Below, in pieces: positions 1 to 53,654 of a stretch of 53,654 bases of DNA; the first letter of the stretch is position 1; each line of letters starts with the position of its first letter. The notes beneath the pieces were generated by a model. The model saw only the letters and a list, made by a program, of their open reading frames with translations, was not told where the DNA came from and made no database searches. Position numbers and translations under genes: made by a program. The stretch is from positions 1-53,654 of the IMG/VR virus record IMGVR_UViG_3300002461_001214. The stretch is one strand, 5' to 3'. This DNA is from a virus (lineage: Duplodnaviria > Caudoviricetes).

Positions 1-213
1 TCATCGAGCATGGAGCACCTCGGAGGAAGGGTTTGAGGCAGGCCCGGTCGGGTGGTCGGGATGAGCCGCCATCAGGGCCTCGAATTCGCTGCGGCCGGGC
101 CCCTGCCCCAAGCCGGCCGGGCGATAAGCCTGCAGCGCCGCGGCGATCTCGCGCGGGCTGGCGGCCCAGAAGACCGCCGGTGGCCAGCCCAGCCGGCCGA
201 GGCCGAACGCCAT
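1..213 (-). CDS. GTA tail assembly chaperone, rcc01693-like
   Basis: MAFGLGRLGWPPAVFWAASPREI...FEALMAAHPD motif and position; the reading frame is open upstream through VPFPWGEV. Confidence 0.8.
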   Translation of the reverse strand: MAFGLGRLGWPPAVFWAASPREIAAALQAYRPAGLGQGPGRSEFEALMAAHPDHPTGPASNPSSEVLHAR

Positions 214-248
214 GACCTCGCCCCAGGGAAAGGGGACCGCCGCCGGCT

Positions 249-629
249 TCAGTCCGACGGCGGACAGGGAGGGCGCGGGCGCGTCTCCTGCGGACCCGCA
301 ACGGCGATCGGCTCGGCCGCGGGATCGGCGAAGGTCGCGTCGAGCAAAGCGATGGCCGCCCTGATGGCACCGTTGAGGCCGCCATCGAAGCCGAGTTCGG
401 CAACCTGGCGATCGTCAAGGGCGGCGCCGGCCCCGCGGAGCCCGGCACCGAGAATGCGCGCTATATCGTGGGCCGAGAGCCGGCCGGAGGCAAAGCGCTC
501 GCCCAGCGCCGGCAGGCTGTCGACGCTGAAGGCGTGTTCGAGTTCGGCGAGCGCGCCCAGCGTCAGCCGCATCGGCAGCGCCTCGCCCTCGACCATCAGG
601 GCGGTGTCGCCCCGGTGCCGGTTGATCAT
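249..629 (-). CDS. GTA gp10-like tail assembly chaperone
   Basis: MINRHRGD...MRLTLGALAELE motif; start ATG at 629 with GAGGAGG RBS. Confidence 0.85.
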   Translation of the reverse strand: MINRHRGDTALMVEGEALPMRLTLGALAELEHAFSVDSLPALGERFASGRLSAHDIARILGAGLRGAGAALDDRQVAELGFDGGLNGAIRAAIALLDATFADPAAEPIAVAGPQETRPRPPCPPSD

Positions 630-639
630 CGCCGCCTCC

Positions 640-1050
640 TCAGAGGGCCGTGAAGGCGAGCTGGCCGGCCGATTCCAGCGACAGGTCGAAGGTGACCTCG
701 CCGGCATGGTCGCCGCGATACTCGAGGCTCGAGAGCTGGAACGGGCCGGTCACGGTGCCAAAATCGGGCACGATCACCTGCCAATTGCGGATCACCCCAT
801 CGAAGAAGATCTGGCGCACCAGCGCGTCCGACGCCTCGTCCTTGAAGATGCCGGCGCCGCTGATGGCGGCGCGGCGCATGCCGGCTCCCGCCAGCAATTC
901 GCGCCAGCGGCCGGCGGATTCGGAATGCGTGACGTCCACCGTCTCCGCATTGAAGGCGATCTGGCGCGCCCTCAGCCCGGCAACGGTGACGAACACCCCA
1001 CCCGCATCCGCTGCCTTGAGCAGCAGGTCCTTGCCCTTCTGTGCCGACAT
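640..1050 (-). CDS. GTA major tail (tube) protein, TP901-1 family
   Basis: MSAQKGKDLLLK...GLRA...FNAETVDVT...WRELL...PDFG. Confidence 0.92.
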   Translation of the reverse strand: MSAQKGKDLLLKAADAGGVFVTVAGLRARQIAFNAETVDVTHSESAGRWRELLAGAGMRRAAISGAGIFKDEASDALVRQIFFDGVIRNWQVIVPDFGTVTGPFQLSSLEYRGDHAGEVTFDLSLESAGQLAFTAL

Positions 1051-1082
1051 CCGGCCTCTCCCTCATCACGATGTGTTTGGAA

Positions 1083-1493
1083 TCAGAGCGCTTCCGTCAC
1101 GGCGCGGAAACGGATCGCGACGGATGCCAGCCCGGTCGCGGGGTCGCGGGCCAGGCGGTTCGAGCGCCAACGCAGATTGACAAGGCGGTGGCCCGAGAGC
1201 GTGAGACCGGCCCCGTCGAGCAGAGCGACGATGCGCGCGGCGGCCTCCAGCGCCAGCCGGGACGAGCCGCTCTCGCCGGCCCAGACGGTGAGGCCGAACT
1301 CCTGCTCGCAGCCGCTGTCGCTGCCAGTCGACCAGTCGCGCGCCTCGACCTCGCCATGCACGATGTAGCTGCCGCCTGCGCCCCGTGGCGCCTCGTCATG
1401 GATGCGGGCGGGGCCGATCAGGGCCGTGAGGCCCGGATCGGATTCGAGCCGCGCCTGGATCGCGGCGCGAACGGCCAGAATGGAGTCGCTCAC
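1083..1493 (-). CDS. GTA tail terminator, DUF3168-like
   Basis: GTG start overlapping the upstream stop; RIHDEAP...DWSTGSD...IRFRAVTE. Confidence 0.85.
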   Translation of the reverse strand: MSDSILAVRAAIQARLESDPGLTALIGPARIHDEAPRGAGGSYIVHGEVEARDWSTGSDSGCEQEFGLTVWAGESGSSRLALEAAARIVALLDGAGLTLSGHRLVNLRWRSNRLARDPATGLASVAIRFRAVTEAL

Positions 1494-1834
1494 GGTCCGA
1501 TCTCCTGCACCAGACAGACCAGCCGGCGCCGGCCGCCGTCGGGGTCGGCCACCGCGCGGATGTCGAAGAGGCGGTCGCCGTCGCGCAGGCGCTGGCCGGC
1601 ATCGACACCGGCGCGCCAGCGCAGGGTGACGCGGTGTGTCGCGACCTGCTCGGGCCGCCCCAGGCGCCAGCGCTCGCCGCCAGCGATCCATTCGAGCTGG
1701 GCCCAGACGGCAGCCACGGTCTCGTAGACCTGCGTTGTCCCGCCGAGACCGTCGGGCGTCGCCATCGCGGCCTCGAGCAGGAGCCGCCGACGCAGCGCCC
1801 CGACGCGGGCCCGATCCGGGTTCGAAGGCGCCAT
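1490..1834 (-). CDS. GTA head closure (stopper) protein
   Basis: LRRRLLLE...DGLGG...HRVTLRWRAGV...FDIRAVADPD. Confidence 0.85.
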   Translation of the reverse strand: MAPSNPDRARVGALRRRLLLEAAMATPDGLGGTTQVYETVAAVWAQLEWIAGGERWRLGRPEQVATHRVTLRWRAGVDAGQRLRDGDRLFDIRAVADPDGGRRRLVCLVQEIGP

Positions 1835-1837
1835 GGC

Positions 1838-2407
1838 TCAGAGCCTCGCGCGGCGGAACGGCGCGACCAGCGCCAGGATCTCGGGCGGCAGCGCCTCGGC
1901 ATCGCGCCCGACGACATCGCCCCGGTGCTCGAACCAGCGCGCGGCCAGGCGCAGGACCGCCTGTCGCAGCAGGGCCGGAACCGCGGCCGCGGTCGCTCCG
2001 AAGCCGGCTACGACGTCGATCTCGATCGCGCCCTGGGCCCGGCCGATTTCCGGCACCTCCCCGACCACCTGCAGGAGCGGCGGATCGGCGCTGGTGTCGA
2101 GACGCAGGGCCGAAGGCTGGACCGGCTGGGCGATGCCGAGCGCGTCATAGACCCGCGCGGCCGTGATCGCTCCGACGGGCGAGAGCGGCAGCCGCAGCGC
2201 GCCGCCCTGCGGCCAGCGATCGATCACGATGCGCCAGGTCTGATCGACGAGCAGGCGCCCCGACGCGGCTTCCACCATCAGCCGGGCGGCCGTGATCAGC
2301 GTGGCCAGCAGATTGTCCTCCGCCGCCTCATCCAGGCGCAGGAAGGCGCGCGCCTCGGCCAGCGAGACCGGCTCCTCGGCCGGCGGGGTCAGGGCAAGCG
2401 GCGTCAT
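1838..2407 (-). CDS. GTA head-tail adaptor (gp6-like)
   Basis: PPAEEPVSLAEARAFLRLD...LRQAVLRLAARWFEHRG. Confidence 0.9.
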   Translation of the reverse strand: MTPLALTPPAEEPVSLAEARAFLRLDEAAEDNLLATLITAARLMVEAASGRLLVDQTWRIVIDRWPQGGALRLPLSPVGAITAARVYDALGIAQPVQPSALRLDTSADPPLLQVVGEVPEIGRAQGAIEIDVVAGFGATAAAVPALLRQAVLRLAARWFEHRGDVVGRDAEALPPEILALVAPFRRARL

Positions 2408-2480
2408 GGGCGCTCCGATCGAGGGTTCAATTGCGGGGAGCGACGCGCTATCGAGCGTCTTCCGTCACCGGAGGAGCGCG

Positions 2481-3235
2481 ATGCGCATCGGACGTCTGAT
2501 CAGCCTGGGCAGCGTCGTCTGCGGTCTGGCGCTGGCCGTGCCCCAGGCCGGCGCCGTGGTCGCCGGCCGCGAGGGATGGTCCTGAACGCACGCGGCGGCG
2601 TGTGCACCGGCATCGTGCTGTCGCCGCGAACCGTTCTCACCGCCGCCCATTGCGCGGCGGGCGGCACGGAACTGCGCATCCACTGGAAGGACGGCGGCGA
2701 GCCGGTGCTGCTGCCGCCTGCCGCCGTCGCGATGCATCCGGACTTCCGCGCCAACGCCGTCGCGACGCGGCAGCGCTCCATCGATCTGGCCTTGCTGCGC
2801 CTGTCCCAGCCCCTGCCCGGCCGGTTCAGGCCCGCCGATCTGCGCGACGGCGCGCCGCCACGCAGCGGAGCGCCGGTCGTGCTGGCCGGCTACGGCGTCT
2901 CGCGCGAGGGCGAGGCCCGCAGCACCGGCGTCTATCGCTCGGCGGCGCTTGCGGTGGTCGAGCCCTATGGGCCCGGCAAGCTGCTGCTCTGGGCGGCAGA
3001 CCCCGTCGGCGCCGGCAAGACGCCCGGCCCGGGCGCCTGCCAGGGCGATTCCGGCGGCCCGATGATGGAACGCGACGGCGAGGGCGTGATCGCGGTGACG
3101 AGCTGGTCGACCGGGCCTTTGGGGAAAAGCTGCGGCCTGCTCAGCCAGGGCGTTCTCGTCGCGCCGCAACGCCGCTGGATCGATGGAACGCTGGCCGGCT
3201 GGGGCGAGCGTGCCAACTGGTCGCCGGGTTCGTGA
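2481..3235 (+). pseudogene. Secreted trypsin-like (S1) serine protease 1, frameshifted near 2576
   Basis: Signal-peptide ORF from ATG 2481 shifts frame into CTGIVLSPRTVLTAAHC...DLALL...CQGDSGGP. Confidence 0.8.
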
Positions 3236-3301
3236 GGCAAAAGGCTGGACTGCAGCGCCGCAGCACCTAGATTGAGGGCGATATCACAACCGGTTCGCAT
3301 C

Positions 3302-4113
3302 ATGACACCGCGCCGCTTTCTCTTCGTCCTGACCTGCGCCCTTCTCGTCGGCACCACGCCGGCGCTGGCGGTGGTGGGAGGCGTGCCGTCGCAGGATGTC
3401 CGCGGTGCCCGGGCCTCGACGCTGCGGGTCGAGACCAGCCGCGGCGAGCTCTGCTCCGGAGCCGCGATCGCGCGATGGGCGGTGGATCGGTCAGCGTCGT
3501 CAGCCTGGACACCAAGTTCCGCGCCCGCCGGCATGCCGTCGTCGCCGTCCTGCCGCACCCCAGTTTCGTGCCGGGAACGACGCCGCGCACCCAGCCCGGG
3601 GCCGACCTCGCCATGCTCCGGCTGGCGGCCCCCCTCCCTGCCGACATCCAGCCCGTCACCCTGGGCGGCAGTCTCTGGCAGGGCGAGACGGTGACCATGG
3701 CCGGCTTCGGCCTCTCGATCGAGACCAACAAGAACACCGCGCGCCGCCTGCGCGAGACCCGGCTGGTCAATGCCGGCAACTACACGACACAGAACACGGT
3801 CAAGGTGGCGGTCGATGCCGAGGCCAAGGGCGAAACGCCCGGTGCCGGCGCCTGCCGCGGCGATTCCGGCGGGCCGGTGCTGCGTGGTGACATCCGCTCG
3901 CGCGATCTCGTGGGGATCGTGAGCTGGTCGAGCGGCCCGCTCAACACGCGCGAGCGGCGCATCTGCGGCGGCTTCACCGCGATCACGCCGATCAGCGAGC
4001 ACCGGGTCTGGATCACCGACTCGGCCGCGCGGCTGCTGGCGCTCGGCCCCAATCCGCGCGCGGGCGAGCGGGCCCCGCCCGCGGCGAGCTACAGCTGGTG
4101 GTTCGCCCGCTGA
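3302..4113 (+). pseudogene. Secreted trypsin-like (S1) serine protease 2, frameshifted near 3474 with the TAAHC segment absent
   Basis: Signal peptide + VVGG + CSGAAI, then a second frame with DLAML and CRGDSGGP. Confidence 0.78.
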
Positions 4114-4146
4114 GGCGTGTCGTCCCCGCGGGCGAAGAGACCCGCG

Positions 4147-5391
4147 TCAGACGGCGAACCTCAGCCCCTTGATCGCCGCGAAGTCCTGCACGCCGCCGCC
4201 GACCCGCTTGGTCGTGTAGAACAGCACATAGGGCTTGGCCGAATAGGGATCGCGCAGGATGCGCACGCCCGCCCGGTCGACGACGAGATAGCCGCGCCGG
4301 AAGTCACCGAAGGCGAGCGCGATCGCGTTGTTGGCCATGTCGGGCATGGTCTCTGCCTCGACCAGCGGGAAGCCCATCAGCGTCGCGGGCGCGCCGATCG
4401 AGGCCGGCGGCTGCCAGAGATACTGGCCGGTCGAGTCCTTGAACTTGCGCACGGCGCCTTGCGTCTTGCGGTTCATCACGAAGGACGCGTTCTGGCGGTA
4501 GCCGGCCTTCAGCGCATAGACGAGATCGACCAGGATGTCGGAGGGGTTGGCCGTGGCGAAGGCGCCGGCGACGCCGGTGTTGAGCACGCCGATGCTGCCC
4601 CAGTTCCAGCTCGCCTCCGCGACCATCGGATAGGCGAGGAAGCCCTTGGGCTTGTCGATGCCGTCGCCGCTGACGAAGGCCGCGCCCTCCTGCTCGGCGA
4701 AGGCGCTCTCGACCTCCTCGGCGATCCACTGGTCGATGTTGACGATGGCGTCGTCGAGCAGGGTCTGCGTCGCCGCCGGCATGGCGTAGAGTTCCATCGC
4801 CGGGAAGGAGAGCTCCGCCAGGGTGGGCGAGCTGGTCTGCGGGCGCGCCGCGGTCTCGCCGACCCAGCCCGAGGCCGGCCCGGTGGTCGAGAAGGCCTTC
4901 TTGTAGGTGCCCGACGAAATCGTCCGCACCGTCGCCAGCGCGCGGATGGGCGAGGCGGTCGAGAGCCGACGCAGGATCTCGCTCTCGACGCTGGAGGGCG
5001 CGAGATAGCCGCCGTCCGGACCCGAGCCGGCCGAGAGCGCCTTGGCTTCGAGACGCTTCAGTCCGCCGGCCTCGCCGCTGCGGATATAGGCCGCAAAGGC
5101 GGCCTTGTGCTCGCCGACCAGCGGATCACGCGGTTCGTCGCGGCCGAGCACCGGGCGGCTGCGGTCCAGCGTCAGGCGGTCGAGACGGCGCGTTGCGTCG
5201 TCGAGGGCGGCGTCGATGCGCGCCATCTTCTCCTCGGTCAGCGGGTCGACGCCGTGGCGGCTCTCGATCTGCGCGAGGCGCTCGTCATTGCTGACGCGGT
5301 AGCTCTCCAGCGTGTAGCGCAGATCGTCGAAAGCCAGCGACAGATCGGCGCCGGCGGCCTTGCTCTCGGGAGCGTGATTGGCAGTGGTCAT
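4147..5391 (-). CDS. GTA major capsid protein (HK97 fold)
   Basis: DGGYLAP, MELYAMPAATQTLLDD, FGDFRRGYLVVDR, LRDPYSAKPYVLFYTTKRVGG. Confidence 0.95.
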   Translation of the reverse strand: MTTANHAPESKAAGADLSLAFDDLRYTLESYRVSNDERLAQIESRHGVDPLTEEKMARIDAALDDATRRLDRLTLDRSRPVLGRDEPRDPLVGEHKAAFAAYIRSGEAGGLKRLEAKALSAGSGPDGGYLAPSSVESEILRRLSTASPIRALATVRTISSGTYKKAFSTTGPASGWVGETAARPQTSSPTLAELSFPAMELYAMPAATQTLLDDAIVNIDQWIAEEVESAFAEQEGAAFVSGDGIDKPKGFLAYPMVAEASWNWGSIGVLNTGVAGAFATANPSDILVDLVYALKAGYRQNASFVMNRKTQGAVRKFKDSTGQYLWQPPASIGAPATLMGFPLVEAETMPDMANNAIALAFGDFRRGYLVVDRAGVRILRDPYSAKPYVLFYTTKRVGGGVQDFAAIKGLRFAV

Positions 5392-5418
5392 GGTCTCTCC
5401 TTCGGGGAAAAAGCAGTT

Positions 5419-5955
5419 TCAGGCGTGAGCGAAGGCGGCGTGAGAGGACCGCTGCGCGGGGCGCAGCGCCTTGACGGTGGAGATCCGGGCCTGCGGCAGC
5501 ATCGGAAAGGTGACGATCGAGATCTCCCAGAGGTCGATCCGCTCCAGCCGGCGCAGGCCGCTGCGCGGCTCGGTGCGGGCGCGCTCCGAACGGAAGCCGA
5601 TCGAGAGCCCGTCCACCGCGCCTTCGCGCATCAGGGCGTGGATCTCCCGGGCCCGGGCGACCGCCAGTGAGAGCTGGCCCCTGACGAAGAGCCCGCGGGA
5701 ATCCTCGGTGAGCGCGAGCCAGCGGCCGATCGGCTCGGCGGGATCGTGCTGCCAGAGCAGCTTGATGCCGGCAGGCCCGCGCCGCACCAGGCTCTCGCGG
5801 AAGGCGCCGCGCTCGACGATGTCCTTGCCGAGATCGGCGATGCCGAACAGGCTGGCATAGCCCTCGAACAGCCCGTCGAGGCCGATGCGCGCCGGCGGCA
5901 GAGGCAGGAACTTGGACTCGCGGCCGCAGGGACCGGCGGGAGGCAACGCCCTCAT
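5419..5955 (-). CDS. GTA HK97-family prohead protease
   Basis: FEGYASLF, LLWQHDP, DGLSIGF, LWEISIVTFPM. Confidence 0.93.
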   Translation of the reverse strand: MRALPPAGPCGRESKFLPLPPARIGLDGLFEGYASLFGIADLGKDIVERGAFRESLVRRGPAGIKLLWQHDPAEPIGRWLALTEDSRGLFVRGQLSLAVARAREIHALMREGAVDGLSIGFRSERARTEPRSGLRRLERIDLWEISIVTFPMLPQARISTVKALRPAQRSSHAAFAHA

Positions 5956-6134
5956 CGCGCCCGCTCCCCGGCCTTGCCCGCACGCCCCGCCCCGCCCTCC
6001 AGCCGCGCCAGATTGCGCAGGAAGCGGCCAAAGGTCTCGGTGTTGGCCGGCCCGCGCGCCGGCTGCCGCGGCGGGTTGCGGCCCGGGCCGGAGGCTTTCG
6101 GCGGGGCGGGCTTCTGATCGGCGGAACGCGTCAT
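5952..6134 (-). CDS. Small hypothetical GTA-cluster protein
   Basis: ATG 6134 coupled to neighbours by ATGA overlaps at both ends. Confidence 0.45.
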   Translation of the reverse strand: MTRSADQKPAPPKASGPGRNPPRQPARGPANTETFGRFLRNLARLEGGAGRAGKAGERAR

Positions 6135-6331
6135 GGCTGGTCCCCCTCGTGACGGGCGTTGAAGCGGTTGAGTTCGCGCACGAAATCGTCGAAGCGCCGG
6201 TTGGCGGCGGAGAGCTCGCGCATCACGAACCAGGCTGCGGCCGAGGCCGTCGCAGCCCAAAGCAGGAGCCCGAGATGGCCGACATCGGCGCGCCCGACGA
6301 AGGCGGTGACGATCTGGTCGAGCAGGTTCAT
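6131..6331 (-). CDS. Small membrane protein between portal and protease
   Basis: MNLLDQIVTAFVGRADVGHLGLLLWA...RFDDFVRELNRFN; one hydrophobic helix. Confidence 0.6.
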   Translation of the reverse strand: MNLLDQIVTAFVGRADVGHLGLLLWAATASAAAWFVMRELSAANRRFDDFVRELNRFNARHEGDQP

Positions 6332-7452
6332 GGGCCGACCGCCTCGCGCTTCTCGTCCTCGCTGAGGAAGGTCGCCGCGCCGAGCCGGCGCCAGAGCGAT
6401 TCCCGCTCCTCGGCCAAGGCCTCGATCGCGTCGAGGTCCGGCTCCAGCGTCAGTTCGCCGCCGAAGCCCGGCCCCAGCCACTGCGCCAGCGACTGCGCCG
6501 TGCGCCGCACCAGCGGGATCGCGGTCTGGCGCCAGAAGGCGCGGTTGGCCTCGGCGAAATTGGCGTGGGTGTTGTCGCCGGGCAGGCCGAGCAGCAGCGG
6601 CGGCACGCCGAAGGCGAGCGCGATCTCGCGCGCCGCGACGCCCTTGGCGGCCACGAAATCGAGTTCCGCCGGTGTCAGCGAGAGCGGCTTCCAGTCGAGC
6701 CCGCCCTCCAGCAGCAGCGGCCGGCCGGCATTGCGGGCGCCCTGGAAGCTGTCCTCCAGCTCGGCCTTCAGCCGCTCGAACTGCGCGTCGGTGAGGCTCG
6801 CCCCGTCCGGCCCGTCATAGACCAGTGCGCCGGAGGGCCGGGCCGCATTGTCGAGCAGGGCCTTGTGCCAGGCGCTGGCGGCGTTGTGGATGTCGAGCGA
6901 GCAGGCCGCAGCCTCGATCGGCGAGAGGCCGTAATGGTCGTCGACCGGGTGAAACAGGGTGAGATGCAGGATCGGCGGGACGATGCCCTCATCCTGCCGG
7001 AAGCGGATCGTGTCGCCGCCGACGCTGTAGTCATAGGCCTCCGGCCAGCCGTCGCGTCCGGGCACGACCTTCATCCGGTCGGGCCGCAGCGCATAGAGTT
7101 CGCGCGGCTCTCGGCCCGTGCCGGCCGCCTCGACATAGGCGTTGCCGGCGACCAGCAGATGCCCGAACAGCATCTCCCGGAAGGCGATGCCGCCCTGGCG
7201 CGGATTGGGCCTGTCGATCAGCGCGAGCGCCGGATGCTCGGGCCTCTCCCGATCGCCGATCTTGGCGACCAGCGGCGTCTGCGCCGCGGCCTCGGCGATC
7301 AGCCGGACGCAGCGATGCACGACCGGGTTGCGCTCATAGCCCTCGCGGGCGAGCGCCGCATAGTCGCGCGGCGTCCAGACCGGGCGGCCGGCCTCGTGCA
7401 GCGCGATCAGCGGCCCGACGCGCGAGCGCTTGCGTTCCGGCGCGGCGAGCAT
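6328..7452 (-). CDS. GTA portal protein (HK97 family), C-terminus possibly clipped
   Basis: GYERNPVVHRCV, LRPDRM, DDHYGLSP, LLEGGLDWK, REIALAFGVPP, EKREAVG. Confidence 0.92.
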   Translation of the reverse strand: MLAAPERKRSRVGPLIALHEAGRPVWTPRDYAALAREGYERNPVVHRCVRLIAEAAAQTPLVAKIGDRERPEHPALALIDRPNPRQGGIAFREMLFGHLLVAGNAYVEAAGTGREPRELYALRPDRMKVVPGRDGWPEAYDYSVGGDTIRFRQDEGIVPPILHLTLFHPVDDHYGLSPIEAAACSLDIHNAASAWHKALLDNAARPSGALVYDGPDGASLTDAQFERLKAELEDSFQGARNAGRPLLLEGGLDWKPLSLTPAELDFVAAKGVAAREIALAFGVPPLLLGLPGDNTHANFAEANRAFWRQTAIPLVRRTAQSLAQWLGPGFGGELTLEPDLDAIEALAEERESLWRRLGAATFLSEDEKREAVGP

Positions 7453-7473
7453 GGAGGTCTCGCTTATGAGTGC

Positions 7474-7601
7474 GTCATGCTCGGGCTCGACCTGAGCATC
7501 TCGGAAACCAGTGTCTTCTCGTCCCGAGGTTCTCGGGTCTTCGCGGAGTTTATCCTTGGGCCGATCGAAGATCGGACCCGAGGGCTACGCCCGAGAATGG
7601 C
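7474..7601. repeat. REP/RIME-like palindromic intergenic element
   Basis: GTCATGCTCGGG-CTCG-ACCTGAGCATC hairpin plus TTCTCGGG...CCCGAGAATG stem with a nested CCGATC-GAA-GATCGG hairpin; resembles interspersed repeats of rhizobial genomes. Confidence 0.6.
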
Positions 7602-7605
7602 GGGC

Positions 7606-8888
7606 CTAAATCCCCCGCACCCGCGGCCGGCCCTTGGGGCCCAGCATCAGATGGGTCAGCGCCCAGACGAGCGCGTCGAGCCGGTCGGGCGAGCGGCCGG
7701 AGCTGAGGCCGCCGGGGCCGAAATCGCACATCTCGTCTTCCAGCGCCGGAAAGGCGCCGGCATGGCGCACCCGCCCCTGCGCATAGAGCGCGGCCACCGG
7801 CTCGGCCCGCAGATATTTGCCCCGCGTCGCCCTGACCGCGCTCACCGGCACGCCGGCATCGACCTCGCGGATGACGGCGGAGGCCATCTCGCCGCCCTGG
7901 TTGACCTCGACGACGAGCGCATCAGCCTCAAAACGCCGGTAGAGTGCGACCGCCTTGGCCGCCCATTCATGCGGGCGGGCGCCCGACACGGTGCCGTCCT
8001 CCAGCACATGGCCGATTCCGTCGCTATCGAGGCCGGCCACCACCAGCCCGCAGGAATCGGCGCGGGCCGAGGACGAGGCCGGTGGATCGACCGCGACCAC
8101 GATCCGCGCCAGAGCCGGCGCCTCCCGCTCGCGGCAATCCTCGATCATCGCCCGCGTCCAGAGCGCATCGGCGCTTTCCTCGACCAGTTCGCCGTCGAGT
8201 TCCTGCCGGCCGAGCCGCGTGCCGCCATAGCTCTGCGTCACGCTGCGGATGAAATCGACCGCGAGGTGGAAGCGGTTGGCGCTCGTCGCCGCGCGGCTCA
8301 CCGCCACTTGCGAATCGTTCAGCAGCCGCTTGATCAGCGGCACGGGACGCGGCGTCGTGGTGACGATCTGGCGCGGCCGGTCGCCGAGGCGAAGCCCGAA
8401 TTGCAGCATGTCCCCAGCTCGTCGGACCAGGCGGCGCCGAATTGCGGGCCGCGCAGCCCTTCCGGATCCTCGGCCGAAAAGGCCTGGGCGATCGCGCCAT
8501 TGGGCCATTCCAGCCGCCGCCGCGAGGGAGACCAGCTCGGCCGCTCCCAGCGGGTGTGGATCGCCAGCAGCCCGGAGACGCCCTCGATCATGACGTCGCG
8601 GACCTGCCCTTGCGTCTCGCCGACGAGCGCAATGCGCTCGGTGGCGGCCTGTGCGTAAGGCTCCTGCCCCAGCGCCATGCCCTTGACCCACTCGGCGCCG
8701 GTGCGGGTCTTGCCCGCGCCCCGACCGCCCAGAACAAGCCAGACGGGCTTGTGCGGCGGCTCACCGAGCTTTTGATCGACCCGGCCGAACAGGGTCCAGC
8801 ACTCACTGAGGGCCACCACACTGTCAGCGTCCAGATCAGGAATGAGCTGGGGGATCAGCCTGGCCCAGCTCTCGATCGGCAAGCGCAT
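7606..8888 (-). pseudogene. GTA terminase large subunit, frameshifted near 8412
   Basis: Walker A GGRGAGKT and LRGPQF...WSDEL in one frame; DMLQFGLRLG, VAVDPP, SPDRLDALVWA in another. Confidence 0.88.
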
Positions 8889-9067
8889 CAAGACGTCGTG
8901 CAAGCTCCTTTCGGAGTTCGGCGACGTGGCGGAGTCCGGCGGCGGGCGAGAGTTCATCGTTGGCTTTGTCCTCCCGGCCGGGCGACGCCGCGTCGAGCGC
9001 CACCAGTTCGCGCACGGTGCGGGCGAGCACCGCGAGCGCCTTGGCCTCGGATTCGCTGGCGGCTACG
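8836..9067 (-). pseudogene. 3' part of the GTA first gene (putative small terminase), interrupted by the prophage
   Basis: Joins in frame to 53498-53654 across the CTACG duplication; overlaps the terL start. Confidence 0.8.
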
Positions 9068-9114
9068 TGTAGCGCGAACAATCAAATGGCAACGAGCGAA
9101 CAATCAGATGGCAA
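9068..9114 (+). repeat. Prophage right end: two tandem transposase-binding motifs CGAACAATCA(A/G)ATGGCAA
   Basis: Copies at 9075-9092 and 9097-9114. Confidence 0.88.
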
Positions 9115-9134
9115 CAGATCGCGTTTCTGAGCCA

Positions 9135-9374
9135 CTACGCGTCTGGGGCTGCGACGCGCTCCAGCGCTAGCGCAAAATCACGGGCCTCCTGCCGTGTGAA
9201 CCTGACTACCAGGCTGCCTAGGATCATAACGTCCACGCCCTCAGCGACCTGCTTCGCCTCAAGGTTCACGTGCCACCTGGCGCCGGTGCCCAATGGTTCC
9301 TCTATCTCAATCTTCGACCGCCCAGCTTCGTGGATCATCTGGTGCTGGCGCCTGCCTGCAGTTTCCCTCGACAT
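9135..9374 (-). CDS. Hypothetical protein at the prophage right end
   Basis: 79-aa ORF with GGAG RBS and protein-like composition. Confidence 0.55.
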   Translation of the reverse strand: MSRETAGRRQHQMIHEAGRSKIEIEEPLGTGARWHVNLEAKQVAEGVDVMILGSLVVRFTRQEARDFALALERVAAPDA

Positions 9375-9401
9375 AGGTCGGCTCCGTTCCGCCAGCGGCC
9401 G

Positions 9402-10211
9402 TCAATCCAGGATGTCGTGAAGACGGAGGATCTTGTAGCCCTTGAGCCTCTCCATCACGACGATCGTTTCGACATCGACGATGAACGTCTTGCGATAGGG
9501 GAATTCGATATCGGCGATCATGGCATCCTTGAGCGCTGCCTTCTCAGCCTCAGCAAAGTACACCGGCAGGGGCGAGCTTGATGCCTCTTCCACGATCGCT
9601 TTCAGGCCGGTTCGTCCTCCAGACGATCCTTGGCGGTCGGTCTGGACCCAGACCAGTGGCACCTCGGTCAATGTCTGTTTCACCGGCGTCTTCATCACCT
9701 CCAGCGCCTTCGTCGCGCTGTTTTGCATGGCGTTCGCGTCCCGCGAGCCCACCATGATGACCGCATTCGGGCTGTTGTTGATGTTGATCTGAACGTTCGA
9801 TCCGCTGTTTTCCGCGATCGGCGCCAAGAAGCTCGCGGCCGCCTCGATCTCCTTTTTCGTTGGATCCACCGGCTTGGAACTGTCGCCGTTCAACCAGTCC
9901 AGGATCTGCTTCACCCGCTGCACCGTCTCGACAGCGATCTTGATGTCCGAAAGGACCGGTGCGACTGCACCGCCCGCGACCTTGACCATCTCGACCAAAT
10001 CGACCTCGATGGAGCCCTTGCGAACCTCTTTTATGAAAAGACGCAGGTCTTTTGGGACGTCATCCAGCCGGGCGACTTGGCTGCGATAGAGTTCTGCCAG
10101 GCCTTCCAGGCTCTCGCTGAATTTGCCTATCTCGACGGGGCGCGTGAAATTATATGTCACGGTCACCGCATCGCCCGGCGATGACGTTGCTGCCGACTGC
10201 TCAGAGTCCAT
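9402..10211 (-). CDS. Accessory (moron) hypothetical protein, 269 aa
   Basis: ATG 10211 after GGGGAG; Lys/Ile-rich, lower GC than structural genes. Confidence 0.75.
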   Translation of the reverse strand: MDSEQSAATSSPGDAVTVTYNFTRPVEIGKFSESLEGLAELYRSQVARLDDVPKDLRLFIKEVRKGSIEVDLVEMVKVAGGAVAPVLSDIKIAVETVQRVKQILDWLNGDSSKPVDPTKKEIEAAASFLAPIAENSGSNVQININNSPNAVIMVGSRDANAMQNSATKALEVMKTPVKQTLTEVPLVWVQTDRQGSSGGRTGLKAIVEEASSSPLPVYFAEAEKAALKDAMIADIEFPYRKTFIVDVETIVVMERLKGYKILRLHDILD

Positions 10212-10345
10212 GCCCCACTCCCCGAAGAAAAGCCGACGAGAGGCTGGACTGAATCCATGGTGTACGGCAACAGGCAACGCAGACTGCGGGGTGGCAGTCA
10301 CAGCGAACTTGGGGCTCTGCCCCGAATATTGCGTCGAGCAACGGT

Positions 10346-11137
10346 TCATGGAGGGGTGATCACCACCTCCCGCACCCGCTTCGTGCGATCCGCTCCACCC
10401 GCCTGATAGCTCAGCTCGACCGTCTCGATTGTGGCCCAGGCGAACAGCTCGCGCACCTCGGGCACGTCGTTCAACGACAGGATGAAGCGGCCTTGAAGCC
10501 GTTGTAAAGCGGCGCTCAACAGCTCGAACTGCGATCGGTCGAACAGGCCCTTCCCGTAGAAGTGCTCCGTGCCCCAATAGGGCGGGTCAAGATAGAACAG
10601 CGTGCCCGGGCGGTCCCAGCGCTCGATAAAGGACTGCCATCCTAGGCATTCGATCCAGACGCCGCTCAGCCGCTCATGGGCGGCCTCCAGCATCGGGCCG
10701 AGCTTGTTCACGTCGAAGCGTCCCGGCCCGCCCGTGTCGACGCCAAAGGACCGGCTGGCGACCTTCCCGCCGAACGACAGCCGCTGGAGATAGAGAAAAC
10801 GCGCAGACCGCTCCAGATCCGTCAGGGTCTCAGGATCCTGCGCCACAAGGCGCTGAAACTCTGCCCGGCTGGTCACCTGCCATTTCAACATGTCCATCAG
10901 CGCCTGGTAGTGGCGCTGGAGCACCCGGAAGAACGTCGCGATGTCGCGAGAGGCGTCGTTGATGACCTCGACCTTCGGCCGCAAGGGCCGACGGAGGAAG
11001 ACGCCGCCCATGCCGACGAAGGCTTCCGCATATATAGAGTGTTCGACCGTGCAGATGCGTTCGATCAGGCGGCGGGCGAGCTGCTTCTTACCGCCGACAT
11101 AGCCGGCCACCGGGTTAACCGGGCTCACGGATTCCAT
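10346..11137 (-). CDS. Dam-like DNA adenine methyltransferase at the Mu mom position
   Basis: GYVGGKKQL, EAFVGMGGVF, EVINDAS, FYLDPPY, ILSLND. Confidence 0.92.
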   Translation of the reverse strand: MESVSPVNPVAGYVGGKKQLARRLIERICTVEHSIYAEAFVGMGGVFLRRPLRPKVEVINDASRDIATFFRVLQRHYQALMDMLKWQVTSRAEFQRLVAQDPETLTDLERSARFLYLQRLSFGGKVASRSFGVDTGGPGRFDVNKLGPMLEAAHERLSGVWIECLGWQSFIERWDRPGTLFYLDPPYWGTEHFYGKGLFDRSQFELLSAALQRLQGRFILSLNDVPEVRELFAWATIETVELSYQAGGADRTKRVREVVITPP

Positions 11138-11278
11138 TTGTGCTGCAGTCCAGAATCGTCGCCCATGAGCACGCGGCCTTGGCCGTCGTGACGGGCGATG
11201 TGATGTTAGTCTCGTCGGGCGGCCTTCTCTCCCAAAGGTCGGGCCGCCGGAGCCGCAAGGCTCCCCTGTCACGCTCCG

Positions 11279-12316
11279 TCAGCTCTTGCTGCTCGAACCA
11301 TCCTCCTTCGCTTTGATCTCCACCTTTGTGGTGAAGCCGCTGTCGCTCAGTTCATGCTCGACCGCGTCGGCACGTAGGGTCATCTGCATGTCTGAGGGCC
11401 AGGAAGAGCCAAGTATGACGTCGGCTTCAGCCTGCGCCTCCGGACGGCCCTGCATCACGAAGTTCCCGGTGGCGGTGTTGCGGGTCAGCCGGCGCGCCTC
11501 AGCCTCGCTCTTCTTCTTCGCCTGTTCCTTGTTCGGTAGCGGGTCGCGCACCACGAAATCAGGCCCCTGCAGCCCGGTCTCGGCCGTCTCGGAGACGCGC
11601 TTGCCAGTCTTCTGGTCGATATAGGCGGTCTTCACCTTGCCGTACTGCGCGCGGGATTCCGGCGAGAAGCTCCATTCCTTGCAGTCGCTCTTCTCGATCA
11701 TGATCGGCGCGAGCGCTTCGCCGCCGGCCGATTTGGCCTTGCCGCGCGGCGCGGCGACCAGGCGCGTTCCCATCGGCTTGATCACGGCGTCATGCTCGTC
11801 GCCGAGCGTCGTCAGGAAATCGATGTCGGATGTGTCGATCCGCGCCCGGTATTTGATCTTGATCTTGGCCAGCTCGGTATCGATTGCGGGCGTCAGGCCG
11901 TTGCGCTTGGCGATCGCGCCGACGATGTCGCCGATCGTCTTGTCCTCGAAGGCTTCGCGGCCAGCGCCTTTCAGTTGGCGCTTCAGGTCGGCCGCGCTAG
12001 CCTGAATGGTGACGGTCTCGCCTGCATCGTATGAGCCCTTGCGCTCGAAGGACTGCATCTCGTAGCTGCCAATCTTGACGAGGCTGGTTTCTTTGAACCC
12101 GAGCCAGACCTCGATCCGGGCCTTGTCGCGCGGCCGGGCGATCTGATTGCCCGCGTCATCGAGCTCGATCGTGACCTGGTCGGACTTCTGGCCGCCCTCG
12201 TCGCGGGTCGAGAGCTTGATCAGCCGCGAATAGAAGCCGCCGGCGACCTCCTGGCCATCGACGGTCACCTTCACCATCGGCGTGAACCCGCCACGGCTGA
12301 CGAGCGCGAACGGCAT
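11279..12316 (-). CDS. P2 GpD-like baseplate hub / late control protein
   Basis: DEGGQKSDQVTIELDD, VWLGF, SDIDFLTTL, VEHELSDSGFTT. Confidence 0.85.
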   Translation of the reverse strand: MPFALVSRGGFTPMVKVTVDGQEVAGGFYSRLIKLSTRDEGGQKSDQVTIELDDAGNQIARPRDKARIEVWLGFKETSLVKIGSYEMQSFERKGSYDAGETVTIQASAADLKRQLKGAGREAFEDKTIGDIVGAIAKRNGLTPAIDTELAKIKIKYRARIDTSDIDFLTTLGDEHDAVIKPMGTRLVAAPRGKAKSAGGEALAPIMIEKSDCKEWSFSPESRAQYGKVKTAYIDQKTGKRVSETAETGLQGPDFVVRDPLPNKEQAKKKSEAEARRLTRNTATGNFVMQGRPEAQAEADVILGSSWPSDMQMTLRADAVEHELSDSGFTTKVEIKAKEDGSSSKS

Positions 12317-12531
12317 CAGCCCCAGAGCCTCACGGTTTCGCGCAGAGGCGGACGCTCGGCCGCCGGGTCCGGCAGCTCCAGTTCAGTGCCGACCGGCACG
12401 ATCGGCCCCAAGGTGGCGAGGCCGGGGTTGAGTTCAAAGGTCCGCTCGACCAGTCGGTCATCCTGCCGCCCGATTGCCTGCCAGACGATCAGGTCGACGG
12501 TCATGTCGTCGCGCGAGACCAAGACGCGCAT
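12316..12531 (-). CDS. P2 GpX-like tail protein (LysM-like)
   Basis: DMTVDLIVW...ELNPGLA...GTELELPD...VRLWG. Confidence 0.85.
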   Translation of the reverse strand: MRVLVSRDDMTVDLIVWQAIGRQDDRLVERTFELNPGLATLGPIVPVGTELELPDPAAERPPLRETVRLWG

Positions 12532-12959
12532 CAGAACAGCCCTCCAAACGCCGCAGCACCGCCAAACGGCGCGAGCTTGACGGAGAACTCGACCTTCACG
12601 CCGATGCCGTCCTCCGCGATTTGCTCGTGCGTGGCACCGACCTCCAGGATGACGCACGTCCCGAAGACGCTGGCCGCCGCGCCGGCGACGGACCAACCGA
12701 GCACTTCGACGGGCCGCCCGGCCGACTGCGTCGCTTTAAGCGCCAGGTACTCGGCGTGGCCGCCGAAATCGTGGTGGAAGTATAGCCCCTCGATCTCCAG
12801 CTCGTCCTCGCCGCGGCCTGTGAACTGGCGCGCGGGCCCAACGCCGAAGCGGTTGATGGTCGGCCAGTTGGCCTTCGTCGTTTCCTTGATCTTCTGGATC
12901 GAGAGCGGCAGAGCCGCGAAGATATGCTCGCCGATGGCCAAGATCGGGATAACCGCCAT
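12531..12959 (-). CDS. P2 GpU-like tail protein
   Basis: WPTINRFGVGPARQFTGRGED...KVEFSVKL; located after the TMP. Confidence 0.82.
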   Translation of the reverse strand: MAVIPILAIGEHIFAALPLSIQKIKETTKANWPTINRFGVGPARQFTGRGEDELEIEGLYFHHDFGGHAEYLALKATQSAGRPVEVLGWSVAGAAASVFGTCVILEVGATHEQIAEDGIGVKVEFSVKLAPFGGAAAFGGLF

Positions 12960-15364
12960 CAGTCGACTCCATCATGCAGGGCGCCCGAGATCGCTCTCCG
13001 GCTGCCGCTGGAACCGGAGGCCATAACGCCGTCGACCTGGGCTCTTGCTCCCCGTGCGGCGGCAACCATCGCCGGCGTGCCCGCAGTGATTCCGGCAGCG
13101 AATGACGCCGCGACCTGCAGGCCCGCCGCCGTGGCGTCACCGCCCTGCAATGCTGCCAGAACGCTATCCTTGGCGCCCGTGGCGGCCGTGTTCGCGCCAG
13201 CGCCCCCTGCGGCGATGCCCGCAGCCCAGCTTTCGGAGATCAGGCGGCCCTCAGGCTGCAGGTCGATCGAATAGGCGGCCTTCAGGCCCGAGACGTCGGG
13301 CATCGCGGCCTTCAGGGCCGAGATGTCGGGCATCGCGGCCCTCTTCGCACCTTTTGGCCTCCCGGGTTTGGCATCCGGCTTCGGGATGAACTCCATGTTG
13401 GGCGTCACCCGAGAAAGCCCACCCTCGCCACGTGTCCCTTCCAGCTCTTGGATGCGATCGGCGACGCCCTTGCTGGTCTCGCCTGAAACCGACGGCGCCA
13501 GCCGCTTCAGCCGCGTCATCTCGGCTTCCTTGTCGAGCCGGTCCTTGGTCTCGGCCGCGGCGGCCCTCTGCCGCTCGTCGAAATCCGCCGGTCCTCGCGG
13601 TGTCTCGCGGACATTGTCCACCGCCGGCAGCTGGTCAAGCTGGCGCTGCAGATCCGCCAGGCGCATTTGCTTGCGCCGTCGCCCCTGGCCGTCAGGGCCG
13701 ATCAGCTTCAGCTCCTTCGAAAGACCTGCCATCTCGCGCTCGATCTGGCGGCGCATCAGCCGGAAGCGTTCGCGCACCTGGGCATCGTCAGGCAATCTAG
13801 CGATCGTGCCCAAGGTTTCGCCCGCATCCTTCCGGGCCTGATCGCGCCGCACGCGCTCGTTGGCTGTGGCGACCTTCTCCGGATGGCTGGCGGCGATATC
13901 GGCCTCGCCCGGTGCCAGGGGCTTCCCCTCCGCGACCTTCTGAGCGACCTCGTCGATCTTGGCTTTGGCTGCGGCCAGCTCGTCATAGGCTCGCAGGATT
14001 TCATTGACCCCCTCGGCAATCGAGCCCGCAGCGATCTTGAGCGGGTCACCGAGCCTGCGGTACAGCTCGTTCACGCTCTGCTGTGCGCGTTCGAGCTTGC
14101 TGAAGTCAGTTTTGAGCTTCTTTTCGAAGTCGCGGCCCACGCTGCCGAGCACCTGCTTCTTGTCGTTGAGGGTCGCCGTGATGTCCTTCAGGCGGCCGAG
14201 ATTGTTGAGCAACGCGCCGATGTTATCGGCATATTCCCGGCCGAAGAGCTGTTTCAAAACCTCCATGCGCTTCAGGCCGTCAGGGATCTTCTCGATGCGC
14301 CCCAGCAGGTCGACGATTGCGCCCATGGCGTCCTTCCGGACCGCCGCCTGAAGCTTCTTCGAGTTCGTCTTGAGGACCTTCAGGCCCTCGCCGAACTCCT
14401 TCGTCGCCTCATCCCCCAGCGAGACATTGGTGAAGAGCGCGTTGAGCGCCGTCGCGGCGACCTCGGCCGGCGTCCCGACCTCCTTCAGGGCGGCGCCAAG
14501 GGCGAGCACACCATTGGAACTTACGCCGATCTGCTTCCCAGCCGCGCCGGCACGGTTGAGGATGCTCAGCAGATCCGTCTCGCGGGCGGCCGAGATATCG
14601 GCGGCCTTGTTCACGGCGTCGCCGATCGCCTCGATCTGGCTTTGGTTGGCCTGATAGATGTTGCCGATCTCAGCGAGCGCCTGGCTGGTTTCGGCCGAAC
14701 CCATGTTCCAGGCGACGGTCGCCTTGGCCGCGTATTCTGTGAACCGCGCCAGCTCCTTTACCGGTCGGCCGGCGAATCCGGCCGCGGCCGTGATGCCGGC
14801 AATTTCTTCCGCCGATTTGCCCGTGGCGATCGATAGCGCGACCGTCTGGGCCCGATAGGCGGCCATGCCGGCCGTGTCGGCGTCGGTCGCCTTCTCGACC
14901 TCGTACAAAGCCTTTTCGAGGGCGAGCGCCTCGTTGGTGCCTTTCCGGAGCCCGGCGGCAAGCAGGTAGGCGCCGCCCAATCCCGCAACCGTGGCACCTC
15001 CGCCGGCGAGGAGCAGCGGCAGCGATGAGGCCGCACTCGCCGCGGCCGCGGTCGCAGCCTCCTTTGGCGATCGCCGGTTGCGGCCGCCGGCCAGTGTCGC
15101 CGTCATAGCCGAGAGGCCCTGCGGTTTGACGTTCGTGCGGCCGAGGGCCTGCATTTCGGCCCGCGCGCGACCGATGGCGAGCTGGGCATTGCGCGCCTGT
15201 TCGGCGGTCAGCTTCAGATCGCGGGCGATCCTGTCACCGGCCCGAACGCCATTCAGCGCCTGGGCTGCGGTCTTGACGTCTTTCAAGTCGCGCTTGGCCT
15301 TGTCGGCACCGCCCTTGGAGCGGTTGACCAGGTCCAGGATCAGCTTGACGCGCATATCGGCCAT
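12959..15364 (-). CDS. Tail tape measure protein (TP901 core)
   Basis: 801-aa helical Ala-rich ORF with LFGREY motif; 30-bp tandem repeat at 13275-13340. Confidence 0.9.
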   Translation of the reverse strand: MADMRVKLILDLVNRSKGGADKAKRDLKDVKTAAQALNGVRAGDRIARDLKLTAEQARNAQLAIGRARAEMQALGRTNVKPQGLSAMTATLAGGRNRRSPKEAATAAAASAASSLPLLLAGGGATVAGLGGAYLLAAGLRKGTNEALALEKALYEVEKATDADTAGMAAYRAQTVALSIATGKSAEEIAGITAAAGFAGRPVKELARFTEYAAKATVAWNMGSAETSQALAEIGNIYQANQSQIEAIGDAVNKAADISAARETDLLSILNRAGAAGKQIGVSSNGVLALGAALKEVGTPAEVAATALNALFTNVSLGDEATKEFGEGLKVLKTNSKKLQAAVRKDAMGAIVDLLGRIEKIPDGLKRMEVLKQLFGREYADNIGALLNNLGRLKDITATLNDKKQVLGSVGRDFEKKLKTDFSKLERAQQSVNELYRRLGDPLKIAAGSIAEGVNEILRAYDELAAAKAKIDEVAQKVAEGKPLAPGEADIAASHPEKVATANERVRRDQARKDAGETLGTIARLPDDAQVRERFRLMRRQIEREMAGLSKELKLIGPDGQGRRRKQMRLADLQRQLDQLPAVDNVRETPRGPADFDERQRAAAAETKDRLDKEAEMTRLKRLAPSVSGETSKGVADRIQELEGTRGEGGLSRVTPNMEFIPKPDAKPGRPKGAKRAAMPDISALKAAMPDVSGLKAAYSIDLQPEGRLISESWAAGIAAGGAGANTAATGAKDSVLAALQGGDATAAGLQVAASFAAGITAGTPAMVAAARGARAQVDGVMASGSSGSRRAISGALHDGVD

Positions 15365-15365
15365 T

Positions 15366-15593
15366 TCAGCCGTCCTCTCCGATCGTGAACAGCACCGCTT
15401 CAGCGTGCCAGGTCAGGATCTCGTCGACCGGCATGGCGAGCACGGCGGGGAGCGGCGTGTGCGCGATCGCAGCAAGCTCCAGGCAGTAGGCCGCCAACGC
15501 CCTCAGGCCGGTTCGGCGGCGTCGCCGAGCGCCAGCACGTCGGCCGCCACTTCGAGCAGATCCGCGCCCTGAAGGGCGCGCGGCAAGAAAGGG
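15366..15593 (-). CDS. GpE'-like extension of the tail chaperone (probable -1 frameshift product)
   Basis: Slippery C CCT TTC at 15587-15593; the -1 frame is open to 15366 and ends LAAIAHTPLPAVLAMPVDEILTWHAEA. Confidence 0.6.
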   Translation of the reverse strand, partial: PFLAARPSGRGSARSGGRRAGARRRRRTGLRALAAYCLELAAIAHTPLPAVLAMPVDEILTWHAEAVLFTIGEDG

Positions 15594-15955
15594 CGGGCGG
15601 CCTCCAGCACGTTCACCAGATCGTCCGCTTCGAGGCCGTCGAGCACGTCGGGATGCACGCCGGCGACGAGGGCACGAGCGCGACGGTTCAGACTGTGCTC
15701 CTCGTCGTCCTGCATCAGCAGATCGGTCACCTGCTTGCCGGTGACGCGGCGGAGCGTGATGAAGGTCAAAGGCTCGCCGTCCACGGTCACGGGGAACGCC
15801 AGGGGCACCGTCTGCGACCACTGGGCGGGATCGGCCGGTTGAACCGCAGGGCCAGGAGAAGCCGGCCGCGGCGAGGCTGGCCGAGCCTCTTCTGCCGCCG
15901 GCGGCTTGATCGGCTCCAGATCCGGATCGGGCTCGAAGGCGCTCTGGATGGCCAT
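15503..15955 (-). CDS. Tail assembly chaperone (P2 GpE / Mu gp41-like)
   Basis: VPLAFPVTVDG..ITLRRVTG...LDGLEADD; between tube and TMP. Confidence 0.82.
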   Translation of the reverse strand: MAIQSAFEPDPDLEPIKPPAAEEARPASPRPASPGPAVQPADPAQWSQTVPLAFPVTVDGEPLTFITLRRVTGKQVTDLLMQDDEEHSLNRRARALVAGVHPDVLDGLEADDLVNVLEAARPFLPRALQGADLLEVAADVLALGDAAEPA

Positions 15956-15956
15956 G

Positions 15957-16496
15957 TCAGCCCGCCACGCCGATCATCTGGTTGATACGGGCACGCTGAC
16001 CGCCGATCGACTGCCAGCCACCCTGCTGGATGTTGAAGCGGCAGATCTCGTTGGTCTTGATCACGAGGGAGTATTTCGAGATCGAGCGCAGCTCGTAGTC
16101 GGTGCCCATATTGGCCTCCAGCTCGCCGAGTTCGGCGTTCAGGCGGCCATAGGCCGTGGCCGTCACCTGGATCTCGCGGTCCTCGGCGCTCTCGGCATAT
16201 TCGTTCACAAGCGCACCGAAGATGGTGATCTTGAGCCGGTCGCCGCGTGGCAGCTGGGTCAGCGCCAGCACCTCGGGCTGCATGCCCTTCAGGTCGAAGC
16301 CAAGCATGCAGGCCTCGGCGCCGGTCGCTATCTCGATCGAGCCGTTGGTCGCGCCGGGCTGGAAGTCCTCATAGGACTCCTTGTTGACCGGCAGCTTGAC
16401 CTTGCCGAGCGAGAGATGGGTGTTGAGCGCAGCGTTGTTGCCGTACTCGATGTAAGCGTTCCTGCCCTGGACAAGCAGCAGCGGAATGGCGGCCAT
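15957..16496 (-). CDS. Contractile tail tube protein (P2 FII-like)
   Basis: 179 aa directly downstream of the sheath; LGKVKLP motif. Confidence 0.8.
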   Translation of the reverse strand: MAAIPLLLVQGRNAYIEYGNNAALNTHLSLGKVKLPVNKESYEDFQPGATNGSIEIATGAEACMLGFDLKGMQPEVLALTQLPRGDRLKITIFGALVNEYAESAEDREIQVTATAYGRLNAELGELEANMGTDYELRSISKYSLVIKTNEICRFNIQQGGWQSIGGQRARINQMIGVAG

Positions 16497-16535
16497 GAAT
16501 GATCTCCGTCAGGGCGAGGCTGAAAGGCTCGGGCG

Positions 16536-17747
16536 TCAGGCTGCCTCGGAGCGCTCAAGCGACTGCAGGATGCCGTTGGCGACCTGGGCGTGGTAGGTGA
16601 TGTTGCGTCGCGCGCCGAACTGCAGATCCTGCAAGGGCGCATAGGGCTCGCGGTCGTATTCAACCCGCAAGATGCCGGACGACATGCCCTCGTTGCTGTT
16701 AAGGGGCCGCTCGAACCAGGCGCGGAAGTCGATCACGGCGGTCGCCGCCACTAGCTCATCGCCGAAGTTCGAGAGCGACTGGATGACAGAGGTCCCAAGC
16801 GGCACCGTCAGGCGCCGGTCCATGCCCCAGTAGAAGGAGTCGACGACGGCGTCGTCGATCGCGTCGTTGGTGCGCACGACATTGACGAAGCGGTCGAGTG
16901 GATCGGCGGCGCAGGTCTCGTTGCCCCACAGGATGCCGTTGGCGCGCAGCGTCGCGATCTTGATCTCGTTGAGGTAGTTCGCCTCGCTGTCGGGCTCGCC
17001 GGTGAAATAGCTGATCGGCCGCGATGCGCCCAGTATCCCGCCCATCGCCTGGTTGGAGGGGCTCTCCCACGGGCCGCCGATTTCCTTGTCGCGCTTGACG
17101 AAGAGGCCGGCGACGCGGCCCGAAGCCGGCTCGTTCACCACGGCCGAGCCGCGCAGCACCTTCACGGACGGGTGGAACAGGTAGGCCCGCTTGTCGTCGG
17201 CGAAGTCGTCGCGATAGGTTTCGGCCGCCTCTTTCGAGGCGTCGGGCGTATCGCCGATCTTGATGGCGCGAAGTCTTGCGGCGATCCCGTCCAGCTCCGC
17301 CATGACCGGGTTCTTGGCATTCGAGATCCGCTGGCTCGTATAGCCGGGCACGAAGAGCAGCTTGGCTGGCTTTGAAGCCAGCTTGAAGGCATGGACGCCG
17401 GAATGGTCCGCGCCCGAGCCGACGATGTTGGCGATCGTCGCCTCGATCTGCGCCTGGCCGGTGCCCTCGCCCAGCTCGACCGGGACGATCTGCAGTTCGC
17501 CTACGACGCCCTGGTCATCGATCGCATCCCAGATGGCGTCGGTGTTGCCGCCGGTTCCGAGAGCGGCGCGCGCGGTGGCGTCATTGGTGAAGACGGTGGT
17601 GACGACATCAGGAGGGAAGACGTCCGGGTCGGCGTTCGGGGCGATCGCCACCGCGCCAAGTGTCGAATACTCGTTGACGGACACCGGCCGGGTCGAGGAG
17701 CCGACCTGGAAGACGCGTACGCCATGGAAGAATTCGCTGGTCGGCAT
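16536..17747 (-). CDS. Tail sheath protein (P2 FI-like)
   Basis: FFHGVRV, WESPSNQ, ANYLN, LWGNET, FVNVVRT. Confidence 0.92.
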   Translation of the reverse strand: MPTSEFFHGVRVFQVGSSTRPVSVNEYSTLGAVAIAPNADPDVFPPDVVTTVFTNDATARAALGTGGNTDAIWDAIDDQGVVGELQIVPVELGEGTGQAQIEATIANIVGSGADHSGVHAFKLASKPAKLLFVPGYTSQRISNAKNPVMAELDGIAARLRAIKIGDTPDASKEAAETYRDDFADDKRAYLFHPSVKVLRGSAVVNEPASGRVAGLFVKRDKEIGGPWESPSNQAMGGILGASRPISYFTGEPDSEANYLNEIKIATLRANGILWGNETCAADPLDRFVNVVRTNDAIDDAVVDSFYWGMDRRLTVPLGTSVIQSLSNFGDELVAATAVIDFRAWFERPLNSNEGMSSGILRVEYDREPYAPLQDLQFGARRNITYHAQVANGILQSLERSEAA

Positions 17748-17801
17748 CGTTGGGGCTCCGGCTCGGCGACCTTGTGCTTGACGGCACGGTCAGAGGGCCG
17801 G

Positions 17802-17844
17802 AAATTACGAGCGCGCGGACACCTGTAAGAGTGGGACGCGCGTC
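17802..17844 (-). promoter_or_regulatory. Putative late promoter (tail sheath operon)
   Basis: GACGCGCGTC palindrome + CACTCTT + -10-like TAATTT; same architecture at 30900-30942 and 38579-38621. Confidence 0.75.
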
Positions 17845-17859
17845 TCATGGACCGCAGCT

Positions 17860-18354
17860 ATGGCAAGCCTAACGGCCAAGCAAATTTGGGGGGGGCTATG
17901 CGGCGTCATGGCTGCCATAGCCGCGTGTTATGCTGCCTTCGTTGTCGTGAACGACAATATCCAACTGATAAAATCCGGACAGAGTGCGCTCGCAGAGCTA
18001 AAGGTAAAGGTAGATAAGCTCGAAGTCGCTCATAGTGATTTGAAGGGCAGCGTGGTCCTCCCCGACAGCGCTATCGTAGGCTGGATGGGTGTCTATACAG
18101 GCAAGTGGAACGACACATGGCCTATTTCGTTCACGGTCATTCCGGTTGGGCCGACCAAGGCTATCGTCTTCACGCAACACCTCGACCATGTCGATGACCA
18201 GTATCAGGTTGTCCGTTCTATGACTGGCGAGGTCGTAGGTCGGGAACTCAAGATAGCGGACAACATCTACCTCAGCAGAAAGCCTGATGGTAATTTTGCT
18301 GCCGTTGGATGGTGGAATGCGACACTCAGGCGGGCGGAGCTAATACGTCAGTAG
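17860..18354 (+). CDS. Antisense moron, membrane-anchored hypothetical protein
   Basis: Lower-GC 164-aa ORF with N-terminal hydrophobic helix and coiled-coil-like segment. Confidence 0.75.
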   Translation: MASLTAKQIWGGLCGVMAAIAACYAAFVVVNDNIQLIKSGQSALAELKVKVDKLEVAHSDLKGSVVLPDSAIVGWMGVYTGKWNDTWPISFTVIPVGPTKAIVFTQHLDHVDDQYQVVRSMTGEVVGRELKIADNIYLSRKPDGNFAAVGWWNATLRRAELIRQ

Positions 18355-18406
18355 GCCTCTCGCAGCCGAGGTCCTGAATGACAAGCGGCTTGCCCAATAT
18401 GCCATG

Positions 18407-18862
18407 CTACAACGACAACCCCAGGCCAACCGCAGCTGTGTGCGTCTGCGCGCGTAGTGTTGAGACGGCCTCGGCAAGCAGTTCGGGCGTGGTAATGTCT
18501 TCCGACAGTAGCGCTTCAGCCCCCCGCCGCAGCGCGACGGCGGCGCGCACGATGGCACGGAAGGCATCGGCCTTGGCGACGACGCCCTCGGCATATTCGA
18601 GCAGCGTCACGCCCTTGTCGGCCGCGAGCTGCGGCAGGAGAGCGCTCTCGGGCAGATCATCACCATCGAGCACCATCCGCGCCTCGGCCTCCTGGATCGT
18701 CCAGGTGCGTGCCTCGGCGTCCGAATAGGTCCCGGTGATCTTGGACGTGATCGCGTTGCCATAGGCCATGGCACTCTCGAAGGCGCGCTCGCGGCGCTCG
18801 GCCATGGTGGGAGCAGGCGCCTGCGCCAGCCGGAACACGGCGTCGTTGATGCTCATGTCCAC
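18407..18862 (-). CDS. Probable tail fibre assembly/associated protein
   Basis: YSDAEARTWTIQEAEAR...AEGVVAKADAF pattern; directly downstream of the fibre-like gene. Confidence 0.65.
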   Translation of the reverse strand: MDMSINDAVFRLAQAPAPTMAERRERAFESAMAYGNAITSKITGTYSDAEARTWTIQEAEARMVLDGDDLPESALLPQLAADKGVTLLEYAEGVVAKADAFRAIVRAAVALRRGAEALLSEDITTPELLAEAVSTLRAQTHTAAVGLGLSL

Positions 18863-20181
18863 CTCAGCATGACCGAGTTGATCTGGAGGCGTTTAGTGGT
18901 CGAGACGAGCCTTGCGGCCTGCGAAATCCGCCACTTCACTGCTGTCCCGCTTGGCCCGGTCATTGTGACCGTGCCGTAGCAAGGGTACTTCAGCGTTCCA
19001 AACCCGCTGCTGGCGCCAGGGTAGAGCGTGAGAGGCACAGCGATCCATGTCGTGCCACCATCGCGAGAGACCTCCGCGACAAGATCACTTGCTTGCAATG
19101 CGCCGCCAACCGAAAACTGAGCGTCAACGTCCACTCGGATCGTCGCCGGCGCGCTCATAGCCGTAAAGGCGTTCGACTGCACAACCGGCTTGATGAAGGC
19201 GACACAACCGAGACCATCCCACGTCAGCGTCGTCGCGCCGCCAGAAGTGATAGCGACGCGCCAACGGAATTTGCTGTAAAGCGTGTTCGTTTGCGGCGAA
19301 ATTGTTCGGCCGGGGTTGTCGTTGACCGAACCGTTTGTCGTCGCACTGAAGTTGATGCTGTCGAGCGTCGCCCAAGAACCGCCTGTAAAGCCCTCGAAAA
19401 ACAGCGTGAAGCTCCGCGCCGCCCCAAGTGTTGCTGTTCCAAACCAGTTATCGACAACCCTTGAAGTTGGCGGTGTAACCTCGAAAGTGAATGCGGTGTT
19501 CGCGGCGGTCGACACGGTTCCTGACGTGTAGGCCATAGCCTTGTATTCATCGCTGGCGACGGTCGGCGCCGGCGACATTGCGAACGTGTATCCCGCAGGT
19601 GATGCGTTCGAAGCTGGGGTAAACGGGAGCGTAGGATTGTTGCTAGAAAGCCCTTCAGTGACCGACGCGCTGATGGTCGCGTCGCTGGTGGCGGCTGCGT
19701 CAACAACTGCGGTCCCAGCGATCGAATGGAAGCCGTCAGCAAAGACATCGACGGTCCCACCTGTGTTCCACAGCGACATCAGCTCCACATAGCTCAAGCG
19801 CGCGGCCAGAGCCGACAGGACGCCGGAACTCGGCACGCCGGCGAATAAGCCGTCGACCTCGGTCTTGGTGTAGAAAATCGAGCCGTCGAACTCAGGAATG
19901 TCGTCGATCGCCTCGGCGAGGGCGAGATCGGCAGCGAGCCGGGCAGCGGCCTCGGCGGCAATGGCGTCAGTGCGATCGTTGGCTTCCTCAGCGTCGGCCA
20001 TCTGGCGGGCCGTCACCTCGTCTTCGATAGCCTCCTGAAGCGCTGATACGTCATCACCGCCTTCGACCTGCCGGGCATCGAGCGCGGTCAAGGCGTCGCG
20101 GATGCGGCCGGCGTCCAGTTTGGCCGGGTTATCAGGGTGCGGCAGAGGCACCCCGCTTGCGGTGTCGTCAAGGATCGCCAT
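18853..20181 (-). CDS. Putative tail fibre / receptor-binding protein
   Basis: N-terminal LPHPDN...RIRDALTALD anchor, coiled coil, Thr/Ser/Gly-rich beta region, VSRDGGTTW. Confidence 0.65.
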   Translation of the reverse strand: MAILDDTASGVPLPHPDNPAKLDAGRIRDALTALDARQVEGGDDVSALQEAIEDEVTARQMADAEEANDRTDAIAAEAAARLAADLALAEAIDDIPEFDGSIFYTKTEVDGLFAGVPSSGVLSALAARLSYVELMSLWNTGGTVDVFADGFHSIAGTAVVDAAATSDATISASVTEGLSSNNPTLPFTPASNASPAGYTFAMSPAPTVASDEYKAMAYTSGTVSTAANTAFTFEVTPPTSRVVDNWFGTATLGAARSFTLFFEGFTGGSWATLDSINFSATTNGSVNDNPGRTISPQTNTLYSKFRWRVAITSGGATTLTWDGLGCVAFIKPVVQSNAFTAMSAPATIRVDVDAQFSVGGALQASDLVAEVSRDGGTTWIAVPLTLYPGASSGFGTLKYPCYGTVTMTGPSGTAVKWRISQAARLVSTTKRLQINSVMLRWT

Positions 20182-23100
20182 CAGTAGCTCGCCGACCGGA
20201 CGTTATCGAGATAGACCCGCTTGGCGACGTCGCCGCCGAGGGTGATGCGGATCCGGGGCGCAGTCGACGTGAAGGCAGCCTTGTTGAACCGGAAATCGAA
20301 CCAGTTGTTGCCGAGTGGCACGGCTGCCGCCTGCGTCATCGCCGTCCAGCCGCCGCCGCTCTCCTGGACATCGACCGTGATGGTCGCATCGGGATCCTTC
20401 AGCGCGGTGAAGAACACCGAGAGCGACTGAGCAGCCATCGCCGTCTGAGCCTGCGAGATGTAGGTTCCCGCTGTCTGGATGATCCCGGTGACCAACTGCA
20501 CGCGAGGCCAGAGAAAACTAAGCACGCCGGCCTTGGAGCCGTAGCGGGCGCGCGAGGCGACATTGGCGCTGATCGCGATGTTGCCGGTATAGGGCGCCGC
20601 GAGCGGGATCGTGCTCTTGTTGGCTTCCAGCACATAGGTCTCGCCGCCGAAGACCAGCGTGAAGGTGACGTCGGGTGACCACTGGTCAAATGAGGCCGCG
20701 CCCCAGGTCTCGGCCGCAATCGCGATGTCGGTGATACCGGTCACCGCGACGGTGCCCAGCGATACGGTCGTGACCGCTTGCCCCATGGTCGCGGCGTCGA
20801 TGCGATGCACCAGCGTCCGGCCGCTCGATTGCGAGCTGCCATAGGCGGTGTCGTTGGCCGGTGCGGTCTTGAGCTTGTGCGGGCTCGCCGAGGACAGATG
20901 CACGCGGATTGCCTGGTCACGACCGAACATCGGCGGCGGCGTGATCGTGATCCAGTCGCCGTCGCTGACGCCCGTCATCGGGATCAGCCCTTCGGCGAGC
21001 GGCACACCATCGTTGCGGAAAGGGATGTCAGGATTTCCCTCGCCCTCGGAGATCGCCCAGTAGATCGGCTCAGTGCCGCCGACGTCGTGCACCTGGAACT
21101 GGATGCGGCCGATCCACTCGCCCAGCGCCGGCACCTTGAAGCGAATATGGGTGCTCTGGTTGTCGGGCCGCTGATGTGAATAGAAGCCCCAGATCACGCC
21201 AGCGCGGGTCCCATCGCTATAGGTCGCGATGATGCGCTTGCCGCCGAGCGGCTCGCCTGCCGGCACGTCGAAGGTGAAGGCGGAGACCCCGGCACCGTCG
21301 GCGACTCCGCCGGTCGGCGTCACGGTCTGGTCATTGAAGGTCAGCGTCGAAAGCGTCGCGGCCGGGGCGACGCCCGTGACCGTCGCATGCAGCGTCTGGA
21401 CCTTGAAGCGCGCGCTGGCGCCAAGCGCGCCCAGTTGGGTCCGCGCGCCGATCACAGGACCGTCGGGCGGTGTCACCGTGCGCGCCAGCAGCAAGGTGTC
21501 GGGAGCCAGCACGCCCTGGCCGGTCAGGCGCGGGTCATACTTCTCGGCGATCGTCATCACGCCGAGCTTCTGCGCGGAACTCAACGTGAAGCTGCCGTCG
21601 GACGTCTCCAGAGTGCGCACGCGGGTATAGGTCCGGGCGGGGATGACGGGCGCGGCGATGGTCAGGTTCTGGACCGAGACCGCGATCGGCAGGCGAAGCA
21701 CGCCGCCAGCGATGGCTGCCGTCTGCGAGATGCCGAGATCGCGTTGGCTGTCGTCGGTCATGGCATCGACGAACTGCCGGTCACGCGCCGAAGCCTGATC
21801 CGAGCCAAGCGCCACCTGCAGCGCCAGGCGCGAGACCACCGAACGCAGATCCTCGATGCTGGCGCTCTCCATCGCCTGCCTCGCGAAGGAGACGGCCGGC
21901 GCGGCGACGTTCGTCACGACCGGCGTGTTGATCCAGTCGTTGTCGACATGAGCGAGGGTCAGCGCCTGGCTCGATGCCGTCGGCGGCTCCGGCGCTAGAT
22001 AGTTGACCGGGCCGAGCGTGTAGACGACGTCGCCATTCGCCTCGATCGAGATCGCGTCGATCCGGCGCACCTTGTAGGAATAGTCGAGCGTGACCTGCGA
22101 GCCGTTGACGGCGCCCGCAACCGTGATGGTGGTGGCGGTGAAGCTGGTCGGCGCGATCACTGCGTAATAGCGATAGGTCACGCTATAGGTCGAGCCGGGC
22201 GACGGCTCGGAGCCGCCCGGCGCCCACGAGACCTTGTCTGCCAACAGCACATAGTCCGTCGTGGCGACATAGGTGGTGGCGCCTTGCGTCACCGAAATCA
22301 GGCTGTCGATCGAGGCGTCGGGCAGCGTGTCCAGGCTGTTGGCGATGCCCTTGGTCAGGGCGACGGTGCGCTCCTTCAGAACCTCGACGCGCTGAACCGA
22401 AGACACCGGCGTGTTGCGCACGGGGATCACCATGCTGCCGGCGCTGTCGACATAGGCATGGTGTTCGCCCTGGACGATGCGAATCGGCGGCGCTTCGACC
22501 TGGACGTGGCGGGTGTCGTAAGCCCGGTCGATCTTGCGGCCCCAGGCGTTGACTGTGCCGGCCGAGATCGAGAAGACCTGGTCGCTGCCAGTCTTGCCCA
22601 GCGCCGTAACCTGCATGCCGGCGACGGTGTAGGAGCCGTGCGCCTCGCGATCGTAGCGCTCCAGATCGTCGGCCCAGGCGCCGCGCCCCGGCAGCGGGCG
22701 GATGACGACGCCGTCCTTGATCCGGTAGACGGCGACGTAAGCGAAGGTCACGTCGGAGGTGTCGATATTGACCTCGGTCGAGAGACCCCAGCGGGCAAGC
22801 TGTTGCTCGCGCGGCGACATCGCCGAGCCCGAGGCCGGAAACGACGTGCCAGGCGGGTTGAAGATCAGGTCGGCGTCGTCGGTCTCGTCGACGATGCGCG
22901 TCTCGATCCAGATGCCGACCGTCAATTCGCCTGTGGTCGGCACCGTGAGGCTCGCGCCGGCGGGCTCGCGCACCAGACCGAACGCGGCGATCTTGCCGGC
23001 TTCGACCGCGGTCTCGCCCGTATTGACGTCGACCGTGATGTCGGCGCCGCTCAACACGGTGCCATCGACGAGCACGACCTGGCCGAGGTTAGTGATCTGC

Positions 23101-23234
23101 CGCAGCATCATGCTGTCGGCTTCGTTTTCGTCCTGGCCGGTCAGATAGCTGTCGGCGGCGTCGCGCCGCAGGATCCGGGCGTAGTGCTTGGCCGGGTCGA
23201 ATTCGTCGTGAATCTCGGCGGGATTATAGGACAT
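20181..23234 (-). CDS. Large baseplate/tail protein (DUF4815-like), 1017 aa
   Basis: RYDREAHGSYTVAG, EPSPGSTYSVTYRY, FVDAMTDDSQRDLG motifs; within the baseplate operon. Confidence 0.72.
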   Translation of the reverse strand: MSYNPAEIHDEFDPAKHYARILRRDAADSYLTGQDENEADSMMLRQITNLGQVVLVDGTVLSGADITVDVNTGETAVEAGKIAAFGLVREPAGASLTVPTTGELTVGIWIETRIVDETDDADLIFNPPGTSFPASGSAMSPREQQLARWGLSTEVNIDTSDVTFAYVAVYRIKDGVVIRPLPGRGAWADDLERYDREAHGSYTVAGMQVTALGKTGSDQVFSISAGTVNAWGRKIDRAYDTRHVQVEAPPIRIVQGEHHAYVDSAGSMVIPVRNTPVSSVQRVEVLKERTVALTKGIANSLDTLPDASIDSLISVTQGATTYVATTDYVLLADKVSWAPGGSEPSPGSTYSVTYRYYAVIAPTSFTATTITVAGAVNGSQVTLDYSYKVRRIDAISIEANGDVVYTLGPVNYLAPEPPTASSQALTLAHVDNDWINTPVVTNVAAPAVSFARQAMESASIEDLRSVVSRLALQVALGSDQASARDRQFVDAMTDDSQRDLGISQTAAIAGGVLRLPIAVSVQNLTIAAPVIPARTYTRVRTLETSDGSFTLSSAQKLGVMTIAEKYDPRLTGQGVLAPDTLLLARTVTPPDGPVIGARTQLGALGASARFKVQTLHATVTGVAPAATLSTLTFNDQTVTPTGGVADGAGVSAFTFDVPAGEPLGGKRIIATYSDGTRAGVIWGFYSHQRPDNQSTHIRFKVPALGEWIGRIQFQVHDVGGTEPIYWAISEGEGNPDIPFRNDGVPLAEGLIPMTGVSDGDWITITPPPMFGRDQAIRVHLSSASPHKLKTAPANDTAYGSSQSSGRTLVHRIDAATMGQAVTTVSLGTVAVTGITDIAIAAETWGAASFDQWSPDVTFTLVFGGETYVLEANKSTIPLAAPYTGNIAISANVASRARYGSKAGVLSFLWPRVQLVTGIIQTAGTYISQAQTAMAAQSLSVFFTALKDPDATITVDVQESGGGWTAMTQAAAVPLGNNWFDFRFNKAAFTSTAPRIRITLGGDVAKRVYLDNVRSASY

Positions 23235-23237
23235 CGA

Positions 23238-23765
23238 TCAGAGCTCCACGAGGAAAGCGGCCATGGTCCCGCTGTTCGATCCATCGTGAGGGATCGGCGA
23301 GAACCGGCGGATCAGCAGCATCGAGCCGACAGCGGTCAGCTCGGAGGGCAGGAAGCGCGCCTGCGCCGGCGGCAAGCCGCCGACGAAGCTTGGCGAGAGC
23401 GAAAGCCCGACCTCGCGCAGCACCTGATCGTCCTCGGCGGCGAAGGTTGACGGCAGCAGCGCCCGCACCAGCAGCAGCGCGGTCGGCGCCACGACGGGTT
23501 CATACTCGATCCCGTCGACGATGACGGGCAGCGGGCCGGGGCTGACCACTTCCGAGCGCAGCTTGGCGAAATCGACGGCGAAGGGCGTGACATAGGCCAG
23601 CGGCGCGACCAGCGCCGTGGTCTCTCGCGCGACGGCTGGAATGCCATCCTCGTCCCAGGCCGGCAGGCCGGCGCCGAAGCCGACCAGGCTTGCGCGCGGC
23701 GAGGCCGTCAGGCGGTCGCGGATGGTGCTGATCAGGCCGATGCGGCCGGCGTCGAGGAAGCTCAT
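23238..23765 (-). CDS. Baseplate-associated structural protein
   Basis: GFGAGLPAWD...LREVGL; coupled between the tail-I-like and DUF4815-like genes. Confidence 0.65.
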   Translation of the reverse strand: MSFLDAGRIGLISTIRDRLTASPRASLVGFGAGLPAWDEDGIPAVARETTALVAPLAYVTPFAVDFAKLRSEVVSPGPLPVIVDGIEYEPVVAPTALLLVRALLPSTFAAEDDQVLREVGLSLSPSFVGGLPPAQARFLPSELTAVGSMLLIRRFSPIPHDGSNSGTMAAFLVEL

Positions 23766-24679
23766 GGTGTCTCCTGCATGGCGTCGACCGCCCGGCGGCT
23801 ATGGGCAAAGCGGATATGATCGGACCCCTCGGGATCGACGACCGGCGGGTCGAAGAGGTCGGCGTCGCCGGCCGCGAGCGGCCTTGCGCCATGAGCCTCT
23901 TCCGACCAGGGAAGCCGCGACCATGGCGCGTCCTGCGCATTGCCTCCGATCGACATCAGCGTGGTCAGGCCAGCCGAGCGCCAGGGGCCGGGGGTGTCGA
24001 AGCCGTGGCGGCTGTAGCCGAAGCGCCAGTGCCGCGCGGGCGTGCCATGCGCCGAGATGAAGACCAGGGCGTCGCCATGGACACCGGCCTCGACCGGACC
24101 GGCAAACCGGCCGCCGACCGTGGCGCGCAGCGAGAGCTTGGGCCAGCCTTCGCGCCACTCGACCCCCGAATAGGAGCCGCGCAGCGCCGAGCCATGGGCG
24201 TCATGGGCCGCACGCGCGGCGGGCACGTCATGGCCAAAGATGACCCGGTGAAAGACCGAGGTCGTCGTCTTGCTCAACCGGCTCAAGCCGATAACGGCCG
24301 GCAGATCGGCATGGACTGGATAGCGGTCGAGGATCAGGTCATAGTGGTCGCTGAAGCGGGTATCGACCGGCCCGTCGCGATAGGTCGCGTCGAAATCGAT
24401 CCAGCCCAGTGCGGCCTCATGGGCGGCGGCCGTGCCGCGATAGTACACCCAGGCCCGCTGCTGGTAGACGTTGAGCCAGCCGTCCTCCGGCACGAACGGG
24501 ATGACCGCGCCCATGCCGACATTCTCGATCAGCCAGGGCAGCCAGTCGCTCGGGAACACCGTCCGGCCGATCTCGCGGATGATGCCGACCTCGCCGCGCA
24601 GGCGGCCATAGCTGTCGGAGACGTCAGCGACGGCACGGGTGTAGAAGGCGGCGCTGTCAGCGAGGAAGATGCTGCTCAT
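23762..24679 (-). CDS. P2 GpI-like tail/baseplate wedge protein
   Basis: WLPWLI...RGTAAAHEAALGWI; follows baseplate J. Confidence 0.75.
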   Translation of the reverse strand: MSSIFLADSAAFYTRAVADVSDSYGRLRGEVGIIREIGRTVFPSDWLPWLIENVGMGAVIPFVPEDGWLNVYQQRAWVYYRGTAAAHEAALGWIDFDATYRDGPVDTRFSDHYDLILDRYPVHADLPAVIGLSRLSKTTTSVFHRVIFGHDVPAARAAHDAHGSALRGSYSGVEWREGWPKLSLRATVGGRFAGPVEAGVHGDALVFISAHGTPARHWRFGYSRHGFDTPGPWRSAGLTTLMSIGGNAQDAPWSRLPWSEEAHGARPLAAGDADLFDPPVVDPEGSDHIRFAHSRRAVDAMQETP

Positions 24680-25284
24680 GCCGCCACCACCGTGACGGTG
24701 ACGCCTTGCGGCCGGACCCAGCCGCGCGCGAGCCGGGCGCGCACCGCTTCGAGCACCTCGGCTCCGTCCGCGTCCTCGGCGATCGCCACCGCGACCGTCA
24801 ACCGGCCCTGGCCGAGATAGGTCAAGGTTGCGGCCGCGACGCCGGCATGGGCGGCGCGGATATTCGACAGCCACCATGCATCCGGCCCGGCGGCCGAGGA
24901 GCCGGCGCGGGCTTCGACGATGCGGGCTGCGTAGGGTTCGTCGAGCTCGCCGGGATGGCGAATGACGCCATCTGGAAAGCCCGGCGTACGGGTCGCGAGA
25001 CCGTGCAGATCGAGATCGGCGCCCCTGGCGAAGCCGGTCAGGATCGTGGCGCGGCCGACGGAATTGAGCAGCGCCCGGAAATGCATGTCGCCGGTTGCAG
25101 CAGCGCGCAGGGCCGCGATCGCGGAATCGGACTGCAGCGTCTCGACGGTGTAGGCGGGCAGGTCGGGAAAGCGCGCGCGGAAGAGTTCCCATTGCTCCAG
25201 GAACGCGGCGATACGCTGCTGGCGCAGATCCTCGAACGTGATTGCGGCGAGGATGAGCGGATCTGGCGCGACGAACCCGCTCAT
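24676..25284 (-). CDS. Baseplate J-like protein (short, 202 aa)
   Basis: FARGADLDLH...GELDEPYAARI...SSAAGP...VRPQG. Confidence 0.8.
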   Translation of the reverse strand: MSGFVAPDPLILAAITFEDLRQQRIAAFLEQWELFRARFPDLPAYTVETLQSDSAIAALRAAATGDMHFRALLNSVGRATILTGFARGADLDLHGLATRTPGFPDGVIRHPGELDEPYAARIVEARAGSSAAGPDAWWLSNIRAAHAGVAAATLTYLGQGRLTVAVAIAEDADGAEVLEAVRARLARGWVRPQGVTVTVVAA

Positions 25285-25679
25285 GTCGCGATCCCCAGCA
25301 CCCTGAAGCCGATATCGCTGGCATCGAAGAGCCCGTCGCGCTCTTCGGAGATCGAATAATCCCCGAGATGGCCATTGGGATAGAAAATGCCCGACAGCAG
25401 GAGGGCGAAGACGCCGTCAGGTCCTGCGCGAACGATCTGCACCGTGCGCAGGCGGAAACCTGGCTCCCAGGAGCGGATCGCGGCGGCGACGCCGACATAG
25501 ATCCGCATGATGTTGAGGGGCGTGCCGTTGCGGTCCTGCAGATCGAGCGCCGGCGAACCGTACTGGCGCAGCATACCGGTCTGGCCGATGAGCGTGGACA
25601 GGATGTTGCCGAGGCACTGAGCGCAGTGCGCCCACCCCGTCAGCACCTGGCCCGTGCGCCCATCGACCCCAACGCGCAT
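25281..25679 (-). CDS. P2 GpW / gp25-like baseplate wedge protein
   Basis: GVDGRTGQVLTGWAH...ILSTLIG...RQYGS...WEP. Confidence 0.88.
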   Translation of the reverse strand: MRVGVDGRTGQVLTGWAHCAQCLGNILSTLIGQTGMLRQYGSPALDLQDRNGTPLNIMRIYVGVAAAIRSWEPGFRLRTVQIVRAGPDGVFALLLSGIFYPNGHLGDYSISEERDGLFDASDIGFRVLGIAT

Positions 25680-25681
25680 GA

Positions 25682-25942
25682 TCAGGCCTTCGACGCCGCC
25701 GGCGTTTCAACCGCTTTTGAAGCGGACTTCGCCGGGGGCGAAAGAGGCGCACTCCCGGAGGTCTCGTCGGCGAGCGTAATCACGCCGTTGAGCAGCTCGT
25801 ACTTCGCCTCAGCATCGGTCAGCATCAGCCGATGCCCGATCTTGGGCGTTCGGTTGCCATCCTTGTCGACGCGCGACGGGATGCGCTGCCCGGCGACGAA
25901 GTAGCCGGCGCGGTCGGTGGTCAAATAGGCCTTCTTGTCCAT
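25682..25942 (-). CDS. Hypothetical protein in the baseplate operon
   Basis: 86-aa ORF with RBS; LMLTDAEAKYELLNG. Confidence 0.65.
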   Translation of the reverse strand: MDKKAYLTTDRAGYFVAGQRIPSRVDKDGNRTPKIGHRLMLTDAEAKYELLNGVITLADETSGSAPLSPPAKSASKAVETPAASKA

Positions 25943-25944
25943 GA

Positions 25945-26595
25945 TCAGGCTCCAGTAAGCGCGCCTTGAAGGGTCGGCGCGGCGACGCGGGTTTGTGAGG
26001 TGATGTCCTTGGTGGTGTGCAGCTCGCCATCGATGACGCCGGCGACGTTCGATCCCTGGGAGGCCTTGGCCGTGAAGCCCTTGGGCATGGAAACCGGGCC
26101 ATCGAGTGTGATGTCCTTGCCTTCCACGGTGACCGAGTTTTTTGAGGACATGGCGATACCGCCGCCCTTCTTGAGCAGGACGGTGTCCTCGCCCTGCTTG
26201 ATGAGCGTGCCGGCCGAGGTGACGGAGATCTTGGCGTCGCCATATTCCATGACCTCGCCATCCTGCTCGGCAGCGCCGGGCGATGGATGGTCCCCGACAT
26301 GACCGGCCGGCATGACGCGGGAGTGCTCGCCCATCTCGCCGCCGGGCGAGAACACGATGACCGGCTCACCGTCGCCGATTTTGGTGAAACGCGAGACGCC
26401 GCCGCCCTTTTTGCCGGCGCTGTTGAGCTGCGCGAGCATAGGGGACGAGAACGGCTGGCCGTCAGCGCCTTCGTCGTCGAAGCGCACCTTGGTCTTGGCG
26501 CCCTCGGATTTCTCGGCCGTGCCGACCATCATCATGGTGGCGACGCGGCGCTCCAGGGCGGCCAGGCGCTTGCGCAGATCCCGCTCGCCGCTCAT
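25945..26595 (-). CDS. Baseplate spike protein GpV-like
   Basis: GEPVIVFSPGGE motif, beta-rich C-terminus, position before GpW. Confidence 0.8.
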   Translation of the reverse strand: MSGERDLRKRLAALERRVATMMMVGTAEKSEGAKTKVRFDDEGADGQPFSSPMLAQLNSAGKKGGGVSRFTKIGDGEPVIVFSPGGEMGEHSRVMPAGHVGDHPSPGAAEQDGEVMEYGDAKISVTSAGTLIKQGEDTVLLKKGGGIAMSSKNSVTVEGKDITLDGPVSMPKGFTAKASQGSNVAGVIDGELHTTKDITSQTRVAAPTLQGALTGA

Positions 26596-27191
26596 GGCGC
26601 GGTCTCAGGACGGACGTGACCGACCGGCGGCAGCTCGGCTGGCCCATCGCCGAACGCGACGCTGTCGGGCAGCCATGGCTCGCGTCCGGTCTCCAGCGCG
26701 CGCTGGATCTGCGGGCGGGCGATCTTCACGTCGAGCAGCCGCCATTTCACCTCCATCAGCGCGATGGCCAGGCCCTTGTCGTTGGACTGCTCGGAGGCGA
26801 CGACGAGCTGCTCGCCGAGATCGGCGGCCGTCAGCTTGGTCAAGCCGACATAAGGGTCGAGCATCAGCTCGCCCGTGCAGCGGTCGAGCAGGCCGAGCAC
26901 GGCGAAATCGGCTGAAGAGAAGTCGGGATTGGCTCGGCCTTGCCGGCCGGCCACCACGACGATCGCGGCCGAGACGTCCATGTCGATGCCGGCGTCCGAA
27001 CGGCCGGCCGGCTTGGCGCGGAGCAGGCAGACGCGCGCGGTCGGGAAGCGCGTCGAATCCTTCAGAAGGTCGGCGAAGTCGTAGCGGTCGAGTTCGGCGC
27101 GCACCTCCGTGAAAACAGGTGCATCGGTGTCGGTGCGCGCGGCGCGCAGCGCGGCGGAGACGGCCTGGAGGAGAATCGCGACGCGGCTCAT
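26592..27191 (-). CDS. Putative tail terminator (Mu gp37-like position)
   Basis: 199-aa ORF coupled downstream of gpG. Confidence 0.55.
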   Translation of the reverse strand: MSRVAILLQAVSAALRAARTDTDAPVFTEVRAELDRYDFADLLKDSTRFPTARVCLLRAKPAGRSDAGIDMDVSAAIVVVAGRQGRANPDFSSADFAVLGLLDRCTGELMLDPYVGLTKLTAADLGEQLVVASEQSNDKGLAIALMEVKWRLLDVKIARPQIQRALETGREPWLPDSVAFGDGPAELPPVGHVRPETAP

Positions 27192-27670
27192 CCGATCAGG
27201 CTCCGCAAATAGAGAACCGCCGCCCGGACCAGCTCGCCGCGGTCTTCACCCGAGAGGCCGACGAACGGCCGAGCCGGCATCGTGACCTTGCGGGCGAAGA
27301 CCTGGCGATTGCCGATCCGGAACGCGAGCCGATCGCCCTTCTTCGGCAGGATCGTCCCGCCGTATTGGTGGATCGCCGCATAGATCAGGCCAGAGCCGAC
27401 GACGGCCTGGTTGCCGGAGACGGCATAGTCGATCGAGCGGGCGAGCGCGCCGGAGCGATACAGCATCGGCTTGCGGCCTTCGATATTCGCCTTCCAGGCC
27501 GCGCCGTCAGGGGATGGGCCGCCGGCCTCGATGCGGTTCTTGATCTGCTCTCGCATCAGGCGCGCCAGCGATTCGATCAGCGTCTCGCCCTGGGGACGGC
27601 TCAGACGGTCGAGGATCGCGTCGATCGTCTCGAAGCCGGAGACGTTCATGCGGACGACGAGGGCGCTCAC
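27188..27670 (-). CDS. Virion morphogenesis protein (Mu gpG / P2 S-like)
   Basis: SPDGAAW, SGALARSI, YAAIHQYGG, MPARPFVGLS. Confidence 0.9.
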   Translation of the reverse strand: MSALVVRMNVSGFETIDAILDRLSRPQGETLIESLARLMREQIKNRIEAGGPSPDGAAWKANIEGRKPMLYRSGALARSIDYAVSGNQAVVGSGLIYAAIHQYGGTILPKKGDRLAFRIGNRQVFARKVTMPARPFVGLSGEDRGELVRAAVLYLRSLIG

Positions 27671-28095
27671 AGGATTTCTCCCGACCAGCGCCGCGGCTCG
27701 GCCGAGAAGGCGGCGCCGCTGCCCGAGCTGGCGTCGAGATCGGTCCCGGCGCCGCCGCCGACCGTCTCCAGCTCGGCGATCTCGGCCTTGCCCGAGGCGA
27801 CATCCTTCAGGAAGTCGAGCCGCAGCTTGGCGCGCTTCTCGATCTCCTCCGACATCCGGTCGGCCGCCGGCGCGAGCTGCCAGCAGGCGAGATCGATGGC
27901 GCACTGCTTGAGGATCGCCGGCACGACGGCGATCGGCAGCACGTAGCGCTTGCGCAGATAGGGGTCGATCTGCGCCTGGGCCGCCTCGATCGCCAGCCCG
28001 ACGGCGACATCGGCGTCGACGTCGAGCGGCAGCAAGGTTTCGAGGAACCGCGCTCCTCTCAACGTCTCGATGTCCTGGCGAGTGGCGTAGGGCAT
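27667..28095 (-). CDS. Mu gp36-like head-tail connector (DUF1320)
   Basis: MPYATRQDI...IDPYLRKRYVLPI...LKDVASGK. Confidence 0.88.
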   Translation of the reverse strand: MPYATRQDIETLRGARFLETLLPLDVDADVAVGLAIEAAQAQIDPYLRKRYVLPIAVVPAILKQCAIDLACWQLAPAADRMSEEIEKRAKLRLDFLKDVASGKAEIAELETVGGGAGTDLDASSGSGAAFSAEPRRWSGEIL

Positions 28096-28263
28096 GATTG
28101 TCCTGTGAAAGGGTGCGGCCACCGTGGCGACGGCGGCCGCTTTCGTGGCGGGCGGCGAACCTAAGGTTCCTGCACCGGAGCGGATCGCCATCCGCTGTCC
28201 GGGCTCCCATCGGGTGCTGGAGTCCTCGCGAGCCGTGCCAGACCGCCCTCTCGGGGTATGTCG

Positions 28264-28500
28264 TCAGACTGTCTCGGCCGGCGCCGCGACGGCCTCGGCC
28301 GGCCGGATCGTGAGCATCGGGTCGGCGGCGATCGCGCCGAGCTGCTCCTCGCTGATGTCGTCGAGGGCGACCGGGACGGCGATCTTGCCGAAGTCGAGCC
28401 CGGCGCGGCGGCGCGGGCCGCCGGGCGCTGTGACCAGGATGGTGACGCCCTCCGGCTTGGAAAGCTCCGCCGGCTTGGGCAATGCGCTGGACTTGGCCAT
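28264..28500 (-). CDS. Small protein after the major capsid gene (Mu gp35 / HI1506-like)
   Basis: GPRRRAGLDF...EEQLGAIAADPML. Confidence 0.75.
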   Translation of the reverse strand: MAKSSALPKPAELSKPEGVTILVTAPGGPRRRAGLDFGKIAVPVALDDISEEQLGAIAADPMLTIRPAEAVAAPAETV

Positions 28501-28580
28501 GGTGGTCTCCTGTTCTGGGCTTGCCAGAGCCCTCCCGGCGGGAGGGCTCGACGCAAACTCAGGCGGGCCTGACGGCGGCG

Positions 28581-29474
28581 TCAGCCGAGCCAGGGCGCGA
28601 CCACCAGCTCGACGCGGCCGTAGTCGAGGTTCGACTCGCCCCCGGCCAGGTTCATCTTCTTGACGATCGCCTCGCCGGCGGAGCGGTTGCTCGGGCCGAC
28701 CAGCAGGATGTTCGGGGTGATCGCGAGCGGCGCGCCGTAGTCCTTCTTGAACAGCGCCATCGCGTCGAAGGCGGCCTTGAAGTTCGCGGCGTCGAGGGCG
28801 GCCTTCGAGCCGAAGGCGGTCTGCCAGAAGCCGAAACCGGCGGTGTTGCGGGCGTCGGCGCCGTAGATGAATTCCTTGCGCAGGAAGACGTTCGGGTCGT
28901 CGGGGTTGTCGAGGGCGGTGAACTGCGGCGCCTTGCGGTTCTGGAAGATGGCGGGCTTGAGCGCCTTGGTGGTGTCGAGCAGGAACCAGGGCGCTCCACT
29001 GCCGGCCTGCATGTTGGAGACCGACACGGGCGAGCCGGCGGCATCGAGCACGGGATGGTCGGTGTCGAAGAAGAACTGGCCGTCGAAGCAGTTGGTGGTG
29101 AAGCCCTTCGCGAACATGCTGAAGATCAGCTCGTCGGGCTGGCGGGCCGCCGCGTCGCCGAGCATCGTCATCATCGGCGCGTAGATGCCGAAGCGATCGT
29201 CTTCGATCTTGTTGCGCTCAACCGTGACGGTGTCCTCCCAATCCTCGTTGATCAGGCGGTAGTCGCCGGCGGAGATGTTCTTGATCTGGCGCTCCCCCTG
29301 CCACTTTCGCATGCCGGGGATCTGGTTGAGCCAGGGGTACAGTTCCTCGGTCGTGGTCGAGGGCACCTCCGTGGCGAAGCGGCTCCACATGGCCGCAACC
29401 GCCGAAAGCCCGGTGCGGAAATTGGCGCGGAAGCCGGTGCTCAGCATCCGCAGATTGGGGGAATTGATGATCAT
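28581..29474 (-). CDS. Mu gpT-like major head protein
   Basis: YPWLNQIPGMRKWQGER, IEDDRFGIYAP, CFDGQFFFDTDHP, GFGFWQTA. Confidence 0.95.
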   Translation of the reverse strand: MIINSPNLRMLSTGFRANFRTGLSAVAAMWSRFATEVPSTTTEELYPWLNQIPGMRKWQGERQIKNISAGDYRLINEDWEDTVTVERNKIEDDRFGIYAPMMTMLGDAAARQPDELIFSMFAKGFTTNCFDGQFFFDTDHPVLDAAGSPVSVSNMQAGSGAPWFLLDTTKALKPAIFQNRKAPQFTALDNPDDPNVFLRKEFIYGADARNTAGFGFWQTAFGSKAALDAANFKAAFDAMALFKKDYGAPLAITPNILLVGPSNRSAGEAIVKKMNLAGGESNLDYGRVELVVAPWLG

Positions 29475-29506
29475 GTCGGGTCCTCAGCAGGAAGGGGCGC
29501 GGCGGC

Positions 29507-29877
29507 TCAGGCGATTTCGACCCAGACGCCGTTGGTCTCGACCTCGACGACCTTGCCCGCCTTGTCTCGTCGTCGACGATGAAGCAGTCCTTCAGGAGGT
29601 CCGCCTGGACCACCGGATCGGCGCCGTGGTTCTTGAACAGGAAGACGCCGCGCCGGACGGTGACGCTGATCGCGCTCGCCGCCCCGGCGGAATTGTCGGC
29701 GCTCTCCTCGGCCCGGCCGGCGGCCGTCAGCGTCGTGGCTACGGATCCGGGCACGCCCAGGCCGCTGGCATTGAGCGCGACCAGGGCGCCGGCGTGGATC
29801 GCGGTTGCCGCGGCGACGGGCACGACGAGCAGGTCGCGGCCCTTGGTCAGGGTATTACGGGGTGCGCTCAGCGCCAT
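29507..29877 (-). pseudogene. Head decoration/cement-like protein, frameshifted near 29564
   Basis: MALSAPRNT...CFIVDDET, then KAGKVVEVETNGVWVEIA* in another frame. Confidence 0.7.
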
Positions 29878-29912
29878 GGGTCAGCTCCTCGATGTCGGGG
29901 TTGGCGGTGCGC

Positions 29913-30893
29913 TCAGGCGCGGGCGGCGAGAAAGGCGGCTTCGGTGACGCCGAGCGACGCCGCCATCGTCTTTTCCGCATCGGACAGCTTGCCCTCGGCG
30001 CCGACGGTCGGGTCGCCCTGCGCGGCCTTGTCCTCTCCGGCCTTGAGCATGATCGGCATCGCCTCGATGGCGGCTTTCGTCAGGTCGAAGTCGGCCGCCG
30101 CGAGCGCCAGGTACTGATCCTTGGCGGCGGGCGCGATCTTGCCGGCCCTGATCGCGTCGCCGACGAGCGTGGCGCAGAGCGCGGCCTTGGCGGCCTGCTG
30201 GCCCGCGGCGATCGTAGCCTGCGCGGCCGAGAGCGCGGTGACGGTCTCGTCATACTGCGCCTTGGGCACGAACTTGTTCGGATCGCCCGCCTTGAGCGAG
30301 GCAATGGCCGCGATGGCGTCAGTGGCCGAAGCCGTCTCGGCGAGGCCCAGCTGGGCCAGCAGATCTTTCAACATGGGATCGTCCTGGGGGTTGGTGGCGG
30401 AGGCGACGGCCGGCATGCCGAGCGCCGGCGAAGCGACGAGCGCCGCGCCCTTCATCAGCCTGGCGGTCTTGCCGTCTTCGGCGCGCCAGAAGGTCGGCGA
30501 GATGTAGCGATAGGCCCTGGCCGCGAGCGCGGTGACGGCGTCGGGCAGCCATTCGACCTTGCCGAACAGCCCTTCCGCCCGCGCCTCCAGCGCCACGATC
30601 CATCCGCGCGCCGGCTTCGAGCCGAGCGTGACGGTGAATTCGCTCTCATGCTCGAAGTCGATCGGGAGGTGGATGCCGCCGGCGGCGTGGGCCGCGACGA
30701 GCTTTTCGGGATGGAAGACGAACTGGCGGCCGTCGCGCGCCGTGACCGGCCCTCGGGGCGTCAGCTGGATCCAGTCGGGCAGCGCAGGGGCCGCGCCGTT
30801 CTGGCCGGCGGCGATGACGACCTCGAACGCGACGCCGCCGGTCTCAAGACCGGAGGGCAAGGCGTTGCAGCAGGTGGCGGGCTGGCGAAGCAT
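29913..30893 (-). CDS. Mu gpI-like protease/scaffold
   Basis: LPIDFEHES, ARGWI, YRYISPTF, ALVASPAL; possible internal scaffold start at MLKDLLAQLGL. Confidence 0.9.
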   Translation of the reverse strand: MLRQPATCCNALPSGLETGGVAFEVVIAAGQNGAAPALPDWIQLTPRGPVTARDGRQFVFHPEKLVAAHAAGGIHLPIDFEHESEFTVTLGSKPARGWIVALEARAEGLFGKVEWLPDAVTALAARAYRYISPTFWRAEDGKTARLMKGAALVASPALGMPAVASATNPQDDPMLKDLLAQLGLAETASATDAIAAIASLKAGDPNKFVPKAQYDETVTALSAAQATIAAGQQAAKAALCATLVGDAIRAGKIAPAAKDQYLALAAADFDLTKAAIEAMPIMLKAGEDKAAQGDPTVGAEGKLSDAEKTMAASLGVTEAAFLAARA

Positions 30894-30899
30894 GACGCG

Positions 30900-30944
30900 A
30901 GATTGCGTCGGCGCCGGGCGGCTAAAGAGTGGGACGCGCGTCCC
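30900..30944 (-). promoter_or_regulatory. Putative late promoter (protease/capsid operon)
   Basis: GGGACGCGCGTCCC palindrome + ACTCTT + -10-like CAATCT at the conserved spacing. Confidence 0.75.
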
Positions 30945-31034
30945 GTTGTTCCTGCGGGCTTCAAATCACGTTCAACATGGCCTATGTTGGAGGCGCGGTC
31001 GAGCCAGTAGCGCCATGCTCGTCATGCGAAGGGT

Positions 31035-32231
31035 TTACGACCTTCCGGCCGCGTCCTCCATCTCCCTAATCTGTCGGTCGGTCATACGGTGCACGCTGTT
31101 GACGAACAGTTCGTCGAACCCGCTGCGCTTGATCACGACCGCATAGGCCTTGCCCAGCCACCGCTTCATCAAGACCAGTTTGCCCTCGGCCAGGACGAGG
31201 TCGGGATCGTCGATCGCTTCCTGGAGCGGGAAGGCCGCGAGATCGATGGCATGCTTGCCGTGGATCTTCGCTCCGTCGGCAACTGACAGCGTGGCGACTC
31301 GGCTCGTACTGCCCAGACGGGCAGCTAGCTGATCGGGCATCACGGCGACGGGCCAACGCAACCGTCCGGCCGCCTGCATGGCTTCCGACAGATCCTTGCG
31401 ATCGAAGCCAGCGCCATTGGTGGCGACGTAGTCGAAGACGGGGTCGGCCCGCATGCGTTTGACCGCCTCACGTCGGGCTTCCCCTCCCAGGCGGTCGAGC
31501 CGTTCGACGAGCCGGGTCGAGACCAACTGCTCGCGCGCCCGGCCGGGGTTGTGATCCCAGCCCGGGTCGATGCCCGCCGGCACGAGCCGCGTCTCGCCAG
31601 TGGTGCCGTTCGTCCAGGGCCGCGCATTCAGCGGCGGCCTGGTGGTCAAGGCGCCGTCGCGCGGCTCCGCCCGGGAGCGCACCCGACATTTACAGCGCCA
31701 GCCGTTGGGTGGGTAATGCGTCGCCCACCAGCTGTCGTTGACCGGCAAGGTGGTGCCGACCCATGACAGATGCAGCGGCCGCTTCCGCTCGCTGACCGAG
31801 GTCATGTATTCGAGATAGGGCAGCACGTCCTTGACGCGCTGGATCCGCGACCAGTCGCCCGCGGCCTCTGCGGTTCGGATGTTGGCGTCGTAGATCAGAT
31901 CGAGCCGGCGCAGTGAGCCGAGCTGCACCTTGGCGATTTCGCCGGTGCGCGGATCGGTGACCTTCCGCTCGCCCCACCAGCCCTTCGACTTGAGCAGCGG
32001 CACCAGCTCGTCGCGGAACTGCTCGAACGGGATGCGGTCGACGACGGCTTTGCGGGTCGCGGCCCGGATGTCGTCGAGCACGTCGAAGCCGGCGGTGCGG
32101 GCGACCGTAAACTGCAGGGCATGCTCGCGCGGCGCGACCTCATCCCAGCGGAACGACGGCTTGCTCGGTCGCCGATCGAAATAGTCGACGACCTCGCGCG
32201 GCGCCGTCCTGAACAGCTCCTCACCGGCCAT
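31035..32231 (-). CDS. MuF (gp30) head morphogenesis protein with C-terminal extension
   Basis: FTVARTAG, LKSKGWWG, RLDLIYDAN, YPPNGWRCKCRV, GIDPGWDHNPG. Confidence 0.9.
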   Translation of the reverse strand: MAGEELFRTAPREVVDYFDRRPSKPSFRWDEVAPREHALQFTVARTAGFDVLDDIRAATRKAVVDRIPFEQFRDELVPLLKSKGWWGERKVTDPRTGEIAKVQLGSLRRLDLIYDANIRTAEAAGDWSRIQRVKDVLPYLEYMTSVSERKRPLHLSWVGTTLPVNDSWWATHYPPNGWRCKCRVRSRAEPRDGALTTRPPLNARPWTNGTTGETRLVPAGIDPGWDHNPGRAREQLVSTRLVERLDRLGGEARREAVKRMRADPVFDYVATNGAGFDRKDLSEAMQAAGRLRWPVAVMPDQLAARLGSTSRVATLSVADGAKIHGKHAIDLAAFPLQEAIDDPDLVLAEGKLVLMKRWLGKAYAVVIKRSGFDELFVNSVHRMTDRQIREMEDAAGRS

Positions 32232-32356
32232 CTCAGGTCGAGCCCCACAGGAGGCCCAGGACGGCCGCCAACCGTTGGCCGCCCCCATGCTCCGGAAAAA
32301 TCCTTGAAACAGAAATTGAAACGGCAGGAAGGCCACGGCGCGCCGATGCGGCGCAG

Positions 32357-33970
32357 TCACTCGACCCCGGCATCGCCCCGGCCCTTACCGATGAGCCCGT
32401 TGACACCCAGGCGGCGCGCCAGGCGCTGCACGGGGAGCCCCGGGCCGAGCCGATCGAGCGCCGCCTGAAAGGCCTCGTAGCTGTCGGCGTCATCGGCGGC
32501 CGCGCGGATGGCAGCGACGATGGGGGCCATTACCGGCTGCCAGCCTTCGAGCGCATCTGCCACCAGCTCGTCGACCTCGTCGGGATCCACAGCCGGATCG
32601 TCGGCAGCGAGGCGCGCGGGACCGCAGCTCGGACAGATCCGCGGATCGAGCCGCCAGGGCGACACCGCGCCAGCCTTCTCGACAGGGACCTGGGGCGGCG
32701 GCTTTGGCTTGCCGTCGACGGCATCCGCGCTCGGCACCTTCATCAGCTTGGCGCCGGCCGCCGGCTCCTTCAGTCCGAGCACGTCGTAGATCTGGCTCTG
32801 CTCGACCTCGAGTCCGCGATCGACCATCTGGCCGACGGCGTTCGACCAGACCTGGAGATCCTTGCGCTCGGGCAGCGGCAGGTGGACCTTCGGATAGGCC
32901 TTCTGCGGCCCGAAGTTGAGATCGACCAGCGGCCTGATCAGCTGCTGCATCATCGTCAGCGCGGCGTCGCGGGCGTCTGCCCGCTTGATGTCGATGCGGA
33001 CCTTGTCGAGCGTCTCTTCGCCCGCCTTGCTCGATGCGGTGCCGTCGCCGGGCTTGCCGATCACGAGCTTGGAGATCTGCTCGTCGATGAAGCGGACATT
33101 CCCCTCGAAGGGCTTGTCGGAGAAGCCCTTCGCCTCGACCAGCTCGATCTCCATGCCCATCGGCACGATCGCGGCCGCATCCCGGCCGAGATTGCGCACC
33201 GCCGCCAGCAGAACGCCGCGATCGTCGCTGGAGGAGCCGGGGCCATATTTCCCCAGCCGCATCGGCATGCCGTAGATTTCGAGGAACTGCGCCCAGTCCC
33301 GCATCGAGAACGACTTGAACATGAACGACCAGGCCGCGACACGCGCGAGCCCATTGCGCGCCGGCAGGCCCATCTTCAGCAGCGGCACATGGAGCAGGTA
33401 TTTCAGCGGCTCCAGCGGCCGCCCATCCGGCTCGCCTTGGACGCGCAGCCGGAACTGCGAGCGGGTCTCACGGTCGAACTGAAACAGCCTGGGATCGCGC
33501 CAGACGAAGCGACGCGGCATCCACAGGCTGCCGACCTCCCACACCATCTCGACGGCGCTGTAGCCTTTGGACAAGCCGTCCATCAGCATGTCCATGACCT
33601 GCTGGAAAGCCGGCGCCTCGATCAGCTCGTTGCGCAGGAAGTCGGCAATCTCGACGTCGCGGGCGCTCTCGCTGGCGGGATCGACCTGTATGTTGAGCGA
33701 GGTGACACCGTTCTTGCGGGTCTCCAGCACATAACGGTAATGCGGCTCGCGCTCCTCGATCTCCTCGGCCAACGTCAGGAAGTCGTACATCTCGCCCTGC
33801 GCCGCATCGCGCAGCGTCTGCGCCAGGCGCGCGGGGTGAAGCCCCGATGCGACGGTGTCGTCGAACTGGTGGCGGATGCCGGTCACGCTGGGAACGGCGC
33901 GCTCCTGCGTCAGGGCAGTGCGCTCGATCGGGCGACCATCGGGGCCGAGCAGGCGATAGGGTTCACGCAT
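32357..33970 (-). CDS. Mu gp29-like portal (DUF935)
   Basis: LAEEIEERE, KGYSAVEMVW, WAQFLEIYGMPMRLGKY. Confidence 0.93.
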   Translation of the reverse strand: MREPYRLLGPDGRPIERTALTQERAVPSVTGIRHQFDDTVASGLHPARLAQTLRDAAQGEMYDFLTLAEEIEEREPHYRYVLETRKNGVTSLNIQVDPASESARDVEIADFLRNELIEAPAFQQVMDMLMDGLSKGYSAVEMVWEVGSLWMPRRFVWRDPRLFQFDRETRSQFRLRVQGEPDGRPLEPLKYLLHVPLLKMGLPARNGLARVAAWSFMFKSFSMRDWAQFLEIYGMPMRLGKYGPGSSSDDRGVLLAAVRNLGRDAAAIVPMGMEIELVEAKGFSDKPFEGNVRFIDEQISKLVIGKPGDGTASSKAGEETLDKVRIDIKRADARDAALTMMQQLIRPLVDLNFGPQKAYPKVHLPLPERKDLQVWSNAVGQMVDRGLEVEQSQIYDVLGLKEPAAGAKLMKVPSADAVDGKPKPPPQVPVEKAGAVSPWRLDPRICPSCGPARLAADDPAVDPDEVDELVADALEGWQPVMAPIVAAIRAAADDADSYEAFQAALDRLGPGLPVQRLARRLGVNGLIGKGRGDAGVE

Positions 33971-33981
33971 CGGTCGTCACC

Positions 33982-35588
33982 TCAGTAGAGCCCGTCGCGC
34001 CGGGCCGGCATCATGACGTCGTGCGCCTGATCGGAGGGGCGTCGGCGGCGGCCCTGCTCGCCCTCGTCGCCACGCCTGGCGCTCTGGTAGCCATAGGCCT
34101 CGTGCGGCTGCCGGGTGCTGGAATAGGCCAGTGCGATCGCGATACCGGCGTCGCCATGGCGCGTGCCACCCGAGGCCGAGGCGACGCGGAGGTTCGGCAG
34201 CACGGCGATGCCCTTGGCGATCTTGAAGGCGCGCAGATCCGCAACGATCTCGGCGTCGCGCGGGATCGCGATCATGTCGTCCTCGAAGGCGGCCTTCAGC
34301 GGCGGCATCTCGACCCGGTACCACTCGGTCGTGAACTTGACCTCGACCATCGCCGGCCCGAACCTTTGCATGCCCGATTCCGCGAGCGAGGCGCCGATGC
34401 CGGTGGCGTCGGTCCGTCCGCCGATGAAGCGTGGCAGGCCGCGCACGAGCGCATCGCGGATCTGCTCCTGCTGCTGGAATGGAACGCGCGACAGCTCGAC
34501 CATGAACGGGATCACCCGGCGCAGTAACCGGGTAATCTGCATCGGGCAGAGAACCGAGAGATCGCGGTGGCGACCGACGTCCTGCCCGAAGCCGGTCATC
34601 AGGTTGCGATCGAGCGTCGCATCCATGACAGGGCGCAGCTCCTGCGCGATCCAGGCATCGACTTCGGCCTTGCGACGGTGCTCCGGCTCAAGATTGAAGC
34701 TGGCCGGGAAGGACAGCCGCAGCACGGGGGCGTCATGCACGCGCGCCTCGATCAGCGGACCGGGTAGCCAGGCGCCCGAGCCCTGGCTCGGGATGCAGTA
34801 GAGCTCTTCGTCGGCGGCCTCGCGATAGTCGGCGACCAGCTTCTCGCGCCAGTCCGCCTCCTTCTCTGGCGACCATTCGCCGTGCTTGTGAGCATTGACC
34901 AGACACATGCGCTCGAACAGGCCGTCGCGCAGTGCATCGTCGAGATCGAAGCGTACCAGGCCGTAGCGCGCCCGGCCGGCGCGGATGTCGGTGATCGTCT
35001 GGTTGAAGGGGTTATCGGCGCCGTTATGGGTCGAGATCACCAGCACCTTGCCGCCCCACATCAGGAAGGCGAGCGCGGCCTTGAGCAGCTCGGCGAGGTT
35101 ATCGACGAAGGCGGCCTCGTCGGCTTCGACGAGAGCGCGACGATCGAGAAGCCTGATGCAAAGTCGATCTTGAGCGCCTTGACGCCGGCTTCCGAGCCAT
35201 CGTCGAACAGCATGTCCGAGACCTCGCCGCAGGCCTTTTCGAACAGGCGCGCCCACATGGCGGCCGCGTCGATGAACTCCTTCGCCATGTCGTGGCTGGT
35301 GCCCATGTAAAGCGTGTCCATGCCGCCCAGGCTGCGCGGCGAGGCCGAGCGCAGCACGGCGTCGCCGGCGGCCCCCCAGGTCGCGCCGGTCCGGCGAGAC
35401 TTCTCGACGAATACGACGTCGAACAATTCGCACTGACGCGCGATCTCTCGCTGATAGCCGAGCAGTGCCGGCGTCTCGCGCCAGTCGGCCGGCGTCGCGC
35501 GGCCCTGCTCGGTTCGGATCGCCACCCACTGGTCGCGGGTCGGCCGGGCTGTGACGTCGGCGGGCGCCGCGACATCGGTTTCAGCCAT
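33982..35588 (-). pseudogene. Mu gp28-like terminase large subunit, frameshifted near 35121
   Basis: LLGYQ, EKSRRTGATW in one frame; DEAAF, ISTHNG, GQDVGR, HGDAGIA in another; the usual LRG-Q segment before DEAAF is missing. Confidence 0.88.
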
Positions 35589-36144
35589 CGCGAACCCCGA
35601 ACAGCTCGCGGCGGAACGCGTCCTTCAACTCGGGCGTCAGGCCCTTGACCGTCGAGACCTTGTCGAACGCGGCGTTGGCCTTCTGCTTGAACTCGCTTTC
35701 CAGCTTGGTCCGGCGGACCGCCGACATGGCCTGGCCCTTGACGGTGTCGTGGAAGGCGCGCGCCAGCTCCATCGCCATCTTCGGCGTTCGCTCGGCCGCG
35801 TCCGCTTGGGTCAGCTCGAAGACGAGCATCTTGATGAACTCGCCCAGCACGATCGAGTTGTCGTCGACCTTCTCGGGGGTGAACTGGTCGGCGATGCCGG
35901 TGAAGATGTGGCGTGCTTCGTCCAGCCGGATCTGCGCCGCGCGCAGCTTGAGCGCCTTGCGGTTGAAGGCGTGCCAGGACACCGGCTCGACGCCCTTGGC
36001 CGCCAGCCGCTCGTTCAGCTCGGCGTGGATCTCGGTCTGGGTCCGCTGGCGCTGATTGAGTTCGCCGATCGCCCAGACGATGTCGTCCTGGGCGTGATCC
36101 GGCACCAGGTCGATCGAGGAGAGCCGGTTCTTGTTCCCGGCCAT
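35581..36144 (-). CDS. Mu gp27-like small terminase (DUF3486)
   Basis: RLSSIDLVP...RTQTEI...SWHAFNR; upstream of terL. Confidence 0.82.
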   Translation of the reverse strand: MAGNKNRLSSIDLVPDHAQDDIVWAIGELNQRQRTQTEIHAELNERLAAKGVEPVSWHAFNRKALKLRAAQIRLDEARHIFTGIADQFTPEKVDDNSIVLGEFIKMLVFELTQADAAERTPKMAMELARAFHDTVKGQAMSAVRRTKLESEFKQKANAAFDKVSTVKGLTPELKDAFRRELFGVRDG

Positions 36145-36146
36145 GG

Positions 36147-36446
36147 TCAACCCTCTCCGCGGGACGGCCGCTTCACGCCTTCGATGACGACGCGGCGCAG
36201 GACGTGGTCGCTGCCCTTGGCCGTGAGGCTGGCGACCCGCACCGTGCCGGCGACGACGAGGGTGACCGCGCCCATCTCGGCGAGCCAATTCAGCTCGTCA
36301 TGGACCCAGTCGCGCGACTTGGTGATGCCGTAGGATTCCAGCGCCAGGCGCAGCAGCTCCGAATTCAGCCGGCCGTCAGGCTGCTCTTCGAGAGCGCGGA
36401 GCAGGATGAGGCGCGCCTCGGCGCGCAGATGGACGTCGAAGCTCAT
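36147..36446 (-). CDS. Mu gp26-like protein
   Basis: RLILLRALEE...LNWLAEMG...LTAKGSDH...GVKRPS. Confidence 0.85.
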   Translation of the reverse strand: MSFDVHLRAEARLILLRALEEQPDGRLNSELLRLALESYGITKSRDWVHDELNWLAEMGAVTLVVAGTVRVASLTAKGSDHVLRRVVIEGVKRPSRGEG

Positions 36447-36799
36447 CGCTTGGCTTGCTCCAGCAGAAATTCCTGCAGCCGTTCGGAGATCGCCGCGACC
36501 GGCTTCAGCTGCTCGTTCAAGCCCCGCAGCTCGCCTTTCAGATCCGACAGCGAGAGCTGGATCGCGTGGACGCTGTCGCGGTCGGGCAGATGACGGAAGT
36601 CGTTCTCCAGCCTGCTGACGCGGTCCTCTACCTTGTCGACCTTCTCGATCGCGAGGGTGAACTTGCCGTCGAGCGAGGAGATGGCGCGCTCGTGATCGGT
36701 CCGGGTCACGAACTTGGTGGCGATCGCGAGGATCGCCACCTGGCTGACGAGCACCAGGGCGCTGCCATATTGCTGCAGGAAGATCATGGCGTCGTTCAC
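36443..36799 (-). CDS. Mu gp25-like membrane protein (DUF2730)
   Basis: N-terminal TM, RVSRLENDFRHLPDRD, RLQEFLL. Confidence 0.82.
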   Translation of the reverse strand: MNDAMIFLQQYGSALVLVSQVAILAIATKFVTRTDHERAISSLDGKFTLAIEKVDKVEDRVSRLENDFRHLPDRDSVHAIQLSLSDLKGELRGLNEQLKPVAAISERLQEFLLEQAKR

Positions 36800-37074
36800 G
36801 GCAAGGCTCCGTCGATGGCGGCGATCGCGGCCGCCCGTCTCGTCTCGCAGGCGCGCAGCGCGGCGCGGTCCTGCCCCATGACCGAGGTGACCTCAGCCGC
36901 GTTCATGTCCCGGTCGGGCAGCGCCACCGGCGCGGCGCAGGCACGCCTGGCCGAGGCCGGAACCTGCGGCTTCACCAGCTCCGTCCGTACGGTCGGGGGT
37001 TTATCGGGAGCCGTTGAGCAGGCGGACGCGATCGCGCCCAAGCCCGCAACGGTCGCCGCCAGCCAGAGCCGCAT
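36796..37074 (-). CDS. Putative o-spanin lipoprotein
   Basis: Lipobox-like ASAC, Pro-rich, DRAALRAC; overlaps the i-spanin gene. Confidence 0.72.
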   Translation of the reverse strand: MRLWLAATVAGLGAIASACSTAPDKPPTVRTELVKPQVPASARRACAAPVALPDRDMNAAEVTSVMGQDRAALRACETRRAAAIAAIDGALP

Positions 37075-37387
37075 TGACCTTCTCCAGTTCGTTCAAATCG
37101 CTTTGAAGCTTTGCCACGGTCTCGCTCGCGCGCGTTTCGATCTGCGAGACGGCCAGCGCCTGGGCGAGCCGGGCCTGCTCGGCGGCGAGGTTCGAGGCGG
37201 CGATCTCGGCGCGCCAATGGGCGTCGCGCTCGTTGCGCGCAGCGGTCGCGGCCGCCGCGACGACGCGCTCGAAGGCGGCGGCACCGCGCCAGTAGCCCAC
37301 GCCGGCGAGCGCCAGCAGGGCTGCAAAAGCCAGCGCGGCGAGCGCGGGCTTGGCGAAGCGCGATGCGAGGAAGGCGGCAACCATCAC
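37001..37387 (-). CDS. Putative i-spanin
   Basis: N-terminal TM + coiled coil + CGLGRDRVRLLN. Confidence 0.72.
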   Translation of the reverse strand: MMVAAFLASRFAKPALAALAFAALLALAGVGYWRGAAAFERVVAAAATAARNERDAHWRAEIAASNLAAEQARLAQALAVSQIETRASETVAKLQSDLNELEKVNAALAGGDRCGLGRDRVRLLNGSR

Positions 37388-37650
37388 CCGACCTCGCCAG
37401 ATGGCGCACGGGCCGCGCGAGGCGCCTTCGCCGGCTTAGCGCCGGCTGTCAGTTGGCTGCGCAGGTCGAAATGCCCGATGCCCTGATAGACACCGATCAC
37501 CGACGCGATCAGCACCACCATCAGCGGCACCACCACTTGCGCCATGGCGACGCCGTCATGGATCGACCAGGCGATGGCCGCCCAGGCCGGCGCCAGCGTG
37601 CCGATGACGGTGCTGCGGCTGAAGCTCCGCTTGGGCTTGATCAGCTCCAT
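37384..37650 (-). CDS. Putative holin
   Basis: 88 aa, two TM segments, basic N-terminus, in the lysis cassette. Confidence 0.6.
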   Translation of the reverse strand: MELIKPKRSFSRSTVIGTLAPAWAAIAWSIHDGVAMAQVVVPLMVVLIASVIGVYQGIGHFDLRSQLTAGAKPAKAPRAARAPSGEVG

Positions 37651-37838
37651 GAGCGAGCCTCCGACGTCATCGTGGGATCACCGGCCGCGTTGGCGCGGGC
37701 CGGGGAAAGCCAGATGCAGAGCAGCGCGGCGACGACCAGGACGGCCAACAGCCAGGGCGGCATCGCGCGCTTGCGAAGCTTCACCGGTGGGCCGGGCACA
37801 TACCCCGCCTCGCGTCGACGCCTGGCCTCGCCCACGGT

Positions 37839-38513
37839 TCAGCCCTTCGCGGCTTTGGCTGCGGCGATCCGGATCACGGATGCCAACGACACCGTGACGA
37901 TATCGGTCTCCTTGCCGGTCAGGCTGGCCGAGACGGCCTTGACGGCTGCACGAGTCTTCGGCCCGAAGTCGCCATCGATCCTGCCGATGTCCTGGCCGAG
38001 CCGCGTGAGGTTTTCCTGCAGCGCCTTGACGGCGTCGCCCTTCGAGCCCGGAACAAGTGTCGCCAGCTCCCGATCCGTCGGCTGCGGCAACGGCGGATCC
38101 TTGATCGACCCGATGCCCGGATGCGTTCCCCAGGGCAGCTGGAAATGCGGGCCGTCGAAGAAGCTCGCCCAGTCGCCGCCCCATTCGAGCGGCACGCCCA
38201 TCTCGCGAGCGGCGGCTTTGAAGGCGTCGGCGATCCGATGATAGAGCGGCACCTCCCATGAGATGCGGCCGCCTACCATGGCGACTACGTCGATGGCGTG
38301 GCCGAGCCCGTTGGGCGCCGCGATGTGGCGGGACTTCAGCGTGCGCGAGGCACCCTTTTTGACCAGCTCCCGCTGGCGCGACACGGTGCGAAGGCCCTCC
38401 GTGATCTGGAAGGGCTGGGTCGTCAGCTCAGCTGCGCGCTTCACGACCTTCACGAGGTCGGGATGGACGCCGTCGAGCCGCTTGAGCGAGGCCTGTGTGA
38501 GTGTGACCGCCAT
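37839..38513 (-). CDS. Endolysin, M15-family peptidase with peptidoglycan-binding domain
   Basis: GVHPDL, EGLRT, SRH...GHAIDV, WGGDW..FDGPHFQL; DGDFGPKT. Confidence 0.9.
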   Translation of the reverse strand: MAVTLTQASLKRLDGVHPDLVKVVKRAAELTTQPFQITEGLRTVSRQRELVKKGASRTLKSRHIAAPNGLGHAIDVVAMVGGRISWEVPLYHRIADAFKAAAREMGVPLEWGGDWASFFDGPHFQLPWGTHPGIGSIKDPPLPQPTDRELATLVPGSKGDAVKALQENLTRLGQDIGRIDGDFGPKTRAAVKAVSASLTGKETDIVTVSLASVIRIAAAKAAKG

Positions 38514-38578
38514 GGCGACCTCTTCGGACAAGAGGCGCTTGACGAACCGCGTCGGCCTCGGGATGATCGGACATCCCG

Positions 38579-38621
38579 AAATTGCCGGTGGAGCAGCCCT
38601 TCAAAGAGGGTGACGCGCGTC
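38579..38621 (-). promoter_or_regulatory. Putative late promoter (lysis operon)
   Basis: GACGCGCGTC + ACCCTCTT + -10-like CAATTT at the conserved spacing. Confidence 0.75.
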
Positions 38622-38629
38622 CCTGCGCG

Positions 38630-39046
38630 TCAGAACAGCTTGCCCTGATCCTCGTCCAGCTGCCGCTGGCGCTCGGCCTTCTGACGGTGGACGGAGCGCC
38701 GGGTGATGCCGGCGCGGCGCGCGGCCTCGTTGGCGGTGGCGCCCTCGGCGAGAGCCTGCCGCACCACCGCAGCGCGGCGCCGCCGATCGCCGAGATAGCT
38801 GCCGGTAGGACCGAGCGGGATGTCGAGCTGAGCCCGCGACCGGCCGGAGCAGAAATGCTCCGAGAGCGTCTCCGCCCGCTCGCGCCCGATCGCCTTCACC
38901 AGCCAATGATCATCGCGCAGCCGCGAGGGGATCGAGGCCGCCTGGCCGCCCTTGGCCTCGGCGATCGACAGCGCCGCCTCGATGCCGACGACCTCGGCGA
39001 TCTCGGCGAGCAGGGCCGGCAGATCCGGCCAGCCGGGGCGCGTCAT
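38630..39046 (-). CDS. Mor/C-like late transcription activator
   Basis: LPALLAEIAEVVGIEAAL...GGQ..SIP and a C-terminal HTH; last gene before lysis. Confidence 0.8.
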   Translation of the reverse strand: MTRPGWPDLPALLAEIAEVVGIEAALSIAEAKGGQAASIPSRLRDDHWLVKAIGRERAETLSEHFCSGRSRAQLDIPLGPTGSYLGDRRRRAAVVRQALAEGATANEAARRAGITRRSVHRQKAERQRQLDEDQGKLF

Positions 39047-39288
39047 CGCCGCCTCCGGCTGCGTTTGCCCGGCGCCATGTCGGCTTCGAGGACGGTCACC
39101 AGGACATCGTCCTTCACGACGTATCGCAGGCCATCGGCGAGGATCACATACTCGGCGATTCCCGCACGCTCGGCCCCGACGCGGGCGCGCTCCAGCGAGT
39201 GCGACAGGGTGAGCCGCAGCGTCTCGATCTCGGCTGCGCCGGAACGGTCGAGGAAGCGCACGAGCGCATGATCGGTGATCTTCATCAT
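39043..39288 (-). CDS. Small hypothetical protein (ITDHALVRFL motif)
   Basis: Coupled ORF; DHA..R motif common in small phage proteins. Confidence 0.7.
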   Translation of the reverse strand: MMKITDHALVRFLDRSGAAEIETLRLTLSHSLERARVGAERAGIAEYVILADGLRYVVKDDVLVTVLEADMAPGKRSRRRR

Positions 39289-39677
39289 CGCGCCGCGACC
39301 CTCTTCTGCCAGGCCTTGAGCTGCTCGATCGCCTCGCGTGCCTGCGGCGGCTTGAGGAACTCCGGCGCCGAAACCTCGAAGCGTCGCTTCACCCAGGCGC
39401 GCAGGGCCTCACGGTCCAGCGGGCCTGCATGGAGAGCGCCCCATAACGCGTAGATCTTGCGGACGTCGGCGCGCTCGGCCGGCGGGCGCGTCGACTCCTT
39501 CGGCGCCCAACCCAGGCGTTTGAATTCGGCGATGACGGCGGCGGCCGCCCGATCCGACAGATCCTTCGCGCTCTCGACCTTGGCGACGCGCTGCAGCAGC
39601 GCGCGGTACTCCGCGTCCCGGAGCCCGAGTTCCTTGCGGGCGATGTGGATCTTCGCGAGCATGGCGGGGTGGCTCAT
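39285..39677 (-). CDS. gemA: GemA / Mu gp16-like protein
   Basis: AKIHIARKELGL...YRALL...SAKDLS...KIYALW...IEQLKAW. Confidence 0.88.
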   Translation of the reverse strand: MSHPAMLAKIHIARKELGLRDAEYRALLQRVAKVESAKDLSDRAAAAVIAEFKRLGWAPKESTRPPAERADVRKIYALWGALHAGPLDREALRAWVKRRFEVSAPEFLKPPQAREAIEQLKAWQKRVAAR

Positions 39678-39943
39678 CCGATGCCCATCCCTGCTTCGAT
39701 CGCCTCGACCTTGCAGCGTTCCCAGAGAGCCTCGGCCGCATAAAGGTTCCTGACGGCTTCGAGGCGCTCTGGCGATCCGCCGGGATGCCGCCAGAAGTCG
39801 CCGCCCTGATCGACCACCCGCCAGGCCCGCCGATAGGCGGACAGGGTCTCTCGCGAGACCTGGCGCCAGTGCCGGCCACAGACCCATTCGCGCCAATCCT
39901 TGCGCGAGCGACCCTTGCAGAATGGAACGCAGCAGGCTGTCAC
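39674..39943 (-). CDS. Putative zinc-binding hypothetical protein
   Basis: GTG start; CCVPFC...WVCGRHW. Confidence 0.6.
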   Translation of the reverse strand: MTACCVPFCKGRSRKDWREWVCGRHWRQVSRETLSAYRRAWRVVDQGGDFWRHPGGSPERLEAVRNLYAAEALWERCKVEAIEAGMGIG

Positions 39944-40138
39944 CGCATCGCCCTCCGCATGGCCGCGACGAGCCCGACCCGCTTTCGGGTGAGCTGCTTC
40001 AAACGGACTGCTGATGACGGTCTTGAGCCGGTCGCGCTCCGCGTCCAACGCCTCCAGCTCGCCGCGCAGCAGCAGCGCCGAGATCGCGCTGGCATCGGAG
40101 GGAGCGGGGCGGCGCGAGAGGAAGCGACCCATGTTCAT
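39940..40138 (-). pseudogene. Small coiled-coil protein, apparently frameshifted near 40005
   Basis: LEALDAERDRLK continues best as RLKQLTRKR...AMR* in another frame. Confidence 0.4.
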
Positions 40139-40809
40139 GCCCCAGTCTCGAACAGAGGCGTGGAGACGGGCGCGCCAAAGCGCATGGCGTCATCGTGGCG
40201 GGTCAGCGCCTGGCGCTGGCCGGGCGGGATCCAGAGCGGAGCGCGCGGCTCGGCACCGCGCTTCCAGCAGACCCAGCAGTAATCGGTGGCGGTCGAGCCC
40301 TCGGGCTCCCAGCGGCCCCGGTGCATCGGCACGCGCTCGACATAGTAGGCGACGACGAAGGGCGGATGGTCTCGAAACAGCTCGTAGCGCTCGATCGTGT
40401 GCAGCCACTGGGTCCGGACGAGGAGCGCTACGCCCTTCTCGGCGATCGCCAAGGCATGACGTGCGAAGCTGACGGCTGCGTTGAACGGCGGTTGGTCCAA
40501 ATCAAATCGGGGCGCAGTACGGTCAGTTGCTGCTCCAGGAAGTCCCCGACTGACCCGTAGCCGTAAGGGTGGATGTCGCTGGCGACGACGAGGTTGAAGC
40601 TCTCCGCCAACACCGAGGCCATGTGACCTTCGCCACAGGCCGGCTCCCAGATCAGATGTGAAGGCCGAGCCTCCAGCACCGGCACCGCAACGTGCTGGAC
40701 GAAGGCCCGCGTCGCCCAGGGCGGCGTCGGGAAGAAGTCGAGCGAATCGTGCGGCCGAGCGCTGTGCCGCGACGGCGGGGGAGAAGGCGAAGCTGGGCTG
40801 CTCGATCAT
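40135..40809 (-). pseudogene. N6-adenine-type methyltransferase with two frameshifts (~40755, ~40490)
   Basis: DSLDFFPTPPWAT, WEPACGEGHM, SDIHPYGYG, TN(P)PF and TATDYCW distributed over two frames. Confidence 0.78.
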
Positions 40810-40864
40810 GACCGCCTCCGCACATCGGAGACAGTCGCGGCAGCATGGGGTATGAATTGGAGGT

Positions 40865-40895
40865 GAGGACGGCGCGTTGGCCGCGCGCCGTCCTC
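40865..40895. promoter_or_regulatory. 12-bp perfect hairpin upstream of the polyproline cassette
   Basis: GAGGACGGCGCG-TTGGCCG-CGCGCCGTCCTC. Confidence 0.6.
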
Positions 40896-40932
40896 GATCC
40901 ACCCCGCGTGTTGCCACCACCCGGAGCGAACC

Positions 40933-41058
40933 ATGGACGAGACCGAGAAGCCGTCGACCAACAGCGGCGGCGACAGACCGGCGCTTGGGGGAGCCGGCCC
41001 GCGCCCGCCTCCAGCGCCGCCGCGACCGGTCGACACAGGAAAGGCCAAACCGACATGA
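40933..41058 (+). CDS. Proline-rich peptide 1 (41 aa) MDETEKPSTNSGGDRPALGGAGPRPPPAPPRPVDTGKAKPT
   Basis: GGAG RBS at 40923-40926; stop overlaps the next start (ATGA). Confidence 0.7.
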   Translation: MDETEKPSTNSGGDRPALGGAGPRPPPAPPRPVDTGKAKPT

Positions 41059-41621
41059 CCGCGCCGACGCTTTTCGATGTGAAGTTTCAGGCGCTGAGGA
41101 ATGCGCTCTACCACAAGGCCAGACAGCGCCGCCTCGACTGGTGGGCGCGTGCGGCCAACCTCGTAACCATCCTGCTGGGCTCGGCCGCGGCAGCAAAGGC
41201 GTTCGGGTTTGGACCAGCCTACTCCGAGGTTCTCATAGGTTTCCTGGTCGCAGCGGTCGGCGCCTTCCAGCTCGTCTACGACTGGTCGAATAAAGCCCGA
41301 ACGCATGAGTTTCTGCAGCGCAGGTACTATGAGGTACTGGCCAAAATCGAAGAGAGCGGCGAGGCCGATGACGGGCTTCCTGTCCGCATCAACGCCGAGC
41401 TGATCCGCATTTACGCTGAAGAGCCGCCAACGCTTCGCGCCCTCGACAGCATCGCCTACAACGAGGCTTTGGATGGCCTTGGGAGCAAGAAGGCCGACCG
41501 CCTGATCGTTTCCTGGTGGCAGTCCCTGTTGAAACACTCGTACGCTTTTGCGGAATCGCATTTCGAGACGTATCGTGAGCGCGAGATCAGACTTGGAGCG
41601 CGGGAGAAGTCTCATGGGTAA
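41055..41621 (+). CDS. SLATT-like two-transmembrane protein (188 aa)
   Basis: Short N-terminal helix (RNALYH), two hydrophobic helices, then a KARTHEFLQRRYYEVL helical region, as in SLATT 2TM effectors. Confidence 0.72.
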   Translation: MTAPTLFDVKFQALRNALYHKARQRRLDWWARAANLVTILLGSAAAAKAFGFGPAYSEVLIGFLVAAVGAFQLVYDWSNKARTHEFLQRRYYEVLAKIEESGEADDGLPVRINAELIRIYAEEPPTLRALDSIAYNEALDGLGSKKADRLIVSWWQSLLKHSYAFAESHFETYREREIRLGAREKSHG

Positions 41622-41694
41622 GAGCGGCGTCAACGTCAGTGTCGGTCCCCGAACGCCACCGCCGCCTCCCCAGCCGCCCGCACCCAAGCCGTAG
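41614..41694 (+). CDS. Proline-rich peptide 2 (26 aa) MGKSGVNVSVGPRTPPPPPQPPAPKP
   Basis: GGGAG RBS inside the 3' end of the 2TM gene; start overlaps its last codons. Confidence 0.7.
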   Translation: MGKSGVNVSVGPRTPPPPPQPPAPKP

Positions 41695-41706
41695 AGGCCG
41701 CCAGCG

Positions 41707-41793
41707 ATGTCGAGCGACCACGAGACAAAGTCTATGGGCCCCCGACCGCCACCCCCGCCGCCCCCGCCGCCGCCCAAACCGGCAACTAAATAG
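41707..41793 (+). CDS. Proline-rich peptide 3 (28 aa) MSSDHETKSMGPRPPPPPPPPPPKPATK
   Basis: AGAGG RBS; ten prolines encoded by mixed CCG/CCA/CCC codons. Confidence 0.7.
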   Translation: MSSDHETKSMGPRPPPPPPPPPPKPATK

Positions 41794-41800
41794 ATCGCCG

Positions 41801-42121
41801 TCATCGCACCGGCCCTCCGGCGGCGGCGATCGCCTCGCGCTTCGCCAGCTGCAGGCACATCTGCGCCATGGTCTCGCCGTGGCGCAGGACCGCCTCGCGC
41901 GCCTCGGCCGGCAGCTTCAGGAAGGCGCGGATTTCGTCGGCGTTCTTGTGCAACGTCTCCAACGTGCGGGCGGCCGCGTTGAGACACTCCATGTCGCGCT
42001 CGCCGAACTGGTCGCCGCGCAGTTCCTTGATCGCCTTGCCGCCGAGCAAGGCGCGCTGACGCGTCTCGGCGAAGCGGACGGCGTCGATCTGAAGCGGGAG
42101 CGGGACGATCAGCGCGGTCAT
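41801..42121 (-). CDS. Hypothetical early protein
   Basis: Coupled ORF in the early operon. Confidence 0.65.
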   Translation of the reverse strand: MTALIVPLPLQIDAVRFAETRQRALLGGKAIKELRGDQFGERDMECLNAAARTLETLHKNADEIRAFLKLPAEAREAVLRHGETMAQMCLQLAKREAIAAAGGPVR

Positions 42122-42528
42122 GCCGCGCACCAGCAGATCATGACGCCCTCGAACGCCATGTCGGGATCGGCCGCCTGTTCATGAGCGGCTTTCCAGAACG
42201 CCTGCATGTCGGCCCAGTGGAGGAAGCCGTCGGCGCGGGCGAAGTCGTCCAGCCTAGCGGCCGTGCCGAAGGCTTCGTCGGTGTCCGGCAGTTGGACATA
42301 GCCGCGGGCGATCCATAGCCGCACCGGCCGCACGGCGGTGCAGAGCTGGTCGGGCACGATCCGCCGGCACTGCTTCGTCCGCATGCCCTGATAGAGCTGC
42401 AGCAGCTCGCCCGGCCTCGCATGGCGCTTGCGCGGCGCGCGGATGGTCTGACGCTTGACGATGCCCGTGGCGGGGTGGCCGCTGGCGATCGGCTCCGCGA
42501 AGCGCTTGTTGAAGGAATAGGCCACCAT
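42118..42528 (-). CDS. ASCH-like domain protein
   Basis: YSFNKRF...KRQTIR...GELLQLYQGMRT...FARADGF. Confidence 0.78.
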   Translation of the reverse strand: MVAYSFNKRFAEPIASGHPATGIVKRQTIRAPRKRHARPGELLQLYQGMRTKQCRRIVPDQLCTAVRPVRLWIARGYVQLPDTDEAFGTAARLDDFARADGFLHWADMQAFWKAAHEQAADPDMAFEGVMICWCAA

Positions 42529-42734
42529 CAGCGCTCGCCTCCGAACAGGCTGTCGCGCTGCGCCTGGTCGCGGAGATGCGCGGCGATCGCCTCCATCAGG
42601 GCGATTTCCTCATCGGCCTTCGCCTGGCTCATTTTTCCGACAGCGACGCGGTGGGCATAGACGCGCCGCCGGAACGCGACCTCGCGCTCCGCAGCCGCGG
42701 CGAGGCGATCGAAGGTGAAGCGCGGAGCTGTCAT
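42528..42734 (-). CDS. Hypothetical early protein
   Basis: AEREVAFRRRVY...GKMSQAKADEEIALMEAI. Confidence 0.72.
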   Translation of the reverse strand: MTAPRFTFDRLAAAAEREVAFRRRVYAHRVAVGKMSQAKADEEIALMEAIAAHLRDQAQRDSLFGGER

Positions 42735-42964
42735 GACTTCTGCTCCCGTGCCGCGACGAGCTGTGCGAAGTAGCGGCCGGACGCGGTCAGCCGGGCGCGC
42801 TTCTGGCGGCGGTGCAGCGTGACGGTCGCGAGGCCTTTGTCGGACAGCCGCTCATAGATCGAGGGCCTGTCGCGGGTGACGTCGAGAAAGGTCTCGCCCG
42901 GCAGCTGCTGGAGCTTCACCAGGGCGCGCTCCTCGGGCGGCGTGAACGGGCGCAGAGCCGACAT
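42731..42964 (-). CDS. Hypothetical (wHTH-like) early protein
   Basis: RLSDKGLA...ARLTASG. Confidence 0.6.
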   Translation of the reverse strand: MSALRPFTPPEERALVKLQQLPGETFLDVTRDRPSIYERLSDKGLATVTLHRRQKRARLTASGRYFAQLVAAREQKS

Positions 42965-42965
42965 C

Positions 42966-43202
42966 TCAGTCGCCCTCCGCCATGAGCTGGCAGTCGCCGG
43001 CCGGCACCGCGAAGATCAGACCATCGTCGGTGCGTATCCGCAGGTGAGACTGGCTCGACGGCCGGATGACGCGGGCCTTGAAGACCAACTCACCTTTCTC
43101 GTGGTCGAAGGTCGTTACCAGGATCCGCGCGTCCCGAGGAAAATCCTCGGGAGCAAGTGCCTTCCGGTCGAAGTCGGTGTTGAGGATGTTATGAAGATCC
43201 AT
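42966..43202 (-). CDS. Hypothetical early protein
   Basis: ATG 43202 after GAGGG. Confidence 0.6.
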   Translation of the reverse strand: MDLHNILNTDFDRKALAPEDFPRDARILVTTFDHEKGELVFKARVIRPSSQSHLRIRTDDGLIFAVPAGDCQLMAEGD

Positions 43203-43209
43203 GGCGCCC

Positions 43210-43826
43210 TCACGCCGCCGCGAGGTCGATGACGACCGGCTCGAAGCGGTCCTGCGGCCGGGCGCGCTTGTAGAAGCGGACATATTCCTTCGTTCCGGTG
43301 ACGCGGATGGCGTCACGGATGGCGACCATGCCGCGCTTCCAGCGCTCGTCCTCGATGTCCATGCGCAGGAGCGAGAACAGTTCGGCCTTGTTGATCTGGC
43401 CGGCCTTCTCGACGTTGAAGACGCGGTTCACGAGCGCGCGGATCTCGGGCCGGCTCTCCGAGCCCCACTCGACCAGACACTCGTCGATCAGCTTCTTGGC
43501 TTCCTGGAGCTGCGGGCCGAACTCGATCTGGTCGGCGATCTGGACCTGGACCTTGTAGAGCCCGTCATAGCTCTGGAAGGTGACGTTGCCCTTCTCGCCG
43601 CCGGCGCGCGCGCCGTACTCTTGCTCCAGAAGGGATTGGAAAGCATTCAGATCCGCAAAGGTGTGGGCCTTGAAGCGCGCGATCTGGGCCGAAAGCTCGG
43701 CCGCGAAGCCGATGACCTTGCGAACCGTCTCGTCCTCCAGCTTGTCGGCCGGCTTGACCAGCTCGATTTGCCGTCGATCTCAACGGTCGCCGAGGGGATG
43801 GTGCGGTTGGGGGTTTCAAACTGCAT
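43210..43826 (-). pseudogene. DUF3164-like protein, frameshifted near 43767
   Basis: MQFETP...EIDGK, then IELVKPADKLEDETVR...GNVTFQSYDG...KEYVRFY in another frame. Confidence 0.8.
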
Positions 43827-44757
43827 GGTGCGTCTCCTGGACGGGTTCTGTTGAGGGTTCACTGAGATTGCCGTCGTCAGGGGGCGGCTCTTCGAGCGCC
43901 GCGACGGCGACCTGACAGAGCGCGACGATTTCATGGGCCGAGACGCGAACGGCTTCGCGGGACGGATGCGCCAGGACGCGCCGCGCGGTCGCGAGCGGGT
44001 CGATGGTCTGGGCGAGGCGGATCAACCCGTTGCGCTCGATGGCGACCAGCACGCCGAGCATTGCGTCGGTGTCCGTCCGGAAGCTCGGGTCGGCCTGGCG
44101 CGTATCGTCGGCCCGGCTGAGCGCTGCAAGGATCGTGGTGTGGTCGCGGTCCCCGAAGAGGCGGCCCAGCGTCGGGGTGCTGAGCCGCGTCATCTTGGAG
44201 GCGAGCCAGATCGCCGCCAGACGGGCGCGGGCAATCGGCGCCTCGCGGCGGTCGGCCAGGATGTCGTTGCGCTCGACGCCGGTGACGGCCTCTACGGCCG
44301 CGATGACGATGTCGACGGTGACGTGGCGGCAATCGACGCGCGAGATCGCGGGCCGCGACACGACGGGGAAGGTGAAGACGTTGCTGTCGCCGAAGGGCTG
44401 GGCCAGCTCGGCCAAGGTCTTTCCGAAGGCGACACGGTCAAGCCGTCCACCGGCGGGAGTCGCATCGAGCTGCGCCTGCAGGACGCGCTGCTGCGCCTTC
44501 AAAGCCGCTTGAAACGACGGCTGTGGCTCATCACCGGCGACGCGGTCCAGATCGTGCGCGACCGCGAGGAGTTCATCCTCGACCTCATCGGCCTCGGAAG
44601 CGCGCGCTTCCAGGGCGTCGGCCTTCTTCGCCATCAGCGCGAGCGCCGCCGCCATGTCGCGGCAGGCGGCGGGGCTGAGGCCGGCGCCGAGCGTGAAGAC
44701 GCCGCGAAGCTCGACGTGCAGCTGGCGCAGATCGGCAGAGAGGGGCGTGGTCTGCAT
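43816..44757 (-). CDS. Protein with a DnaA C-terminal-type HTH domain
   Basis: DILADRR...ARARLAAIWLA...LSTPTLGRLFGDRDHTTI. Confidence 0.8.
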   Translation of the reverse strand: MQTTPLSADLRQLHVELRGVFTLGAGLSPAACRDMAAALALMAKKADALEARASEADEVEDELLAVAHDLDRVAGDEPQPSFQAALKAQQRVLQAQLDATPAGGRLDRVAFGKTLAELAQPFGDSNVFTFPVVSRPAISRVDCRHVTVDIVIAAVEAVTGVERNDILADRREAPIARARLAAIWLASKMTRLSTPTLGRLFGDRDHTTILAALSRADDTRQADPSFRTDTDAMLGVLVAIERNGLIRLAQTIDPLATARRVLAHPSREAVRVSAHEIVALCQVAVAALEEPPPDDGNLSEPSTEPVQETHHAV

Positions 44758-44760
44758 GGC

Positions 44761-44982
44761 TCAGCTCCGCAGGTTCGGGTTGAGCCGGCGCAGATGGTCC
44801 AGCTCCTCGGCGCTATCGAGCGCGCAGAAGACGACCAGGCCGAACCCTCCAAGCCCAAGGCCGACCAGGCCGATCAGAGCCGCGGCGCCGATCTGGTCGA
44901 GGCCGGGAATGAGCATGCCGGCGATGAAGGGGGCCGTGACGGCGCAGCACGCGGCCAGCAGCTTGGCGACAGAGACGATCAT
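44761..44982 (-). CDS. Small two-TM membrane protein
   Basis: Hydrophobic ORF coupled by TGATG. Confidence 0.55.
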   Translation of the reverse strand: MIVSVAKLLAACCAVTAPFIAGMLIPGLDQIGAAALIGLVGLGLGGFGLVVFCALDSAEELDHLRRLNPNLRS

Positions 44983-45380
44983 CAGGCGGAGTCCTTCTGC
45001 TGGCGGTTGGGGCAACGGCGGCAGGCCCTATAGAGCCGTGCGCGCGCGGGATTGGCGGTGCTGAAGGGCTTGCCCTGGTGGTTCAGGCATTGATCCTTCG
45101 TGATCTCGCCGAGGACGGGGCACTCCGCGGTTTCACCCATGAAGGCGCCACGGATGGCGACGAAGACGCGGGCGAGATCGCCTGGATAGTTGTTGGCCAG
45201 GACGTGGGAGATGACCGCGCCGGAGTAGCCAAGGCGCTCGGCCACGGCCTTGGCCGTCTGCGCCCGGCAGGCCAGCGCCAGCGCGTGAACCTCCGTCGGC
45301 AGCGTCTCCCCCCAGGCGGCGAGCGCCTTGTCGAGTGGGTCTTGCCGGCCGGCCGAGCCGGGGATCGGGCCACGATTCAT
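44982..45380 (-). CDS. HTH/zinc-binding protein typical of Mu-like early operons
   Basis: VAERLGYSGAVIS...YPGD...CPVLGEI...C...ACRRCP. Confidence 0.8.
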   Translation of the reverse strand: MNRGPIPGSAGRQDPLDKALAAWGETLPTEVHALALACRAQTAKAVAERLGYSGAVISHVLANNYPGDLARVFVAIRGAFMGETAECPVLGEITKDQCLNHQGKPFSTANPARARLYRACRRCPNRQQKDSA

Positions 45381-45934
45381 GCGGCCCTCCCGGTCGTTTC
45401 CAGTCGGTTAAGGTTAATGGAACGCCCTAAATTGAGATCGAACACGCCGAACGTCTCAACCACCGGGGCGCGGGGACCGGTGTCCGCAGCGGGGCGCAGT
45501 CGCCACAGCCCGCCCCGTTCCGTGACGACGCCGCATCCCTGCAGGGCCCTGCAGTAAGACCGCACGGCGGACACGGTGACCTCGCACTCTTCGGTCGAGG
45601 CCGCGTCGGCGAGGTCGCCCGGCTTCCAGCTCCGGAGCTGGCGCATGGCAGCCCACATCTGGCGCTGTTGCTGGGCGCAACGTCCGTTCGTCATGCGGCT
45701 AAGGGGCGGCGCTTCGCCACCGACGAGGACCTTCAGTTGACCAGGCCGTTCGGCCTCGATCACCCGCTCGCGCTGGAGCCAGCCGATCCATTCGGCGATG
45801 GGTGGATAAGCTGCTGGTGTCAGCGACGCGATGGTCGCGACAGAAAAATGCCCATAGACCTGCGACAGCACCTGCATGGCCTGCCATGCGGTAGCGCGGG
45901 CAGCGTCGGGAAGCCTGACTGCGCTGACCATCAC
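45377..45934 (-). CDS. Winged-helix DNA-binding protein downstream of MuB
   Basis: QMWAAMRQL...YCRALQGCG...TGPRAP...VFDLN. Confidence 0.75.
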   Translation of the reverse strand: MMVSAVRLPDAARATAWQAMQVLSQVYGHFSVATIASLTPAAYPPIAEWIGWLQRERVIEAERPGQLKVLVGGEAPPLSRMTNGRCAQQQRQMWAAMRQLRSWKPGDLADAASTEECEVTVSAVRSYCRALQGCGVVTERGGLWRLRPAADTGPRAPVVETFGVFDLNLGRSINLNRLETTGRAA

Positions 45935-46704
45935 GCGGCCCTTGCGGTTTTAACGAGTTTGCGGATCTCTTCCTCAGTGCGCGCCTTTGGAGCATTGCCC
46001 GTGTGAATCCGGCCGCCGTAGTTGGCGCGACCAACCGAGGTGAGCCCGTTGAGCTGCGCGAACTCTCGGATGTGAGAGATCGATGTCGAGATCCGGCGCG
46101 CTACGCCGCCGCTTTCGACGCGCACCATCTCCAGGAGATCGTCGGCGATGGAGAGCTGGGGGGCGTAGGCTATCGCCAGCTTGCGGCTGTCGTCGAGATC
46201 GCAGGGCTGGGCCGCGACCCAATCTAGGACGCGGTCATGCACCCTCGGCGTGGGCTTCAGCTTCGAGACCAGGTCTTCCTCGCCGATGAGCACGATCGGC
46301 GTGTTGCTGTTGTCTTGCAGCTCGCGGATCAGCTCGATCCAGCCTTTGTCGATCGCCTTGTCCGCCTCGTCGATCAGCAACGGCCGATCCGGGTGCTCAC
46401 CGAGGCGCAGGATCGCCTGCTCAGCGAGGTCCGCGACCGTCCCGCGCACCTTGCCGACCCCGAGTTCACCCAGAAGCTTTTCGAGAAACTTCTTCCGGGT
46501 CCACGTCTCGCCGACCGTCAGGATCGGCGCCTGGCACTTGTTGTGGACGTAGATCGCCGCCTTCGTCTTGCCAAAGCCTGGCGGGCCATGAAAGACGCCG
46601 AAGCCCGGCAGATCGTCGTTGCGCTGCTGTAGCCTGTTGACGAGCGTCCAGAGGGCCGTCACATTCTTGAGAGGGGCGAACCTCTGCTTTTCTTTGTCGT
46701 TCAT
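45931..46704 (-). CDS. MuB-like AAA+ transposition ATPase
   Basis: Walker A GPPGFGKT, Walker B LLIDEAD, IVLIGEE. Confidence 0.93.
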   Translation of the reverse strand: MNDKEKQRFAPLKNVTALWTLVNRLQQRNDDLPGFGVFHGPPGFGKTKAAIYVHNKCQAPILTVGETWTRKKFLEKLLGELGVGKVRGTVADLAEQAILRLGEHPDRPLLIDEADKAIDKGWIELIRELQDNSNTPIVLIGEEDLVSKLKPTPRVHDRVLDWVAAQPCDLDDSRKLAIAYAPQLSIADDLLEMVRVESGGVARRISTSISHIREFAQLNGLTSVGRANYGGRIHTGNAPKARTEEEIRKLVKTARAA

Positions 46705-46772
46705 CTTCGTTCCTCAATCGTCTTGTTTCCAAGGGCTCGCCGTTGCACCGGCGGGCCTTTGTTTTCGGCGGC

Positions 46773-48941
46773 TCAACGCAACGCCGCCTCTCCGAAATCT
46801 GCTTCAATGGTCGAGTGGGCGTGGTACTCGGCCGTCTTCCGGTAGCCGCCGAGCCAGATCGCATCGTCCGTCTGCAGCTCACCGCCCTCGGCCAATGTTG
46901 CTTCGAGCTGACGGGCCCGGCGGAAGCGCTGGTGGGGTGTTTCGGACAGCCGCAATGGCGTGACCGTCGACGGCTCCGGCGGCGCTAGATCGGCCTCGAT
47001 CTGAGCTTGGGCCACCGGGTCCAATCTGGGAGGCGTAAGGTGCTCGCCGCGGCGGATCGCAGCGATCTCCAGCCCGGCATCAAGCGCGGGCGTGCTGTGA
47101 ATCTCGGAGCGCGGCGGAAAGGCGACCAGGTTGCCGGCGGCTGCCGCGGCATCCTTGAGCCGGGCTTCCAGTACCGTGCGCTGGGTGATCGTCTTCCTGG
47201 CGTGCCGGGTCACCTGCGCCATATCGGCGTCGATCTTCGCCTTCTGGGCCGCACGGGTCTGCGCCACCAGCTCAGCCGGGTCGACGCCTGCGCGCTGTGA
47301 ATTGATCGCGCGGCCGATGAAGCGGTCGCCGGTCTCGTCGAAGAGCCAGGCCGTACCGGCATCCTGCGGATCCAGCCGCACGAAGACGCGCTCGCCGGGC
47401 AGGCAATCAGGCGTCAGATAGTGGAAGCCCCCAATCCGGACGCCGTTCTTGCTGACTGTGCGCGTGCCCTCGGCATCGGGCGCCTGCATCAGCAGCGTCG
47501 CGAGCGCATCAGCATCGACCGTGCGGATCGGCCGCGTCGAGGTCGCGGCGCGAGCGAAAGGCGTGATGCCGCCAAGGCCGCCATGACCGCGATGAGCATA
47601 GATCTCGTTGGCCCAGCGATCGACGATGCCCTGCAGGGCCTCGCCCGTCATGGTGACGTTGAAGGCGTCGTTGTCCTGCTGGCCCAGCCGGGCCGCGAAG
47701 GCCTTGCGGCCCTCGATCTTCTTGCGGTGGGCGACGCTGTGGCCGACGAAGCCCTCCAGCATGCGGGCGCAGTCGGTCTGGAAGGTGCGGATGTTGCGTT
47801 CGACGACGCCCTTTTGCCAGGGCGAGAAGGCATCCGAACGGATCGCCTCGATCTGGAGTTTGGCAAAGAGCCGGACCGTGGCGCGGGCGACGAAATCGGA
47901 GCCGTTATCCGTCTTCACCGCATCGGGCACGCCCCAGGCGAGGATGGCTTTGCGCATCAGCAGCTGCACAGATTCCGAGCGGGGCGTTTTCGAAACGAAG
48001 AGGCAGAGCCGGCGCGACCAGATATCGATGCAGACATAGATCGAGTGGCGGCCATCGACGCAGAGCGCATCGACGGGCGAAGCATCAATCTGCCAGAGCG
48101 CGTTAAGGTGCGGCGCCAGATGGGCATAGGAGCCCGAGGTCCGCATTTTCGAGCGGAAGCCGTCCGGATCCATCATCCGCAGCAGGCCGGCGGCGTGCTC
48201 GTGCTTCCAGGCCTTGAAACGGATTTCGAAGGCACGCTGCACCGGCAGCGCCAGCCCCTCGGCCGCCAGCCTCGCGCCGAATTCGGCCCGCACCGTCTCG
48301 TAGATCTGGCGCGCGGTGTAGAGCTCGTTGAAGGAGTGGACTGCGAGCGCGAAATGTTTGATCTCGCCATCGAAGGCGGCATCGAGCACGCCCTGGCCAC
48401 GCCGGCCAGCGCCCTTGTCGACCGCCAGACGCTCCGTCTCGCCGTCCCGCGCAGCCGAAAGCCAGCGCAGAAGGGAGCGCGTCGAGAGCCGCCCGACCGT
48501 CTCTTTCGCCCAGCCGGGCACATCGATGCGGCCGAGATTGTAGAGGTCGACGAAATAGCTGACGGCGACCGTCTGCTTCATCTCCGATGCGCGGATGAAG
48601 CTCTTCAGGGCGCCGAGGATGGCGAGCCGCGCATCCTGCTGCCGGGTCGCAGCGCTGCTGGTGCCCGTCGTCGGCTCGGGAGCGGCCTGGATCGCCTCCG
48701 CGGCTGCGCTTGGCTCGGACTGGGCAGGCGCGCGCATCGACAGATAGGCGACGCGGGAGGCCACGGGCAGCAGGTTGATGTGAAATTCGACGCCGCCGCC
48801 GCGGCCGGCGCGTTGCCGGCACAACGCTTTGAAGTTCGCCCACCCTTCGCGCTCGGCTAGGGCAATGACGTTCTTCCGCGTCGCCGGCATGCCCGGCAGG
48901 GCGAGATCGGCCAGCTCGGATGAGGTCAGCCACAGCTTCAT
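46773..48941 (-). CDS. MuA-like DDE transposase
   Basis: N-terminal Mu HTH (LPGMPAT...GRGGGVEF), WQIDASP, KTDNGSDF, KGVVER. Confidence 0.95.
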   Translation of the reverse strand: MKLWLTSSELADLALPGMPATRKNVIALAEREGWANFKALCRQRAGRGGGVEFHINLLPVASRVAYLSMRAPAQSEPSAAAEAIQAAPEPTTGTSSAATRQQDARLAILGALKSFIRASEMKQTVAVSYFVDLYNLGRIDVPGWAKETVGRLSTRSLLRWLSAARDGETERLAVDKGAGRRGQGVLDAAFDGEIKHFALAVHSFNELYTARQIYETVRAEFGARLAAEGLALPVQRAFEIRFKAWKHEHAAGLLRMMDPDGFRSKMRTSGSYAHLAPHLNALWQIDASPVDALCVDGRHSIYVCIDIWSRRLCLFVSKTPRSESVQLLMRKAILAWGVPDAVKTDNGSDFVARATVRLFAKLQIEAIRSDAFSPWQKGVVERNIRTFQTDCARMLEGFVGHSVAHRKKIEGRKAFAARLGQQDNDAFNVTMTGEALQGIVDRWANEIYAHRGHGGLGGITPFARAATSTRPIRTVDADALATLLMQAPDAEGTRTVSKNGVRIGGFHYLTPDCLPGERVFVRLDPQDAGTAWLFDETGDRFIGRAINSQRAGVDPAELVAQTRAAQKAKIDADMAQVTRHARKTITQRTVLEARLKDAAAAAGNLVAFPPRSEIHSTPALDAGLEIAAIRRGEHLTPPRLDPVAQAQIEADLAPPEPSTVTPLRLSETPHQRFRRARQLEATLAEGGELQTDDAIWLGGYRKTAEYHAHSTIEADFGEAALR

Positions 48942-49228
48942 GTGCGACGCTCCGGGAGGAGGGCGTCGAGAACCCAATGCATCTGAAGGGCATAACGCTC
49001 CAGCTCAGCGGCGCGCTCGTTGGCTTCTTTCAACGAAAATGCAGGACGAGGAACTGTGTTAAGGGCCGCAGCCGCCTGCGCGACGTAAGCGGCGGCGCCC
49101 AAGCGCCTCATCGCTCTACTCTGAGCACGGTTGAGGCCAATTGGCGTCGGGAAAGCCACAGCCACATCGCGCACCGCATCCACGAGGCGATGGATTGCCA
49201 ATCCGATATCGTTTTCATGTGGCTTCAC
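48938..49228 (-). CDS. Hypothetical early protein
   Basis: Coupled ORF upstream of the transposase. Confidence 0.55.
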   Translation of the reverse strand: MKPHENDIGLAIHRLVDAVRDVAVAFPTPIGLNRAQSRAMRRLGAAAYVAQAAAALNTVPRPAFSLKEANERAAELERYALQMHWVLDALLPERRT

Positions 49229-49549
49229 CGCTCGCCTCCCTTGTCGAAGCGAGACGCGCGCATACCGGCGACAATCTCGCCGATCTTGCTGTTCCTGAGA
49301 TCGTCATCGGTGAAGTCGCCACCGCATGTCCGGGCGAGGCGAGTCGTCTCCTCCTCGATGAGGCGAAGTGCAGCCGGGGTGAGCCCAAGGCTCTCCAGAT
49401 GGACTTTGCCCTCGGCGTTCAAGGAGGCCATTTCCTGCCGCAGCCGCTGCAGCTCGACGAGGAGTTCCTTTCTTGGTCGCGCGCAGACGGGCGAGGCTGG
49501 CATCGAGCCGCTCTCGCTCAAGCCGGAACTTCTTTTTGAAGTCGCTCAT
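49225..49549 (-). pseudogene. Hypothetical early protein, probably frameshifted near 49472
   Basis: MSDFKKKFRLERERL with GAGG RBS continues as KELLVELQRLRQEM in another frame. Confidence 0.45.
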
Positions 49550-49663
49550 GGGGTGACCTCGAAAGGGCGACGCGCGGCGAGGCCGGCCGGGGGGATGGCT
49601 ACCCCGCCGCGCGTGCCTCCTCCATGATGGGAGCTGCGAACCAACCCATCGGAGGAAGCTGAA

Positions 49664-50044
49664 ATGAACGAGGTATCCGGAGCGCTGAGCGAGCTTTCGA
49701 TCGCCCCAGACGGCTCGATCGCTTTGACGGTCCAAGGCCGCGACGGAAACGCAGCCGTCACCATCCCTGCCGACAAGGCTGTCGACAGCATCATGGCTCT
49801 TCTCCAAGGCATCGCGCGCGCGTCGGAGCGACCTGGTCCCGCGTATCAGATGATGCTGACCCCTCTGGGGATCGGCAGCGAAATCGTTGAAACAAGTGGC
49901 TTGGGGCCGGTTCCAGTGGTCCTACTAAGGATTGAACACTCGACTTTCCTTCGGTGTGCGATTGATCCCCAGCACATCCGACCACTCGCACAACAATTGC
50001 TTCAGCGTGCGGACGAGTTGGAACAGCGGGCAGCCAAGCAATAG
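49664..50044 (+). CDS. Antisense moron, hypothetical 126-aa protein
   Basis: GGAGG RBS; lower GC; opposes the early operon. Confidence 0.65.
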   Translation: MNEVSGALSELSIAPDGSIALTVQGRDGNAAVTIPADKAVDSIMALLQGIARASERPGPAYQMMLTPLGIGSEIVETSGLGPVPVVLLRIEHSTFLRCAIDPQHIRPLAQQLLQRADELEQRAAKQ

Positions 50045-50047
50045 CGC

Positions 50048-50944
50048 TCATGCCGCACCGCCCTTCTTGGCCTTCTCAGCCTTTGCCGGCGCCAGCGTCG
50101 CGATCCGTGCCTGGGCCATGGCGAGGACGGCTTGCGCCTGAGACAGCGTCATGCGGCAGATTTTCGCGTCGAGATCGACGAGAAGCCGATCGTCCCCACG
50201 CACGGCGTCCGCGGGGACGAGGCCGGCGCTGACGCGGGCCTTGGCGACGTTGCTGGCACGCCCCTCCGCGACCTCGCGAGCGGCCTTGACCTGCTCTGCC
50301 GGTTCGAGCGCGGCGAGCGCCTGCAGCTGCGCCTGGTTGTCGGCGAGCTTCGTGCCGCGGATCAGCGCGACGGCTTCGGGGGCCAGCTTCGCATAGATCT
50401 CACGCGTACGGTCGATCGAGCGGGTCGACAGGCCCGTGCGGCGGGCAGCCTCCTTCGAGAACGCCGACCAGTTCGCCAAGTTGGCGAACTGATTTTTCTG
50501 GCGCCACTTCTTCGACTTGCGGTCGCCGCCGTTTTTGGCGGCGGCGTTCTCAGCCTCGAAGATGTCGGCTAGCCTGCCGACGAAGATCGTGCGGTCGAGC
50601 GCGTCCAGTTCGTTACGGATCAGATTGGCGTGGATCTCGTGTTTGGCCCGCTCCGCTGGCGTAAGGTCGCGGACCACCGCCTTGATGGCGGCGCGGCCGA
50701 GCAGCTTGTGGGCCTCCAAACGGTGCTCACCATCTACGAGCACGTAGCGGTTGCCGGCGCCGGGTGTCGAGGCGACTGCTATGGCCTGGTGGAGATAGGT
50801 CTCGGCGATCGACGCGGCGATCATCTCGACATGGGAACGATCGACCAGTCGAAGCCGGTCAGCCACGTCGATCGCGGCGATCTCGATCTCGATTTCGTGG
50901 TCTGGCAGCGCGGGCGGACTCGAGAGGCTGAGGACGTCACGCAT
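50048..50944 (-). CDS. ParB N-terminal (ParB/Srx) domain protein
   Basis: LVDGEHRLEA, EIHANLIRNEL, GGDRKS, HTH-like ARRTGLSTRSI. Confidence 0.85.
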   Translation of the reverse strand: MRDVLSLSSPPALPDHEIEIEIAAIDVADRLRLVDRSHVEMIAASIAETYLHQAIAVASTPGAGNRYVLVDGEHRLEAHKLLGRAAIKAVVRDLTPAERAKHEIHANLIRNELDALDRTIFVGRLADIFEAENAAAKNGGDRKSKKWRQKNQFANLANWSAFSKEAARRTGLSTRSIDRTREIYAKLAPEAVALIRGTKLADNQAQLQALAALEPAEQVKAAREVAEGRASNVAKARVSAGLVPADAVRGDDRLLVDLDAKICRMTLSQAQAVLAMAQARIATLAPAKAEKAKKGGAA

Positions 50945-51195
50945 CAGGCGGCCCTCTTCATCGTGCGCGGGCGGCCTCGCCGGACGAGACGCTCGCCCGA
51001 GGCAGACCAGCGGTCGGGCCAAAGGATGTGAAGCGGGATTTTCAGCGCCTTGGAGATCGCCTTCTCTGCTGCAAGCTGGGGGCGCCTGAAGGCCGCCCTC
51101 AGCGCCACGTCTGTCACGCCGTATCGATCAGCGATGGCAGGCAAAAAGCGGAAGGGCGACTTCCGAACGGCGGCAAGGATATCTGCTTCGTGCAT
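50944..51195 (-). CDS. ner: Ner-like transcriptional regulator
   Basis: ADILAAVRK...AEKAISKAL.IPLHILWPDRW. Confidence 0.82.
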   Translation of the reverse strand: MHEADILAAVRKSPFRFLPAIADRYGVTDVALRAAFRRPQLAAEKAISKALKIPLHILWPDRWSASGERLVRRGRPRTMKRAA

Positions 51196-51288
51196 GCGGG
51201 CTATCCGATTGGCGGCCAGGGCCGTTTCCTGTTAACCGTTTAAGTAACGAACGCTACCGTATCTCTCTTTCGGACATATGCAAGCGCG

Positions 51289-51993
51289 ATGATGATCCAA
51301 TCAGATATTGATGACGCTGAAGAAATGGATATCGGCCTCTTGGGCCGCTTTTCGGATGTCTTAGACGGCATCGGCTCGCTCAGTGAGGCATCTGATCTGA
51401 CCGGAAATTCGGCTCAGCAGATATCCAAATGGCGAAAGGGAAAGGCCAAGCTGCCTTTTCGGCAGGCTGCGATTCTGGCTAAGGCGGCGGGCCGATCGGT
51501 GGATTGGCTCGCCTTCGGCGAGGAGACCGCGGTTCTAGGCCATCGGTCCGAGGATGAGGCGGCAGGACGCGTCAATGACGACGTGGTGTGGGTGCCTCTA
51601 CTCGATGTCATCGCATCGGCAGGGCCAGGGTTTGAGAACTCCGGCCCATTCGAACTGACCAGATTGCCTTTCCCCCGCGCTTGGTTGCGGCGGATGGGCT
51701 TACCCGAGCAGCATGCTCGCTTCCTGGGCAGCCGCGGCGACAGCATGGAACCAACCATCATGGACGGGTGGATAGTCTTGGTGGATGTGCGCCCTAAACA
51801 GGCTCGCGTCGACGGTATCTACGTGCTCGTTGACGGCAACAATGTCAGGATAAAACGCGTTGCGGTCGGCTGGCAGAACTCGATCGTGCTGATCAGCGAC
51901 AATGACAGGTATGCTTCGGAGACACTTGCTCCGCCGGATGCAGAGGCGTTGCGGGTCGCAGGCAAAGTGATTTGGGCAGGAGGTGAAATATGA
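51289..51993 (+). CDS. Prophage repressor, HTH + S24 peptidase
   Basis: SVDWLAFG, ASAGPG, GDSMEP, IKR; divergent from ner; true start may be 51325. Confidence 0.9.
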   Translation: MMIQSDIDDAEEMDIGLLGRFSDVLDGIGSLSEASDLTGNSAQQISKWRKGKAKLPFRQAAILAKAAGRSVDWLAFGEETAVLGHRSEDEAAGRVNDDVVWVPLLDVIASAGPGFENSGPFELTRLPFPRAWLRRMGLPEQHARFLGSRGDSMEPTIMDGWIVLVDVRPKQARVDGIYVLVDGNNVRIKRVAVGWQNSIVLISDNDRYASETLAPPDAEALRVAGKVIWAGGEI

Positions 51994-52361
51994 GGCCTTT
52001 GTTTATGGCTATTGCAGCCGGCCTGATCGCTGCGCCCGCTTTTGCCAGTCCTTTTACTATGGATATCGTTGATTTTCTGGTCGACGGGCGGGGGCTGGTC
52101 GGCCAGTTGGTAACTGTCACGGGCTGCAAATTCGGTCAGGCAGAGGCCGATATGATCATGTGCTCCAACAGAGCCGGGCGCGTCAGGGTCGACACTGACG
52201 AAATGCCACGAGAAGATCTTCGCCGAGCGATACGGGAATGCGCAGATTTTGCGCCCATGACTCCCGCGACATGCGCCGGCGCAGTGTCGGGGCTGGTCGT
52301 TCGGGATTCCGCCGGTCTCAGGATCACGAAGGCCGCCATTGGCTGGCGGCCTCCAAACTGA
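51990..52361 (+). CDS. Exported Cys-containing protein coupled to the repressor gene
   Basis: Signal peptide ending APAFA, four Cys, ATGA overlap. Confidence 0.72.
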   Translation: MRPLFMAIAAGLIAAPAFASPFTMDIVDFLVDGRGLVGQLVTVTGCKFGQAEADMIMCSNRAGRVRVDTDEMPREDLRRAIRECADFAPMTPATCAGAVSGLVVRDSAGLRITKAAIGWRPPN

Positions 52362-52366
52362 AGCGT

Positions 52367-52711
52367 TCAAGCCACCTTCAAATCGACTTCTCCGAGATCC
52401 CAGCTATCGGCGGGTCCGTCATCGGCTGCGACCAGGTTATCGACCTCGGCCGGCACAGTGCCATGGCGCGCGATGATCACAGCGTCCTCCCATTCGCCCG
52501 TCAGCGGTGAGCCGGTGCGCCGGAAGGCGACGACACCGGCGCGAATCTCGCGATAGCGCTCGAACAGCCGCATCGCATGGTCCTGGTCGCGCGCTGGGAC
52601 GGGATCATCGGCGCTGATCCGGCCCTTCGTTCCCTTCACCGCGCTGTAGGGCTGCACGACGAAATAGGTGAGATGCTCGACGGTCTCCCGCTTCTTCCTG
52701 GCTTTGCTCAT
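52367..52711 (-). CDS. Hypothetical protein
   Basis: AGGAG RBS; TYFVVQPY...GVVAFRRTG. Confidence 0.75.
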   Translation of the reverse strand: MSKARKKRETVEHLTYFVVQPYSAVKGTKGRISADDPVPARDQDHAMRLFERYREIRAGVVAFRRTGSPLTGEWEDAVIIARHGTVPAEVDNLVAADDGPADSWDLGEVDLKVA

Positions 52712-52775
52712 GACGCACTCCTGTTAGGCCCCGATCCCTATCGCCGAGGCTCGATTTAGGATTGCGCGCCTATGA

Positions 52776-52790
52776 GAACAGAGCAAGAAC
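52776..52790. promoter_or_regulatory. Alphaproteobacterial LexA (SOS) box GAAC-N7-GAAC
   Basis: GAAC AGAGCAA GAAC between two divergent genes. Confidence 0.7.
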
Positions 52791-52825
52791 AAATCCTGAC
52801 GCGGCGAGTCAGGAAGGGTGCAGTC

Positions 52826-53119
52826 ATGGGCAGGCGGAAGGGCGAGGTCACGGACAAGCGGCGCGACAGAACGCATCCCTTCCAGGTCGAGATGCTTGTG
52901 CCCGACACGGGGCTCGGCAACGCGCACGTGATCATGAGGCGCCTGGCCGCTCTGCACGATTACGAGACGACGCATCGGCGCGAGGGGATCCACCGGCTAA
53001 TGCGCTGGTGCTTCTGCACGCGCGCCGCCGCCGTCGCCTTCGCGACAGATTGCGGAGGCTTACGGGTCGACCTGCCCGTCGATCCGGTCGCGCTGAGGAT
53101 CAGTTCGACCAGCGATTGA
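52826..53119 (+). CDS. Hypothetical protein
   Basis: ATG 52826 after AGGAAGG; HPFQVEM...GLG...RWCF...AVAFA...GG. Confidence 0.65.
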   Translation: MGRRKGEVTDKRRDRTHPFQVEMLVPDTGLGNAHVIMRRLAALHDYETTHRREGIHRLMRWCFCTRAAAVAFATDCGGLRVDLPVDPVALRISSTSD

Positions 53120-53347
53120 GCGTGCTTTGAGTGCAAGTTCAACGTAACAGTTAACGCGGCGGCGGTAAGGAGCCCGCGCTCTCTTATGTGACTGACAATG
53201 CGTGGTTTTTTGGAAGTGTTACGGCGAGGCCCGCCACCCATGGAAAACGTAACAGTTCGCCCGGCCCCGGAGACCATATCTCAATCACTTAGCGGCGGGC
53301 CCGATTTCTGGCTTCCGGGATTTCTGGCTTTTGGGCCGCTTTTTCAG

Positions 53348-53497
53348 CGAACAATCAAATGGCAATGAAATCGGCCACCTACGGCTGTCGGCCCACCGGT
53401 AACACCCTGTGAACACGGTACAATCCGCTTTGCGCGCCTATGCGCTTCTATGCGCGGCAACGCAGCCCTCTATTGCCATCTGATTGTTCGTTTCACA
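53348..53497. repeat. Prophage left end: transposase-binding motifs
   Basis: Minus-strand copy at 53473-53490, 7 bp from the terminus as at the other end; plus-strand copy at 53348-53365. Confidence 0.88.
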
Positions 53498-53654
53498 CTA
53501 CGCCCTTCGGCAATTCGTCGAGCCGCGCCTCATGCGCGTCGAGCTGGCGCTGCGCCGCGCGCCAGAGCCGCGTCACCACGGCCTTGCGGCCCACGGACAA
53601 GCGCTTGCCCTTAGCGACCGGCAGCACCGGCGCGTCATCGTCTGGATCGGACAT
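53498..53654 (-). pseudogene. 5' part of the GTA first gene (putative small terminase)
   Basis: ATG at 53654: MSDPDDDAPVLPVAKGKRLSVGRKAVVTRLWRAAQRQLDAHEARLDELPKGV, continuing into AASESEAKALAV at 9062. Confidence 0.8.

What the first reader, a model, noticed from the sequence alone, without database searches (positions are those of the whole stretch)
40865..41793. Candidate new system: SLATT-like 2TM protein flanked by three GPR-polyproline micropeptides
Seen: a compact plus-strand cassette inside the minus-strand early operon, consisting of a hairpin, a 41-aa ORF, a 188-aa 2TM protein, a 26-aa ORF and a 28-aa ORF. All three small ORFs fall below the ORF-track cutoff, each has an RBS, and they share G-P-R-(P/T)-poly-P-(K/R)-P: GPRPPPAPPRP, GPRTPPPPPQPPAPKP and GPR-P10-KP. 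The prolines use mixed CCG/CCA/CCC/CCT codons and the N-terminal parts differ, which favours peptide-level selection over a microsatellite. Peptides 1 and 2 overlap the start and end of the 2TM gene. Established: SLATT 2TM domains are predicted membrane effectors in conflict systems, polyproline runs need EF-P for efficient translation, and Pro/Arg-rich peptides such as apidaecin bind ribosomes. No nucleotidyltransferase or SLOG partner is adjacent. Inference: a prophage defence or toxin-antitoxin-like module in which redundant peptides restrain the membrane effector, or in which polyproline stalling reports translation status. I do not recognise this architecture from any described system.
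Basis: partly seen in the sequence, partly recalled or inferred. Interest (0 to 1): 0.92.

Follow-up and report, generated by a model that had tools for sequence, protein, structure and literature searches.

The report
Proline-rich micropeptides coupled to membrane protein
A Mu-like prophage carries a small self-contained cassette in which tiny proline-rich proteins are translated together with a two-helix membrane protein, and the same unannotated pairing recurs in many other temperate phages, so it is a real module of unknown but probably lysogen-protecting function.

Summary

- **Cassette in the window:** hairpin 40864-40896, 41-aa ORF 40933-41058, 188-aa 2TM gene 41055-41621, 26-aa ORF 41614-41694 and 28-aa ORF 41707-41793. 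It lies on the + strand inside a minus-strand Mu-like provirus.
- **Recurrence:** 60 of 87 unique homologous loci carry an upstream small ORF with G-P/V-R-Q-P motifs. In 52 of those 60 its stop abuts or overlaps the 2TM start.
- **Enrichment:** the strict motif is about 720-fold enriched in these upstream zones.
- **Coding selection:** motif codons vary synonymously, and pooled dN/dS is 0.19.
- **Leader:** the 5' hairpin covaries at 9 of 9 pairs.
- **Wider range:** distant homologues in Burkholderia, Pseudomonas and Klebsiella elements also have an upstream Pro-rich ORF.
- **2TM protein:** it belongs to phrog_11791 and is SLATT-like only below threshold.
- **Context:** usually the immunity or early region.

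Function is inferred, not shown. My best reading is a lysogen-expressed membrane effector with a disordered peptide partner. I found no description of it in print.

The parts
40851..40857 (+). -10-like TATGAAT, a possible promoter of the cassette (weak, inferred)
   Evidence: Read by eye. Related leaders share the consensus TGnTAnnnT a few bases before the hairpin. The sigma-70 consensus scan found 0 sites in 40500-42200, so this is only a lead.
40864..40896 (+). G+C-rich stem-loop (14 pairs, 5-nt loop), the conserved leader hairpin of the module
   Evidence: Fold z = -3.07. In 33 aligned leaders, 9 of 9 pairs have compensatory changes. 86.9% of cells pair against 57.3% in shuffles (0 of 500 reach it) and 32-48% when partners are slid. 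No Rfam family matched. No T-run follows on either strand.
40896..40905 (+). Conserved box after the hairpin (GATCCACCCC here; family consensus TCATCCCC)
   Evidence: Alignment A4 consensus CCTnTCATCCCC, with nearly invariant C columns. Its role is unknown.
40923..40926 (+). Shine-Dalgarno GGAG of peptide 1, 6 nt before the ATG
   Evidence: Relatives have AAGGAGACGAT at the same place.
40933..41058 (+). Peptide 1, 41 aa, ...GAGPRPPPAPPRP...; its stop overlaps the 2TM start (ATGA)
   Evidence: It is positionally equivalent to the upstream peptide ORF found in 60 of 87 unique homologous loci. The GPRPP variant is shared with the nearest relatives L001, L002 and L104.
41055..41621 (+). 188-aa two-transmembrane-helix protein, phrog_11791, SLATT-like
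   Evidence: phrog_11791 E = 7.1e-21. SLATT_1 E = 0.0012 and 8xMP E = 0.0023, both below cut-off. 69 homologues were found, and 2,675 cluster representatives at E <= 0.001. The AF2 model has pLDDT 94.6 and is all-helical. Hydrophobic spans at 33-53 and 55-77.
41614..41694 (+). Peptide 2, 26 aa, MGKSGVNVSVGPRTPPPPPQPPAPKP; its ATG overlaps the 2TM stop (ATGGGTAA)
   Evidence: GGGAG lies 7 nt upstream. No counterpart downstream of the 2TM gene was found in 101 related loci or in L104, so its conservation is untested.
41707..41793 (+). Peptide 3, 28 aa, MSSDHETKSMGPRPPPPPPPPPPKPATK
   Evidence: GAGG lies 9 nt upstream. At DNA level it resembles peptide 2, so it is probably a duplicate. Conservation is untested, as for peptide 2.

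Best explanation
The cassette is an autonomous two-part gene module (a moron) of temperate, mostly Mu-like, phages.

Shown:
- A conserved leader (a -10-like box, a covarying hairpin, a C-rich box and a strong Shine-Dalgarno) precedes one or more small ORFs.
- These ORFs encode cationic proteins, poor in hydrophobic residues, of about 55 aa. They carry 1-4 copies of the short motif G-P/V-R-Q/P-P and a proline run 2-4 residues before the stop.
- That stop abuts or overlaps the start of a gene for a SLATT-like protein with two membrane helices and a helical cytoplasmic domain, so the two are translationally coupled.
- The peptide ORFs evolve under purifying selection at the amino-acid level.
- The module sits in the immunity or early region, on the strand opposite to the early (lytic) operon here. 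In two distant phages it sits in the operon of the repressor.

Inferred:
- The module is expressed in the lysogen.
- The 2TM protein is a membrane effector that excludes or aborts superinfecting phages.
- The small protein is its obligate partner, as regulator, antidote or adaptor. The repeated motif would be the binding unit. Three one-motif peptides in this window would stand in for one three-motif peptide elsewhere.
- The terminal proline run next to the start of the 2TM gene additionally makes 2TM synthesis depend on completed, EF-P-assisted translation of the peptide.

My confidence is about 0.9 for 'real, selected, coupled two-gene module' and about 0.4 for the functional reading. The figure given is for the whole statement.
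For: Recurrence:
- A loose motif ORF lies next to the homologue in 74 of 101 loci.
- After removing duplicates, 69 started upstream ORFs were found in 60 of 87 unique loci.
- Of the other 27 loci, most show variant Pro-rich ORFs by eye (for example ...GNQPPPP..KK), and 4 show nothing.

Enrichment of the strict motif G[PV]RQP: 113 hits in 27,057 nt of upstream zones against 6 in 1,037,207 strand-nt elsewhere.

Amino-acid-level selection:
- Gly uses all four codons (26/39/24/24).
- Arg uses both CGN (75) and AGR (38).
- Gln uses CAG 77 and CAA 36.
- Pooled pS is 0.55 and pN 0.17, giving dN/dS 0.19 over 13 independent pairs. L089 against L090 has 15 synonymous and 1 non-synonymous difference.

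Coupling:
- The peptide stop lies within -6 to +9 nt of the expected 2TM start in 52 of 60 loci.
- ATGA-type overlaps are common and are present in the window.

Peptide nature:
- Median length 55 aa, 20% Pro, 11% Gly, median net charge +5.
- Cys occurs in only 2 of 69, so these are not lipoproteins.
- Motifs per locus: 2 (22 loci), 3 (22), 1 (13), 4 (3).
- 8 loci have 2-3 peptide ORFs.

One natural in-frame peptide-2TM fusion exists (P0090).

Leader: consensus and covarying hairpin.

Deep conservation of the pairing:
- phiE255 gp48, and the same 62-aa ORF unannotated in BcepMu, have PPPPPLPTRD and overlap the homologue's start.
- Pseudomonas phage TC7 has an unannotated 52-aa ORF with RPRQPPRP...PPPPRRDP that ends 1 nt before a likely start.
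- A Klebsiella plasmid has a related 66-aa ORF.

Context:
- The window is a Mu-like provirus: transposase, MuB-like protein, Mor-like activator and endolysin are all on the minus strand.
- In related loci the commonest neighbours are ParB-like (20 loci), CI-like repressors (14 and 13 loci), a CII-like regulator (11), a Ner-like repressor (8) and a Mu-type transposase (7).
- The window's own neighbours are not conserved beside homologues, as expected of a mobile cassette.
- In BcepMu, phiE255 and TC7 the homologue lies downstream of the cI/C repressor gene on the same strand.

Membrane-effector likeness:
- SLATT_4 matches 15 of 43 family members, SLATT_1 13 of 43 and 8xMP 12 of 43, all sub-threshold.
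- An Atlas structural neighbour cluster named as a SLATT protein has TM 0.82.
- PADLOC gives faint echoes: 2TM effector and RT-associated SLATT, 1 member each of 43.
Against: - No expression, toxicity, binding or phage-resistance data exist. No RNA run holding the stretch was listed.
- The SLATT relation is weak. All HMM scores are below curated cut-offs. hhalign against 7 bona fide SLATT_1 domains gives 49% probability over the 2TM part only. Foldseek against the PDB gives nothing with E <= 0.001.
- The window protein matches no PADLOC model.
- In BcepMu, phiE255 and the Klebsiella plasmid the homologue lies directly before a holin/endolysin or lytic transglycosylase cassette. A lysis role is therefore not excluded.
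- The nearly invariant residues of the 2TM family are rich in Arg, and the peptides are cationic too. Simple charge attraction between them is therefore unlikely (my inference).
- The C-terminal Lys codons and the position of the proline run can be explained at nucleotide or ribosome level: a purine-rich Shine-Dalgarno, and AAA-TGA creating the ATG. That favours a cis role for at least the tail.
- The two downstream peptides are unique to this window, and their conservation could not be tested.
- The motif count within the window alone equals the chance expectation.
- Protein-guided codon alignments bias dN/dS downward for the more diverged pairs.
Confidence: 0.45

Rival explanations
1. The small ORFs are mainly cis-acting leader ORFs. 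Ribosomes pause on the proline run just before the stop/start overlap. This sets, in an EF-P- or proline-dependent way, how much of a potentially harmful membrane protein is made by termination-reinitiation. The peptide product itself has no function.
For: - Stop-start adjacency in 52 of 60 loci.
- The last PP lies 2-4 residues before the stop in 31 of the 40 adjacent peptides that have PP. A ribosome paused there would cover the 2TM start (inference from the known ribosome footprint size).
- The C-terminal K/E/G codons double as a purine-rich Shine-Dalgarno and create ATGA overlaps.
- From established knowledge (recalled): consecutive prolines need EF-P, and proline-rich leader ORFs such as mgtP regulate downstream genes.
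Against: - The best-conserved feature is the G-P/V-R-Q-P motif. It lies 10-50 residues before the stop, is repeated, and is kept through synonymous and CGN/AGR changes.
- 8 loci have extra peptide ORFs that do not abut the 2TM gene, and the window has two after it.
- 12 of 52 adjacent peptides have no PP at all.
- One natural fusion keeps the peptide as part of the protein.
- RNAalifold on the 33 aligned leaders predicted no second or alternative stem (attenuator). The cis and trans roles may also coexist.
Confidence: 0.2
2. The module belongs to the lysis programme. The 2TM protein would be a holin-, antiholin- or lysis-timing-type membrane protein, and the Pro-rich peptide an accessory, loosely comparable to the proline-rich Rz1.
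For: - In BcepMu and phiE255 the homologue is followed by gp20, holin, endolysin and Rz/Rz1 on the same strand.
- In the Klebsiella plasmid it precedes a lytic transglycosylase gene.
- Small 2TM proteins are typical holins, and Rz1 is proline-rich (recalled; BcepMu gp24 is annotated so).
Against: - In the window the cassette is on the strand opposite to the endolysin (37839-38531, minus), about 2.3 kb away, and has its own leader.
- In the alphaproteobacterial loci the recurrent neighbours are repressors, ParB-like proteins, regulators and transposase. No lysis-gene family was among the ten commonest neighbour clusters annotated.
- The peptides lack a lipobox: Cys occurs in 2 of 69.
- The protein has a cytoplasmic domain of about 110 aa with conserved motifs, unlike holins.
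- BcepMu-type phages have their own annotated holin and spanins.
Confidence: 0.12
3. The peptides are the active agents and act on a host target, for example the ribosome, a chaperone or nucleic acid, in the way of proline/arginine-rich antimicrobial peptides. The 2TM protein would serve as their immunity, anchoring or export partner.
For: - The peptides are cationic (+5 median), have few hydrophobic residues, and are Pro/Arg-rich with PRxP-type motifs.
- Some variants have Lys/Ala-rich, histone-H1-like N-terminal parts (L046, L052, L092). That hints at nucleic-acid binding.
- The motif is repeated, as in multivalent linear motifs.
Against: - There is no signal peptide and no export machinery.
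- There is no sequence relation to known PrAMPs.
- The strict genetic coupling to one membrane protein family over deep divergence points to a shared function rather than a free-acting peptide.
Confidence: 0.1
4. Chance: G+C-rich DNA gives proline-rich open frames, and the three small ORFs are not genes.
For: - The window is 67% G+C.
- The motif count in the window (3) matches a Markov expectation of 3.1.
- A long spurious ORF runs antisense through the cassette.
Against: - About 720-fold enrichment of the strict motif next to homologues.
- Codon-level evidence of amino-acid selection, and dN/dS 0.19.
- Strong Shine-Dalgarno sites and start/stop overlaps.
- The same pairing in beta- and gammaproteobacterial elements.
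- For peptides 2 and 3 alone, chance or a recent duplication remnant is not excluded.
Confidence: 0.03

Closest known systems
SLATT-domain 2TM effectors (SMODS/SLOG-associated; also with TIR and reverse transcriptases). The family concept is recalled from Burroughs et al. 2015; the NCBIfam and Pfam models were tested here.
   Same: An N-terminal helix followed by a two-helix membrane hairpin. They are carried on mobile elements. Sub-threshold HMM matches are consistent across the family. There is an Atlas structural neighbour named SLATT, and PADLOC gives faint echoes.
   Different: Scores are below every curated cut-off. Profile-profile probability is only 49% and limited to the 2TM part. The protein has its own conserved cytoplasmic domain (LRNALYH, ARTHEFLQRR, EPPTLRALD). 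None of the six flanking genes scanned matched a nucleotide-signal, TIR or RT family. The partner is a proline-rich micropeptide.
phrog_11791 (PHROGs family of unknown function); BcepMu gp19 / phiE255 gp49
   Same: The window protein is a member (E = 7.1e-21). BcepMu gp19 and phiE255 gp49 are 25-26% identical homologues in Mu-like phages and have an upstream Pro-rich ORF.
   Different: No function is attached to the family. The small upstream ORF is annotated only in phiE255 (gp48) and not in BcepMu.
Lysogen-expressed exclusion genes beside repressors, such as lambda rexAB/sieB and P22 sieA (recalled)
   Same: Membrane-protein genes placed in the immunity region and transcribed with or like the repressor. 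The position here is analogous.
   Different: No sequence relation was found. An exclusion phenotype was not tested. None of those systems has a proline-rich micropeptide.
Proline-rich leader and arrest peptides (mgtP of mgtCBR; RAPP-type ApdP/ApdA) and EF-P-dependent polyproline pausing (recalled)
   Same: A small ORF with consecutive prolines directly upstream of a membrane-protein gene. The proline run sits close to the downstream start.
   Different: The motif is repeated and lies far from the stop. Extra copies are not adjacent to the regulated gene. No attenuator structure was predicted in the aligned leaders. The peptide is under amino-acid selection along its length.
Rz1 o-spanins and proline/arginine-rich antimicrobial peptides such as apidaecin and oncocin (recalled)
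   Same: Small, proline-rich, cationic products; Rz1 is phage-encoded.
   Different: There is no lipobox Cys (2 of 69 contain Cys). There is no signal peptide and no sequence similarity, and these peptides are not embedded in an Rz gene.
Pfam PF24838, 8xMP (octameric membrane protein family)
   Same: A weak match over the helix-plus-2TM part (E = 0.0023; 12 of 43 family members match).
   Different: The score is below the gathering cut-off (18.2 against 30 bits). I could find no paper on the family.

Membership tests
phrog_11791 | Significant match to the family profile over most of its length | tested here: met
   E = 7.1e-21, residues 8-161 on profile positions 12-164 of 173.
SLATT (NCBIfam SLATT_1/SLATT_4; Pfam PF18181) | HMM score at or above the curated cut-off | tested here: not met
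   SLATT_1 scores 18.8 bits against a cut-off of 41, and SLATT_4 scores 14.2 against 55. Across the family, 13 and 15 of 43 members match at E <= 0.01 (best 3.7e-06 and 1.6e-05). For the window protein both scores are below cut-off. Pfam SLATT_1 matches 1 of 43. PF18181 also found nothing in 5 genomes that carry homologues.
SLATT | Helix followed by a two-helix transmembrane hairpin | tested here: met
   Hydropathy spans at 33-53 and 55-77. The AF2 model has helices 6-49 and 56-75, pLDDT 94.6.
SLATT | Profile-profile similarity to bona fide SLATT_1 domains | tested here: inconclusive
   hhalign of A1 against 7 SLATT_1 domains taken from 7 of 301 genomes gave probability 49%, E = 1.7e-4, over 54 columns (residues 19-72) only.
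SLATT | Genomic association with a SMODS, SLOG, TIR or reverse-transcriptase partner | tested here: not met
   Five flanking proteins have no Pfam match, and the upstream minus-strand gene is a frameshifted methyltransferase. In related loci the recurrent neighbours are phage regulators, ParB-like proteins and transposase.
Pfam 8xMP (PF24838) | HMM score at or above the gathering cut-off | tested here: not met
   18.2 bits against 30. 12 of 43 family members match at E <= 0.01.
Known anti-phage defence systems (PADLOC-DB 2.0) | Match of any component to a PADLOC model | tested here: not met
   0 families for the window's 2TM protein, peptide 1 and two neighbours. Across 43 family members there are 3 single weak hits.
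Toxin-antitoxin module | Toxicity of one product neutralised by the other | not testable with these tools
   Only the gene order (small ORF first, coupled translation) is compatible.
Rz1-type o-spanin | Lipoprotein signal with a lipobox Cys | tested here: not met
   There is no Cys in the window's three peptides. Cys occurs in 2 of 69 family peptides.
Translational arrest / leader peptide | Ribosome stalling on the nascent chain that controls the downstream gene | not testable with these tools
   The position of the proline run is compatible. No stalling data exist.

The most novel reading that the evidence does not exclude
This is a previously unrecognised kind of phage-borne system in which a multivalent proline-rich micropeptide (G-P-R-Q-P repeats) is both the sensor and the brake of a membrane pore. 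The peptide's synthesis depends on EF-P-assisted, uninterrupted translation, and it is made only together with the pore protein. Any takeover or shut-off of host translation by a superinfecting phage would therefore deplete the disordered peptide and release the pore. The cell's translation status would thus be read directly as an infection signal. Copy number of the motif, not of the gene, would set the threshold (three one-motif peptides here, one three-motif peptide elsewhere).
Probability: 0.15. Interest if true: 0.9.

Novelty: new variant of a known kind. Interest (0 to 1): 0.72.

Why it matters
- **An overlooked small-protein family.** It defines a conserved family that is missed or left unnamed.
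- **A large partner family.** The small proteins are tied to a large family of membrane proteins on mobile elements, with 2,675 cluster representatives at 50% identity.
- **A tractable candidate.** The cassette is under 1 kb with its own leader, so it is a practical candidate for a new lysogen-encoded exclusion or abortive-infection mechanism.
- **A natural test case.** It allows two questions to be asked: how polyproline/EF-P-dependent translation and translational coupling are used in regulation, and what a bacterial G-P-R-Q-P linear motif binds.
- **Annotation.** It gives annotators a concrete rule: look for a Pro-rich ORF ending at the start of phrog_11791 genes.

Tried and rejected
- **Complex prediction** of the 2TM protein (A1) with peptide 1 (A2): no support, score 0.01 against a mark of 0.32, no verdict either way.
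- **AF2 of the natural fusion P0090:** the peptide part stayed at pLDDT 50-59 with no secondary structure. That fits disorder and says nothing on binding.
- **Dropped alignment:** a first alignment for that fold (A5) put the peptide rows across the 2TM part, so I dropped it.
- **Structure and sequence searches:** Foldseek against the PDB gave no match with E <= 0.001; the best hits were coiled helical proteins. A PDB sequence search with the profile gave 3 hits, all E > 0.5.
- **Rfam** on the window and 10 loci: no family.
- **Promoter/terminator scan:** 0 promoter-like sites, and 1 terminator-like site on the minus strand at 41060-41043 against 1.5 expected.
- **Megablast** of 38000-45000 against phage records: no match.
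- **Search for close relatives** to test peptides 2 and 3. The metagenome scan gave one locus at 53% identity (L104). The viral scan with the single protein gave none.
- **Sequencing runs:** no RNA holder was listed. Contigs of X5 and X6 span the stretch with 0 differences, and X8 and X9 cover parts of it. No variants were found, so there was no substitution pattern to read.
- **Literature** (I saw listings and abstract starts only; I read no paper). None of the listed papers bears on this module:
  - '8xMP': 12 papers.
  - 'GPRQP': 5 papers.
  - 'SLATT' + 'prophage': 15 of 135 listed.
  - 'BcepMu' + 'gp19': 5.
  - 'SLATT' + 'proline-rich': 10 of 214 listed, mostly false word matches.
  - 'octameric membrane protein': 4 listed.
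  - 'SLATT' / 'abortive infection' / 'membrane' / 'small protein': 12 of 217 listed.
  - I did not ask for supplementary files. They could hold relevant gene lists.
- **Rejected readings:**
  - An N-terminally extended 258-aa protein from ATG 40845. Homologues align from residue 1-9 of the 188-aa form, and the upstream frame holds the peptide in another frame.
  - Rz1-like lipoproteins (no Cys).


Full report
**What is in the window**

- A 14-bp G+C-rich stem-loop lies at 40864-40896. The 101-nt stretch 40840-40940 that holds it folds at -50.2 kcal/mol, z = -3.07.
- It is followed by GATCCACCCC and a GGAG 6 nt before the ATG of a 41-aa ORF (40933-41058).
- The TGA of that ORF overlaps the ATG of a 188-aa ORF (41055-41621).
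- The last codons of the 188-aa ORF overlap the ATG (41614) of a 26-aa ORF that ends at 41694.
- A 28-aa ORF follows at 41707-41793.
- The three small products contain GPRPPPAPPRP, GPRTPPPPPQPPAPKP and GPR-P10-KP.
- The 188-aa protein has two moderately hydrophobic spans, 33-53 and 55-77. With an alignment of 43 homologues it folds into a confident all-helical model, pLDDT 94.6.

**The setting**

The window is an IMG/VR provirus record, 67% G+C, with an estimated completeness of 91%. Its genes run on the minus strand:
- Mu-type transposase, 46773-48977.
- MuB-like transposition protein, 45931-46704.
- ParB-like protein, 50048-51022.
- Mor/C-like late activator, 38630-39046.
- Endolysin, 37839-38531.
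- Small terminase, 35581-36288.

The cassette therefore lies antisense inside the early region of a Mu-like prophage.

**Is it more than chance?**

Within the window alone the motif count is not remarkable. G[PV]R[QPT]P occurs 3 times in six frames, and a second-order Markov model gives 3.1. The signal is elsewhere.
- All three hits fall within 800 nt on one strand around one gene. By my own arithmetic, the chance that two further random hits land within 800 nt of the first on the same strand is about 2 in 10,000.
- More importantly, relatives of the 188-aa gene carry the same kind of ORF.

**Comparative evidence for the small ORFs**

I collected 69 homologues and 101 loci that encode one: 65 from named alphaproteobacterial genomes and 36 from viral contigs.
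- A proline-rich frame lies within 400 nt of the gene in 37 of 101 loci, upstream in all but two.
- An ORF with the loose motif G[PVIA][RKN][QNPT]P lies next to the gene in 74 of 101.
- After removing duplicates (87 unique loci), 69 started upstream ORFs with a near-identical loose motif (Thr also allowed at the second position) were found in 60 loci. Most have an AAGGAGACGAT Shine-Dalgarno.
- Of the remaining 27 loci, most show variant proline-rich ORFs by eye (for example ...HGNQPPPPPPRKK). Four show nothing.
- The strict motif G[PV]RQP occurs 113 times in 27,057 nt of upstream zones, against 6 times in 1,037,207 strand-nt elsewhere in the same loci.

The codons show selection on the amino acids.
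- Gly uses all four codons.
- Arg uses both CGN (75) and AGR (38).
- Gln uses both of its codons.
- Thirteen independent pairs of peptide ORFs give pooled pS 0.55 and pN 0.17, so dN/dS is 0.19. One ungapped pair has 15 synonymous and 1 non-synonymous difference.

The peptides are short, cationic and poor in hydrophobic residues.
- Median length is 55 aa, with 20% Pro, 11% Gly and a median net charge of +5.
- They are almost free of Cys and hydrophobic residues.
- Consensus: M...S-x-GPRQP...GPRQP-x-x-P-x-P-x-x-PPP-x-K.
- Loci carry 2 or 3 motifs in 44 of 60 cases, and 8 loci split them over 2-3 ORFs.
- The window's GPRP form is shared by its nearest relatives L001, L002 and L104, which are 53-54% identical.

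**Coupling**
- The peptide stop lies within -6 to +9 nt of the expected 2TM start in 52 of 60 loci.
- Many loci end ...AAA-TGA, which creates the ATG.
- The last Lys/Glu/Gly codons are purine-rich and can serve as the Shine-Dalgarno of the next gene. The 'KK' tail may therefore be a nucleotide-level constraint.
- The last Pro-Pro lies 2-4 residues before the stop in 31 of the 40 adjacent peptides that have one. This position would let a paused ribosome cover the 2TM start (inference).

**A conserved leader**

Thirty-three leaders, including the window's, align to this pattern: TGnTAnnnT, GGCGG, a hairpin, CCTnTCATCCCC, about 20 nt, AAGGAGACGAT, ATG.
- The hairpin has 9 predicted pairs, all with compensatory changes.
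- 86.9% of cells pair, against 57.3% in shuffles (0 of 500 reach it) and 32-48% for slid partners. The covariation score is 0.69 against 0.20.
- Pairing is kept almost only by Watson-Crick pairs: 88 two-sided changes and 1 one-sided change. I cannot explain this. It fits a DNA palindrome, or a stem needed on both transcripts, as well as an RNA stem.
- No Rfam family matches.

**Depth of the pairing**

tblastn found 25-30% identical homologues in three further groups.
- *BcepMu and phiE255 (Mu-like Burkholderia phages).* A 62-aa ORF with PPPPPLPTRD overlaps the homologue's start. It is annotated as gp48 in phiE255 and is unannotated in BcepMu.
- *Pseudomonas phage TC7.* An unannotated 52-aa ORF (RPRQPPRP...PPPPRRDP) ends 1 nt before a likely start.
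- *Klebsiella plasmids.* A 66-aa ORF related to BcepMu's overlaps the start.

One database protein, P0090, is an in-frame fusion of a two-motif peptide with the 2TM domain. It is the only one among the roughly 210 family proteins I held. The 2TM family itself is large: 2,675 representatives at E <= 0.001, and 1,917 at E <= 1e-10.

**What the 2TM protein is**

It is a member of phrog_11791, of unknown function (E = 7.1e-21). The relation to SLATT is consistent but weak.
- SLATT_1 gives E = 0.0012 and SLATT_4 gives E = 0.029, both far below the cut-offs.
- 13 and 15 of 43 family members match these models, 12 of 43 match Pfam 8xMP, and 1 of 43 matches Pfam SLATT_1.
- hhalign against seven bona fide SLATT_1 domains gives 49% probability over the 2TM part only.
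- An Atlas structural neighbour cluster is named as a SLATT protein, TM 0.82.
- There is no PDB relative by fold or by sequence.
- PADLOC gives nothing for the window protein and three stray weak hits among 43 members.

I therefore call it SLATT-like and do not file it as a member.

**Where the module sits**
- The window's neighbours are not found beside homologues.
- In related loci the commonest neighbours are ParB-like proteins (20 loci), CI-like repressors (14 and 13), a CII-like regulator (11), a Ner-like repressor (8) and a Mu-type transposase (7).
- In BcepMu, phiE255 and TC7 the homologue follows the repressor gene on the same strand.
- In BcepMu, phiE255 and the Klebsiella plasmid it is also directly followed by lysis genes.

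**How it most likely works**

Shown: a self-contained cassette; small proteins under amino-acid selection; obligatory start/stop coupling to a two-helix membrane protein; residence in the immunity or early region, on the non-lytic strand here.

Inferred: expression in the lysogen; a membrane effector used against superinfecting phages; and the peptide as its partner, with the motif as the binding unit.
- The equal motif dosage in different architectures argues for a trans-acting product. So do the non-adjacent extra ORFs and the one fusion.
- The position of the proline run argues that the tail also gates 2TM translation in cis.
- I put the functional reading at about 0.4, and the existence of a selected two-gene module at about 0.9.

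Rivals: a purely cis-acting leader (0.2), a lysis-programme role (0.12), a host-directed peptide (0.1) and chance (0.03, which still applies to peptides 2 and 3 only).

**Points against my reading**
- There are no expression or phenotype data.
- Every link to SLATT is sub-threshold.
- The conserved residues of the 2TM family are Arg-rich and the peptides are cationic, so charge attraction between them is unlikely.
- Lysis genes are adjacent in some phages.
- The two downstream peptides occur only here, and I could not test them in close relatives.
- dN/dS from protein-guided alignments is biased low for the diverged pairs.

**Novelty**

I found no paper that describes a proline-rich micropeptide paired with a SLATT-like protein. 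The searches were made, and I saw listings only. The peptide family has no name or Pfam family in the protein collection: 17 profile hits, named 'hypothetical protein' or not at all.

I rate it a new variant of a known kind, namely a mobile-element 2TM effector with a partner. The boldest reading not excluded is a translation-status-sensing peptide-pore system.

Noticed in passing
window 40135-40810 (-): The DNA methyltransferase gene just upstream of the cassette (phrog_799) is split by a frameshift. 40428-40760 matches profile positions 208-290, and 40135-40521, in another frame, matches 291-402. The ATG at 40810 is in yet another frame relative to the first piece, read.
   Followed up: partly
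window 43210-43431 (-): This 73-aa ORF matches only the C-terminal third of DUF3164 / phrog_846 (positions 125-193 of 194 and 136-206 of 207). It is a second apparently truncated or frameshifted early gene, so the provirus may be decaying or the assembly may carry indels.
   Followed up: no
L102 4793-4981 (BcepMu); L113 2305-2463 (Pseudomonas phage TC7); L114 2275-2475 (Klebsiella plasmid): Unannotated Pro-rich small ORFs lie directly upstream of the 2TM homologue in published records. The annotated start of TC7_041 is probably about 28 codons too far upstream.
   Followed up: partly
P0090 (233 aa; compare L072 2798-2992): A natural in-frame fusion of a two-motif G-x-R-Q-P peptide with the 2TM domain. 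It is the only one among the roughly 210 family proteins held. In the AF2 model its peptide part is disordered.
   Followed up: partly
L046, L052, L092 (flanks of the 2TM gene: upstream in L046 and L092, overlapping its 3' end in L052): Variant partners whose N-terminal part is Lys/Ala-rich and histone-H1-like (AKKA repeats). They end in GPGV(R/I)(P/K)PP-type motifs. This hints at nucleic-acid binding in some lineages.
   Followed up: no
alignment A4 columns 28-38 with 52-62; window 40864-40896: The conserved hairpin keeps pairing almost only through Watson-Crick pairs: 88 two-sided changes and 1 G-U-type change in 297 cells. This is unusual for an RNA stem and is compatible with a DNA palindrome or a stem used on both strands.
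   Followed up: partly
window 36455-37486 (+): A second + strand ORF (343 aa, GC3 0.76) inside the minus-strand provirus has no PHROGs or Pfam match.
   Followed up: no
window 40806-41987 (-): A 393-aa open frame runs antisense through the whole cassette (poly-Gly opposite the poly-Pro codons). The same mirror ORF clusters across 66 related loci. It is a by-product of the conserved sense genes and could mislead gene callers.
   Followed up: partly
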